A DNA stretch of 64,000 nucleotides, taken from NCBI RefSeq assembly GCF_021869535.1, contig NW_026262723.1, positions 115,754,001 to 115,818,000 on the forward strand, given 5' to 3'. Under the pieces are notes generated by a model. It had not been told where the DNA came from. It saw only the letters and a list, made by a program, of their open reading frames with translations, and ran no database searches. Every line of letters starts with the position of its first letter. Positions within the stretch are counted from its first letter, which is position 1. The stretch comes from Mytilus californianus. Lineage: Eukaryota. Position numbers and translations under genes: made by a program. Shown piece by piece: positions 1 through 64,000 of this stretch.

Positions 1-89
1 GGGGATAAGAATAGGGGCTTTTTGCTATCATTTTGTCTTTGCTGCGGGGTACCTATATCCGATGGTGATGCTTCACAGTGAACATGTAC

Positions 90-255
90 CTTAAACAAGG
101 TATGAAGATTTGATCCGGAAAATATAAAGGGTCGAATGTCTTTATGATTCGCAAGTTCCTCGAGACTATTGATAGGTGATTCGATGATTGTCACAGTCAC
201 ATAGGCAGCAAGATTGGCTGTGTATGTCGCTAACATCGTCGTCGTTAATCTCCTC
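90..255 (-). pseudogene. Ionotropic glutamate receptor (iGluR/IR-like) M3-S2 exon, orphan copy 1
   Basis: AG/GT-bounded 166-nt exon encoding RRLTTTMLATYTANLAAYVTVTIIESPINSLEELANHKDIRPFIFSGSNLHTLFK (SYTANLAAF-like gate motif). I found no upstream iGluR exons in the window. Confidence 0.85.
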
Positions 256-1967
256 CTAAAAATGATCAAAAGTTCAAATATATCATAACAGTACAACCCC
301 CCATCCCCCCCCATTCGTATTCCCGAATATGACTGTTATACTGAATGTGAATTTGCATTGCTGTGCGGCGTGTCTCGGTGTTTTGTACAGCCAACATTAA
401 TGGATTTATTTTGATGTTTCTGTTATGGTTTCGGTTGGATAATCTGTTATGTCTTATCGTTTGTAGTCCAAATCGTTATAAAATTGCCTTTCCATACCAT
501 CATTGTCATGAAAATTGTTTGGACGAATATTGTGAAAATAATTGTATAAAGTTCGAGATTGCATGTTAGTTACGTAAGCGCGTCACTGTTTTTGATATCC
601 TGTGGTATTTTTCGTTGATGGAATATGTTCGTTGTTGTTGCATGTTGTGTCGACTATTATATTATTTGTTTGTGCGTTTATCTGTTATGAATGTTCTTGC
701 GTGTGTTTGTGCTGTATTTCTGTCACGTACTGTTTTAGCGATATTTTTTAACATTGTCATAAAGCGATGAAACCAGGTTCAACCCACCATTTTTTCTTAA
801 AATGTCCTGTACCAAGTCAGGAATATGGTAGTTGTTATCAAATAGTTCGTTTCTATGTGTGTTGGCGTTTGTTTTTGTTGCACTTCGGTGTTCCTGTTGT
901 TCCTTTGTTTTCCTCTTTTTTGGTTTGTAACCCGGATTTGTTTTTTCTCAATCGATTTATGACTTTTGAACACCGGTATACTACTGTTGCCTTTATTTAT
1001 CAATATGAACATATTTCTTTAAAACATATTATATCACATAAGGTATTGGCTATATGTATTTGCAGGTAAACTACATAATATCAAACAATTTAGGAGGAGC
1101 TATGGTATGGGCCATTGATTGATCTTGATGATTTTAATGGTATTTGCGGAAATAGTACCTACCCATTAACTAGTAAAATGAAAAATATGTTCAACGCCTC
1201 TTCTCAGGAATCTATTTCAACACCAATATCAACAACTGAAGATATAACTACTAGTAAAAAATCTGATGACATTAATAAAGAAACCACTTATACATCTACA
1301 GAAAGTATTTCCAATGACATATTCTCAACTAAAGATATTACAACAACTCAAGCATCTATTAAAAGTGATAAACCAACCAGTCCTTCAACCCAAGAACCCA
1401 TCTTAACGAGAGAATCAACAACTCATGATACCCTTACTGATAGCAATACACGCAGACAAACAGCAGACACAACAAGCTATAAGTCACATACAAATATGGA
1501 GTCAGCAGATACACTCGAATTAACAACGTTAGCAAGTAAGCCAACCGTTCAACCTTCAATGCCTGTTTCAAATCTTTCCACTCATATAGAAAATGATATT
1601 ACAGAGATTACACCGTCGACAAACACATCTACAGAACATTCCAGTAAAATACTGAAAGAAACTACAAATACCTACAGTCCTGTTTCAATAAGTAATCAAA
1701 AAGAAACATCCGGAACATCTTCAATGCAAACTGGTTTACTATTTTCTACTGTGAAGACATCGACAGAGACATCACATTCAACAGTCCCAGAATTAACCAC
1801 AAAGTCAGAATCGATCTCCTTGACAGAAACTGACTTTACAGCTGTTACTTTATCATCAACAACATCTAATTTAAAGATACCAGATTCACAAGGATATTCA
1901 CTAGGTTTTTATACACTGTTATGATAAAAATGAATAGCTGTTCTGTAAATCTGTTTTGAACACACAC

Positions 1968-1970
<3 letters not shown>

Positions 1971-2018
<48 letters not shown>
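1971..2018. repeat. (GA)24 microsatellite
   Basis: Direct reading; the paralog has (GA)30. Confidence 0.97.
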
Positions 2019-2023
<5 letters not shown>

Positions 2024-2939
2024 CGAACTTTAAACGGAGATAGACAGGACAAAAACTCATTAAAATACCAAGAAAACAAACAAACAAACAAACAAACCAG
2101 GGATAAACCAAGGTGAAATGTGTTGCTTAGATAAATTAAAATATAAAAATCTTTAATCGGAAAATTTAGATTACATACGACCCACGCATTTTGATAAAAA
2201 AAAAAGTCATCGAAGTTTGGTAAAATAAGTTTACATAGCTAGAATCAGTTTTTTTTGTAAGATAACAAAACAAGTCAGCTGTGGCGTGTGTTATACGATA
2301 TTTATTTATAGCTGAACAATTGAACCAGTGTACAAAATAAAAACAGTAGGATTAGCTAGATTGAACCGCCTCCCAAAAAAAAACCCCACAAAAAACACAC
2401 AATCGAATGTCAGACAATTATTTATTCAAAACGGTATATACTCATGTACGCCGGCTCATGTCAGCTTGAAACACTGAACAATATAGTCTATTAGGAGGAA
2501 CGTTCTAAAATGTTTGCGGCATCAGGTTATTTGAAAGCGTTAGCTGATTCCATTTATTGAATTTGAATATAATTGGATCACATGTATTATGTGTGAACGA
2601 TAACACAAGAGTAGATAGAATGAACTCGATAGTGTTATAAAGACGTTATGCAGGAAAATCAACTCCTGTTGCGTATCATATAGCAACAAGTGTCAAACTG
2701 AAGAAGAAATATGACAGCCAGATGACATTAGACATGTGTGATTTGTTGAGAACCTTGGACAGTATACAGCCCAACCAAGTTTGTGATGATGACTCACAAA
2801 CTATTAAACGTGTTATTCGAAAATCCTTCAGTATATAACATGTTATTGTGTTCTTTTAATTTATCTTTGTATATGGTCATTTTTTGTATTTTGTCTTTTA
2901 TTTTTGCTTATGTGCTTTTTCTATAGAGTGTTTACATGA

Positions 2940-3210
2940 CATTTTGTTTTTCTTTGTTGACATAGTTATTTGTTTTTATAGTGATTAAGATTATATCACA
3001 ATGTTGACTATTGAACCTCATTTTTGACATTTTTACCTATTATGTTTGTTTGTTTTGCTCACACATTGTTGTCAATATAATGGAATTCTATGCGACTGTC
3101 AAACAAGTGAGAGGTTTAGCTAGCTATAAAACCAGGTTTGATCCACCATTTTCTTCAAAAGGAAATGCCTGTACCAAGTCAGGAATATGACAGTTGTTTT
3201 CAACGTTTGA
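2940..3210 (+). mobile_element. Short interspersed repeat family B copy with mutated twister-like core (paralog ~40190-40455)
   Basis: Matches copies at ~5900-6245, 39655-40055 (reverse) and fragments at ~770, ~13630, ~50830. The core GAGGT...TCCAC-CATTTTC...GCCTG-TACCAAGT-CAGG is present, but the cleavage-site NAA reads TGA. Confidence 0.75.
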
Positions 3211-4684
3211 TGTGTTTGATAAAAGAATAAGTGATTAAAACTAATATTTTATGATCTTCACAACAGTTTACTGTTTCCGAAAATGATTGATTAATTCACA
3301 AAAGCAAAATTCGTATAGTTGTCTCATCGGCAATCATACCACATCTCCTTATACTTATATTAATAGAAAAATAATTTGAGTCATTTATACATTTCAGATG
3401 CAGAGAAGGATTTAGACAACACATATATTATTATAATTGTTTTGTCGGTGGCCCTGTTCTTATCTTTTCTATGTAATGTAGTTCAATATATGTGTTCACG
3501 AAAAGATGACGACAACGAGAACTGCTCCTGCTTCCGAAATCACAAACAGACTTTTCAGATGTCGCATCTATGACCCGAGATATTCAGGCGATGTATTTTA
3601 ATATCATACGGCTAAATTCTATTCTCTATCTATTTTTCTTAGATCTTTTTTTTTTTTTAAAATATGTACCATAGGAGATTTTATGTATAACCAGGTGCAG
3701 TGGACATATAGGCTCTTTCATTAACAATAAAAAAAAAATAAGTCGTTTCCTTTACCACTTCAGAAGCCAATGAAATACTAAGAATATGTGTCACCCACTG
3801 CTTTCGTTTCACCATGTTCCCTGTCTGTAATCTAAGATTTTTTTTGCCACTCACCATCGGCGTTGCTTTTGATTTGTCTGATTCTTCTATTGTCATCGAT
3901 ATTTCGTTTAGTGATATTATTTTTCGACAATCAAAGAAAGCAATGTCAACGCGTTCTTACTTTTAAATTTTCATTTTTGTAATATTTTGTTAAGTTTTTT
4001 CAACCAATTATGTTGTATTTGTTTGACTACAACAATACTTGCAAGTCTGACAGTCAAACACATTGAAATTCAGACATTTTCATCAATAAATCATAATTAA
4101 TATGCATTACAGTAAAACAACTTTGCGCGTGCAAGTAATTGCTGTTAAGAACAGTTTGCAGTCTGATGTCGTTATACAATGATATTCAGTGTTTAAATAG
4201 AAATGTTTCTAATTACACAATTAACTGATTCTGTTATTAATCACTTATGATTTTACTTTATTCCTCTAGTTAACATAGTCTAGCTTTGATATTACCGTTA
4301 ACAAAATATTTAGGTAAGTTTTTTAACATTTACATAATGCGGGAGTCGTGAATGCTTAATTTCTCCTGTAATTTAAAAAAAAATCATAAAAGACACCAAG
4401 ATTTGGTATGCCTCTCCAATTTCGTCAAAACAAGATTAACCAGTGACGATAGAATCAAATCAAATAGAAGATCAAATCCAATGCGTAGTTGAAAACATAT
4501 AAAACCAAAATGTCCAGAAGATCTGCAAAATACGGCTACGGTTTTTCGTGCCTGGGGGTATAAAACAACATTGCACAAAACTGCAAACATATATTGATGC
4601 CACTGCTGAATGTGAGGCTGATTATCCTTCCATCCTGGCAAATCAGCTGTTCTAACTATTGCACAGACAAACAATTCGTTCAGG

Positions 4685-5010
4685 CATCATACCATCCTGC
4701 ATAACTATACTTTGGAACCTATTAAATCAGCAAAATATCTTGGTGTTACCTTAGAGTCAAATTTTAAATGGAATAATCACTACGATAATATCACATCAAG
4801 TGGAACAAATATATTTACTTCCTGCAGAGAAACCCAAAAGCATCAAACAGCAACATTAAATCACGTGCATATCAGTACACAGTGAGACCACATCTGCGGT
4901 TTATGGGATCCTCATACAAGAGAATATAACTAGAAATGGAGCAGAGGCGAGCTGCCCGTTATTTATGTAACATATATCATTAACTAAAGTGACAGTAGTT
5001 TACTGATGTT
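4685..5010 (+). mobile_element. Degraded non-LTR (CR1/L2-like) retrotransposon RT C-terminal remnant
   Basis: Broken frames read KSAKYLGVTLESNFKWNNHYDNIT ... VRPHL ... WDPHT ... EQRRAARY, typical of LINE RT thumb regions. Confidence 0.8.
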
Positions 5011-5159
5011 CAAATTTCGTAACTCTGTTAGAAAGAGAAAAATCAAAGGAACAAACAAACACCGATGAACTCCTAAAAGAGCGAGACGGGTGAGTCGACA
5101 GGGTAAGCGTTTTCTGCTATGTATGCATCACTCGTCATGTGAATTCACCCTCAGTCAAA

Positions 5160-5470
5160 AAGGGGCGAAGGATACAAAAGGGACATTCAAACTCATAAGT
5201 CGAAAATCAGCTGACAACGCCATGGCTAAAAAAGAAAAAGACAAACAACAGTACATAAAACATAACATAGAAAACCAAAGACTGAGCAACACGAACCCCA
5301 TCAAAAACTAGGGGTGATTTCATGTGCTTCAGAAGGGTACGCAGATCCTGCTCCACATGTGGCACCTGTCGTGTTGCTCATGTTAGTACAAACCAGGTGA
5401 TAATTCTAATCCGGTAGGTCACATTCAGGGAAAAGGGGACGGGATTGTATTTACGACAATTGGAACATAT
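5160..5470 (+). mobile_element. Short interspersed repeat family A copy
   Basis: AAGATACAAAAGGGACATTCAAACTCATAAG...GACTGAGCAACACGAACCCC...AGATCCTGCTCCACATG recurs in both orientations (~8500-8940, 18010-18300, 19160-19445, 23740-23870, 34030-34110 and paralogs). Confidence 0.8.
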
Positions 5471-5899
5471 CAAAATGTCACAATCAGGAAAAGGACACAT
5501 AACAGTAGTGTTACATCAAAGATAAACACCAGGCTGATTAAATTCCTTAAAGTCGTTTGTCGCTAGTCCTCAAGCCAACAAATACGAGAATAAGAAAAAC
5601 ACATAACCAAATATTCCAGACAATTTCTAACTGATGCAACAGATCGTAGTCTTCAATAACATGAAGTTGAAACTATATCTAAAGAAGAAGCAAAAACCGC
5701 AATATTTTCCCGACCTTATGGAGCACCTGTGGTCATCATCATAATTGCAAGGGGTTCGATATACCATTAGCTTTTTTTTTATATTGTTTCTTTTATTTCA
5801 AATATCTGCGTTTTAAGTAAGTAATTGTCTTTCATCATGGTGTTAATTTGCTATAACCATTTATTGTATTCTTGTATTTCATTTTTGTTTATGTGCTTT

Positions 5900-6245
5900 G
5901 TCTATAGAGTGTCTTCATTTCATTTTATTTTTTCTTTGTTAACATAGTTGTTTGTTTTAATAGTGAGTAAGATTATAGCACAATGTCGACTGTTGTACCC
6001 CAATATTTGACATTTTTACATATAATGTCTATTTGTTTTGCTCACACATTGTTGTCAATATTATGGAATTTTGTGCGACTGTCATACAAGAGAGAGGTAT
6101 CGCTAGCTATAAAACCAGGTTTAATCCACCATTATCTACATAAGGAAATGTCTGTATGTGTTTGATCTTTTGAGTTTGCCATTTGCTAAGGGACTTTCGT
6201 TTTGAATTTTCCTAGGAGTTCGGCATTTTTGTTATTTTACTTTTT
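5900..6245 (+). mobile_element. Short interspersed repeat family B copy, internally deleted in the P4/L4 region
   Basis: Same body as 2940-3210 and 39655-40055; lacks the CCAAGTCAGG segment. Confidence 0.7.
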
Positions 6246-8609
6246 ATCATTTGCACTGAAAAAATGTACGGTTATGATAAAGAAATAATAGTTTTACCAG
6301 TAACAAGGATTATAAATAAGGGTTAGACAAAAGACATTTACAAATCTGCTACTTAATATGGCCTTTTTAACAAACGCGATGGTCATATTGACTGTTATAT
6401 AAAAATTTCAACACTTCACCTTTTGTTGACAAAGATAATGGTCATCGCCTCTCCCTAACATTTCTCATTGAAATCCATTTAACAGATTGATATCGTTGTG
6501 TAGTAACCCTTTATCAAAATTTTAAATTTATTCATTTGATCAAAAAAGCTGCTACAGAAGGTTAGCCTTTGCCCTTATCATACCACATTCCTCGTTCATT
6601 GTTGCAATCATCTGGTCCGTATGTTTGTCCGTCTGTTCGTCCAACAACTATTTTCGTCACACTTTACTCAGAAACTAGTGATTAGAATGACTTTATATTT
6701 GGTCAGCAGACTGACAGTGGTGTATTTTTTGGATCAGTCAAATACCAACTTCCTGTTTGCCATTACCTTGAATTTTCTAATATGATGAATGATCTTAAAC
6801 TTTTGGTCACATATTTCCCAAATACTACTAAACAGGATGACTCCATATTTGTCAAAGAGCTAAACAGCGATAAATTGTAATGTATATACGCTTTACGGAT
6901 CTGTCAGACACCTTTTTCATAATTTCCGATAATTTGAGATAGGATTTGGGATTTGCTTAGCACGACAGCACGTGCGTTCTGGCTTTTTATTGCAGTCACT
7001 AAAAACTTATATAGCAAGTAATTGATCACAAAAATGTCCATCTTTAAAAAAATGATTAATAGTTAATTTTTATTATTTACAATGTAGTGTCACATTTACT
7101 ATCTGTGTCTCCCTAGTATTATTGACATCATGTCTACAATAAAAAAAAAATCAAATAGAATTACTATTGCAGGTATATATTTCTTTTATAACACTTAATG
7201 ATTTATAGTTATGTTCAACATAGTAGTGTTCAAATCATAAAACGATGCTATGTTTAACATTTGACTTAAAGGATATAGGAAAGATTTTTAGTTAAGAGAA
7301 AGTGTGATTTTTTGTATAACACATTGTTAAACATTTTCTATTATCAAATAGTTCCTAACAAGCTTGGACTGAATAAATATGTACAATAAATGATAGAACG
7401 AGTCACAAAAAGGCTTTCTATTGCGCCAGAATAATCTATATTGGTGGACTTTCGATGTTTAATTGCTATAAAACTGAAGTTTACAGCCAAGCATACCTAT
7501 TACATTTATGATTTTTAAATTATATTTGTAAAACAATAAACAGTTAATTACCTAATGATATTATCCAATAACTGGTAGTACAGTAGGTACAAAATCGAGT
7601 CCTGGTTTTCCACTGAAAACATCTTTCATTGTTTTAATTAAAGGGTTCTTGCCTTGCCCACAAACGCCATGGAAATCATCTAGATCTAATGCCCACATCA
7701 TACCTCCTCCTAAACCTAGGTCCATAATATATTTTGTCTGTTAGGAAAAAAAACAAATAATGTTTAAATTTTAGATAATCCTTGTTAAACGACTATACTG
7801 GTAAAACTCTTCTATGATATAACTGTCAGAATTTGTTCCAAGTTCGAATTGTCGGTATCTGTTCTAGGTAAAACAGTCTTAAAAACAATTTTCTCTGATT
7901 ATTAATGAACTCTTTACACTAAAGCCATAGGATGTTGGATGTGTACTGATTGATATTTTAGTCTTAGTTACAAGATTTTTTTATTAGTTCTTATTGGCTT
8001 TAAACTAGATTCAAGTAACTGAGAATACTCTCAGATCTGTACATTATTTCTTATGTGTAAAGTGTATTTCGTGCTTTTGAGACTGTAATTCTGTGGTTGT
8101 CGTTTGTTGCTAAATATCATATTTGTTTTTCGTTTATAGTTTTGTCAGGCAGTTAGCTTTCTTGTTTGAATTGTTTTACATTTGACTTTTTTATAGCTTG
8201 CTATGCTATGCGGTATGGGTTTAACTCATTGTTGAAGGTCGTACGATGACCTATAGTTGCTATTTTCTACGTCATTTGGTCTCTGGTGGAGTGTTATCTC
8301 ATTGGCGATCATACCACATCTTCTTATTTTAATAAAACTGTTTCATGGTATCAAACGCTTCTGTCCGAAACTGTTTTTTAGGTGTCAAGAGAACTGTTCT
8401 TAAGACTGTACTAGAACAGTTCTCATGACAGTTCATGACAGATTTGAAGAGAGGTTAAAACTGATCCCAACTGTAGTAACAGTTACTCTCTATCTATTAT
8501 AGAGGAGAGTCGGCAGATACCAAAGGGATATCAAAACGGATAGGTCAAAGAAAAACTGACAACGCTTTGGAAAACAAACGTAAACCGACCATAAGACATA
8601 CAACAGTCT

Positions 8610-8917
8610 TTAAAACACAATATAGAGTACAAAAGACTGAGCAACAAAACACAATATAGAGTACAAAAGACTGAGCAACAAAACACAATATAGAGTACAA
8701 AAGACTGAGCAACAAAACACAATATAGAGGACAAAAGACTGAGCAACAAAACACAATATAGAGTACAAAAGACTGAGCAACAAAACACAATAAAGAGGAC
8801 AAAAGACTGAGCAACAAAACACAATATAGAGTACAAAAGACTGAGCAACAAAACACAATATAGAGGACAAAAGACTGAGCAACAAAACACAATATAGAGA
8901 ACAAAAGACTGAGCAAC
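8610..8917. repeat. 34-bp minisatellite (~9 units) inside a family A element
   Basis: Unit AAAACACAATATAGAGTACAAAAGACTGAGCAAC; only one unit at the paralogous site (~45857-45892). Confidence 0.95.
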
Positions 8918-11900
8918 ACGAACCCCCCAAAAAAACCGGAGGTTTATTATAGATAGAAAAATAACAAAAAAAAATCATTCATGTACAATCACTTCAAAAG
9001 GAAGTCATCTGACAATTCTGGTCAAGTTAGACGGTATTTCTTTCTTCGACTTTCTGTTCTTGCCAGATTTTTTTCTACCAATAACGGTTTACAAGATAAT
9101 TGACCATACTCGCATTAACCATTTTAATCTATTTCAAGACTTCGCGAATATGCTGGTATGAAACGGGATCATTGGACACATTTTATAAGACAAGACACCC
9201 ATATGGTGACTATGACCAAGTTTGGTTCAAATTTTCAGATAAGTTCTAAGATTTTTGTAAAAGTTAAAGGACGATGGGCGATGGGATGGAAGCAAAGTGA
9301 TTAAAAAAAAAGGAAGGAATTTCAAAGCCCTCATCTATACCGATTTCAGTGTTTAATAGAAAGTAAAGTAATTAAAACACTCATTAAGATGTTTGGTATA
9401 TAGTAGTCATCTTTTTCTGGCATAAATACTTACTTTAATGGCAATACTTTTCGGAGTTTCAAAGGAGATCCACTGGTTATCATGGTAGGCATACGGTACT
9501 TTCTGTTCATCGAGCCAAACTTCTGTCCAATTCTGATACATTATGTCATAGCAGATCTAGCCAAATAGAAATAAGAAGATGTTGAATGAGTGCCAATGAG
9601 ACAACTCTCCATCCAAGTCACAATGTGTAAAAAGTAAACAATTATAGGTCAAAGTACGGCCTTCATTATGAATAAATCTTATTAATTGCCTTTGAATATT
9701 GCTTAGCTCTTCAATAAAGAAGATCTTAAGTGATTATGAAATACTCAAAAACTACTTTCGAAATTCAAGTTTGTATTTCTTTGATTATCACCCTAAGGAA
9801 CTGATCTTGTATATCATAAGCAAGACATATAGGAATTAGTCGTACAACAGACCATACAAACCCATTCTCTCGACTACACATAGATACACAAGCAAAATAT
9901 ATAACCACGAGCAACACTTGGTCCTGATACCGTAACTTGATACCGGCCAAAGATGTAATGGGGTAGCTTACACGGGTTTTACAAGTACACACCTACTTGA
10001 CCGATATACATCATCGTAAAAAATGCCTGAATAGTCCAGCTACAAACACTTATGATGACCAATTACACGAGGAAAGAAATAAAAGACTATACATAATTTG
10101 GAAAGCATAATCTAAGTCATTACTTTGTGGATCTTTTCTAACAGTATAATTCATTGATTGCTTTTTCTTAGTAGTCGCGTATCATTTGGCAGTAAGTGTT
10201 TATATCGGCCATGTTGCGACAAATAGTGAATAAATTTATTCGACAACCAAACATCTTATAGTAATACTAAATTTTCAACAACGTTTTGTGTTTCGAAAAG
10301 AATTTAAATGCAATACAAAACCGAGCTTACATAAACAATATAACACTAATCACACAAAGTTCCCTTTTAACAACTGATAACACAATGACGTATAAGACAT
10401 TTATGGATAATTAGCCTACAAGTCCAAGTTAACCCTTACATATACGACACGCAAATATAAAGATTAACGTGAGCACTTGATAACACTGACATCAACGGCA
10501 TATGGGAAAAAAACTGTTAGAACACAATTCATATGTAAACTACCATAAAAGGTTAAGGATAAATTGAAATGGAACCACATGACAACGATAAAATTTAAAG
10601 TGTTAGCTTTATGAATAAGTATCATGCGCATGAACTTTCCAAATAAAGATGAAAACATTTTAAATGTGTTTTATACGTCAATAAATGAAAATAATACTAG
10701 TGCATCTGTAACAGGAGGGTCGGGCGGCTTTACGTCACCAAACCCTGCTGACTACTAAAATGTCTGATATTGCTACACACTCAGCGGCAGACTGACAGAC
10801 GAACGACGGATGCGACAAGTGATGTACTTTTGTGTTATGTTGCAATCAGACTGGTTCTTCCTTGTTGTACTGAGACGTATGATATTGGCAATGAGACTCT
10901 AATTTCAATCAGTTTTACATATTTTATTATCACAATGTGAAATATAACAAGTGTAAAAACAAGTGTAACAGTTTACAGTATAAAAATAGATCTGAATAAA
11001 TATTCAACAGTAATCTCAAAATGTATGTTTAGTAGTAAACATAGGTAGTACTGGCAAGGACTACAGCATTCACGACCCTATCGGATAATCAACCGCGAGA
11101 AAACACTGTGGCAAAAGTTAAATATTAAGCTACATTTCAAACGGTTTCCTAAAGTTTTAAAGTGAAATTAATAAACCTAAAATTGCTTGAAACTTGTTCA
11201 ATAGAGTGAAAAGTCTACATTTTAGAGACTTATTTATATAGAGACTTCATTTAATGGTCGGATTAATGATAAGTCCAAGTAGTAATAAACGAATAGCGGA
11301 TTATTGATAAATCCAGGTGGTCTTATTACCTTTAGACAGTAAAGTATTCAACAAATTAACTAAGAGACACATTTACTATAAGAAGGAAAACATAATATTT
11401 TCCATATGCGGTGCAAAACCGTATTTCAATCTACAAAATATCATCAAAATCTATTATAAAGATATAAATACTACTTAAATTTCTTACATAAACAACATAT
11501 TTAACTAAATGACATGCTTTATTTAGAAATTTCTACACAACACACAAAATTATGAATCACCTTGTAAATCCGGCATAATAAAGGGAAGTAATACTTGGTG
11601 TAATTCATAATAATTGAAAATCTACCCCTAACAAATAACCAATGAATAACTTCGTATATTTAACTGCTATAGTGAAAGGAAAATGTCAACAAAGAAGCAT
11701 GGGAATTTTATATCAAAAAGATCTAAAGAATTACGAGCGAAAACAGATAAAATTAAGCACCAAAATGTATGAAATTAAAAATCAAAATGTGTGCAATAAC
11801 CACATCCGCCACACATCCATGGCACTTGTCTGGAATTCCTATATCAATTTATCATATCAAACTCACCTCATAATATGATAAGAATCCCTTTTCTTTTGTG

Positions 11901-12133
11901 GTTAAACCTGCAGTACCCTGGCCAGCAGTAGGAGCACCCAATCCTGTCTCAGATGTATTATTCAATACAAAAGACCTTCCATATGTTGCCATACCCATTA
12001 TAAGTTTTTCTTTTGGAGTACCGCCATCCAACCACTTTTTAACAGCAAAATTCTAAAAACAAACAATGTCAGCCTCAATACGTTGTACTATCCAGTGTAG
12101 AGTTTAAAACAAATGAAGCAACGAAAAGACTTC

Positions 12134-12353
12134 AAACAATGGGAAAACACATGCCGTATAGTAAGTAATAAACAATGGGAAAACACATGCCGTATAATAA
12201 GTAATAAACAGTGGGAAAACACATGCCGTATAATAAGTAATAAACAGTGGGAAAACACATGCCGTATAAAAAGTAATAAACAGTGGGAAAACACATGCCG
12301 TATAATAAGTAATAAACAGTGGGAAAACACATGCCGTATGATAAGTAATAAAC
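12134..12353. repeat. 36-bp minisatellite (6 units), chitinase intron 5
   Basis: Unit AAACAGTGGGAAAACACATGCCGTATAATAAGTAAT, head-to-tail with no spacers. Confidence 0.95.
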
Positions 12354-12427
12354 AGACCCAACTTGACAAAATGTAAAACAATTCAAATGAGAAAACCAAT
12401 GATCTGATTTATAAATAAACATAAACG

Positions 12428-12765
12428 ATTATATAAATAACACATAGCTGAGAGGGTGATAGAGGCGAAGCCAAGGTTGACAATGTCTTTTCGAGGGGTA
12501 ACAATCTGCTCTATCACCCTATCAGATATGTGTTATTTAATTTATTATACTGAATGTTCTGCTATTACTGTCGATTAAATTTCAAATTTAAAGTAATAAA
12601 CTATGACGTCTTGTACATAACAACCATCCGTATTTAATAAAGCGCACACTTGATCAAGCGTCTCCGTGAAGGGTAATAGAGTATTTACCATAGAATAGAG
12701 TAAATTAACACCCTCGTATACGCCAATCAAAATATTGCATTTTTACGTGAAGTATAATAAAAAAA
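12428..12765. mobile_element. MITE-like insertion with internal ~30-bp inverted repeat, present only in copy 1
   Basis: AAATAACACATAGCTGAGAGGGTGATAGAG (from 12436) pairs with CTCTATCACCCTATCAGATATGTGTTATTT (to 12538); segment absent at paralog ~48240. Confidence 0.7.
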
Positions 12766-13754
12766 AATATGACAGACAGCAACCCATGACTACCACTCCA
12801 GGGTTCTGATTTCAGATAGGCACACATAGAATGTGCAGGGCTAAACATGTTTACACTAAACTCTCCCTAGCCTGGGATATTGGTGTAACAAGACAACAGA
12901 TAAACAGGCTGTAAAATCAGTTTAAAAGGATCGGCACGTAGAACAAAAGTCAAACTACAAAAAGAAACAAATACAAAAGACTCCAAGAACCGATGTAAGA
13001 ATATTTGCAGCTGTTGAAAGCTAGTTCAAAGCCGATTACAATTAATAAATACATCATGATTTCAAGACCAGAATATCAAGTATTATTTGAGAAAAGCATG
13101 AACTTGTGTGATGTCAAAATATAAGTATCGACAAGATGAAGGACCATAAGCATTTAAAACTGTATAGCTATATACAGTTCGTAATGTTAAACTATTGATA
13201 ATGATATTAATGTTAGTGCCAAAAAGACTATATTCAATTATCTTACTACAGTGTTAAACTGATAACCTTTAATAATAAGTTTATTCAAAGGTTCAATAAG
13301 TTAACTTGCATCGTATTTTCATTTACGGGCTCTCTACACAACATTATCATACAAATTAGGAGGATATATCTGCTTTGTAATAAAGTTTCTACGGGCACAG
13401 TCAAACTTCTAAACTAAACATAGGTAGTTTTCTTGTCCTGATTTTATTCAAAAATGTAAGTATTAAATTCACAAATATCGAATGTGGTGGCAAATATACT
13501 ACCGGTTCACCTAATAAACATGACATAACTATTATCATCGTTAAGAGTCAGAGTTGTATTCCTCTAACTGCTAAAAAAAACATTGATTGGTTGAAATTTG
13601 ATGTTGATGTAGAAAACAGTTTTCTACGCAAGGAAATGCCTGTACCAAGTTCCATTCGTTTGATGTGTTTGAGCTTTTGATTTTGCCATTTCTAGGGACT
13701 TTTCGTTTTGAATTTTCCTTGGAGTTCGTTATTTTTGTTATTTAACTTTGTATT

Positions 13755-14665
13755 GCTTATGATAACATACCACATTATAAGCATCGTCTGGAGTTTGTGA
13801 TTTATATAGTGGAGTATTACATTGTGTTCCATTATAAATACATACCACATTATAAGCCTCGTATGGCGTTTGTGATTTATATAGTGGAGTATTACATTGT
13901 GTTCCATTATAAATACATACCACATTATTAGCCTCGTATGGAGATTGTGATTTATATAGTGGAGTATAACATTGTGTTCCATTATAAATACATACCACAT
14001 TAAAAGCCTCGTATGGAGTTTGTGATTTTTTATAGTGGAGTATATCATTGTGTTCCATTATAAATACATACCACATTATTAGCCTCGTATGGAGTTTGTG
14101 ATTTATATAGTGGAGTATTACATTGTGTTCCATTACAATTACATACCACATTATTAGCATCGTATGGAGTTTGTGATTTATATAGTGGAGTATTACATTG
14201 TGTTCCATTTTAAATACATACCACATTATTAGCCACGTATGGAGTTTGTGATTTATATAGTGGAGTATTACATTGTGTTCCATTATAAATACATACCACA
14301 TTATTAGCCTCGTATGGAGTTTGTGATTTATATAATGGAGTATTACATTGTGTTCCATTATAAATACATACCACATTATTAGCCACGTATGGAGTTTGTG
14401 ATTTATATAGTGGAGTATTACATTGTGTTCCATTATAAATACATACCACATTATTAGCCTCGTACGGAGTTTGTGATTTATATAATGGAGTATTACATTG
14501 TGTTCCATTATAAATACATACCACATGATTAGCCTCGTATGGAGTTTGTGATTTTAGTATAGTGGAGTATTACATTGTGTACCATTATAATTACATACCA
14601 CATTATTAGCCTCGTACGGAGTTTGTGATTTATATAGTGGAGTATTACATTGTGTTCCATTATAA
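13755..14665 (-). repeat. 75-bp minisatellite (12 units) made of the exon 5 3' end plus its splice donor
   Basis: On the - strand the unit is TATAATGGAACACAATGTAATACTCCACTATATAAATCACAAACTCCATACGAGGCTAATAATGTG|GTATGTATT. The first unit is the real exon end; the paralog has a single unit (50981-51055). Confidence 0.95.
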
Positions 14666-15518
14666 AAATCACTATTAATGTCAAACGCCATTAGATTTAT
14701 AAAGTCCAAATATCTGCAAAAAAAACATTTGATAAAGCAATTGTTAGGTGTGACAATTTTATTTTCCTCCAGGATATACACATTTGTGATCTGTATGTTG
14801 TAAACATAGATCAACTATAAAATCCAAGATGACAGAAAAGAAACTTCTTAAGTATTTGCATTCTACGGAATTCTATTGATTAATATAATATTGTCTTAAA
14901 GTTGAAATACTAATATGGAGTAACAAAAAAAATCCTAATTGAAAAGAAAATTACATGAATCTTCACCATAAATAATTGGAGGAAAAAAATTAAAACTTTA
15001 CTCTGCTATTTTGCTGATTTCGTACGCAGTCTCTATTTCCGGCTTACTGGCTGCCACTGCTGCTGTTAACAACAGACGAGAACTACCATTTCTTAAATCT
15101 TCACTGTCATATTTTGTTCGTAATGTCTGCAAAAAGTAATTTTTCATCGATCAAACATTGATGGACAATAAATTATACTATAACAAAAATAGTATTAGCA
15201 TTAACTACTCATATTTACTTATTTGAAATAGTCTACTATCAATTTATTTTGAATAAAAAAAATATGTTCAATGAAGCTAAAAAAAATAATAAATCCTTTA
15301 CTTATAAAAATAATGAGATGTAGTATGATTGCAAATGAGACAACTATCCACCAAATTTCAAATGAAATGAATGTGAGCAATTATAGGCTACCGAACGGCC
15401 TTCAACAATGAGAAAACCCCATACCGTTCTGTAGTTCTTAATATAAACCATTATATATTTGTAAACATATTACTGAACAGAAGATGCATTTTCTTTAAGA
15501 TTTATTAATAGTTTGTAC

Positions 15519-15781
15519 CTTAACTAAAGAAGTAAATCTCTGTCTGTCCTCTGGAGGGCTCCCTCTGTTGGCAGGATATTCCCAATCTAAGTCAAGACCA
15601 TCAAAACCATTTTGTCTAAGGAATTTTATTGAATTTGTAGCAAATGCATCTAAATTTGCTTGGTTTGCCACCATACTGGTAAATGGTTTAGTACCATGAT
15701 TCCATCCCCCAACAGCTAACAGTAGTTTTAAGTCAGGATTTTTACTTCTTACATCATGCATCATAGCATACTGACCTTGTT
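15519..15781 (-). pseudogene. GH18 catalytic exon of chitinase copy 1
   Basis: [10 protein letters not shown] ... [11 protein letters not shown] (DxxDxDxE intact); acceptor tttcag|AACAAGG, donor AAG|gtacaa. Confidence 0.95.
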
Positions 15782-16276
15782 CTGAAATTGATATGTATGA
15801 AGTTATACTATTTTCAGCCAAAGTTGTTTTCTGAAAATTTTAAAACAAACTGTAACAAATAAAAAAGAAAATACTAGTTGCTCGATTGACTTTTACTTAA
15901 TCACTGGTTTTGATAAACGTGTTCTTTTAGTATATATAGTAAAACACAACATCTAAATTTGGTTGATACAGAAATGTATCTTTTAAAAGAAGTAACGGAT
16001 AATTCAAACGTTTAACCAACCAAAACATCGCTTTGTAATTTGACAAATATGCAATTCAATATGTTATAAAAATAAATAGAGACGGATTTATAAAAGTTTT
16101 CAAAACTTGTTTCCGAATCCCATATTTATTGCACTACTTTATTGTTATAATTTTTTCATAATAAATACTGTTTTAACTAAAAAAAAAAAATTGAAGTCCC
16201 TATAAGAACAAAAACAATTAACACGAAATAGTAAAACAACATTTAAATCAAATAGTACGTCTGGTACCTCTGATAT

Positions 16277-16553
16277 ATCAATACTGGTGTCATAAAACAA
16301 CCATGCTATCAAAGAATTACTACCACAACATCAATACTGGTGTCATAAAATAGACCATATTGTCAAAGAATTACTACAACAACATCAATACTGGTGCCAT
16401 AAAACAACCATGTTATCAAAGAATTACTGTTACAACATCAATACTGGTGTCATAAAACAACCATGTTACCAAAGAATTACTGCTACAACATCAATACTGG
16501 TGTCATACAACAACCATGTTATCAAAGAATTACTGCTGCAACATCAATGCTGG
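16277..16553. repeat. 53-bp minisatellite (~5 units), chitinase intron 2
   Basis: Unit CATCAATACTGGTGTCATAAAACAACCATGTTATCAAAGAATTACTGCCACAA. Confidence 0.93.
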
Positions 16554-16914
16554 TGGGGAGATGTATAATCATGTTATGGTGCCACAACGCTACAAGAAGC
16601 TATTTTCTCCTATAACAAAATTACAAAGCAGGAAATTTAAGACTGAATTCTAAAGGCCTTTTCGTTTCTTGTTTTGATGGGTTGTACCTTTGACGTATAC
16701 ACAAACTATCTTCCTTTATTCATTTCAAGTAGCAGTATATGACACACCACAGCAATAAACGTTGTTCCTGTTATGCCATTATTTTGTTGTAGAGAATAAT
16801 TTAGTACATGTAAGTATGGGTTATCACCAATAGCCAGTTAATGGGATACAAACAAAAATGTACATAGAACAAATATCGGTAACCAAAGACTTTACATTTA
16901 AACTAATGAAATTA

Positions 16915-17230
16915 CCCCATGCACGAATGAATTTTACCCTATGCACTATTGAACCTATCCTATGCACTATTGACCCTACCCCATGCACTATTGAACCTAC
17001 CCAATGCACATATGAACCTACCCTATGCACAATCGAACCTTCCCTATGCATAATTGAACTTACCCTATGCACTATTGAACCCTACCCTATGCACTATTGA
17101 CCCTACCTTATGCACAATTGAACCCTACCTCATGCACCATTGAACCTACCCAATGCACATATGAACGTACCCTATGCACAATTGAACCTTCCCTATGCAC
17201 GATTGAACCTACCTTATGCACTATTGACCC
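16915..17230. repeat. 21-bp minisatellite (~15 degenerate units) next to the exon 2 donor
   Basis: Unit CCCTATGCACTATTGAACCTA; only ~4 units in the paralog. Confidence 0.9.
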
Positions 17231-18458
17231 TTCATTTATAAACTTACTCCATGCACTATTAAGATCATTCCATTCATATGGTTTGATGTTATTGGATTCC
17301 ACATTGGCGAAGGCATAGATCACGTGCGTGCATAGAAACGGATCTACATTATTGGCCCTGTACTTTCCGATTCCATTACGTTACTGGGCCCAATTTGTAA
17401 AATAACATACTCTTTTGTAAGTTGCAGTGGCTGAAAAAGTATTTATGTGTTTAAGTACAGCAGTTTGTAGAGTAAATCTAGAAAAATAAAAACTAAAGTA
17501 CCAAAATGCTCATTTCACATATTAGCATATCTAGCCATCAGGTTTTCATCAGAACGCTGTAATCACTTGTGTCTTAATTCTAATAAAAATTGATTTATAA
17601 ACATTTGAATAAGAAAAAATATCATTTCAAAATACTGCTTCTGGTGTATCTAAGCAATTTGTTATTCTAACTTCTCTATATCTTTTTGTAGAAACAAAAC
17701 TGCATCAAAACTAGAAATTTTGATATGTGCAAATACTATTTATGATGTAGCTATAAGATTTGGCACAACTTCTTTCCTTCAATGCTCTTCAATTCAGTAT
17801 TTAATTTGGCTTTCCAACTGTATTGATACGTGCGCTCTTGATGGGTATACTGGTGAGTATTGTGTAGACGGAAAGCGCGTCTGGGGTACCAGATGAGTTT
17901 TTTTTAACAAACTGGTCGATTTCACTGCGGTGGGCATTTTAAATAAGCGTAGCGGCCGATATTGATTTCAAAATAAGTATATTTTTTATTTGCTTTATTC
18001 AAATGTATTCTTTTCTCCGAATGTGACAGACCGAATAAGACTTATCACCGGGTTTGTACTTACATGAGCAACACGACAGGTGCCATAAGTGGAGCAGGAT
18101 CTGCTTACCCTTCCAGAGCACCTGAGAGAATCCCCAATTTTTGGTGGGTTCGTGTTGCTCAGTCTTTAGTTTTCTATGTTGTATTTTGTGTACTGGTGTT
18201 TGTATATGATCTTTTTCTATGTTTGCCATGGCGTTGTCTGTTTATTTTCGACTTTTAAGTTTGAATGTCCCTTTGATATCTTTCGCCTCTCTTTTACAAT
18301 TCTATCTTTTCTTATTGTTTTACTTGCGTCCGTGTTATTGTTGAGGTAAGTAAAAATCTCATCAAAGGTATAAGTCCTATAATTTCAATGAATACGTCAG
18401 GCGCGAACTTCGTATTGTCAATGTATCAGCAACCAAACAACAAAGTACAGACATTTAC

Positions 18459-18822
18459 TGTTACACCACTGTCCCAGGTTAGGGGGAGGGTTGATCGCTC
18501 ACAAACATGTTTAACCCCGCCACATTCTTTATGTGCCTGTCCCAAGTCAGAAGCCTGTAGTTCAGTGGTTGTCGTTGGTTCATGTCTATCATATTTGTTT
18601 TTCGTTAATTGTTTTGTTATAAATTAGGCAGTTAGTTTTCTCAATTGAATTGTTTCATATTTTTCATGTCGGGGCCTTTTATAGCCGACTATACGGTATG
18701 GTTTTTTCTCGTTGTTGAAGGCCGTACGTTTGCCTAAAATTGCTTACATCCACTTTATTTGAACTTTGGTGGATATTTGTCTCATTGGCAATCATACCTC
18801 ATCTCCTTATTTTTATATTTAC
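18459..18822 (+). mobile_element. Full-length short interspersed element, family C, with 6-bp target-site duplication
   Basis: ATTTAC at 18453-18458 and 18817-18822; the paralog (~56250) has an empty site with one ATTTAC. Begins TGTTACACC, ends CATCTCCTTATTTTTAT. Confidence 0.88.
18466..18568 (+). ncRNA. Putative twister ribozyme, circularly permuted P5 type (family C head)
   Basis: P5 CAGGUU/AGCCUG plus outer CCACUG/CAGUGG; P2 CCCC/GGGG; GAGGG; U^AA at 18512-18514; P3 CACAU/AUGUG; P4 CUG/CAG; loop UCCCAAGU; T1 CCC/GGG; T2 GC/GU. Folded by eye. Confidence 0.72.
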
Positions 18823-21800
18823 CGTATAGTCCCCCCTTTAAATCAAAACTTACATGCTTCCAAACGGAAATTGTTTTTAAGGGTTGAAGGTGAATGTGAT
18901 TTTTGTGTCGAGAACTTGACTTTTATACGGAAGGGACTTTTTTCCAAACTTATCTACTGCATTTAATCCACAGTAATTAACATAATAAATCGGAAAGAGA
19001 AGATGATACGTTAAACTTTTTTTTCTTACCTTCTGATAAAAGAAGAATCAAAACAATATAGCCGAACATAATCCACTGAAAAATAACAGAATTATAATTG
19101 TGAAGTTAACAGTAGGTGAAAGACAAACAAGGAAAACATCCACAGTGGCGAGTGTCACTTATACTCGAATGTGACTTACCGAATTAGACTTATCAACGGG
19201 TTCACACCTACATGAGCAACACGACGGGTGCCACGTGTAGAGCAGGATCTGCTTACCCTTTCCGAGTACCTGAGATCACCCCTGAATTTTTGGTGGGCTT
19301 CTTATTGCTAAGTATTTAGTTTTCTATGTTGTGTTTTGTATATTGTTGTTTGTCTTTCGATTTTCATTTTTTTGCTTTGGCGTTGTCAGTTTTTCATAGA
19401 CTTATGAGTTTGAATATCCCTTTGGTATCTTTTGCCCATCTTTTACTATTATTTTTTGACTAGATTGTAACCCAACCAAGCGCGGGTATGAAGGACACTT
19501 TAAATAAATATTCAATATAAATTAATGGTAAATTTTGAAATTATTAGAACCTAAGGTTCTAACTCCATCAAACAAAGTTGACCTTAGGTAATGTGGCTAT
19601 ATCTTTTAGGTCCCTTTTGGTTATGTAGCTCTTCACGATTTTATGCATTTTGAACATACTTTGCTTTCAAATTTTTGAGTTTTAGCGTTCCCGATGAAGG
19701 TTGAAGGCCATCGTACGAAAATACCATGGAGATATTCTCTGTACAAAGTTAAGCAGGCAGCAACTCAAACATAATAGATGTCAAATTTTCAGTTATCTGT
19801 AAGAAGAATATCTTACTGTTTTGAAGATGTCAATTTAAAAAACATTTGTAAATGTACAGTTTTTATTTAAAAACGCATCATTATATGCGGTCGTTTCACA
19901 CGTTATTCTGTAAATATCGTAGTTATATGTATATTGTGATTGGTTTTCATTAATCTATTATTTAGTTAAGTTATAGTATGTACTTACGCGGGTTATTTTT
20001 ATAGGGCCCGCAGTTTATGTAGTCTGTTATTCTTGTATGTATATACTATATTTGTGTAATGAACTTTTACACAAATATTCGGCCAAAATAAAAGTGTTAT
20101 TTATCGTCTTGTTTTTCATTCGGAGCCAGATATAATAAAGTTAAAATATACAAGTTCGGCAATGTTATCCCATCTTTTGAATCAAACACAAAAATAGTGA
20201 GAAGTACATGAAGAAAATCAAACGCATATAATCTAATCGTTTTTGTCGCAAAACCATATCTCCAACTTCGGAGTAGGTAGGAATTTACCCATATTTTTGA
20301 TAGCCCAAAACACAATCTAAAATCAAAGTTAGAGGGGCTTCCAACAACAAGATTTCTACAAAAACAACCTGTAAAACGAAAGCACCATATTAAAAGATAT
20401 ATCTGGGTTAGGGAAAAAACCAATCTACCGATATCGTGTATATCTAAATTTTCCCGCCAGACTGGTCAAAAGGAAGTAATTTTACTGCCGATTTGTAATC
20501 GTATTGAAATGAAGCCTGAATTTGTTAATTGTCGGAAATATGATAATTGATAACCGAAAAAAAAAAAGACTATCATTGCAGGCTGCGCAACTGTTATACA
20601 CAACTGCATGTAAACGCAATTTATTAAAACATCTAAGAATGATTGATTTGTGACTTAAAAAATGAACGAAAAAAAAAAGGTTTGTGCTTGTAAGATGCTT
20701 ATAATGCTAGAACAATCTTCACAATATAAACTATATCTCTTGTAGTTTGAGCCATGTATTTGAATTCTTTGTAGTTCTATTATATATAGTATGTACATCG
20801 TTAACAAAAGAATCCTTCATTAAAGAGGGTCTGGATTGGAGTTCTTCAATTCTGTATTCTTAAATTTTGAAGCGATTTTTCTCTTTTCTTTATAAATTTT
20901 GCATATCATTCTCCATTCTTTGTATTTTAGCACCAATTATTCTATAATCTTTATCTTTTTTACGCTATTTTTCTCTATTCTTTATTTTTGTTGTTGATTT
21001 ATCTGTACATTTGGCCCATCATTCTCTATTCTGTAAAGCCCATCCAAACCCTCATTAAAGTTAATTGCACAGTATGGTATCGTCTGAAATCTTAGAAATG
21101 ATCTCTTATTGAATGTAATCATATAGCAATTTTGTCACAATGCGTTTCAGAAATTACGGAACTTTAGATACCTAAATTTGCTGCCGTGGCAAATCCTGAC
21201 TCATTGCTATCTATTTCCGTACCAGATAAAGTCATGAACTAGAAACCACAACTGTTTACTGTTGATCAAATTTCATAAATTCATTTAGAAAATAGAAGTC
21301 GAGGTAAAACAAACCTGCGAGAATCGCATAATCTCCAAAAGAAGCGAGACCGTGTGCATTGACAGGGTATCCTGGTATGAATGCATCACCCGCCATTGTT
21401 TATCACATTCTGTTAAAATGTCACATCCAGAATTGAGACACCATCGGTAAAATGGATAAGACGAATATTATAGTATCCAAAGATCGAAGACCTCGAAACA
21501 CATCACTAGTGAGTTTAAAGACAGTCACATCGTATCAGTCAAACAATTCGTGATGGTGATCGTAAAACTAACGTAGCGTCAATTTCAGTCGTTCTTTCGT
21601 ATAACTGTGTTGGAGCAGATTTATTACTATACTATATATAAAAATATTAATTTTCGCGAACCATTTAGGTCATGGCAATTCCAAAAATTCCCAAGAGTAA
21701 GGAGAGTTGTACAAATAATGTGAATACACAAAACCCCGATCCAATTTATCTTTTGCTAAAAGTGTTCATCATTTTCTGTTTTGTATCTACTAATAACCTT

Positions 21801-24800
21801 CCATTTTTCTATAATTCCTATTTAAGTGTGCAAAAAACTGCATTAAAAATAGATATTCCCAAAGTTAAAATTCCGCTGATTGGTTGTTACAATAAGAAAA
21901 ATACAGAAATAATACGACAGTAAAAAATAGTACACGTACATTGACTTAATTATGTCATTGTTTCAAAATCTGATACAAAACCACAACTATTCGTGTGTGA
22001 ATGATTGAACGGTTTTAAAATGTACAACAATTACTTCAATTAATTTAAAACCCTGACCTGCTTTGGTCAAAAGATGGTCCACTGCAAATCAGAAGTGTAG
22101 ACGATGAAGTGAACTCGTGAAATACATTTGTACTACAAAAGGACGAAACGGTTTCATTGGTCATTAACAACCTTTAGCTTGAAAGATCCGTCTATTTCTT
22201 TTCTGATTAGGAACACGAGATTATACACATGTTTACATTATACAAGATGTACTGCTTGTCATTATCAGTGTGGTAGTCCTTATATCAAAATTGTAAACAG
22301 AATAATTTGTTATCAATTTCAAAATCTTTTCAAGGGACTACGAGTTACACATTGAGGTCAAACAGTCATTTGAAAACACAGTTGTTGAATACCGATTCTT
22401 ACCTAACAATATTGGTGGATAATTGAAGACATTAAAACGTATTGGTGGTTTTTTCATTTAAATTGTTTCACGTTTTTGTTATGTCGCGGCCTTTTATAAC
22501 TTACTATACGGTTTTGGTTTGAACATTGCTTAAGGCCGTACGTAGACATATAGTTATATTACATTCCTGTACTTTGGTCCCTGGTGGATAGTTGTCTAAT
22601 TGACAATCGTACCACATCTCCTTATTTTCATAGCAATAAGATTTCACGGTTTATTAAAACATAATAAACAAATGATATATTCCATTTCTATCTGCAAGAA
22701 TCTCGTCCTCCATTCGTGTTTTTTGACATCACTGAATGTAACTTCTATATATGTCTTATTTACCATCCTTTATGTTGTGAAATCCTACTGAAAATAAAAG
22801 ACAGACTTGCTCATGATATTGTTAAAAAGTGCTACATACTTTTATACCTGCATTTTACAGTAAAAGCTATTTTTGTTCTTCTTTCTGGCATTTTGTATAT
22901 ATTTTTTCATGTTTAAGATTGAAAAAGGATGGATACGATATATAAAAAACAACAACAAAACACAAAACTTAACAAAACAACCAAGTTTTACCCGGTCGAA
23001 TGTTCTTTTTTTAGTCCCAAGTTATGAACCTCCTCAGTGATTATTGTTTGTTTTGTTGTATCTCAGTTCTTTTTGTCGTTTAGGGAAGATGGTGTTGGAA
23101 ACAGAAATTAGATAGTCTCTATAAAAATTACCAACTTTTCGAGACTAGGGGAATGTAGAATATGACATATTGTTTTGACACATTTCATTTGTTTCTATGG
23201 CCAGTTAACATTATAGAGATCGTTTGCCGTCATTCACTTTTAATTGTAAGTTTTGAACTAACTTTGTACCTCATTAGGACCATTGCTATTGTCTATACTT
23301 TTAAAAACTGTAGAAAATGTAATGTACTTTATCATTGCAATTTGAGAGTCATGATCATTCAACTTAGAATATATTACGATTTTATATCTGCCAACAACAC
23401 GTTAACAATAGAAATTCATTTGAAGAATTTAAATTGTGTAATTTGTGTAGTATATTAACTAAATGATAGTTTATTCATATGTAAAGAACATGTCAATAAT
23501 TCATAAGAAAGGGTAACAGTAATCACCAAAAATACTGGACAGCACAACAACACCAACCACCAACACACAAACCTCAAAGCAAACACAAACAAAAAAGGAC
23601 GCACAAACAAGAAGCAATCAATGAGCAATAAAAAAAAAGTCGACAAAACACAACATAAAAAAAACAAAGCCTGTGCAACACGAACACAGAAACAAATAAA
23701 AAGGAACGAAAACCCTACAAAAACAACTGAAATTAAAAGAGAGGCAAAGATACCAAAGGGACAATCAAACTCATAAGTCGAAAAATAACCTGATAACGCC
23801 ATAGCTTAAAAAGAAAAAGACAAAACAACGGTACACAAAACACAACATAGAAAACTAAAGACTGCGCAGAGGGGTAACTAGCTAATTTGTATTCAGTGAC
23901 TGTTGTGCTGCAATAATTTTTATTTTATGTAATTTGGTTTTGGACTTTCCAATAAAGAAATAAGTTACCAATATCGATATGTGTTCTACCTCTTTTTTTT
24001 TACATGGAAATAACATTTTAAAACATATCACTTTTTGTCTCAGATTACGGTAAAATCAAATTTCTTTTTAATGACTACGGCATGCGCAGATAAACTTTGT
24101 ATAGTACATGTAAGCACGTATACCTTTCACAGAAAAAATACGAACAACTTTAGTTGAATAAGGTAAGTTTTAATGTTAATTTACAATTATCAAAATTGTT
24201 TTGTCGTGTAGAAACTCAACATGAACACTCTTTTAGAACATTGTATTTGACATCAACCTAAACTTGCATTAAAACGAAGTTTTTGAAATGTCCAGGTCCG
24301 TTTGCGAATGAAGGTCTTTACTCTTCTTGCGAAATGCGAAAACAGTCGAAATAATCTCATGTTGTATGGTCCAAAAAGTGCGGGTCAGGAAAATTGCTGA
24401 ACGAAATTAACCGAATATCTTGTTTTCATTAAATTAGATTTATAGAATGTATATATGTTTGTGCAAACATTGTTTCAGCGGTGAACATTTGTTTTAATTT
24501 GATTATGTTCAGTTGAACGATGCTCACTCATTGGTTTATCAATCACCAACGATTCAATAGGCCACGTAAAGAATAAAACTGGTTTAACACTAAGGTTGAG
24601 ATTGCCTTAGTCGTATTTAGCACAACTTTACGGATTTTCGGTTTTTAGCACTCTTCAATTTTGTATTAAATTTAGCCTTCCAACTGTTTGCCACTGATGA
24701 GTCGTCTGTAAAAATAGAATTCAGAGTACAATTTTAACATATTAAGATTAAATTTTATTTTATTCAGATAAGAATAAAGAGTTGTGGCATGATTGCCAAT

Positions 24801-25052
24801 TTAACAATTACCCACCTGACATTGAAAAGGGTGTGGATGTAGGCAACTTTAGGTCGCTGTACGGCATTCAACAATTAGCAAAACCCATTCCGTATAAGAG
24901 GCCAAAAAAGGCACCGGCATAGCAACATTGAAAACATTCAAACGAGAAACCCAACAGCAAAATTTAAACGAAAACAATAAATGAAAAACAAATATGACAG
25001 ACAGCATCCAACGACTTGATATAATATAATTATTTTATTTATTTTTTTAAGA

Positions 25053-25203
25053 ATGAAGCTGTTTATTTTGTTGGTGTTTGTAATGGCGGTTGATGCTCTT
25101 GATTCTTGTAACACATATCAAGAACGTAAAATCATTAAACAACTTCAATATCATATCCTGGCTTTCACGAAATCTGTCGACACTTTGAAAACTGGCCTTA
25201 AAG
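25053..25203 (+). pseudogene. C-type lectin gene copy 1, exon 1 only (downstream exons missing)
   Basis: MKLFILLVFVMAVDALDSCNTYQERKIIKQLQYHILAFTKSVDTLKTGLK then G|gttagt donor; homologous to 62094-62244. Intron homology stops at the Ngaro element and I could not find exon 2 afterwards. Confidence 0.85.
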
Positions 25204-25484
25204 GTTAGTACTAACCAAGATCTTTTGCAATTTTGATTGTAAGTTATACACCACGTTTTATACAAAAGTTTTTATAGTTAAAGTAAAATCAGATATTTCA
25301 AACGTCAGCAATCTATCATTATAAATTCAATTGCACATTTTTCTTAAAAAGTTTTTAACTCTGTATTTGCAAAAACGAGTCTAGATCAAATTGTCAATTA
25401 TGCTAAGCCAAGTCAGGCTTTTTTTTTAAACAAAATTGATACTTTAAAAGCATTGCAAATTTGTAAATCCTAGAATAGTATTTT

Positions 25485-25897
25485 TTATTATTGATGCGCA
25501 AAGATCAGAAACACAGTTTGGCAGTATTTGGCCACAGCTTTATTACAAACTACACAATTATAAATCCATATAACTAGATAAACAGTTAAGATATATATAT
25601 ATATATATATATAACAGATAGATAATTAGATAGATAGATAAATGAACGTAGTCGCTTTTCATATTGGCACACTACAAAAAGATAACTAGATAACTAACTA
25701 GATAACTAACTAGATAACTAAATATTTAATAAATGAAGCATCCAATAAAATAAAATGAATCCTGGGACACAGAGATTCATAATTTTTTGTGTGGTGGGTC
25801 CTGGGATACAGAGACCCCCAATATCAAATGTTTTGGATGCTTAATGAAATATGCGACAAAATGACGCATAGGTAAAGTAAACGCAGCAAAATGTGCC
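25485..25897 (-). repeat. Split direct repeat B2 of the Ngaro element
   Basis: ~98% match to 26388-26788, with a (TA)n tract and GATAACTA units differing in number. Confidence 0.92.
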
Positions 25898-26387
25898 CAT
25901 AACTTAATACAGTACAAAATGTTCATATAAGCGGGCGTATGAAGGTATATATCTAAAACATATAGTCTTGAAACAGAACACGCACATTACGTTGAGATGG
26001 TACAGCTGTACCAGCAAACTACGGACAACAGACAAGTACACAGTGGATACTAAACTGATACGCTCCATATACAGTGACTGTTTAGTTGACGTCTCACACC
26101 TTTAATTGTAGCAGGAACATTCTGAAAAAAATATATCAAGACACAGCAAAAATTTGTCCATATATAGTATGCAATGTTGAAACAAATAGTGGTGGGTGGG
26201 TTTTTGAAATCACCAAAATATATCCGTCTGCTTCCGTCGAATGTAGCTATTGAAAAGATTGCATGCGCAGTCATACTGCGCGTGATCAATCAGATAAGTG
26301 ATAACCCACATTAGACAAAAAGTAGAACGGCCAATGACACACATAGCTTACACTAATAACCGAATTTATTCTGAATCATAAATTCTA

Positions 26388-26788
26388 TTATTATTGATGC
26401 GCAAAGATCAGAAACACAGTTTGGCAGTATTTGGCCACAGCTTTATTACAAACTACACAATTATAAATCCATATAACTAGATAAACAGTTAATATATATA
26501 TATATATATATATATAACAGATAGATAATTAGATAGATAGAGAAATGAACGTAGTCGCCTTTCATATTGGCACACTCCAAAATGATAACTAGATAACTAA
26601 CTAGAGAACTAAATATTTAATAAATGAAGCATCCAATAAAATAAAATGAATCCTGGGATACAGAGATTCATAATTTTTTGTGTGGTGGGTCCTGGGATAC
26701 AGAGACCCCCAATATCAAATGTTTTGGATGCTAAATGAAATATGCGACAAAATGACGCATAGTTAAAGTAAACGCAGCAAAATGTGCC
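26388..26788 (-). repeat. Split direct repeat B1 of the Ngaro element
   Basis: Direct repeat of 25485-25897, separated from it by a ~490-bp unique segment (putative A2). Confidence 0.92.
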
Positions 26789-26946
26789 AAATTGACCAAG
26801 GCAGTCCTAAATGACTGACGAGTCAACCGCCATTCAAAGCGGATAGAGCTGCGTAAAAGATGTGTGCCAAATACAATAATCATATAAGATATATAAGAGC
26901 TATACATATTTAATAAAAACTGAATTCAAATGAATATCATACAATT

Positions 26947-27548
26947 TCATGATTTACATTCGGGAAAAGTATGTGGCGAGTAGACAAGGAAGGCCTCTAA
27001 AGCGCCCTGAATAGTGTTTAGAAAAATGTAATTACCAATATCAGTCAAATGTACACCATCTTGACATATAAATGTAGAATTAGGAGATATATCGGGGTAT
27101 CGTATGTAATGTCCCCCTTGGCGAATGATATAACTTGCTAGCGAGCTGTTTATTCTCTGCCTGGATCTATCCATTGCTTCAGTATCAGCGGAGTAACGCC
27201 AAGTGAGTCTTGGCAAAATTTGTGACCATACCAATGTGCTATTCAGTAAAAGTTCTGAAACTTTCTTCAAATAATTTTTTAGTCTATTACGTAACACTCC
27301 TGTCTTACTTTCTCCTAAATCATTTCCCCCTATGTGTAATACTAGATAAGTTGGGGGTTCCTCATATCTAAGCATCAGCTTGATCCTATTTAGTAGATCA
27401 TTAAGCCTCATTCCGCTTTTACCCAACCACCACAGCCGAACACCATTTTGATCTTGTCCAAGATTAATGCCACCTGGTCTTGTTCTAGCTTGAACAAATG
27501 CATTTTTCACCTAGGAGGAACCAACAATCCAAATTGTAGTTGGTGAAC
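26947..27548 (-). pseudogene. SGNH/GDSL-type hydrolase of the retrotransposon
   Basis: Blocks WIVGSS (then TAG at 27511-27513), GKSGMR, LHIGGNDL, DGVHL; preceded by an acceptor-like atttcag. Confidence 0.85.
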
Positions 27549-27626
27549 CTGAAATTCTTAAATAGCGGTTAGTCCCACTAAAGTGATTGCAAGTTCATTA
27601 CACAAAATTGTAAATAAATCTAACAG

Positions 27627-28529
27627 TTATAGACATTGTTGTATTCGAATATATGAACGAAATGAATCAGACTTCCACCTACCCATGGCCTGAATTTCAG
27701 AATCAGATAAGCCATTCATGGCACCGCTTGTGGCAGCACCTATCCTGAAAGAATGAGAACTATATTTTGCTTGACTTAAACCCAAAATATTCAGTGACTT
27801 TTTTAGGACTCCCGAAAATTGGTATCTAGTGATAAGGATTCCATAAAAATGACAAAACAGTTGACCAGCGACATTTGGTCTAATTTTTAAGTAATTACGT
27901 AAAGCGAAAACTGCACAAACATCACCAGGCCTATCATCAATAACAATTGTAGTTCCTGTACAGCACTGGTCAGTCTTAGATGAACGTAAGCGGATTTCAA
28001 TACTGGATAGATTTATCTTAATGTCTTTATAATCAAGTGCATGGGATTGGGTTGAGGCGTGTTTTTGGTCGGTTAGTTCGCCACCTCTAAGGAAACCAAA
28101 AAAGGCCAAGGAAAACGAAGCTTGGAAGAGTTTAGTTTCAAAATCATTATGACAAACAGCAGGTAGAACGTTATTAATTTTTGACAATAAATCACGCGTT
28201 ATGGGTAACCTAGCATCCTTTGGTCGACGCTGTGAACGCCTCATTCCTTCGAGTAGCTTTCTGACAACAAAAGCATTAAAGCAGTCAGTATAATTGTTAA
28301 TCTTACTGAAAAAACTCAACCCAGAGATATACGATTTGACAGTTGAGGCCGCAGTTCCAGTGAATGACATATAGGCAATATAGTTAGTTATGTGATGTAA
28401 TGGAATAGGCCATAGATCTTCGAATTGGAATAAGGCCCTAAAATCATTAAATGACCGTAAAGTTTGTTGGTAAACCTTTACCGTATTAGGTGCGACTGCT
28501 GATACAATTAGTCGGTCAATTTCAGTTTA
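27627..28529 (-). CDS. Tyrosine recombinase of the retrotransposon (open frame; first Met at 28370)
   Basis: FFGFLRGGE, SKTDQ, SHSFRIGAAT, GRWKS..F.SYIR: catalytic R, K, HxxR, W, Y all present; the frame is open upstream to ~28529 and overlaps the RNase H end. Confidence 0.93.
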
Positions 28530-28858
28530 GAGATCAGGTCTATGAACTCCCGAGGGACTATTTCCAATGTATCCTCCGCCAATGGTGCTAACCTTCTGAA
28601 CTTGTCTAACTGAAAGCGAGAGAGAGCGTCAGCTATATTATTTTTGGCACCTACAATATGTTTTGCCTTGAACTGAATGTTGTAATGCATGGTACGCAAC
28701 ACGAATGGTCGAATTATTGACATTACTTGTTTTGATTTTGATGTTCTCTTGTTTAGTATATCAACCAACGCGATATTGTCTGTACGAAACAAAATCTTAC
28801 TATTTTTCAAAAGAGGAGCCCATATACAAAGTGCTAGAAGTATAGGAACGAGCTCCAA
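28508..28858 (-). pseudogene. DIRS-type RNase H domain
   Basis: ELVPILLALCIW ... FRTDN ... AKHIVGAKNNIADALSR; separated from RT by stops and frameshifts. Confidence 0.9.
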
Positions 28859-29186
28859 AAATGTTATGTCTTGTAAAATGTTTAATCCTTCCTACGAATC
28901 TGGCCATTTAAACTGTACCCATTTTCTGTTAAAGTAAGATCCACAACCAAGTTCAGCATTGCCTGCACTATCAGTAAATAGTTGCAAAATATCATTATCT
29001 GTCCAATTCAGACCAAGAATCTCCATTAAAAGATTTTAAGAATTCTAACCATACCATGACGTTCTCTCGAATTTCAGAGGTAATTCAAACTGAGAAAAAT
29101 GGTTTCTTGACCCTAAATGATGCAATAACATCATGAAATCTCCGCAAAAATGCTCTAGAGGATGGCACAGCACGTGAACAAAAAGC

Positions 29187-29790
29187 TTATAACCCAACTA
29201 GCGACTCGAAATCCTTCCGCTTTATTGTCATTGGTTGAAGTTGAGAACGTAATTTAATAAGCTTGGCCACTGGAATACGAACTACTATGTCAACTGTGTC
29301 TATTTCTAAGCCAAGAAAAGTTAATCTTGTAGTAGGGTGTATTGTTTTGTCCTCGGCTATAGGCACGCCTAACTCATTAAAAAGTTCTGTAAAGGTGTTC
29401 ATTAAAACCAAGCAGTCATCCGAATTTGCAGAACCGCCGAATATGAAATCATCTAAATAATGCTTACTAGTAACTGAATGCTTACCAGCAGATGAAACAA
29501 CCAACCAATGCAGGAATGTAGAGAATTTTTCAAACAAGGCGCAAGCAATAGAACAACCGAATGGAAGGGATTTGTCCACATAAAAATTACCATCAAAATA
29601 TATTCCAAGTAAATCGAAATCACCTGGAGAAATAGGCAAAAGACGAAAAGCGGACTTTATGTCCTGAACCCCAAGTCTGGCCCCCTTGCCGAGAGATGAC
29701 ACCATGTCGATTACTTCATCAAAGGATGTGTTCTTTACAGATGTTTCATTGGGATTGACAAAGTCATTGACACTACAACCGTTTGGAATA
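29187..29790 (-). pseudogene. DIRS-type reverse transcriptase fragment
   Basis: DIKSAFRLLP, LPFGCS, HYLDDF, LTFLGLEIDT; N-terminus lost near 29790. Confidence 0.93.
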
Positions 29791-32700
29791 TAGAAGACTT
29801 TTCGAAAGAAAAATTGTATGAAAGCTTAGTTTGGACATTTTTATAGCAATTCAAAATTACTACCTATCACCTTTAGCATGACAACAACAATAAAATTTCT
29901 ATACAAACTGTTAAGACTGATTATTCACAATAACTCTGAAGTGGAATTAAGTCTTATAGGCTTGTAAGTATGCTTTATTTTATCACATTGCACTTTCACG
30001 ACTTGACTGTGGTTATCTACAGCAGTTTGTTCAAATTTATGACCAGTTGAACAGTTTGGTTTTTTAAAACAAATTGCAATTTGGTCAGAGTTTGAATAAG
30101 TTGCAATAGGTGGAGAGCAACACTTACAGTCAAGTCACAGTAATTAACTGAACTTTAGTAAACTACGTTTACACTTGTTTTCACTCGTATCTTACCTATA
30201 CTAAACATGACTAATCGTACTAATCTGGAAAGTCTAGAGCGAGTACGTTTCAGATTATGTCGACATGGTAGCTAGAAACTCTTGATGTCGAGATCGCTAA
30301 TGCTAAAAATAATCATGTATGGTCCAGATTGGGTGCAACAGAAATCAGACAAATGGAAATATCTGCATCATGTGGAGTACAAATAATTACTGTCAGAATT
30401 ACAACAGATTAGGACAAATCAAATAGAATTCAGTACAACCAAGATAAGAATATAGTCTGTTCAGACTGTCCCTCTATCACCCACCATTACACCATTACAT
30501 TTGTACTTTGAATAAGGAATGCAGATTTGATTCAAACAATATTCACGGTCGAATATCTTTATTAATTTTAGTTCCTCGCGACTCTTTTTGAGTGAGTGTT
30601 GGTGTTTAACGCCAATTCAGCCCATTTGTCTATTAAAATAATTTTGAAAAACTAGACACATGTGGAAATTCTGAAAATTGATCTTCATGCATATATTTCG
30701 TTTCTTTTATGCATTTTGACTTATAAGTATTTTTATATGTTTAGCTATTTTCTTACCTTCAGTTTCATTTTCTGGATGGATTTATGAGATTTGACCCTCG
30801 GAAAACCATTACTGCCCCAGGAACCTCATGAGTAGTTGTCTTATGTCATGTTGGAGAATAAGGTGTTAATGGCAGATCCTTGATTCATTCTACTAAATTC
30901 ATTCACAACGTTCAGACTCGGGACGATTTAGAACTTTACATATTTTGCCTACACCTGTTGAAGACTGTATGTTGCTCTCTAGATGTTTTTCGTCATTCGA
31001 TGATTTGTGTCGTTGGGTAGCTGTTTCAATGACGTATACCCGACATCTTCTTTTATTCATAGTCGCGATCAAAAGGTAAGCATTGCATTGCAATTTGAAG
31101 TTCATTTATGTATTTTTCAATAGTTTTTATCTGTAATAATAGAATTATATAGATGTTAACATGTTATAGTTAATTTTATTGACCATTACCAAATCTATAA
31201 TAAATATCCTGCAGAAAAATTGTATTTGCAAATTTTTAAAAATATATTCTTGAAGCCATTCGAAAGCCCCAAAAAATACTGTTATGTTAGAATTATGTAG
31301 ACTTTCTTTGTGTTTCAATATTGTGAAAGCTATGGTTAACCATAATTATCGATTAAAGAAAAATCAGTTAATATATCAACTGCAAGAAAGTGTTTTTCAA
31401 GAATTAAAATAACTATCTGATACCAGAAAGCCTTCATGGTGTGATGCTTTTCATGTTGTATTAAAATAACATTTTCTGCAAACCTAGGGAACAAGCAAAA
31501 CCTAGATGTAAATATTAAGTTTGTTATAAATGGGAACATGAATTACAAATGCATGCTGGTAGTAAACTATGTACTTATGTACTGTTTTAAAGTAACTTTG
31601 GCTGTCAGAAATATTTATATAAAATTCAGTGCTGATATAAAAAAAAATACAGTATTGCGTGTGTCATCAGCACACAGTCAAGATTAAAAAGGGAAGTTGC
31701 GTGGTAATCCTCGACACGAAGGTCATGTCCCAGATATTCAATCTCTGAAGTTAAAGATGAATTACATTTTCTTCTGAATTACACTTCACCCACAAAGTAA
31801 TGAGAGAAGCCTACTATTACTGTGTGCTAGGGAATATTGTGCAAACTGCGATAAGTTGACTTCCAAGGATCGGTTTATTTGGTTAATGAATAATGAAAAT
31901 AAAGATATCGTTTTTTAAGCTGAATGCTGTATGCTTTAATGAAGAAAAAAAAATGAAAAATCCAGATAATTTATCCCATTTTCTTAATTATATTTTTTTT
32001 GTGATTTATCCTCAGAGAATTGGGACAAAATGTGCCATATGCTGCATCGTCATAATTTTTTTCCAAATCAAGATAAATTTTGCACCAAATTTTAACAATA
32101 CACATAAAAATTTCATTTGAGCACTTGCCCTTGACGAATCTTGCATTTGGATGACTGTTTAATATTCTTTTTCATTTGCATCAGTCACGAGGAGGACTGA
32201 AATGGGGGTTATGGTTTTTTCCTAAAAAAATATTCTGATCCTCAATTTGATGAAAAAAGGTATTGTGGTCAAGCAGACGACAAAAAATGTTACTTTTTCC
32301 ATTATAAACTTTATCTCTCCATGCACGCAAGCAAACTCGAACCATCAAAATATCATATAACAATCAGTGATTGTACAAGTAATACTTTCCTTTCAAAATA
32401 TTTATAACTGTAAAAACACGATAGTAACACTGAGCACAAATATAGCCAATTCATTACCTTCCAACTGTTGCTGTCAACATAGTTTTTACTTCACGCTATA
32501 GTATCCATTTCCTGATATTTGTTTTCCAATAATTTTAAATCATTCTTGGGTGACATTATCTTTCAATTTCAACTTTTTTATGGCCTTGAAATGTGTTTTT
32601 TTTTTTTTTTTTTTTTTTAATCTTAAACTCAATAATAATAATAAGCAAACAAAACCAAATAATATAAGAATAAGGATATGTGACACGATTACCAACAAGA

Positions 32701-33161
32701 CAACTATTCATTAATGACCAAATTGAGAGTGTAAATAACTATAGAGCACAGTTCGGTATTCAACAATGAGCAAACTCCATACCTTGTAGCAAGCTTAATT
32801 TAAAAGTCCCGGCATTACAAAATGTTAAAACTCAATAAGAGAAATTCAACGGCTAGACAACGAACTGTTTACTAGGGTGATAAAACAAATTTTGCGGCTG
32901 ACGAAAAATAAATTGTTAACTGCTTGTGCACGTCCTGAGGGAAATAGTTCATGCAAATTCAGGCGGAATTCAAATTAAGGTTGACTATTTTGGTCAGCCA
33001 CTGAACTGAATCAAATTTTAGCAGATATATTTAGAGATTCTTGGGATGATTATATTTTTTTTTGGTGTTTTTATCGGGTGAAAATTATAAAATGTTGTTA
33101 ATGTATCATTTTCTAGGGATTTCGAAAATCCCGTCAAGAAATCGTAAAACAATTTTAAGGA

Positions 33162-33276
33162 TCAGTGATCAGTTTCTCAAAAAATCTCACGACTAAAGTT
33201 GATCGCAAGTATACTGAATTGTTCATGAATTACGATCAACTTTAGTCGTCAGATTTTTTGTGAAACTGATCACTGA
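33162..33276. other. Isolated 44-bp near-perfect inverted repeat (foldback or MITE-like)
   Basis: TCAGTGATCAGTTTCTCAAAAAATCTCACGACTAAAGTTGATCG pairs with CGATCAACTTTAGTCGTCAGATTTTTTGTGAAACTGATCACTGA (2 mismatches), ~27-nt loop. Confidence 0.85.
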
Positions 33277-34415
33277 CAAAATTGCATCGTTGGAATCAGA
33301 CACAGCGCTTATTGTATATATAAAAATATTTCTATTTATTGCACTTCTCGGTATATTGCATATATAATGGGCTTACACATATTCAGTTAGCTATGTACAT
33401 ACTAGTACATATCATGATGTACAATCCAGAGAGGATAATGCCTCAAAGGTGTAATTTATATGTTAATGAACAACGGCAGTGCAAACGATGACCATTTGAG
33501 TCATGATAAAATTGATAAAAAGAAGCTTTAAAGTAAGAATTATAGTAAGAAATATGATTTAAGAATAATTAGGGATGCTGACTGAAAATATTGATGAAAC
33601 AGTGTATCTGTGGTTACTCTGATTTTACTTAAACATATTTCCTGACTGTACTAATTCAGGCTATCTGGAGCATGTGCCTTTACTGTTATTTATGTATTTC
33701 TACTTACTCTGAGGAGTCGGTGTTTGTTGGTTGGTGTGGTCTTTTATAGTGTTCAATATTTTTGGTAATTCCAAGTATTCTTTTATGCATTACTATGACA
33801 GAGAAAGCATGATTGATTTTTTTAACAGGTTCATCATTTTAAAAATGATGTTTCATTTCAGGAAAAAACTTTCGATAGTCACATCCTCTCTTTCACAGAA
33901 TTGATAGTGTAAAATTTGTCAACTGCTTTCCACTCCTTTTGAAAATTATGTTGAAACATCAAGACTACTTCTGCAATATTGAACAAATGATGATAGTTAG
34001 TGTAAATTGATTAAAATTTCATGAAAATATATTCATTTTTTGCCATAGCGTTGTCAGTTTTTTTTCGAATTATGGGTGTGAATGTCCCTTTGGTATCTTT
34101 TGCCTCTCTTTTAGACAATTTTTTAACAAAAGATGTTTTTAATATATTAAACTACAGCTTGATTATCCTGACTTTCTGTCAGAATCAGACTTGTTGTTTT
34201 CAACGCGTAACTGTCGTTTTTCTGTCGCTTCTTGTTGCATTATATAAAAACCCAATGATATGATGGAAAAGGCTTTTAATTGTAAAATCTTTGAATGTAA
34301 CAGTTATTCAATCAGACCATAGTAATTTGTTGCTATTATAAATATTTAAACGCCAGATTTATGCTATGTAAATCAATTTAAGGAAAGGAAAATAAACATT
34401 TTGTCATTTTTTAAC

Positions 34416-37091
34416 TTATGTAACAACATCTGAGTCCCTGTTAGTTAGCATTGCCTTAATAGCATTTAGTTTCGCTACTTGTACTGAAAGCCATTGTTGG
34501 ACTGTCTTCCTGCTGCAGAGCAATTAAATGAGGAAATAAAAAACGGCTAAACCAACAACCCCAAAATATATATAGTAAAGGCCAACGATACTATCTAATC
34601 CAAGCGACCGTGCAGAACCAGTTCTATTTGAACTTGTACAATCATCAGACAGAGACCACCATTGTTTAAACCATTTTTCAATTACTACTGCTTCATTCAT
34701 CTTCAGTATTCTATATCAAAAAGAGAGAAAAGAAGAAGCTTTTAACAACAGTGCATTAATAATGGCGCTGCAATGAATTTAAACCGCAGATTTAATTTCA
34801 TGAATGGACATATTAGAATCATAGAAACGTTTGTTTGTAGTGCTCATAGTATGAATGAAAGAAGATTTGAAATATACATCAGTGAGACAGCAACTAAATG
34901 ACAAACATAACGAGAAGACATATAGAGATCAGCATAAGGGCTTCCAAAATATACAAGTGCTTAATAGCTTTAAATCTCACAAGTTTAAAAATGTTGTGAG
35001 TAGATATAGTATTCGTTTTTTTTTGGTCAAGTTTTCAATAAAAATGATAATTACAAACTTGTACAACAGGTAACTTACGCAAGATTAAATGCATTCAAAT
35101 AAGTTGAGTTTTATTCGAGAACAAAGCCAAACCCTGCATTGTTGAACTTTTCGTCCGCCATGGCGTATGTCTGACAATCTTGTAACATGATGTATTCCAG
35201 TTGTGAAAAGTCCGACATGAATGCATACTCATTGGTACGCACGTAGCTCAGTGTGGTATCTATGTCTTTACCTATTGGCATACCAGACATTTAAGTCCAT
35301 ATCTGTCTGTATACCGACGATTTAGAAGTCTGTGAACATATAAATACCAAATATTGATATAAACATTAGATGTGATATGAATGCCAATGAGACAGCTATC
35401 CACCAGAGTTCAAATGAAGTGGATGTAAGAATACAGCTAAGAAAGTCTTTCGTGGTTAGATAATTCATTTCGATAGAATAAAACAATATCATCAGTAATC
35501 CACAATTAAAAAGTTCCGATTCGTACAATTATCCTAAATACTTAATATAATTATTTTACTGTTTATGAGAAATTAGTCTTTGGTAGATTGTCCTTCTTTC
35601 TCGTCTATCAGTAAAAGAACAATTACTGACATACAAGCATGTTTCGATAGTTTAAACATGGATATCTGCTTTTCAGAGTTGCCGCCCCTAGCACAAATAC
35701 AGTTTGGGTTACTTGTATTCTCCAGACTAAGGTAATACTTTAGATAAGATCGGGATAAAATCTCTTACAGACGTTATAAATGAACGTTCTTTTTTACTTG
35801 AGAAAATTTCAAATGTATAATATCATGAACTGTGTGCGAACGTTTTTAGTCTCAAGGTTTTAGTTTTTATGTCTTTTAAGGACGACATATAGATTTCAAA
35901 TAATTTATGAATATGAACTTGTTACTGTAATCAACTTTTACAAAATAGCCAATGTATTATGTTATTTTAGCACTAATGTAATTATTAGACTTTTAAACAT
36001 TTGCAAGTATCTTGTATCATGTTTTACTACAATCATATAATGTTGATTTTAAATACTATGTTTTGATGACACAGGTGTCAGTACCCCGCTGACGCTTGCC
36101 CCCGTTGTAAAGGGGTAGTTTCACAATGAAATATATATATGTATACAGCAATTGACGCAATTGATAATTATTAGTTTAATTATAAAAAAAAAACACTGAA
36201 ATATATATAGATAAAAAGACTACAATTGATATGATTTAGTTTTGTATATGCTTTAATTACCTTTTTACATTACTGTATTTACAAAAAATATTGAAGATAT
36301 TCTTTCAAATTTTCAGTAGTGTAGGTTGCTTATTATCAGTACAAAACGGAAGAGTTTATATAAATAGTGTTTGTCTATTTAAATCTGAATATCAATTAAA
36401 TTCAGTACAATTTCGTTTCCACCGGATAAAGGTACCCCGAAGCGGTGGGAAAAAAACAAATGTTAATTCAGGTAAGGTCAAATTCTTCTTATTTTCATTA
36501 TTTTCTAAGTTTTGCTGACAAGTAAAGTTGTGTGATAGTGATTCCTAATAATGTAGCTACTATTTAGGACTGATCCTTTATTGGCTTTCTCTCTCGCCAA
36601 ATCCTCAGAATCGGATAAGGGGTACCTGTTCAACGAAGCATGTGAAGAGTTCAAACTTTTTAAAACACATTTATCCTTCAACTATTCATTTTACGTTTTT
36701 GAAGAACAAAGGTATATCATATTTAAGCTTGAACAACACTGTATTTTGAAATAAACTATTATTTTTACTAAGATATTCATGTAAATAACGCGGACAAATA
36801 GTACGGCGAATAGTGGCGAATAGTTGTTTACTGTATGGGGATAAGAATAGGGGCTTTTTGCTATCATTTTGTCTTTGCTGCGGGGTACCTATATCCGATG
36901 GTGATGCTTCACAGTGAACATGTACCTTAAACAAGGTATGAAGATTTGATCCGGAAAATATAAAGGGTCGAATGTCTTTATGATTCGCAAGTTCCTCGAG
37001 ACTATTGATAGGTGATTCGATGATTGTCACAGTCACATAGGCAGCAAGATTGGCTGTGTATGTCGCTAACATCGTCGTCGTTAATCTCCTC
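34416..37091 (-). pseudogene. Ionotropic glutamate receptor (iGluR/IR-like), last three exons (M3, S2, M4, C-tail)
   Basis: Phase-compatible exons 36926-37091, 35079-35329 (YAFMSDFSQLEYIMLQDCQTYAMADEKFNNAGFGF) and 34416-34710 (KQWWSLSDDC ... SIVGLYYIYFGVVGLAVF). In-frame TAA at 35291, 35111 and 34524. Confidence 0.9.
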
Positions 37092-38802
37092 CTAAAAATG
37101 ATCAAAAGTTCAAATATATCATAACAGTACAACCCCCCACCCCCCCCCCCCCCATTCGTATTCCCGAATATGACTGTTATACTGAATGTGAATTTGCATT
37201 GCTGTGCGGCGTGTCTCGGTGTTTTGTACAGCCAACATTAATGGATTTATTTTGATGTTTCTGTTATGGTTTCGGTTGGATAATCTGTTATGTCTTATCG
37301 TTTGTAGTCCAAATCGTTATAAAATTGCCTTTCCATACCATCATTGTCATGAAAATTGTTTGGACGAATATTGTGAAAATAATTGTATAAAGTTCGAGAT
37401 TGCATGTTAGTTACGTAAGCGCGTCACTGTTTTTGATATCCTGTGGTATTTTTCGTTGATGGAATATGTTCGTTGTTGTTGCATGTTGTGTCGACTATTA
37501 TATTATTTGTTTGTGCGTTTATCTGTTATGAATGTTCTTGCGTGTGTTTGTGCTGTATTTCTGTCACGTACTGTTTTAGCGATATTTTTTAACATTGTCA
37601 TAAAGCGATGAAACCAGGTTCAACCCACCATTTTTTCTTAAAATGTCCTGTACCAAGTCAGGAATATGGTAGTTGTTATCAAATAGTTCGTTTCTATGTG
37701 TGTTGGCGTTTGTTTTTGTTGCACTTCGGTGTTCCTGTTGTTCCTTTGTTTTCCTCTTTTTTGGTTTGTAACCCGGATTTGTTTTTTCTCAATCGATTTA
37801 TGACTTTTGAACACCGGTATACTACTGTTGCCTTTATTTATCAATATGAACATATTTCTTTAAAACATATTATATCACATAAGGTATTGGCTATATGTAT
37901 TTGCAGGTAAACTACATAATATCAAACAATTTAGGAGGAGCTATGGTATGGGCCATTGATTGATCTTGATGATTTTAATGGTATTTGCGGAAATAGTACC
38001 TACCCATTAACTAGTAAAATGAAAAATATGTTCAACGCCTCTTCTCAGGAATCTATTTCAACACCAATATCAACAACTGAAGATATAACTACTAGTAAAA
38101 AATCTGATGACATTAATAAAGAAACCACTTATACATCTACAGAAAGTATTTCCAATGACATATTCTCAACTAAAGATATTACAACAACTCAAGCATCTAT
38201 TAAAAGTGATAAACCAACCAGTCCTTCAACCCAAGAACCCATCTTAACGAGAGAATCAACAACTTATGATACCCTTACTGATAGCAATACACGCAGACAA
38301 ACAGCAGACACAACAAGCTATAAGTCACATACAAATATGGAGTCAGCAGATACACTCGAATTAACAACGTTAGCAAGTAAGCCAACCGTTCAACCTTCAA
38401 TGCCTGTTTCAAATCTTTCCACTCATATAGAAAATGATATTACAGAGATTACACCGTCGACAAACACATCTACAGAACATTCCAGTAAAATACTGAAAGA
38501 AACTACAAATACCTACAGTCCTGTTTCAATAAGTAATCAAAAAGAAACATCCGGAACATCTTCAATGCAAACTGGTTTACTATTTTCTACTGTGAAGACA
38601 TCGACAGAGACATCACATTCAACAGTCCCAGAATTAACCACAAAGTCAGAATCGATCTCCTTGACAGAAACTGACTTTACAGCTGTTACTTTATCATCAA
38701 CAACATCTAAGATACCAGATTCACAAGGATATTCACTAGGTTTTTATACACTGTTATGATAAAAATGAATAGCTGTTCTGTAAATCTGTTTTGAACACAC
38801 AC

Positions 38803-38805
<3 letters not shown>

Positions 38806-38865
<60 letters not shown>
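38806..38865. repeat. (GA)30 microsatellite
   Basis: Direct reading. Confidence 0.97.
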
Positions 38866-38870
<5 letters not shown>

Positions 38871-39654
38871 CGAACTTTAAACGGAGATAGACAGGACAAA
38901 AACTCATTAAAATACCAAGAAAACAAACAAACAAACAAACAAACCAGGGATAAACCAAGGTGAAATGTGTTGCTTAGATAAATTAAAATATAAAAATCTT
39001 TAATCGGAAAATTTAGATTACATCCGACCCACGCATTTTGATAAAAAAAAAGTCATCGAAGTTTGGTAAAATAAGTTTACATAGCTAGAAGCAGTTTTTT
39101 TTGTAAGATAACAAAACAAGTCAGCTGTGGCGTGTGTTATACGATATTTATTTATAGCTGAACAATTGAACCAGTGTACAAAATAAAAACAGTAGGATTA
39201 GCTAGATTGAACCGCCTCCCAAAAAAAACCCCCACAAAAAACACACAATCGAATGTCAGACAATTATTTATTCAAAACGGTATATACTCATGTACGCCGG
39301 CTCATGTCAGCTTGAAACACTGAACAATATAGTCTATTAGGAGGAACGTTCTAAAATGTTTGCGGCATCAGGTTATTTGAAAGCGTTAGCTGATTCCATT
39401 TATTGAATTTGAATATAATTGGATCACATGTATTATGTGTGAACGATAACACAAGAGTAGATAGAATGAACTCGATAGTGTTATAAAGACGTTATGCAGG
39501 AAAATCAACTCCTGTTGCGTATCATATAGCAACAAGTGTCAAACTGAAGAAGAAATATGACAGCCAGATGACATTAGACATGTGTGATTTGTTGAGAACC
39601 TTGGACAGTATACAGCCCAACCAAGTTTGTGATGATGACTCACAAACTATTAAA

Positions 39655-40055
39655 AAGTAAAATCACAAAAATACTGAACTCCGAGGAAAATTCAATCGGA
39701 AAGTCCCTAATCACATGGCAAAATCAAATGACAAAACACATCAAACGAATGGACAACAACTGTCATATTCCTGACTTGGTACAGGCATTTTCAAATGTAG
39801 AAAATGGTGGATTGAACCTGGTTTTATAGCGCTAAACCTCTCACTTGTACGACAGTCTTATCAAATTTCGTTATATTTACAACGATGCGTGAACAAAACA
39901 GACATTATAAATAAAATAGTCAAAATATGGGTACAGCAGTCATCACTGTGTTACAATATCAAAACAAACAATTATTTACAAAAAAAGCACAAAAGCATCT
40001 ATCAAATTAAGACCCACATTCATTGCTTCGCGTGTCTGACGTCAGAAAATGTAAA
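39655..40055 (-). mobile_element. Recent 401-bp family B insertion, flanked by duplicated TAAA
   Basis: Absent from the otherwise near-identical copy 1 (empty site CTAT-TAAA-CGTG at ~2805); paralog offset jumps from 36846 to 37247. Confidence 0.92.
39759..39856 (-). ncRNA. Putative P5-type twister ribozyme variant inside family B
   Basis: P5 ACUGUCGUA/UAUGACAGU; GAGGU; C^AA; P3 CAUUUUC/GAAAAUG; P4 CCUG/CAGG; loop UACCAAGU; T1 ACC/GGU; T2 AC/GU; P2 weak (UCC/G-U-GA with a bulge). Confidence 0.62.
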
Positions 40056-41932
40056 CGTGTTATTCGAAAATCCTTCAGTATATAACATGTTATTGTGTTC
40101 TTTTAATTTATCTTTGTATATGGTCATTTTTTGTATTTTGTCTTTTATTTTTGCTTATGTGCTTTTTCTATAGAGTGTTTACATGACATTTTGTTTTTCT
40201 TTGTTGACATAGTTATTTGTTTTTATAGTGATTAAGATTATATCACAATGTTGACTATTGAACCTCATTTTTGACATTTTTACCTATTATGTTTGTTTGT
40301 TTTGCTCACACATTGTTGTCAATATAATGGAATTCTATGCGACTGTCAAACAAGTGAGAGGTTTAGCTAGCTATAAAACCAGGTTTGATCCACCATTTTC
40401 TTCAAAAGGAAATGCCTGTACCAAGTCAGGAATATGACAGTTGTTTTCAACGTTTGATGTGTTTGATAAAAGAATAAGTGATTAAAACTAATATTTTATG
40501 ATCTTCACAACAGTTTACTGTTTCCGAAAATGATTGATTAATTCACAAAAGCAAAATTCGTATAGTTGTCTCATCGGAAATCATACCACATCTCCTTATA
40601 CTTATATTAATAGAAAAATAATTTGAGTCATTTATACATTTCAGATGCAGAGAAGGATTTAGACAACACATATATTATTATAATTGTTTTGTCGGTGGCC
40701 CTGTTCTTATCTTTTCTATGTAATGTAGTTCAATATATGTGTTCACGAAAAGATGACGACAACGAGAACTGCTCCTGCTTCCGAAATCACAAACAGACTT
40801 TTCAGATGTCGCATCTATGACCCGAGATATTCAGGCGATGTATTTTAATATCATACGGCTAAATTCTATTCTCTATCTTTTTTTCTTAGATCTTTTTTTT
40901 TTTTTTTTAAATCTGTACCATAGGAGATTTTATGTATAACCAGGTGCAGTGGACATATAGGCTCTTTCATTAACAATAAAAAAAAAATAAGTCGTTTCCT
41001 TTACCACTTCAGAAGCCAATGAAATACTAAGAATATGTGTCACCCACTGCTTTCGTTTCACCATGTTCCCTGTCTGTAATCTAAGATTTTTTTTGCCACT
41101 CACCATCGGCGTTGCTTTTGATTTGTCTGATTCTTCTATTGTCATCGAGATTTCGTTTAGTGATATTATTTATCGACAATCAAAGAAAGCAATGTCAACG
41201 CGTTCTTACTTTTAAATTTTCATTTTTGTAATATTTTGTTAAGTTTTTTCAACCAATTATGTTGTATTTGTTTGAATACAACAATACTTGCAAGTCTGAC
41301 AGTCAAACACATTGAAATTCAGACATTTTCATCAATAAATCATAATTAATATGCATTACAGTAAACAACTTTGCGCGTGCAAGTAATTGCTGTTAAGAAC
41401 AGTTTGCAGTCTGATGTCGTTATACAATGATATTCAGTGTTTAAATAGAAATGTTTCTAATTACACAATTAACTGATTCTGTTATTAATCACTTATGATT
41501 TTACTTTATTCCTCTAGTTACCATAGTCTAGCTTTGATAATACCGTTAACAAAATATTTAGGTAAGTTTTTTAACATTTACATAATGCGGGAGTCGTGAA
41601 TGCTTAATTTCTCCTGTGATTTAAAAAAAAATCATAAAAGACACCAAGATTTGGTATGCCTCTCCAATTTCGTCAAAACAAGATTAACCAGTGACGATAG
41701 AATCAAATCAAATAGAAGATCAAATCCAATGCGTAGTTGAAAACATATAAAACCAAAATGTCCAGAAGATCTGCAAAATACGGCTACGGTTTTTCGTGCC
41801 TGGGGGTATAAAACAACATTGCACAAAACTGCAAACATATATTGATGCCACTGCTGAATGTGAGGCTGATTATCCTTCCATCCTGGCAAATGAGCTGTTC
41901 TAACTATTACACAGACAAACAATTCATTTAGG

Positions 41933-42258
41933 CATCATACCATCCTGCATAACTATACTTTGGAACCTATTAAATCAGCAAAATATCTCGGTGTTACCTT
42001 AGAGTCAAATTTTAAATGGAATAATCACTACGATAATATCACATCAAGTGGAACAAATATATTTACTTCCTGCAGAGAAACCCAAAAGCATCAAACAGCA
42101 ACATTAAATCACGTGCATATCAGTACACAGTGAGACCACATCTGCGGTTTATGGGATCCTCATACAAGAGAATATAACTAGAAATGGAGCAGAGGCGAGC
42201 TGCCCGTTATTTATGTAACATATATCTTTAACTAAAGTGACAGTAGTTTACTGATGTT
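41933..42258 (+). mobile_element. Degraded LINE RT remnant, duplicate of 4685-5010
   Basis: Same KYLGVTLES...WNNH and QRRAARY remnants. Confidence 0.8.
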
Positions 42259-44802
42259 CAAATTTCGTAACTCTGTTAGAAAGAGAAAAATCAAAGGAAC
42301 AAACAAAAACCGATGAACTCCTAAAAGAGCGAGACGGGTGAGTCGACAGGGTAAGCGTTTTCTGCTATGTATGCATCACTCGTCATGTAAATTCACCCTC
42401 AGTCAAAAAGGGGCGAAGGATACAAAAGGGACATTCAAACTCATAAGTCGAAAATCAGCTGACAACGCCATGGCTAAAAAAGAAAAAGACAAACAACAGT
42501 ACATAAAACATAACATAGAAAACCAAAGACTGAGCAACACGAACCCCATCAAAAACTGGGGGTGATTTCATGTGCTTCAGAAGGGTACGCAGATCCTGCT
42601 CCACATGTGGCACCTGTTGTGTTGCTCATGTTAGTACAAACCAGGTGATAATTCTAATCCGGTAGGTCACATTCAGGGAAAAGGGGACGGGATTGTATTT
42701 ACGACAATTGGAACATATCAAAATGTCACAATCAGGAAAAGGACACATAACAGTAGTGTTACATCAAAGATAAACACCAGGCTGATTAAATTCCTTAAAG
42801 TCGTTTGTCGCTAGTCCTCAAGCCAACAAATACGAGAATAAGAAAAACACATAACCAAATATTCCAGACAATTTCTAACTGATGCAACAGATCGTAGTCT
42901 TCAATAACATGAAGTTGAAACTATATCTGAAGAAGAAGCAAAAACCGCAATATTTTCCCGACCTTATGGAGCACCTGTGGTCATCATCATAATTGCAAGG
43001 GGTTCGATATACCATTAGCTTTTTTTTATATTGTTTCTTTTATTTCAAATATCTGCGTTTTAAGTAAGTAATTGTCTTTCATCATGGTGTTAATTTGCTA
43101 TAACCATTTATTGTATTCTTGTATTTCATTTTTGTTTATGTGCTTTGTCTATAGAGTGTCTTCATTTCATTTTATTTTTTCTTTGTTAACATAGTTGTTT
43201 GTTTTAATAGTGAGTAAGATTATAGCACAATGTCGACTGTTGTACCCCAATATTTGACATTTTTACATATAATGTCTATTTGTTTTGCTCACACATTGTT
43301 GTCAATATTATGGAATTTTGTGCGACTGTCATACAAGAGAGAGGTATCGCTAGCTATAAAACCAGGTTTAATCCACCATTATCTACATAAGGAAATGTCT
43401 GTATGTGTTTGATCTTTTGAGTTTGCCATTTGCTAAGGGACTTTCGTTTTGAATTTTCCTAGGAGTTCGGCATTTTTGTTATTTTACTTTTTATCATTTG
43501 CACTGAAAAAATGTACGGTTATGATAAAGAAATAATAGTTTTACCAGTAACAAGGATTATAAATAAGGGTTAGACAAAAGACATTTACAAATCTGCTACT
43601 TAATATGGCCTTTTTAACAAACGCGATGGTCATATTGACTGTTATATAAAAATTTCAACACTTCACCTTTTGTTGACAAAGATAATGGTCATCGCCTCTC
43701 CCTAACATTTCTCATTGAAATCCATTTAACAGATTGATATCTTTGTGTAGTAACCCTTTATCAAAATTTTAAATTTATTCATATGATCAAAAAAGCTGCT
43801 ACAGAAAGTTAGCCTTTGCCCTTATCATACCACATTCCTCGTTCATTGTTGCAATCATCTGGTCCGTATGTTTGTCCGTCTGTTCGTCCAACAACTATTT
43901 TCGTCACACTTTACTCAGAAACTAGTGATTAGAATGACTTTATATTTGGTCAGCAGACTGACAGTGGTGTATTTTTTGGATCAGTCAAATACCAACTTCC
44001 TGTTTGCCATTACCTTGAATTTTCTAATATGATGAATGATCTTAAACTTTTGGTCACATATTTCCCAAATACTACTAAACAGGATGACTCCATATTTGGC
44101 AAAGAGCTAAACAGCGATAAATTGTAATGTATATACGCTTTACGGATCTGTCAGACACCTTTTTCATAATTTTCGGTAATTTGAGATAGGATTTGGGATT
44201 TGCTTAGCACGACAGCACGTGCGTTCTGGCTTTTTATTGCAGTCACTAAAAACTTATATAGCAAGTAATTGATCACAAAAATGTCCATCTTTAAAAAAAT
44301 GATTAATAGTTAATTTTTATTATTTACAATGTAGTGTCACATTTACTATCTGTGTCTCCCTAGTATTATTGACATCATGTCTACAATAAAAAAAAAATCA
44401 AATAGAATTACTATTGCAGGTATATATTTCTTTTATAACACTTAATGATTTATAGTTATGTTCAACATAGTAGTGTTCAAATCATAAAACGATGCTATGT
44501 TTAACATTTGACTTAAAGGATATAGGAAAGATTTTTAGTTAAGAGAAAGTGTGATTTTTTGTATAACACATTGTTAAACATTTTCTATTATCAAATAGTT
44601 CCTAACAAGCTTGGACTGAATAAATATGTACAATAAATGATAGAACGAGTCACAAAAAGGCTTTCTATTGCGCCAATCTATATTTGTGGACTTTCGATGT
44701 TTAGTTGTTATAAAACTGAAGTTTACAGCCAAGCATACCTATTACATTTATGGTTTTTAAATTATATTTGTAAAACACTAAACAGTTAATTACCTAATGA
44801 TA

Positions 44803-47800
44803 TTATCCAACAACTGGTAGTACAGTTGGTACAAAATCGAGTCCTGGTTTTCCACTGAAAACATCTTTCATTGTTTTAATTAAAGGGTTTTTGCCTTGCC
44901 CACAAACGCCATGGAAGTCATCTAGATCTAATGCCCACATCATACCTCCTCCTAAACCTAGGTCCATAATATATTTTGTCTGTTTGGAAAAAAAAAACAA
45001 ATTATGTTTAAATTTTAGATAATCCTTGTTAAACGACTATACTGGTAAAACTCTTCTATGATATAACTGTCAAAATGTGTTCCAAGTTCGAATTGTCGGT
45101 ATCTGTTCTAGGTAAAACAGTTTTAAAAAATTTTTCTCTGATTATTAATGAACTCTTTACACTAAAGCCATTGGATGTTGGATGTGTACTGATTGATATT
45201 TTAGTCTTAGTTACAAGATTTTTTTATTAGTTGTTATTGGCTTTAAACTAGATTTAAGTAACTGAGAATACTCTCAGATCTGTACATTATGTCTTATGTG
45301 TTAAGTGTATTTTGTGCTTTTGAGACTGTAATTCTGTGGTTGTCGTTTGTTGCTAAATATCATATTTGTTTTTCGTTTATAGTTTTGTCAGGCAGTTAGC
45401 TTTCTTGTTTGAATTGTTTTACATTTGACTTTTTTATAGCTTGCTATAAAATGCGGTATTGGTTTTACTCATTGTTGAAAGTTGTACGATGACCTATAGT
45501 TGCTAACTTCTACGTCATTTGGTCTCTGGTGGAGTGTTATCTCATTGGCGATCATACAACATCTTCTTATTTTTATAAAACGGTTTCATGGTATAAAACG
45601 CTTCTGTCAGAAACTGTTTTAAGATGTCAACAGAACTGTTCTTAAGACTGTACTAGAACAGCTCCCAGCACAGTTCATGACAGATTTGAAGGGAGGTTAA
45701 AACTGATCCCAACTTTAGTAACAGTTACTCTCTATCTATTATAGAGGAGAGGCAGCAGATAACAAAGGGATAACAAAACGGATAGGGCAAAAAAAAAAAA
45801 ACTGACAACGCTTTGGAAAACAAACGTAAACCGACCATAAGACATACAACAGTCTTCAAAACACAATATAGAGGACAAAAGACTGAGCAACACGAAATCC
45901 ACCAAAAAACGGAGGTTTATTATAGATAGCAAAATTACAAAAAAAATCATCCCTGTACAATTACCCCAAAAGGAAGTCATCTGACAATTCTGGTCAAATT
46001 AGACGGTATTTTGTTCTTCGACTTTCGGCTCTTGGCAGGTTTTTTTCTACCAATAACGGTTTACAAGATAATTGACCATAGTCGCATTTACCATTTTGAT
46101 CTATTTTAAGTCTTCGCGAATATGCTGGTTTGAAGCGGGATCATTGGATACATTTTATAAGACAAGATACCCCATTGGTGACTATGACCGAGTTTGGTTC
46201 AAATTTTCAGATAAGTTCTAAGATTTTTGTAAAAGTTAAAGGACGATGGGCGATGGGATGGAAGCAAAGCGATTTAAAAAAAAAGGGAATTTCAGAGCCC
46301 TCATTTATACCGATTTCAGTGTTAAATAAAAAGTAAAGTAATTAAAACACCCATTAAGATGTTTGGTATTGTAGTAATCTTTTTCTGGCATAAATACTTA
46401 CTTTAATGGCAATACTTTTCGGAGTTTCGAAGGAGATCCATTGGTTATCATGGTAGGCATATGGTACTTTCTGTTCATCAAGCCAAACTTCTGTCCAATT
46501 CTGATACATTATGTCATAGCAGATCTAGCCAAAAAGAAATAAGGAGATGTGGTATGAGTGCCAATGAGACAACTCTCCATCCAAGACACAATGTGTAAAA
46601 AGTAAACAATTATAGGTCAAAGTACGGCCTTCGTTATGAATAAATCTTATTAATTGCCTTTGAATATTGCTTAGCTCTTCAATAAAGAAGATCTTAAGTT
46701 ATTATAAAATACTCAAAAACTACTTTCGAAATTCAAGTTTATATTTCTTTGATTATCACTCTAAGGAACTGATCTTGTATATCATAAGTAATACATTAAG
46801 AATTAGTCGTACAACAGACCATACAAACCAATTCTCCCGACTACACATAGATACACAAGCAAAATATATAACCATGACCAACACTTGGTCCAGATACTCT
46901 AACTATATATCGGCCCAAAATGTAATGGGGTAGCTTAAACGGGTTTTACAAGCACACACCTACTTTACCGTTTTCCATCATCGTAAAACAAAATGCCTAC
47001 ATATTCTAGCTACAAACACTCAGGATGACCAATTAAACGAGGAAAGAAATAAAAGACTATATATCGTAGAAAAGCACAATCTAAGTCATTATTTTGTGGA
47101 TCTCTTCTAACAGTATAATTTATTGATTGCTTTTTCTTGGTAGTCACATGTCATTTAGCAGTAAGTGTTTATGTCGGCCATGTTGTCGAGAAATAGTGAA
47201 TAAGTTCATTCGACAACCAAACATCTTATAGTAATAATGAATTTTCAACAACGTTTAGTGTTTCGAGAAGAATTCAAATGCAATACAAAAGCAAGCCTAC
47301 ATAAAAAATATAACACTAATCACAAAATTCCCTTTTAACAACTGATAACACAATGACGTCCAAGACATTAATGGATAATTAGCCTACAAACCCAAGTTAA
47401 CCCTTACATATACGACATGCAAATATAATGATTAACGTGAGCACTGGATAAAACTGCCATCAACGGCATACGGGAAAAAACTGTTAGAACACAATTCATA
47501 TGTAAGCCACCATAAAAGGTTAAGGATAAATTCACATGAAACCAAATGACAACGATAAAATTTAAAGTGTTAGCTTGATGAATAAGTATCATGCATCAAC
47601 TTTCCAAATAAAGATGAAAACATTTTAAATGTGATTTATACGTAAATAAATGAAAATAATACTGGTGCGTCCATGACACTTGTCTGGAATTCCTATATCT
47701 ATTTATCATATCAAACTTACCTCATAATATGATAAGAATCCCTTTTCTTTTGTGGTTAAACCTGCAGTACCCTGGCCATCAGTAGGAGCACCCAATCCTG

Positions 47801-50800
47801 TCTCAGATGTATTATTCAATACAAAAGACCTTCCATATGTTGCCATACCTAATACAAGTTTTTCTTTCGGAGTACCGCCATTTAACCACATTTTAACAGC
47901 AAAATCCTAAAAACAAACAATGTCAGCCTCAATACGTTGTAATATCCAGTATAGAGTTTAAAACAAATGGAGCAACAAAAAGACTTCAAACAATGGGAAA
48001 ACACATGCCGTATAATAAGTAATTAACAGTGGGAAAACACATGCCGTATAATAAGTAATTAACAGTGGGAAAACACATGCCATGTAATAAGTAATAAACA
48101 GTGGGAAAACACATGCCGTATAATAAGTAATAAACAATGGGAAAACACATGCCGTATAATAAGTAATAAACAGACCCAACATGACAAAATGTAAAACAAT
48201 TCAAATGAGAAAACCAATGATCTGATTTATAAATAAACAATAAACTATAAACAAATATGACAGACATCAACCCATGACTACCACTTCAGGCTTCTGATTT
48301 GAGACAGGCACACATAGAATGTGCAGGGCTAATATATATAAGAAGATGTGGTATGAGTGCCAATGAGACAACTCTCCATCCAAGTCAAAATTTATAAAAG
48401 TAAACCATTATAGATCACAGTACGGTCTTCAACACGGAGCCTTGGCTCAAACCGAACAGTAAGCTATAAAGGGCCCCAAAAAATTACTAGTGTAAAACCT
48501 TCAAACGGGAAAACCAACGGTCTAATCTATATAAAAAACGAGAAACGAGAAACACTTATGAACCACATCAACAAACGACAACTACTGAACATCAGATTCC
48601 TGACTTAGGACACTAAACATGTTTACACTAAACCTTCACCAGACTGGGATATTGGTGTTACAACATAACAAATAAACAGGCTGTAAAATCAGTTTAAAAG
48701 GATCGGCACGTAGAACAAAAATCAAACTACAAAAAGAAACAAATACAAAAGACTCCAAAAACCGATGTAAGAATATTTGCAGCTATTGAAAGCTAGTTAA
48801 AAGCCGATCACAATTAATAAATACATCATTATTTCCAGACCAGAATATCAAATAGTATATGAGAAAAGCATGAACTTGTGTGATGTCAAAATATAAGTAT
48901 CGACAAAGATGAAGGACCATAAGCTTTCAAAACTATATAGCAATATACTGTAACATTTCGTAATGTTAAACTATTGATAATAAAATCAATGTTAGTGCCA
49001 AAAAGAAAATATTCAATTATCTAACATCAGTGTTAAACTGATAACCTTTAATAATAAGTTTATTCAAAGGTTCAATAAGTTAACTTGCATCGTATTAACA
49101 TTCACGGGCTCTCTAGACAAAATTATCATACAAATTAGGATGTGATATCCGCTTTGTAATAAATTTTCTACGGGTACAACCAAACTTCTTGTTTTTCAAA
49201 TGTATCAATTGCGCCAATATTCGGAACTCATTTTCGCCAATTTACCTGTACACATATTTATCATACATATTAATGATTAATATATATTTATTCTTATTTT
49301 TGGCTTATAAAGTATCATTCGTGAAATAATTGTTACTCTTGGTGGTGAAAGGTGGTGAGTATAAATAATAGGATTTACACTATAGTAAAGGTATGAATAT
49401 AAATCAACAGGTGAACACTAATTATAAAAAGTGTCCAGTGAAGAATAATGAAAAATCAGTTTGAGAGAAGTCTTTGCTTGGAAAACATGGATATAACTAT
49501 AAAGAAATTAGAATCGAATCGAGGGAAGCCAGTTGTTGTTTTAGATAGCCATAAATTCCGTCAGGTTTTATAAAAAAAATGTGGAGAAACAAGATGGCGA
49601 TTTACTTCCAAAAAAGGCAGTGTCACCACTTATACTGATGAGCAATTTATAGCTGTTTTGAGTGGATATCTTGCACATATACATGAGACAGACCCACAAA
49701 AGTAAGAGAGGTAAATACTACGCACGGCATGCAAAAGAAAAGCTACAGAAAATATATCCCAGAGACCATTTAAGATCATATGTTCGGAGCTATTTCACCA
49801 TGAAGAGGAACATCTGGAGAAAAATAACTTAAAACGCATTAGACAGTCCATGTACAGAGAGAGAAAACTACACTGCCCAACCGAAAAATTCTATAGAATT
49901 TCATGAAATTTTAAGTGAAATTGGAGTCATCACAAATAAGGAAGAAGAGTTTGTTTTAGCAAATGATATTGGAAGTGACATTGTTATTCCTGGTTGTGAA
50001 GCTTACTTGAAATTTCTTTGTTTGCAGGCAGAGGATGTATTTGCTGATGGAACATTTAAGTGTTGTCCGAAGTATTGCAAACAATTGTATACAACACATG
50101 GATTCAGGAATGGATTAGCCTTTCTGAACCCAGATGAAGTAGTTGATTCCAATGCTGAAGATTTAATACAAGATATGCCAAAAGAGAAGAAAATAGATTC
50201 TTTTGGTGAATATGTTTTAGCCACATATGTTGATGACAGTGCTATGTTCCCACCATCTGTATGGGCTGAAACCCCATCTACGGCAAGACGTACCAATAAT
50301 GGAGCATAGGCATTCCACAAGAATTACAAGGAACTGTTTTATGCATCCCATCCTTCAGTGTTTGTGTTTTGGACAATATAGTGAAGCTACAAGCTATTGC
50401 ATACATTAAATTGCGAAGTACTCATGCAGCAGCAGTAAAAAGTAGACATGTTTCAGAAAAGGAAACATTTGCCGTTCAAAAGTATGAGAAATATGCAGAA
50501 GAACTCAGCCGCAGAGACTTTGGTTGTGTAATGAGTTACAAATTCCAGCCTTTTTTATAATATATATGTTGTCTGACTGTTCATAGTTTTATGTTTTAAA
50601 GTATTCTATTAAATGACTTAAAATGACTTTATTTCCGCCAGTGTACACTGCCGGTCCCAAGCCCGGATAAAGGAGGAGGGAGTCATTTTTCTTTTAATTG
50701 GCGCAATCGTATATTTCATTTTTGGCGCAAATGATAATATGTAATTTTAAAACAGGTAGCGCAAACGTAGCATTGGAGAAAAAAGTTGTGGCGCAAAAGG

Positions 50801-53800
50801 ACGCATTTTTGGTGCAAACGGATTTCTCCCGTACCAAGTCAGGAATATGACAGTTGCTTTCCATTCGTTTGATGTTTTTGAGCTTTTGATTTTGCCATTT
50901 GAGAAGGACTTTCCATTTTGAATTTTCCTTGGAGTTCGTTATTTTTGTGATTTTACTTTGTACTGTTTATAATTACTTACCACATTATTAGCCTCGTATG
51001 GAGTTTGTGATTTATATAGTGGAGTATTACATTGTGTTCCATTATAAAAATCACTATTCATGTCAAACGCCATTAGATTTATAAAGTCCAAATATCTGGA
51101 AAAAACATTTGATAAAAGCAATTGATAGATATAACCAATGTTCTTTTTTTTTCTTCAGGAGAAGCACATTTGTGATCTGTATGTTGTAATAGATAACAAT
51201 AAAATCCAATATGAGAGTAGAAACTTCTTCAGTGTTTGCATATTATGAAATTCTTTTGATTAATATTGTATCTTCGAAGAAAACTTTTTAAGTTGAATTA
51301 ACTAGTGTCTAATACTATTTGCGATATTTTGCAAATAAAATATGTTCAAACTAACAAAAGAAAAAAAAAATGAAAGAATCTTCACCATTAATAATTAGAT
51401 GTAAAAAATAAAAATTTTACCCTGCTATTTTGCTGATTTCGTACGCAGTCTGTATTTCCGGTTTACTGGCTGCCACTGCTGCTGTTAACAACAGACGAGA
51501 ACTACCATTTCTTAAATATTCACTGTCATATTTTGTTCGTAATGTCTACAAAAAGTTTATTTTTCATCAAACATTGATGAACAATTAATCATGCTATAAA
51601 AAAAAATAGTATTAACATCAACTACTCATATTTACTTATTTGAAATAGTATTAGCATCAATTACTCATACTTACTTATTTGAAATAGTTTACTATCAATT
51701 TATTTTGAACAAAAAAAATATATTCAATTAAACTAGAAAAATAATAAATCCTTTACCTATAGAAATAAGGAGATGTTGCATGATTGCCAATGAGACAGCT
51801 ATCCACCGAAGTTCAAATGAAGTGAGTGTAAGCAATTACAGGCAACCGAAGGCAACCGAACGGCCTTCAACAATGAGAAACCCCTTACCGTTCTGTAGAT
51901 CTTCATATAAAACATTACAATTTGTAAATATGAACAGAAAATGCATTTTCTTTAAGATTTATTAATAATGTGTACCTTAACTAGAGAAGTAAATCTCTGT
52001 CTGTCCTCTGGAGGGCTCCCTCTGTTGGCAGGATATTCCCAATCTAAGTCAAGACCATCAAAACCATTTTGCCGAAGGAATTTTATTGAATTTGTAGCGA
52101 ATGCATCTATATTTGTTTGGTTTGCCACCATACTGGTAAATGGTTTAGTACCATGATTCCATCCTCCAACAGCTAACAGTAGTTTTAAGTCAGGATTTTT
52201 ACTTCTTACATCGTGCATCATTTCATACTGACCTTGTTCTGAAATCGATGTGTGTGAATTTATATTATTTTTAGCCAAATTTGTTTTCTGAAAATTTTAA
52301 AACAAACTGTAACAAATGAAATAGAAAATTCTAGTTGCTCAATTGACTTGTCGTTAATCACTGGTTTTTTGATAACGTGTTCTTTTAATAAAGTAAAAAA
52401 CCACAACATCTAGATATTTTAAAAGCAGTACTGGATAATTCAAACGTTTAACCAACCTAAAAATTGCTATGTAGTTAGACAAATATTCAATATAATATGT
52501 TATATAAAAAAGAGACGGATTTATAAAAGTTTTTTTTAAACTTGTTTCTGAATTCCATATTTGACTGCTATGTAAAATTGTACTATTTGATTACTATAAT
52601 TTTTCCGTAATAATTATTGTGTTAAAAAAGTCCCTATAAGAACAGAAACAATTATCAAGAAATAGTAAAACAACATTTAAATCAAGCAGTACGTCTGGTG
52701 CATCTGAAACAGCAGAACTGATGTCATAAAATAACCATGTCATCAAGAAATTACTGCCACAACATCAATACTGGTGTCATAATATAACCATGTTATCAAC
52801 GAATTACTTCCACAACATCAATACTGCTGTCATAAAACAACCATGTTATCGAAGAATTACTGCCACAACATCAATACTGGTGTCATAAAACAACGATGTT
52901 ATCAAAGAGTTACTGCCACAACATTAAAACTGCTGTCATAAAACAACCATGTTATCAAAGAGCTACTGCCACAACGTCAATACTGGTGTCATAAAACAAC
53001 CATGATATCAAAGAGTTACTGCCACAACATCAATACTGCTGTCTTCAAACAACCATGTTATCAAAGAGTTACTGCCACAACATCAATACTGGTGTCATAA
53101 AAACAACCATGTTATCAAAGAGTTACTGCCACAACATCAAAACTGCTGTCATAAAACAACCATGTTATCAAAGAGTTACTGCCACAACATCAATAGTGGT
53201 GTCATAGAATAACCATGTTATCAAGAAATTACTGCCACAACATCAATATACTGGTGTCATAATATAACCATGTTATCGATCGCGAAGAATCACTGCCACA
53301 ACATCAATATACTGGTGTCATAAAATAGACCATGTTATCAAAGTGTTACTCCACAACATCAATACTGGTGTCATAAAATAACCATGTTATCAAAGAGTTA
53401 CTGCCACAAAATCAACACTGGTGTCATGAAATAACCACATTATCAAAGAATCCCTGCCACAAAGTCAATACTGGTGTCATGAAACAACCATGTTATCAAA
53501 GAATTACTGCCACAATATCAATACTGGTGTCATAAAACAACCATGTTATCAAAGAATCCCTGCCACAAAATCAATACTGGTGTCATTAAATAACCATGTT
53601 ATCAAAGAATTACTTCCACAACATCAATACTGGTGTCATAATATAATCATGTTATCAAAGAATGACTGCCACAACATCAATACTGGTGTCATAATATAAC
53701 CATGTTATCAAAGAATGACTGCCACAATATCAATACTGGTGTCATAAGATAACCATGTTACCAAAGAATGACTGCCACAATATCAATACTAGTGTCATAA

Positions 53801-56534
53801 GATAACCATGTTATCAAAGAATGACTGCCACAATATCAATACTAGTGTCATAAGATAACCATGTTAGCATAGAATTACTGCTACACCAGTATAATTAAAT
53901 CAATACCTTTTACGAAATCAAATACAAATCTTCTATATAATCATGCCAAAATCAAGTAATAAATGTACATTGTATCGTCAAAAATTATAGAACAATAGGT
54001 TCTGCGAGAAAATCTCACAAAACGATACCCCAACCACTTACAAAGTTCATGCTTCAGTCAGTAAAAAAAAAACTCAAACTAAAATCAGAATCAATGTAGG
54101 GGATGCGCAATTAATTTTCATGGTTAATATTATGATAAATAGCTAGTTAAGAATGTACACCTCTGAGGAGCCAAAAATTTCTAGAATTAAACTTTTTTGA
54201 TTTTTGGATTTATATGACTGTTAAAAATTAATTGGTGAAGAAAAAATCATATGGTGGTGCACTTCTTTTTTTGCTACGGCCCTTTGAAAGTACCCAATTT
54301 TGATGATTTTCCTATTTTTCATCAATTTTTACCAATTTTTGGGCTATTATCGTGAAGAAAAAAAAACACAGTTCCACAACTAAACTTTTTTTCATACTTT
54401 CAATATAGATGAAGTGGACCAATCTGAATAAATTTAACTTAAAAAAACTATAGGTAGGTGTTAATATAAGAAAGTTTTATCATATTTTGATGCTTTTTTG
54501 TGTCAAATTTACCATGCTGTCAATTTTGTAAATTTGTGAATTTTCTGTATTTTAAGAACAAAGTGCATATTATTTCAACTTCTTTGTTATAAATGATTGA
54601 AAAAATAGATATCTAAGAAATTTGAAAAGAAAAAAGTGATATGGGATGTACATGTTTTTTGGTAAAATCATTTCCTGTACCCCTCATACATTTTCTCAAA
54701 ATTGTGGCTAAAAAGACTGACTTGATTGGTAATAGAATTTGAAAATTTTATTACTCAAAAACTACATAATGTAAATACACAATTTTTTGACTGAGTCAAG
54801 TTTGATTATAACATTTTTTGAATTCATTGATATTTTCCACTTGTATTACATGTTTTGGTAATAATTCCAGAACGAGATTTCAACGAGACTCAAACGTCAG
54901 AAGAATACATCCTTAATGGAATACAAACGAAAATGTATAGAGAACACTTATCGGTAACCAAATACTTACACCTTAATCTAACCATGCATGAATGAATTTT
55001 ACCCTATGCACAATTGAACCTACCCTATGCACATATGAACCTACCCTATGCACATATGAACCTACTCTATGCACTTATAAACTTACTCCATGAACTAAGA
55101 TCATTCCATTCATATGGTTTGATGTTATTGGATTCGACCTTGGCGAAGGCATAGACCACGTGCGTGCATAGAAACGGATCTACATTGTTGGCCTTGTACT
55201 TTCCGATTCCATTACGATACTGGGCCCAGTTTGTAAAGTAGCATACTCTTTTATAACTTGCAGTGGCTGAAAAAATATTTATGTGTTTAAGTACAGAAAT
55301 TTGTAGAGCAAATTCAGAAAAATAAATACTTAAGTACCAAATGAAAATGTCACATATATATATAAATACTTAGCATACCTAGCCATCATGCAGGTTTTTA
55401 CAAGAAAGCTGTAATCACTTGTTTAATAGAAAACAAAAGACATGGTTTCTTCATTCTGATAAAAATTATAGGTGATTTATAAACATTTGAATAAGAAATA
55501 CTATAACTTTACTTTATCAAAACTGCATCAAAACTACAAATTCTAAAATTTGCAAATATTATTTATGATGTAGCCATAAGATTTCGCACAACTTGTTTTA
55601 TTAATGCTCTTCAACTTAGAATTTGATTTGGCTTTCCAACTGTAATGATACGTGCGCCCCTGATAATTATTGTGTCGAAAGCGAGTCTGGGTGCCGAATT
55701 ATAACCCTGATGTTTATCTTTTGATGAGTTTTTTTTTAACCAACTGGTCGATTTCACTGCGCTGGGTGTTTCGAATAAGCGCATCGGCCGATATTGATTT
55801 CAAAATAAGTACATTTTTTTAGTTTGCTTTATTCAAATGTATTCTTTTCTCCGAATGTGGCAGACCGAATTAGACTTATCACCGAGTTTGTACTTACATG
55901 AGCAACACGACGGGTGCCACATGAGGAGCATGATATGCTTACTCTTCCGGAGCACCTTAGATCATCCCTGGTTTTTATTGGTTCGTGTTGCTCAGTCTTT
56001 AGTTTTCTATGTTGTGTGTTGTGTACTGTTGTTTGTCTTTGATCTTTTTCTATGTATGCCATGGCGTTGTCTGTTTATTTTCGACTTATAAGTTTGAATG
56101 TCCCTTTGATATCTCTCGCCTCTCTTTAACAATGCTATCTTTGCGTATTGTTTTACTTGCTTCTTTGTTATTGTTGTAGTAAGTAAAAATCTCATTACAG
56201 ATACAAGTCCTATAATTTCGATGAATACGCCAGGCGTAATGTCAAGTACAGACATTTACCGTATAATCCCCCCCCCCCTTATATCAAAACTTACATGCTT
56301 GCAAACAGAAATTATTTTTAAGGGTTATAGATGAATGTGGTTTTTGTGTCGAGAACTTGACTTTATACGGAAGGCACTTTTTTCCAAACTTACCTACCGC
56401 CTAACGTAAGGGGGAGGGGAAACTGATTTTAATCCACAGTACTAAACATTATAAATAGACAAGAGAATATGATAGTTTATTTATTTTTTCTTACCTTCTG
56501 ATAAAAGTAGAATCAAAACAATATAGCCGAACAT
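44803..56534 (-). CDS. Secreted GH18 chitinase / chitinase-like protein, copy 2, intact (402 aa, no chitin-binding domain)
   Basis: Exons 56495-56534, 55087-55266, 51976-52238, 51421-51545, 50981-51095, 47721-47906, 46402-46524, 44803-44979 total 1209 nt, phases compatible, no internal stop. Signal peptide, [46 protein letters not shown]. Confidence 0.93.
47987..48170. repeat. 36-bp minisatellite (5 units), paralog of 12134-12353
   Basis: Same unit, one fewer copy. Confidence 0.93.
48333..48616 (-). mobile_element. 5'-truncated family C insertion with 4-bp target-site duplication, copy 2 only
   Basis: CTAA at 48329-48332 and 48613-48616; empty site in copy 1 (CAGGG-CTAA-ACATG, ~12840); (TA)n tail at the element 3' end. 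Confidence 0.85.
49190..50830 (+). mobile_element. Defective Mutator-like (MULE) DNA transposon in chitinase intron 5, copy 2 only
   Basis: FLYWCH-like LESNRGKPVVVLDSHKFR (~49508); FADGTFKCCPKY...LYTTHG; internal deletion before LAFL; FPPSVW; RTNNGA*AFH with a stop at the expected catalytic Glu. TTGGCGCAA-type subterminal repeats at the right end (50697-50830) and an inverted remnant at ~49207. Confidence 0.88.
50620..50689 (+). ncRNA. Putative P1-type twister ribozyme within the MULE, downstream of the transposase frame
   Basis: P1 AAAAUGACU/AGUCAUUUU; U^A at 50630/50631; P2 UUCC/GGAG; GC; P3 CAGU/ACUG; P4 CCGG/CCGG; loop UCCCAAGC; AUAAA; GAGGG. Matches the published twister core GCCGGUCCCAAGCCCGGAUAAA except that the second A of UAA is U. 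Confidence 0.8.
51976..52238 (-). CDS. GH18 catalytic exon of chitinase copy 2
   Basis: [23 protein letters not shown]; acceptor tttcag|AACAAGG, donor AAG|gtacac. Confidence 0.95.
52730..53885. repeat. 53-bp minisatellite (~21 units), chitinase intron 2 of copy 2
   Basis: Same unit as 16277-16553, about four times more copies. Confidence 0.95.
55000..55075. repeat. 21-bp minisatellite (~4 units), paralog of 16915-17230
   Basis: CCCTATGCACATATGAACCTA units. Confidence 0.85.
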
Positions 56535-59500
56535 AATCCTCTGAAAAATGACAGAATTATAATTGTGTACTTAACAGTAGGCAAATCACAAACAAGGAAA
56601 ACCTCCACAGTGGAGAGTTACATGTGGAACATGATCTGCAAACCCTTCCGAAAATCCAGAGTTCACCCTCAAGGTTTTGGTGGAGTTTGCGTTGCTCAGT
56701 CTCTAGTTATCATTGTTGTGTTTTGTATACTGTAGTTTGTCTTTTGGTCGTTTTTTCTTTTTTTGCCATGGGGTTGTCAGTTTGTCATAGACTTATGAGT
56801 TTGAATGTCCCTTTGGTATCTTTAGCCTCTCTTTTACTATAATGTTTGACTAGATTGTAACCCAACCAAGCGCGAGTATAAGGGACACTTTAGATAAATA
56901 CTTAAAATAAATAAATTAAGAAATTATTTAAAAGCTAAAGTCCTAACTCTCTCGGACAAAATTGACCTTAGATAGATGTGGCTATCCTTTTGGTTATAGA
57001 GCTCTTCACATGTTTAAGTATTTTGAACATCATTTCCTTTACAAATTTTAGTTTGAGTGTTCCCGATGAAGGTCAAAGGCCATCGCTAGATTATACCATG
57101 GAGATATCCTCTGCAGCAAAAAAAAATAATAAAAATAAAATGTTCAGTTATCTGTAAGTGGAACATCTTACTGTTATGAAGATGTCAATTTAGATAGATT
57201 TGTAAGAAAAGTAAGATTCAGTCTTGGCAATCTGATCTTTAAAAATCTGATGAAACAAACAGAAAAATAGTGAGAAGTAAGTTAAGAAAATCAAACGCAT
57301 ATTCTTTATTCGTTTTTGTTACAAAATCGTTTCTCCGACTTCGGAGTTAGTAGGAATTTACCCATAGCCGTCAAACACAATCTTAAATCAAAGTTAGAGG
57401 GGCTTTATCCAGTAAACAGAAAGACATTTGCATGTAGCAAAAACAAAATATTTCTACAAAAACAACATGTAAATAGAACACGCCAGGTCAGAAGATATCT
57501 CTGGGTTTGGAAAAAAACAAATCTACCGATATCTTGTATATTTAAGTTTTCCCGCCAGACTGGACAAAAGAAGCAATTTTACTGCCAATATGTTAATTGT
57601 CGGAAATAATTGATAACAAAAATATAAAAAAAGGATTATTATTGCAGCATGTGCAGGTTACGCAACTGTTATTCACAACTGCATGTATACGTCTTTTAAA
57701 ACATCTAAGAATGATTGTGACGAAAAAAATGAACGAAAAAAAAAGTTTTGTGCTTGTAAGATGCTTATGCGAGAACTATCTTCACATTGTAAACTATATC
57801 TCTTTCAGTTTGAGCCAAGTGTTTGAATTCTTTGTGGTTCTATAGCGAATCCTTCAATTACAAGGGTCTGGATTGGTTGGTTGGTTGGTTGGTTGGTTGG
57901 GGGGGGGGGGGGTCTTCAATTCTGTAATCTTTAAATTTCTAAGCCATTTTTCTCTATTCTTTATTTATTTTGCATACAATGTATTATTCTCTATTCTTTA
58001 TATATTTTGCACATTATTCTCTATTCTTTATATTTTAGCACCCCATTATTCTCTATTCTTTATATTTTTACCCTATTCTACACTATACTTCAAACATTCT
58101 TTTGGTCGATTTATTTAACCTATTATTCAATATTCTGAAAAGCCCATCAAGACCCTCATTTAAGATAATTGCAGCATTTTAGTATCGTCTGAAATCTTAG
58201 AAATTATCTCTAATTGAATGTAATCATAAAGCAATTTTGTCACAACGGTTTCTAAAAATTAAGCTGGAATTTTGGACACCCTGATTTGCTGTCGTGAAAA
58301 ATCCTGACTCTCTGCTTTTTATTTCCGTACGAGATAAAGTCATGAATGGGTCATGAATTAGAGGCTACAACTGTTTACTGTTAATCAAATTTCATAAATT
58401 CATTTAGAAAATATAAGTCGAGGTAAAACAAACCTTAGAGAATCGCATAATCTCCAAAAGAGGCAAGACAGGGTGCATTGACAGGGTAAACGTCCCTGGT
58501 ATACATGCAACAACCGCCATTGATTATCACATTATGTTAAAATGTCACATCCAGAGTTGAGACATAATCGGTAAATTTATGGATAAGACTGTTCTAGTAT
58601 CCAAAGATCTAAGACCTCAAAAACATGTCACCAGAGAGTTTAAAGACTAACATATCGTATCAGTTAACAATGGTTAACATATTCGTGATGGTGATCGTAA
58701 AACTTACGTAGCGTCGATTTCAGTCGTTCTTTCTAATAACCGTGTTGGATTAGATTTATTACAATAAGAAAAATACAGAAATAATACGACAGTAAAAACT
58801 AGTATATACATACATTACCATAATGATGTAAATGTTTCAAAATCTAATACAAAACCACAACTATTCGTGTGTGAATGATTGAACAGTTTTAAAATGTACA
58901 ACAATTACTTCAAACAATTTAAAACCTGGACCTGCTTTGGTCAAAAGATGGTCCACTGTAAATCAGAAGTGTAGACGATAAAATGTACTCGTGAAATACA
59001 TTTGAACTACAAAAGGAAGAAACGGTTTCATTGGTCATTAACAACCTTTAGCTTGAAAGATCCTTCTAGTCCTGTTCTGATTAGGAACACGAGATTATAC
59101 ACACGTTTACATTATTATAAGAATAAGGTGTATTGCTTGTCAGTCAGGTGGAAGTCTTTATCTCAAAATTATAAACAGAATAATTTTAAACGTCAACAAT
59201 AAGAACAAAAATCAAGCAACGTACAAACAGAAAACCAGATTGACAACAAACCTATAAATTCGTACTACTACACATCTATATTTTAATATATACTTCTTGT
59301 TATTAATTTCAAAATCTGTTCAGGGGACTACGAGCTACACATTGAGATCAATCAGTCATTTGGAAACACAGTTATTGAATACCGAATCTTACCTAACAAT
59401 ATTATTGGAAAATATACATTATGAAAGAAGAAGACATTACAAAATAATCTTTGTTTTTTCTTTTGAATTTGTCGCGGCCTTTTATAGCTTACTGCACGGT

Positions 59501-62093
59501 TTTGGTTTGATCATTACTGTAGGCCGTACGGTGACCTATTATTGTTTACTTCCGCACGCTTTGGTCTCTGGTGGATAGTTGTCTAATTGACAAGCAAACC
59601 ACACACATCTCCTTATTTTTATATCAATAAGATTCGTTTATTTAAACATAATAAACAAATGACATATTCTATTTGTAGCTGCCAGAATCTCGTCCTCCAT
59701 TCGTGGTTTTTGACATCACTGAATGTAACTTCTTTATATGATCACTCGTTGTTACATCTTGTCGCGATCAACACGAATTTTGTTATACAACGTCTTACTA
59801 TGTTACCATCCTTTAAGCTGTGAAATCCTACTAAAAATAAAGGACAGACTTGCTTATAATATTGTTTAAAAGTGATATATATTTTAATACCTGCATTTTT
59901 CAGTAACATTTTTTTGTACTGATTTTTTTTAGTTCTTTTATATTCTTTTTGTTTTCAAGATGGAAAGAGGGTGGGCAAGATTTAAAACACAACAACAAAA
60001 ATAAAAACTAAACAAAAAAACTAAGTTTTACCCGGCTGAATGTTTATGTGCATTTAAGAACCTCAGTGTTGATGTTTGCTTTTTTATATCTCAGTTATTA
60101 TCACATATTGACACATTGCAAAGTTTTATATCGCCAGTTAAAATTGTAAAAATCGTTTTCTGCCATTAACTTTTGATAGTCAGCAATGGACTAACTTTGT
60201 ACCTCAGAACCATTTCTCTTTTCTACACTTTTCAAAACAGTAGGAAATATAATTTATCATTGCACTTTATACTCATGTTCATTCAACTAAATATATCTTG
60301 CGATTTAAATTCTTCCAATAACATATCAACAATAGAAACTCATTTGAAGAATATCAGTTGTACACATGTAATTTGCGTGTGTAGTGGCGTTGACACTCAC
60401 ACTAATATCTGTATATTTCATTCAATAGCGTATACATGTATTTGTCTTTAGTTGTACATAGATCGAGCTGCATGTCGCACTTTGATTAAAGTTAATAAAC
60501 ATACCAACTTTATAATACTTTATTGATATATAATAATCTCAATTATTCATAAGACAGGATAACATGAATCACCGAAAATACTGGACAGTACAACAATACT
60601 AACCACCAACACACAAACCTTAAAGAAAAAGGACGCACACACAAGAAGCTTTCAATGAGCAATAAAGAATACACAGTCGAAAAAACACAACATAGAAAAA
60701 AACAAAGCCTTTGCAACACGAACACAGAAACAAATAAAGAGGAACGGAAACCTTACAAAAAAACTAAAATTAAAAGAGAGACGAAAGATACCAATGGGAG
60801 AATCAAACTCATAAGTCGAAAATAAACTAAAATTGAAAAAGACAAACATACAAACAACAGTACACATAAGACAACATAGAAAACTAAAGACTGAGCAGAG
60901 GAGTAAGCATTTAATTTTTATTCAGTACCTGGTGTGCTGCAATTGTTTTTTTTTAAATGTAATTTGGTTTTGGAATTTCCAATAAAGAAATAAATTACCA
61001 ATATCGATATGTGTTGTACCTTTTTTTTACACGGAAATAACATTTTAAAACATAACACCTTTTGTCTCAGATTACGGTAAAATCAAATTTCTTTTTAATG
61101 ACTGCGGCATGTGCAGATAAACTGTGTACAGTAGATGTAAGCACTAATACCTTTCACAGAAAAAATACAAACAACTTTAGTAGAATAAGGTAAGTTTTAA
61201 TATTAATTTATTATTATCAAAATTGTTATTGCCGTATAGAAACTCAATATGAACACTCTTTAGAACATTGTATTTGACATCAACCTAAAATTGCATTAAA
61301 ACGAAGTATTTGAAATGCCCAGCGCCGTTTGCGAAAGAAGGCCTTTACTCTTCTTGCGAAATGCGAAAACAGTCGAAATGATCTTATGTTGTATGGTCCA
61401 AAAATTGCGGGTGAGGAAAATTGCTGAACGAAATTAACCAAATAAGTTGTTTTCATTCAATTAGATTTATAGAATGTATATATTTTTGTGCAAACATTGT
61501 TTCAGCGGTGAACATTTTTTTTTAAAATTTGATCATGTTTAGTTGATCAATGCTCACACATTGGTTAATTAATCACCAACGATTCACTAAGCCACGCAAA
61601 GAATGAAACTGGTTTATCACTAAGGGTTTAACACTAAGATTTGTCTCCCCGCAGGTTTAGATTGTCTTAGTCGTATTTAGCACAACTTTACGGAATTTTC
61701 TGTCATTTTATTTGATTTTTGCCGTCCAACTGTTTTGATACGAGCGCCACTGATGAGTCGTTTGTAAAAATAAAATTCAGAGCAAAATGTTAACATATTG
61801 AGATTGAATTTAATTTTGTTCAGATTGAAAAAAAAAATGTGGTATGATTACCAATTTAACAACTACCCACCTGAAATTGAAAAGGGTGTGGATGAAAGCA
61901 ACTATAGGTCGCTGTACGGCATTCAACAATTAGCAAAACCCATTCCGTTGACCAGCTATCTGGCATGGCAACATTGAAACAATTCAAACGAGAAAACCAA
62001 CATTATAATTTAACGGAAACAATAAATGAAAAACAAATATGACAGGCAGCAGCCAACGACTTAATATAATTATTCTATTTATTTTTTGTAAGA

Positions 62094-63158
62094 ATGAAGC
62101 TGTTTATTTTGTTGGTGTTTGTAATAGCGGGTAATGCTCTAGATTCGTGTTACACAAATGAAGAACGTAAAAACATTGAACAACTTCAAAATCATATCCT
62201 GGCTTTCACGAAATCTGTCGACACTTTGAAAACTGGCCTTAAAGGTGAGTACTACCCAAGATCTTTTGCTATTTTAAATGTAGGCTAACGTTTTATACGA
62301 GGGTTTTTTTTATAGTGAAATTAAAATTAGATATTTTAAACATCAGCAATCTTTCGTTATAAATTCAATTACACATTTTTCTTAAAAAGTTTTTAACTCT
62401 ATATTTTCTACAAAATGAGCTTAGAGTAAATTTTTAATTATGCTAAGCCAAGGCAGGCGACTAATATGTTTTAAACCAAATTGATCTTTATCTAATTGAT
62501 ACTTTTAAAGCATTGTAAATTTGTAAATCCTAGAATAGTATTTGTTGAATCGTTATATCATCTTCCAAGTAATCATAAAACTAGGATATACGTTATAAAA
62601 GATCCACAGACAGCATTAATACAAACTATAAAACAATTGATTATTTCATTTGACACATATGAGGTATAATCTAAACGAGTTAACTTCATAATTCAAAACT
62701 TTCATTCTTGTCATTGTCAAGCTTAAAAAACTTGACAAAGTCGTTCAGGATAGTATTGGTTAGAACTTTCCCATAGCCTATTGAACATGATGAACAGCAG
62801 TATACTACTGTTGCCTTTATCTACTATCATACTACTCAGTCGTTCAGAATATTTCATATGATCAAATGAGTCTATCACGTACATGCATATGTAAAAGAAA
62901 TATTCTTTTTAACATTAAAAGCCAAATTTAAAAAAAATAATGGCATGTTTAAAGGTCATCTCTGAAAAGAAATAAAGTATGGTATTACATAAAAAAAAGT
63001 AAGATAAAAACGGCAAATTGAAAAACAACGTCTTGCTTTATTTTTCATATATAGCGAAATATACTGTTTTGAATGGTGGATGCAAAAAAGGTTGGAAGTC
63101 TTTCCGGGACCATTGTTATTATCTTGTTAAAGACAAGAAAACATGGTTTGAATCAGAG
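62094..63158 (+). CDS. Secreted C-type lectin (perlucin-like), first two exons; gene continues past the window
   Basis: Exon 62094-62244 (signal peptide and helical neck, phase 1) joins exon 63055-63158 AKYTVLNGGCKKGWKSFRDHCYYLVKDKKTWFESE, the N-terminal C..GW....CY......W pattern of a CTLD; donor GAG|gtatga. Confidence 0.88.
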
Positions 63159-64000
63159 GTATGATTTTCGAGAATCTTAAAGTCTATTTACATTTTGAGG
63201 GATATTTATTCATAAGCAGGATTTCTCCTGGGTGAGATGCAAAAGGATTTAAAACTAAGTATGACAAGGGCCTTTTTGGGCACTTTGATTTTAAAATTAC
63301 AATGGAGTATCAGGATTACATATATAACTCTCTACAGATGTTCATAAGGCAAGAATTGGTCAGAAAACAGTAATGATATATTAATATTGTTTCATATATT
63401 TATTTTGGATGCCTTTAAACTTAATATTTCATGAATATTGCATAAAGTTATCACAATTCATGCAATATTTTTTTTTTATCTTTCAAGTAATGCGTGTACT
63501 TCAGGGAACGGAAAAATAAATTAAATGTTTATGTCACAATATGTCTTATAAAAAGAGTTTGATTTGAGTCGAGTTTTTGGTCATATCTATTTAATGGCTT
63601 GATAATGCGAATAGTGTGTATATTGTTGAACTTCGATGTTGGTTATTCGTTTCAAAATTAAGGAATGTCTCCCCCATAAATTACTCTTGTTCAAAGTCGT
63701 GCTGTTAGATATCGCCCTGTTAGATCGTTACAACTTTGGTTGTATGATTTTGGATCCTTAATATTTTAGTTCCGTAGTTTCTTGTTATACATTATTTGTA
63801 GAATTGCACATGTTATGCATAGGATTTTGAATTATTTTTAATGTTAAACAATGTACAGTGAATTATGATTGAGTTAATCCAAGTAATTTGGACTCTGATA
63901 GATAATTGTATTATTGGCAGTCATACCACATTTCCTTATTTTATATAAGTTAAGATTCACTGATTGTTGTGCAGTTGCATAAAATTTATCTATTTTCTTA

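Follow-up and report, generated by a model that had tools for sequence, protein, structure and literature searches.

The insertion described here raises the question of whether an abundant animal repeat carries a self-cleaving RNA of the twister class, and of what kind of mobile element carries it. The insertion lies in a stretch of 64,000 nucleotides from Mytilus californianus (NCBI RefSeq assembly GCF_021869535.1, contig NW_026262723.1, positions 115,754,001 to 115,818,000 of the forward strand), which we refer to as the window. A first-pass annotation had proposed a short interspersed element, flanked by a target-site duplication and headed by a circularly permuted (P5-type) twister ribozyme fold. 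That reading is right in the fold and wrong in the carrier.

Both ends of the insert are fixed by an empty paralogous site within the window (56236/56254), where a single ATTTAC is found in place of the two copies that flank the insert, and the proposed target-site duplication is therefore genuine. The window includes an old tandem duplication of ~37 kb.

Within the insert, every twister landmark that had been described is seen in the sequence, in permuted order and closed by an extra CCACUG/CAGUGG stem (table 1). The core letters of the twister class (NAA, GAGGG, GC after P2, and the loop UCCCAAGY) are all found in the window copy. In this copy the fourth pair of P4 is broken (C18536-A18551), which is C-G (CAGG) in most copies; T2 includes a G-U wobble, and the first palindrome is imperfect.

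Table 1. Features of the insert and its twister-type domain, in window coordinates
Feature	Position	Strand	Basis or remark
Target-site duplication ATTTAC, left copy	18453..18458	.	Empty site has one ATTTAC
Insert of 358 bp, probable Naiad-type Penelope-like retroelement, 5'-truncated to its 3' tail (3' UTR / pseudo-LTR part)	18459..18816	+	BLAST to genomic copies; empty site
Entire twister-type domain (type-P5 permutation), both strands of the outer closing stem included	18466..18568	+	103 bases
Outer closing stem, 5' strand CCACUG	18466..18471	+	Partner 18563-18568
P5, 5' strand CAGGUU	18475..18480	+	Partner 18552-18557
A18481	18481	+	Single base between P5 strand and P2 strand
P2, 3'-side strand GGGG	18482..18485	+	Partner CCCC 18515-18518; Rfam alignment
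L1 GAGGG	18486..18490	+	Rfam alignment; G18486 is the presumed catalytic guanine
Pseudoknot T1	G18488-G18490 with C18543-C18541	+	Rfam alignment; pair counts
Linker in the place of P1, 21 nt	18491-18511	+	Between GAGGG and UAA
First palindrome, at the P1 position, UUGAUCGCUCAC in the window copy	18491..18502	+	Family-majority palindromic core GAGCGCUC
Second palindrome, AAACAUGUUU	18503..18512	+	Final U directly 5' of the predicted cut; sequence reading
UAA of L1	18512..18514	+	Predicted scissile bond U18512/A18513; Rfam Twister-P5 alignment
P2, 5'-side strand CCCC (18515-18518), then GC (18519-18520)	18515..18520	+	
Pseudoknot T2	GC 18519-18520 with G18546 and U18547	+	G-U and C-G pairs possible
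P3 hairpin CACAU, loop UCUUU, AUGUG	18521..18535	+	5 bp, 18521-25 with 18531-35
P4 CCUG with CAGA, enclosing loop L4 UCCCAAGU (18540-18547)	18536..18551	+	
P5, 3' strand AGCCUG	18552..18557	+	Partner 18475-18480
Outer closing stem, 3' strand CAGUGG	18563..18568	+	Partner 18466-18471
Target-site duplication ATTTAC, right copy	18817..18822	.	Empty site has one ATTTAC

The type-P5 permutation of the twister self-cleaving ribozyme was reportedly described by Roth et al. in 2014. In its Rfam model (RF02684, clan CL00120) the elements follow the same order as in our domain, namely P2', GAGGG, the place of P1, UAA, P2, GC, P3, P4 with UCCCAAGY, and P5; likewise, both pseudoknots can form and the ends leave via P5. 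The domain differs from this type in lacking P1, in having two palindromes in its 21-nt linker and a G-U pair in T2, and in having P3 together with a long two-part P5.

A scan of the entire window at Rfam gathering thresholds found no match, and no twister was revealed when 601 nt were scanned by E-value. When 136 nt were scanned with the laxest filters, Twister-P5 was the best of 4227 families. Its alignment covers the full model (1-58) in the expected register, although it leaves out P1 and is penalized for P3, which it treats as an insertion; the score was 15.2 bits against a gathering threshold of 37.6 (E = 0.36). The twister-model check suggested by the first-pass annotation thus returned the right model in the right register, at a score well under the threshold. 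We also wrote a strict descriptor (P2 of 4 bp, GAGGG, NAA, GC, P4 of 3 bp, UCCCAAGY), which had a single match in the window, both strands considered (18482-18550), and none in 300 dinucleotide-resampled windows. The assignment to the P5 permutation is borne out by the full-length match and by this single descriptor match, and the cut previously placed at U18512/A18513 agrees with the RF02684 alignment, as a predicted site. Subfamily B (see below) had no Rfam match whatever; since, in addition, the score of the window copy is far under gathering, the domain will probably escape standard Rfam annotation. The minimum free energy was not better than that of shuffled sequences (z = -0.64, with the same outcome on either strand), as is to be expected, and hence uninformative, where the fold is held by two pseudoknots.

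A canonical type-P1 twister is also present in the window (50626-50683; RF03160, 53.9 bits, E = 8.9e-12), as part of a separate repeat of ~100 copies. It shares with the domain the order GCC, P3, GCC, UCCCAAGY, GG and GAGGG. Apart from P1 and P5, the two layouts are closely alike. On the other hand, they differ in the letters of P3, of the P2 strands and of the linkers, and the canonical twister forms an ordinary P1 but lacks P5.

Comparison of genomic copies revealed that the helices are conserved as pairs. A covariance model was built from 18 copies of several subfamilies, with nested helices only, and a search of 329 kb of genomic sequence with this model gave 81 matches, 75 of which were distinct. 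Among these 75 copies, pseudoknots included, 86.4% of cells in paired positions could pair, compared with 38–49% when the partners were slid by 1–3 columns. Changes on both sides were observed in 25 of 33 pairs (13–20 in the slid controls), and the covariation score was 0.183 (0.04–0.07 in the slid controls); in 500 shuffles these values were never attained. Both-side changes were found in all six pairs of the outer closing stem (88% of cells paired), in all six of P5 (for example, GC is replaced by UA in 14 rows and by AU in 15), in 12 of 12 when the two-part P5 was counted together, and in all five of P3 (95% of cells paired). P2 and P4 each had two such pairs, and T1 had double changes in two of its three pairs. 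In T2, 97% of cells were paired and changes were one-sided only (GU to AU in 14 rows). Of P2, P4, T1 and T2, for which the first-pass annotation had asked for conservation or covariation, the first three show double changes among the 75 distinct copies and the last shows one-sided changes.

The pattern of change was followed through subfamilies by sampling 71 sequences (362 kb) and by counting exact patterns in the genome. In subfamily B, which has 3206 exact-core copies, the P2 pair G18485-C18515 is replaced by U-A, P3 is rebuilt as UGCAA/UUGCA, and one G-C pair of P5 has become A-U. In the T1 pseudoknot of the same subfamily, G18488-C18543 has become A-U, GAGGG changing to GAAGG alongside a change from UCCCAAGU to UCCUAAGU; the two altered bases face each other as the antiparallel register requires. 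Exact counts in the genome were 8809 for GAGGG with loop UCCCAAG and 3206 for GAAGG with loop UCCUAAG; the mixed combinations GAGGG with UCCUAAG and GAAGG with UCCCAAG had 259 and 34 copies, respectively. Subfamily C3, which looks the commonest among the matches listed (100), has a G-C pair in place of A-U in P3, and its P5 is rebuilt as a single 10-bp helix. The core letters are retained in subfamilies C and C2-C4, and in subfamily B with paired changes. P2, P3, P4, P5 and T1 are maintained by compensating changes between subfamilies. Because such changes are mostly inherited within a few subfamilies, the independent events are few, in ~3–4 lineages.

Family D is very abundant and retains the architecture, with P3 as AUUUUC/GAAAAU; the assignment of its P2 and T2 is ambiguous. 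Several registers were tried for P2 and L1 of this family, none of which was convincing, and a third T1 covariation depends on the alignment. A compensatory T1 change in two old copies (designated 'E') had no exact match genome-wide. Sequence outside the twister core, such as 18569-18580, is likewise conserved. A genuine and maintained twister fold is, in our judgement, very probable.

In the place of P1, the 21-nt linker is unable to pair end to end in any subfamily. A monomeric P1 of 18491-18497 with 18505-18511 was ruled out, as U-U and G-G would face each other. What the linker does contain is two palindromes, of 8–12 nt and 8–10 nt. The first directly follows GAGGG-UU and is perfect, with letters that differ by subfamily (GAGCGCUC, GGGAUCCC, GAGAUCUC, GGCGCC, UGGUACCA, UAGCGCUA and UAGCUAGCUA). 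The second is AAACGUUU in subfamily B, where the window copy has AAACAUGUUU. The central pair of the first palindrome is also complementary, and since a single molecule could not form that pair, this points to pairing between two molecules. It may be speculated that P1 has been replaced by two covarying palindromes and that the motif works with two molecules paired.

To what element does the domain belong? The genome (1.65 Gb) yielded at least 940 candidates to a 122-nt query, and sequence upstream of 18459 was also conserved in 22 of 25 full copies. In a walk upstream, collinear homology extended over more than 4 kb, with many scattered 5' truncation points. A reverse transcriptase (RT) frame ends ~370 nt upstream of the domain (copies L044 and L068; L068:1099-2433). 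It encodes 445 aa with the motifs PMGTNCAP and YLDD, and matches RVT_1 with an E-value of 7e-4, under the Pfam cut-off. This frame has 4107 homologues in public data at E <= 1e-5, unnamed proteins that gave no family name, and a genome search with an RT fragment counted 66,798 candidates. When PDB was searched with the frame, no match was returned. The string VPADKAANN was found in 11 loci of the carrier family, and PADKAAN in longer homologues (P0012, P0016, P0069 and P0090). Two loci (L052 and L057) contain a GIY-YIG-type piece, YVGQTGRE..ELSWIK.LQTAYPLGLND, at ~1160-1410 and the start of the DKA/RT part at ~2350-2380 on one strand, which places the piece ~1.2 kb before the DKA motif. Pfam did not call GIY-YIG, and Pfam searches with short EN and RT fragments and with six longer homologues gave nothing useful. 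Head-to-head and tandem copies were observed (L013; window 48270-48662), and the domain lies ~360 nt from the 3' end of the carrier element.

These features correspond to those published for Naiads, a group of Penelope-like elements whose RT is recognized by the change of the Penelope DKG motif to DKA (PMC8557442). In common with Naiads, the carrier has an N-terminal GIY-YIG nuclease followed by RT, the DKA motif, tens of thousands of bivalve copies, heavy 5' truncation, tandem and inverted copies, and very abundant short 3' ends. The position of the nuclease, DKA, the huge bivalve copy number, the truncation and the tandem or inverted copies thus identify the carrier as a Naiad Penelope-like element, and it is highly probable, judging from these sequence features, that the domain lies in a Naiad tail. 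Unlike published Naiads, the carrier has a twister-type domain in its 3' UTR. Since copies continue upstream into the RT and nuclease frames, the window copy, a dead and 5'-truncated insert, is most probably a Naiad 3' tail with the motif internal to the 3' UTR. The first-pass view of an abundant, twister-bearing, non-autonomous retroposon is thus correct as to an abundant retroelement (more than 12,000 exact cores) and incorrect as to non-autonomy, given the collinear RT and nuclease frames. For annotation, this means that the 'family C SINE' is really a truncated Naiad tail.

The explanation that we favor, and consider probable, is that a twister-class RNA domain of the type-P5 permutation is a fixed part of the Naiad 3' UTR, which would double as pseudo-LTR in partial tandems. 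In transcripts of active elements, the domain would cut itself between the U and A of UAA (U18512/A18513 in the window copy). Its role might then be that of the hammerhead ribozymes in other Penelope pseudo-LTRs, such as the processing of tandem or read-through transcripts. A maintained twister-type domain in Naiad tails, predicted to self-cleave, is likely; as for catalytic activity of consensus-like copies, we regard the chances as roughly even.

The strongest competing explanation, which we consider unlikely although it deserves weight, is a twister-derived structured RNA without catalysis, whose fold would be kept for recognition by RT or nuclease in target-primed reverse transcription, or for dimerization or packaging. 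Several observations are compatible with it. P1 is missing from all subfamilies, the sequence adjoining the core is as conserved as the core itself, and family D is very abundant with intact architecture even though its P2 and T2 look degraded. The perfect palindromes suggest dimerization, for which cleavage is not required. In addition, raw RNA-seq reads of four runs, placed on L044:1501-3406, covered the domain 100–400x on both strands, and read ends accumulated nowhere in it, the predicted cut included. As ~6% of each run was read, and the reads probably come mostly from dead copies within other transcripts, this is a weak negative result. Genomic 5' ends gave a similar picture: 68 matches of truncated copies at TA-repeat junctions were scattered, with none at the predicted cut. 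Against a purely structural role, subfamilies C, C2-C4 and B have all retained the unpaired catalytic positions, namely the A that follows the cut, the initial G of GAGGG, and the two A's in the loop, which a scaffold need not keep, and T1 is held by a compensating change. Moreover, P1 has been reported to be dispensable for twister cleavage, and imperfections to be tolerated (PMC11662667).

Much less probable, and in our opinion very unlikely, is the SINE-like reading of the first-pass annotation, in which a short non-autonomous element is headed by the twister and the cleaved 54-nt leader is retained by pairing, re-ligation or circularization. The window copy is indeed a neat insertion of 358 bp between target-site duplicates, and the starts of four independent copies, which represent three subfamilies, fall within ~2 nt of 18459, such that a 358-nt RNA beginning there may exist; one idea is that this cluster reflects a transcription start in the pseudo-LTR. 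This reading is contradicted by the 22 of 25 copies, fetched regardless of their upstream sequence, that continue upstream into Naiad sequence, by truncation points that spread over more than 4 kb, and by RT and GIY-YIG frames collinear with the tail; the motif does not head the element. Neither does the RNA support it, since reads of the four runs contained no clean circular joint at the predicted cut. A chance resemblance in an ordinary GC-rich repeat patch, with which the sub-threshold Rfam score and the unremarkable folding energy would agree, has a negligible probability, being effectively refuted by the compensatory changes, those in a pseudoknot among them, and further opposed by the absence of descriptor matches in resampled windows and by the layout close to that of the canonical twister in the same window.

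The favored reading, a type-P5 twister domain fixed in Naiad tails, can be compared with other ribozymes of retroelements. Hammerhead ribozymes are present in Penelope-like pseudo-LTRs (Cervera and de la Pena 2014, as cited in PMC8557442 and PMC6765202), and many of them, being minimal variants, act as dimers when they cleave (Lunse et al., as cited in PMC6765202). Like these hammerheads, the domain is a small motif fixed in a terminal repeat or 3' UTR, well inside the element, with self-cleavage predicted in the present case; both have a weakened helix and a palindromic character that suggest action as a pair. They differ in that the domain is of the twister class and its carrier belongs to the Naiad clade. 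Naiads dominate bivalve genomes and, unlike all other nuclease-bearing Penelope clades, are without canonical hammerheads (PMC8557442). The paper that described them (Craig, Yushenova, Rodriguez, and Arkhipova 2021; PMC8557442) reported no ribozyme, only occasional hammerhead core strings, and the apparent absence of hammerheads was read as indicating either that a ribozyme is unneeded or that the ribozyme is a mere parasite of the element that carries it (PMC8557442).

Ribozymes are also found in other retrotransposons. A single sentence, marked 'in preparation', notes that RTE-superfamily retrotransposons have truncated twisters at their 5' end (PMC7761336), and R2, L1Tc and RTE elements have HDV-like ribozymes in that position (PMC6765202). 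In these cases, as in ours, a small ribozyme-type motif lies within a retrotransposon transcript. However, the RTE twisters and HDV-like ribozymes are at the very 5' end, which they define by cleavage, whereas ~360 nt separate the domain from the 3' end, and its predicted cut shows no excess of genomic 5' ends.

A full-text literature search for twister together with Naiad found no paper, and a search of the same kind returned none that, by title and abstract, links Penelope-like elements with twister. For twister together with Mytilus, only the truncated RTE twisters were mentioned (PMC7761336). A 2024 screen predicted twisters in bivalves, as type-P1 forms. If the reading proposed here is correct, the domain would be a natural P1-less, P5-permuted twister of which a single animal genome contains more than 12,000 exact-core copies, and its conservation in Naiad tails reopens the question of whether Penelope-like elements need a ribozyme. 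A bolder version, which is possible though doubtful, is that Naiads carry an active twister with two palindromes instead of P1 that cleaves as a symmetric RNA dimer. Were this true, the nuclease-bearing class of Penelope-like elements would need some self-cleaving RNA of whichever kind, and ribozyme classes would have been swapped during the history of these elements.

Some minor features of the insertion sites were also observed. The 3' flanks of copies often begin with AT or TA, in line with the (TA)n target bias of Naiads, and the window copy is located outside any TA repeat. At TA-repeat junctions, the 5' ends cluster at '..TAT/GTGCC' (the slash marking the junction), which is probably due to microhomology.

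The 5' ends of four independent copies, drawn from three subfamilies, fall within about 2 nt of one base, directly before the closing stem of the twister-type domain (see table). Far fewer coincidences would be expected under random truncation. The shared end could come from transcription starting in the pseudo-LTR, or from a processing site there.

The place of the P1 helix (window 18491-18512, and the equivalent place in the other subfamilies) is occupied by two palindromes. The first of these is perfect in each subfamily, including its central pair, although its letters and length differ from one subfamily to another. Such conservation, as read from the sequences, suggests either that two RNA molecules pair with each other here or that the site acts at the DNA level.

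The flagged insert lies in an old tandem segmental duplication of ~37.2 kb (window 3086-19153 versus 40333-56618), whose paralogues are ~81-85% identical where measured, and the empty site of the insert is found in the downstream copy. A younger duplicate which includes the insert (locus L002) is 99.5% identical to the window copy and lies 36.9 kb upstream of it.

A related and very abundant tail, family D, retains the architecture of the domain: a closing stem ACUGUC/GACAGU, P3 AUUUUC/GAAAAU, P4 CCUG/CAGG, and the loop UACCAAGU. Since its P2, L1, and T2 give no clean fit to twister, family D may be a relative that has degenerated or diverged. The window also contains further copies of the domain that are old or broken. 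One of them, in a single case, starts at the predicted cut or one base off (position 48332, ..UAUAU/UAGCCCUG); this start adjoins the TA-rich end of a neighboring copy.

Coinciding copy 5' ends (window position 18459 and its equivalents), family D members, and old or broken domain copies (L numbers denote other genomic loci with copies of the element)
Feature	Position	Strand
Coinciding 5' end	window 18459	+
Coinciding 5' end	L047:~4009	-
Coinciding 5' end	L062:~7173	-
Coinciding 5' end	L019:~1618	-
Family D	window 39749-39863	-
Family D	window 3086-3207	+
Family D	window 40333-40454	+
Family D	window 747-842	+
Family D	window 37588-37683	+
Family D	window 6071-6179	+
Family D	window 43318-43426	+
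Family D	window 50826-50870	+
Old or broken domain copy	window 12782-12890	-
Old or broken domain copy	window 48270-48332	-
Old or broken domain copy	window 48571-48662	-

The same window holds a canonical type-P1 twister with P3 (50626-50683, + strand), which is carried by a different repeat of ~100 copies. It scored 53.9 bits (E 8.9e-12) against Rfam twister-P1 in a narrow scan, the gathering score being 67.2, and was not reported when the whole window was scanned at the gathering threshold. Adjoining it is a short frame (50007-50309) that looks transposase-like by eye. Other unrelated mobile-element frames near the analyzed copies resemble, again by eye, an integrase-type ORF (L046:332-1954) and a LINE-like nuclease and RT pair (L061:5268-5996 and 7638-8654).

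In longer copies, a scan of 601 nt gave one match, a weak one to SECIS_1 at L044:2817-2879 (19.1 bits, E 0.65). It has the AUGA..GA core letters and precedes the twister domain by ~220 nt, in a part that is absent from the window copy. Clam Naiads have been reported to encode selenoproteins (PMC8557442).

Follow-up and report, generated by a model that had tools for sequence, protein, structure and literature searches.

A candidate P5-open twister module with both pseudoknots rebuilt in a currently mobile Mytilus repeat

The new observation in this work is a predicted P5-open, P1-less twister in which both pseudoknots have been rebuilt and which is carried by a currently mobile repeat. The module was found in a 64-kb window (the whole stretch of 64,000 nucleotides of Mytilus californianus DNA that was analysed), where it lies on the minus strand inside a 401-bp insertion of a repeat which we refer to as family B. 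We consider it likely, on the strength of the letters and their comparison, that this is a module of the twister class which forms the fixed 3' part of very abundant, 5'-truncated retroelement ends. The comparison of related copies presented here shows a fold that is maintained by selection in lineages which are still transposing.

Every part of a P5-open twister was observed at 39856-39759 of the minus strand, where the letters and pairings were read directly. The preliminary description of this DNA had proposed a permuted twister fold for family B, and all of its letters and pairings were recovered at the minus-strand coordinates it gave. Along the minus strand the element runs from the P5 5' strand ACUGUCGUA through CAA, P2' (GUGA), GAGGU and a 21-nt stretch with the palindrome UAGCGCUA, and continues with C^AA, P2 (UCC), AC, the P3 hairpin, P4 (CCUG), UACCAAGU, CAGG, AA and the P5 3' strand UAUGACAGU. 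The features are as follows.

39655-40055, minus strand: whole family B insertion, 401 bp; the module occupies element positions 200-297 and is followed by a 104-nt tail
39848-39856, minus strand: P5 5' strand ACUGUCGUA; nine of nine pairs with 39767-39759, one of them G.U
39841-39844, minus strand: P2 3' strand GUGA with U39843 bulged; the partner is UCC at 39811-39809
39836-39840, minus strand: GAGGU, the aligned counterpart of GAGGG in the Rfam twister consensus and in family C
39815-39835, minus strand: stretch at the P1 position, without a P1 stem; holds the palindrome UAGCGCUA at 39834-39827
39813-39814, minus strand: predicted scissile step C39814^A39813, then A39812; placed by alignment to UAA of the twister consensus
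39807-39811, minus strand: P2 5' strand UCC (39811-39809) and T2 dinucleotide AC (39808-39807); pairing read from the letters
39786-39806, minus strand: P3 hairpin of 7 bp (39806-39800 with 39792-39786) and a 7-nt loop
39770-39785, minus strand: P4 CCUG/CAGG (39785-39782 with 39773-39770), closing L4 UACCAAGU
39759-39767, minus strand: P5 3' strand UAUGACAGU, partner of 39856-39848
39655-39758, minus strand: 3' tail without poly(A); L051 and L006 have homologous tails

The loop L4 (39781-39774) has the form U-N-C-C-A-A-G-N and is adjoined by the G39782-C39773 pair; its ACC strand forms T1 and its GU strand forms T2. T1 consists of the pairs G39838-C39778, G39837-C39779 and U39836-A39780 (loop ACC with GGU), and T2 consists of A39808-U39774 and C39807-G39775 (AC with GU). 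Within GAGGU, G39840 occupies the general-base position, A39839 is the trans A.A partner and GGU forms the 3' strand of T1. We take the general-base G to be the first G of GAGGN from the alignment made here. The catalytic nucleotides are present in the 39655-40055 copy, namely A39813, G39840, A39839 and the U..AAG of L4. The cut had been predicted between 39814 and 39813, and the letters there are as described and fit the alignment with the twister consensus. P2 is formed by U39811-A39841, C39810-G39842 and C39809-G39844, and this helix of 3 bp with a bulge was singled out as the weak point of the fold, to which we add a competing CAC/GUG register that would consume the T2 dinucleotide. The two P1 strand positions of this copy show no complementarity to each other.

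In PMC5408937, PMC5113685 and PMC11662667, T1 is described as three Watson-Crick pairs with a trans A.A pair and T2 as two pairs, and the A 3' of the cut is given as the general acid with a G as the general base. Other Watson-Crick pairs can replace those of T1 and T2 (PMC5113685). According to PMC11662667, helices tolerate bulges, and it is in the pseudoknots that imperfections are least tolerated. PMC5408937 describes P1 as phylogenetically conserved yet dispensable, with P1-less twisters cleaving near the wild-type rate; because P1 is dispensable for activity, its absence does not exclude the module from twister membership.

The Rfam consensus used for comparison was P1-UAA-P2-GC-P3-P4[UCCCAAGC]-UAAA-P2'-GAGGG-P1'. 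Canonical twisters are characterised by GAGGG / GC / UCCCAAGC, and in the 39655-40055 copy one pair of each pseudoknot was observed to be swapped on both sides. In T1, the C at L4 position 2 is replaced by A together with a G to U change at the end of GAGGN (C-G to A-U). In T2, the G before P3 is replaced by A together with a C to U change at the end of L4 (G-C to A-U). The third pair of P4 also changes from G-C to U-A relative to the consensus, and every strongly conserved consensus letter is either kept or altered jointly with its pairing partner. At gathering thresholds no Rfam match was obtained in the 64-kb window. With relaxed thresholds, a local twister-P1 match was found over P2-P4 at 18 bits, as against a gathering threshold of 67.2 (E = 0.36 for 401 nt), and the Rfam models missed family C and the JYMV01 relatives altogether. 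Elsewhere in the window, a canonical P1-type twister with CCGGUCCCAAGCCCGG, GAGGG and a real P1 is located at 50626-50683 of the plus strand, where it scores 53.9 bits and also falls below the gathering threshold of 67.2. A family B tail fragment which starts at P4 (50828-50958) lies 145 nt downstream of it.

A paralogous stretch near 2808 lacks the 401 bp of 39655-40055 and is identical in all else, the flanks included. TAAA occurs a single time at the empty site, and the filled site has it at each end. Together with thousands of near-identical copies, this bears out the earlier proposal of a recent insertion by a recently mobile family. The two stretches belong to a direct duplication of about 37 kb (1-17200 and 36837-54000, 96-100% identity). 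Apart from the 401-bp insertion, its two copies are distinguished by the lengths of some minisatellites, and it may have arisen by segmental duplication in the very recent past or reflect the tandem assembly of two haplotypes. Other family B sequences in the window, with the duplicate coordinates in brackets, are given below.

2942-3217 (40189-40464): other B copy
5923-6242 (43170-43489): other B copy, with P4/L4 deleted
764-877 (37605-37718): other B copy, with the GAGGU region deleted
13651-13748 and 50828-50958: tail-only fragments

Two raw-read RNA-seq runs and two DNA contig sets were mapped to 39600-40110. The numbers of DNA contigs aligned were 22,687 and 128,113, with thousands at 99% identity or more. 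These contigs share a sharp 3' end at 39652-39654; the flanks past it are AT-rich but differ from one another. Depth is highest over the twister core, present in more copies than the B tail, and falls steadily toward the 5' end of the element (40055). Copies on 12 public contigs were also observed to have variable 5' ends. Because of the sharp 3' end, the falling 5' depth and the variable 5' starts, the pattern of family B is, as judged from these alignments, that of retroelement 3' ends with 5' truncation. We also looked for copies whose first letter coincides with the predicted cut, a footprint that retrotransposed cleavage products would leave. In two BLAST alignments the match starts at element position 243; upstream of one of these starts there seems to be diverged element sequence, and we make no claim from them.

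Families B and C had been described as unrelated, and this is not correct for the module itself. A covariance model built from family B only matches the family C copy at 18470-18563 with 35.3 bits (E of 2.6e-07 to 1.3e-06, depending on the search space), and the two families align even in the unpaired stretch which replaces P1. Only their bodies and tails are unalignable. P3, P4 and P5 had been said to pair fully and with sequences different from those of family C; the full pairing stands, while the difference fails for P4, since CCUG is also the P4 strand of the C copy at 18536, where its partner is damaged (CAGA). The C copy in the window carries a G.U pair in T2, which is the expected intermediate between G-C and A-U. 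By this alignment, B and C share one inherited twister module joined to different bodies. Since the B-only model matches C, the double covariation between the two families represents divergence within one module and not two inventions.

A distant relative of family B was found at L051:2766-2860, with a homologous tail and the same UACCAAGU, GAGGU and AC. It differs from the 39655-40055 copy at 15 of 46 helix positions. All seven altered helix pairs which are present in both copies are still standard and none is broken; six of these changes are double-sided (three in P5, one in P2 and two in P3) and one is a G.U to A-U change. L051 lacks the two outermost P5 pairs, its P2 has three contiguous C-G pairs, and T1 and T2 are identical at 10 of 10 positions. 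One P3 pair was observed to be U-A in the 39655-40055 copy, U.G in the second window copy (B2) and C-G in L051.

A covariance model from three B-type sequences retrieved 38 modules, 35 of them distinct, from the window, L051 and 12 contigs of a single ENA assembly (L152-L163), which were reached via 12 spurious proteins and carry animal-type genes. Over the 35 copies, 86.9% of cells form standard pairs, as against 33-41% when the partners are slid by 1-3 columns, and the covariation score is 0.225 as against at most 0.049. Changes on both sides were observed in 24 of 28 pairs (54 cells) versus 5-13 pairs (8-25 cells) in the slid controls, and in all nine P5, all seven P3 and all three P2 pairs, where the alignment is fitted to the structure of the model and the copies are related, so that the pair counts overstate independence. 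None of 500 shuffles reached any of the covariation measures. The compensatory exchanges in T1 and T2 that were reported at the outset are real, with covariation over the 35 copies and L051.

The first P2 pair is A-U in 17 and G-C in 8 across the 35 copies, and the bulged P2 position accepts all four letters (U 20, G 5, C 4, A 3). The outer T1 pair was found as U-A in 19 copies, G-C in 2, U.G in 2 and a mismatch in 3. Its two sides are coupled: of the copies with A in the loop, 19 of 20 have U as the partner, and of those with C, 2 of 3 have G. At the outer T2 pair, 24 copies have A-U, 3 have G.U, 1 has G-C and 4 are mismatched; at the inner T2 pair, 22 have C-G and 6 have U.G. Position A+1 is an A in 26 of the 29 copies with a letter there, and N-1 varies freely (U 12, C 10, A 5). 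G occupies the general-base position in 19 of 27 copies, the A of GAGGN (A46) is A in 26 of 27, and the two As of L4 are A in 33 of 33 and 31 of 33 copies. An intact core (P2, P3, P4, T1, T2, A+1, G, A and the L4 signature) was found in only 4 of the 35 copies, these being the 39655-40055 copy, two ENA copies and L051, and 39655-40055 is the only one among the 35 with 28 of 28 pairs. An intact most recent copy amid decayed ones is what would be expected if master copies keep the fold.

A third module lineage was observed at L155:8487-8579 of the minus strand, with P3 UGCAA/UUGCA, P5 UCAGAU/AUCUGA, the palindrome UGGUACCA, the loop UCCUAAGU and the T2 dinucleotide GU. Its helices are kept and its pseudoknots are partly wobble-paired. 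We also scanned metagenomes with a P4+L4 pattern in which A/C and C/U were allowed at two pseudoknot positions. Canonical P1-type twisters of one repeat made up 98 of the 121 matches, and a few mollusc-like P5-open copies were also seen. This repeat, found on most of the loci L002-L120, holds hundreds of canonical P1-type twisters with P2 CCAA/UUGG, GAGGG and the loop UCCCAAGC; our guess from the contig names is that the source is gutless-worm symbiont metagenomes. An antisense ORF covers the tail and core at 39629-39829 of the plus strand, and at least 132 spurious public 'proteins' (P0001-P0120) are antisense translations of the family B repeat, in which the motif PDLVQ is the reverse reading of the loop UACCAAGU.

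In the family reads and contigs, high-share variants inside the motif mostly fall at tolerant places, these being N-1, the P3 loop, the P5 G.U to A-U change and the palindrome centre. N-1 is C or U in about equal shares, and most family copies carry A for G39850, by which the G.U pair of P5 becomes A-U. The commonest variants lie in the P3 loop, at two variable positions and as short indels. A further high-share variant has one more A behind 39785, between P3 and P4, and another has TA inserted right in the middle of the palindrome (AGCGCU to AGCUAGCU), which leaves a palindrome. Among the variants listed for the family reads, none was located at L4, GAGGU or AC. In the two RNA-seq runs, at a depth of about 600-900x, no excess of read ends was seen at 39814/39813 or anywhere else, where the threshold of one fifth of the local depth flags only near-complete cutting of sense transcripts. 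RNA reads were found in both orientations about equally and track the DNA copy number, as expected for passive read-through transcription.

The P1-position stretch contains perfect palindromes of 6-10 nt in most lineages, and their sequences are unrelated. A comparison of the columns in 39815-39835, L152-L163, L051 and 18491-18514 gave UAGCGCUA, UAGCUAGCUA, UGGCAUGCCA, UGGUACCA, GAGAUCUC, AAACAUGUUU and UAAUUA by lineage. The differing palindromes and the centred TA insertion point to selection for self-complementarity, which might serve, for example, in RNA dimerisation. The predicted homodimer of this stretch has an energy of -19.3 kcal/mol and also sequesters GGU. The T1 strand GGU can in addition pair with AAACC (39824-39820), and this hairpin is present in the minimum-free-energy fold, where GGUUU/AAACC alone contributes a stability of -2.9 kcal/mol. 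We considered this hairpin as a conserved regulatory alternative and rejected it, as its conservation does not extend past the closest B copies.

No reverse-transcriptase or GIY-YIG ORF was found beside the B modules in the window, L051 and L110, and the gene calls and precomputed Pfam annotation of the 12 ENA contigs held no reverse-transcriptase match. ORFs matching reverse transcriptase, tyrosine recombinase (Phage_integrase) and GDSL-lipase were observed at 26947-29705 of the minus strand. The reverse transcriptase at 29187-29705 belongs to this tyrosine recombinase and GDSL element, whose make-up is that of a DIRS/Ngaro-type retroelement and is unrelated to the twister repeats. An ORF with a Lig_chan match at 36686-37132 of the minus strand is probably a glutamate-receptor-like exon of the gene which hosts these repeats. 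Family B lacks poly(A), is truncated at its 5' end and has AT-rich targets, which agrees with the Naiads (PMC8557442) and is no proof of a link. Naiad-type elements dominate bivalve genomes and were described without hammerheads (PMC8557442). Bivalves are among the taxa with predicted twisters (PMC11662667), and the flatworm element Perere-3, with twisters on a retrotransposon, is the one documented link to retrotransposition (PMC8501958). Our literature search returned no paper which joins twisters with Naiads or Mytilus repeats.

On our preferred reading, the B module descends from an ancestral module shared with family C and the canonical twisters. The B lineage rebuilt the outer T1 pair (C-G to A-U) and the outer T2 pair (G-C to A-U), where the T2 swap probably went through a G.U stage that is still present in C-type copies, and P2, P3 and P5 went on pairing through many double changes. 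The element RNA is predicted to cut itself between C39814 and A39813, like P1-less twisters in vitro. This cutting would trim or separate the transcripts of the element, a role proposed for hammerheads in other Penelope-like elements. Two RNAs may pair through the palindrome, and an intermolecular helix right after T1 could then replace the stacking of P1. The points against activity are the absent P1, the weaker pseudoknots, with an A-U for a G-C in each, the short P2, the sequestration of GGU and the absence of a cleavage signal in RNA-seq.

That the likeness to twister arose by chance is very improbable in our estimate, even with the weak Rfam score (18 bits, E = 0.36 for 401 nt) and with the bare P4+L4 16-mer occurring by chance in phage coding genes. 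A descriptor was searched which consists of a 4-bp P4 (with at most one mismatch), U-N-CCAAG-N, an adjoining hairpin, a pairing T2 dinucleotide and an upstream GAGGN whose N must pair with the loop; P2 and P5 were ignored. It matched four times in the real window, as against 0.015 times per shuffled window. The four matches are the 39655-40055 copy, the second B copy counted twice through the segmental duplication, and family C. The P4+L4 16-mer itself occurs exactly five times in the window versus 0.13 expected, and eight times when up to three mismatches are allowed. The 31 matches of the 16-mer in viral contigs were set aside as chance occurrences inside coding genes (phage) and are no twisters. 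Beyond the low expectation for the descriptor, chance is opposed by the fact that the window also holds family C and a canonical P1-type twister, and by covariation through every helix. A decaying relic without selection, in which covariation would come from shared ancestry and a structure-fitted alignment, seems improbable to us as well. In its favour, 31 of the 35 copies are damaged, the copies are related and the covariance model made the alignment. The slid controls retain this relatedness, yet they pair at 33-41% compared with 86.9%. L051 differs at a third of its helix positions with 7 of 7 altered shared pairs intact, two pseudoknot swaps needed four specific substitutions, and damage is expected in dead copies whereas the young copy is perfect.

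A twister-derived fold may instead have been kept for a non-catalytic role, for example as a handle for reverse transcriptase or as a signal for RNA dimerisation or packaging, with cutting lost or irrelevant; we regard this as rather unlikely. RNA-seq without a cleavage signature would fit such a role, as would the absent P1, the weak P2 and the weakening of both pseudoknots. The palindromy kept in many lineages suggests pairing between molecules, and the module always directly precedes the 3' tail, a place at which template recognition would be expected. Against this, conservation extends to the unpaired catalytic positions, for which a role in structure alone would give no reason, and all four intact copies keep every one of them. 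P1-less twisters also cut near the wild-type rate (PMC5408937). Our preferred reading of a twister-class module at the 3' end of 5'-truncated retroelements can be extended, and here we are only tentative, to the proposal that P1-less, P5-open palindrome twisters are the working ribozyme of the commonest bivalve retroelement ends (those of Naiad-type Penelope-like elements and of short elements derived from them), in the role that hammerheads have in other Penelope-like elements. The rebuilt pseudoknots would then be evolving under selection in a transposing lineage, and cutting would depend on the pairing of two RNAs.

Few biological roles are known for twisters. A twister module kept by compensatory evolution in such abundant and still mobile repeats would suggest that a whole class of retroelements needs some self-cleaving RNA. 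The repeats would also provide a natural experiment on the evolution of twister pseudoknots, and standard Rfam annotation would be missing tens of thousands of ribozyme-like motifs per genome. The pseudoknot covariation and the broad comparative test added here are the strongest support possible short of a bench assay.

The closest known system is the type P5 permutation of twister (Rfam clan CL00120, twister-P1 RF03160). The twister ribozyme and this permutation were reportedly described by Roth et al. in 2014, and we take the twister-P3 and twister-P5 models to be RF02681 and RF02684. The element order is the same in the B module and comprises P5', AA, P2', GAGGN, the P1 position, N^AA, P2, NC, P3, P4, L4 (U-NCC-AAG-N), P4' and P5. 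The B module differs in having an unpaired stretch with a palindrome in place of the P1 hairpin, in having A-U and not G-C as the outer pairs of T1 and T2, and in having a P2 of 3 bp with a bulge where P2 normally has 4 bp. Compared with the canonical twister at 50626-50683, which has GAGGG / GC / UCCCAAGC and a real P1, the core architecture and the genome are the same, whereas the permutation and the host element differ.

The twisters of Perere-3 resemble the B module in being located in a many-copy retrotransposon, and their P1 is degenerate or derived from the target. They are P1-type twisters at the 5' end of the element, where cutting defines the 5' terminus, whereas the B module is P5-open and lies about 100 nt from the 3' end. 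Cleavage has been demonstrated for the Perere-3 twisters and is predicted for the B module. The minimal hammerheads in the pseudo-LTRs of Penelope-like elements share with the B module that a small self-cleaving motif class is placed in a constant terminal part without poly(A). In both, the closing helix is shortened and self-complementarity suggests paired action; the Penelope-like minimal hammerheads are said by Lunse et al. (2017) to act as dimers. The two systems differ in the class of the ribozyme.
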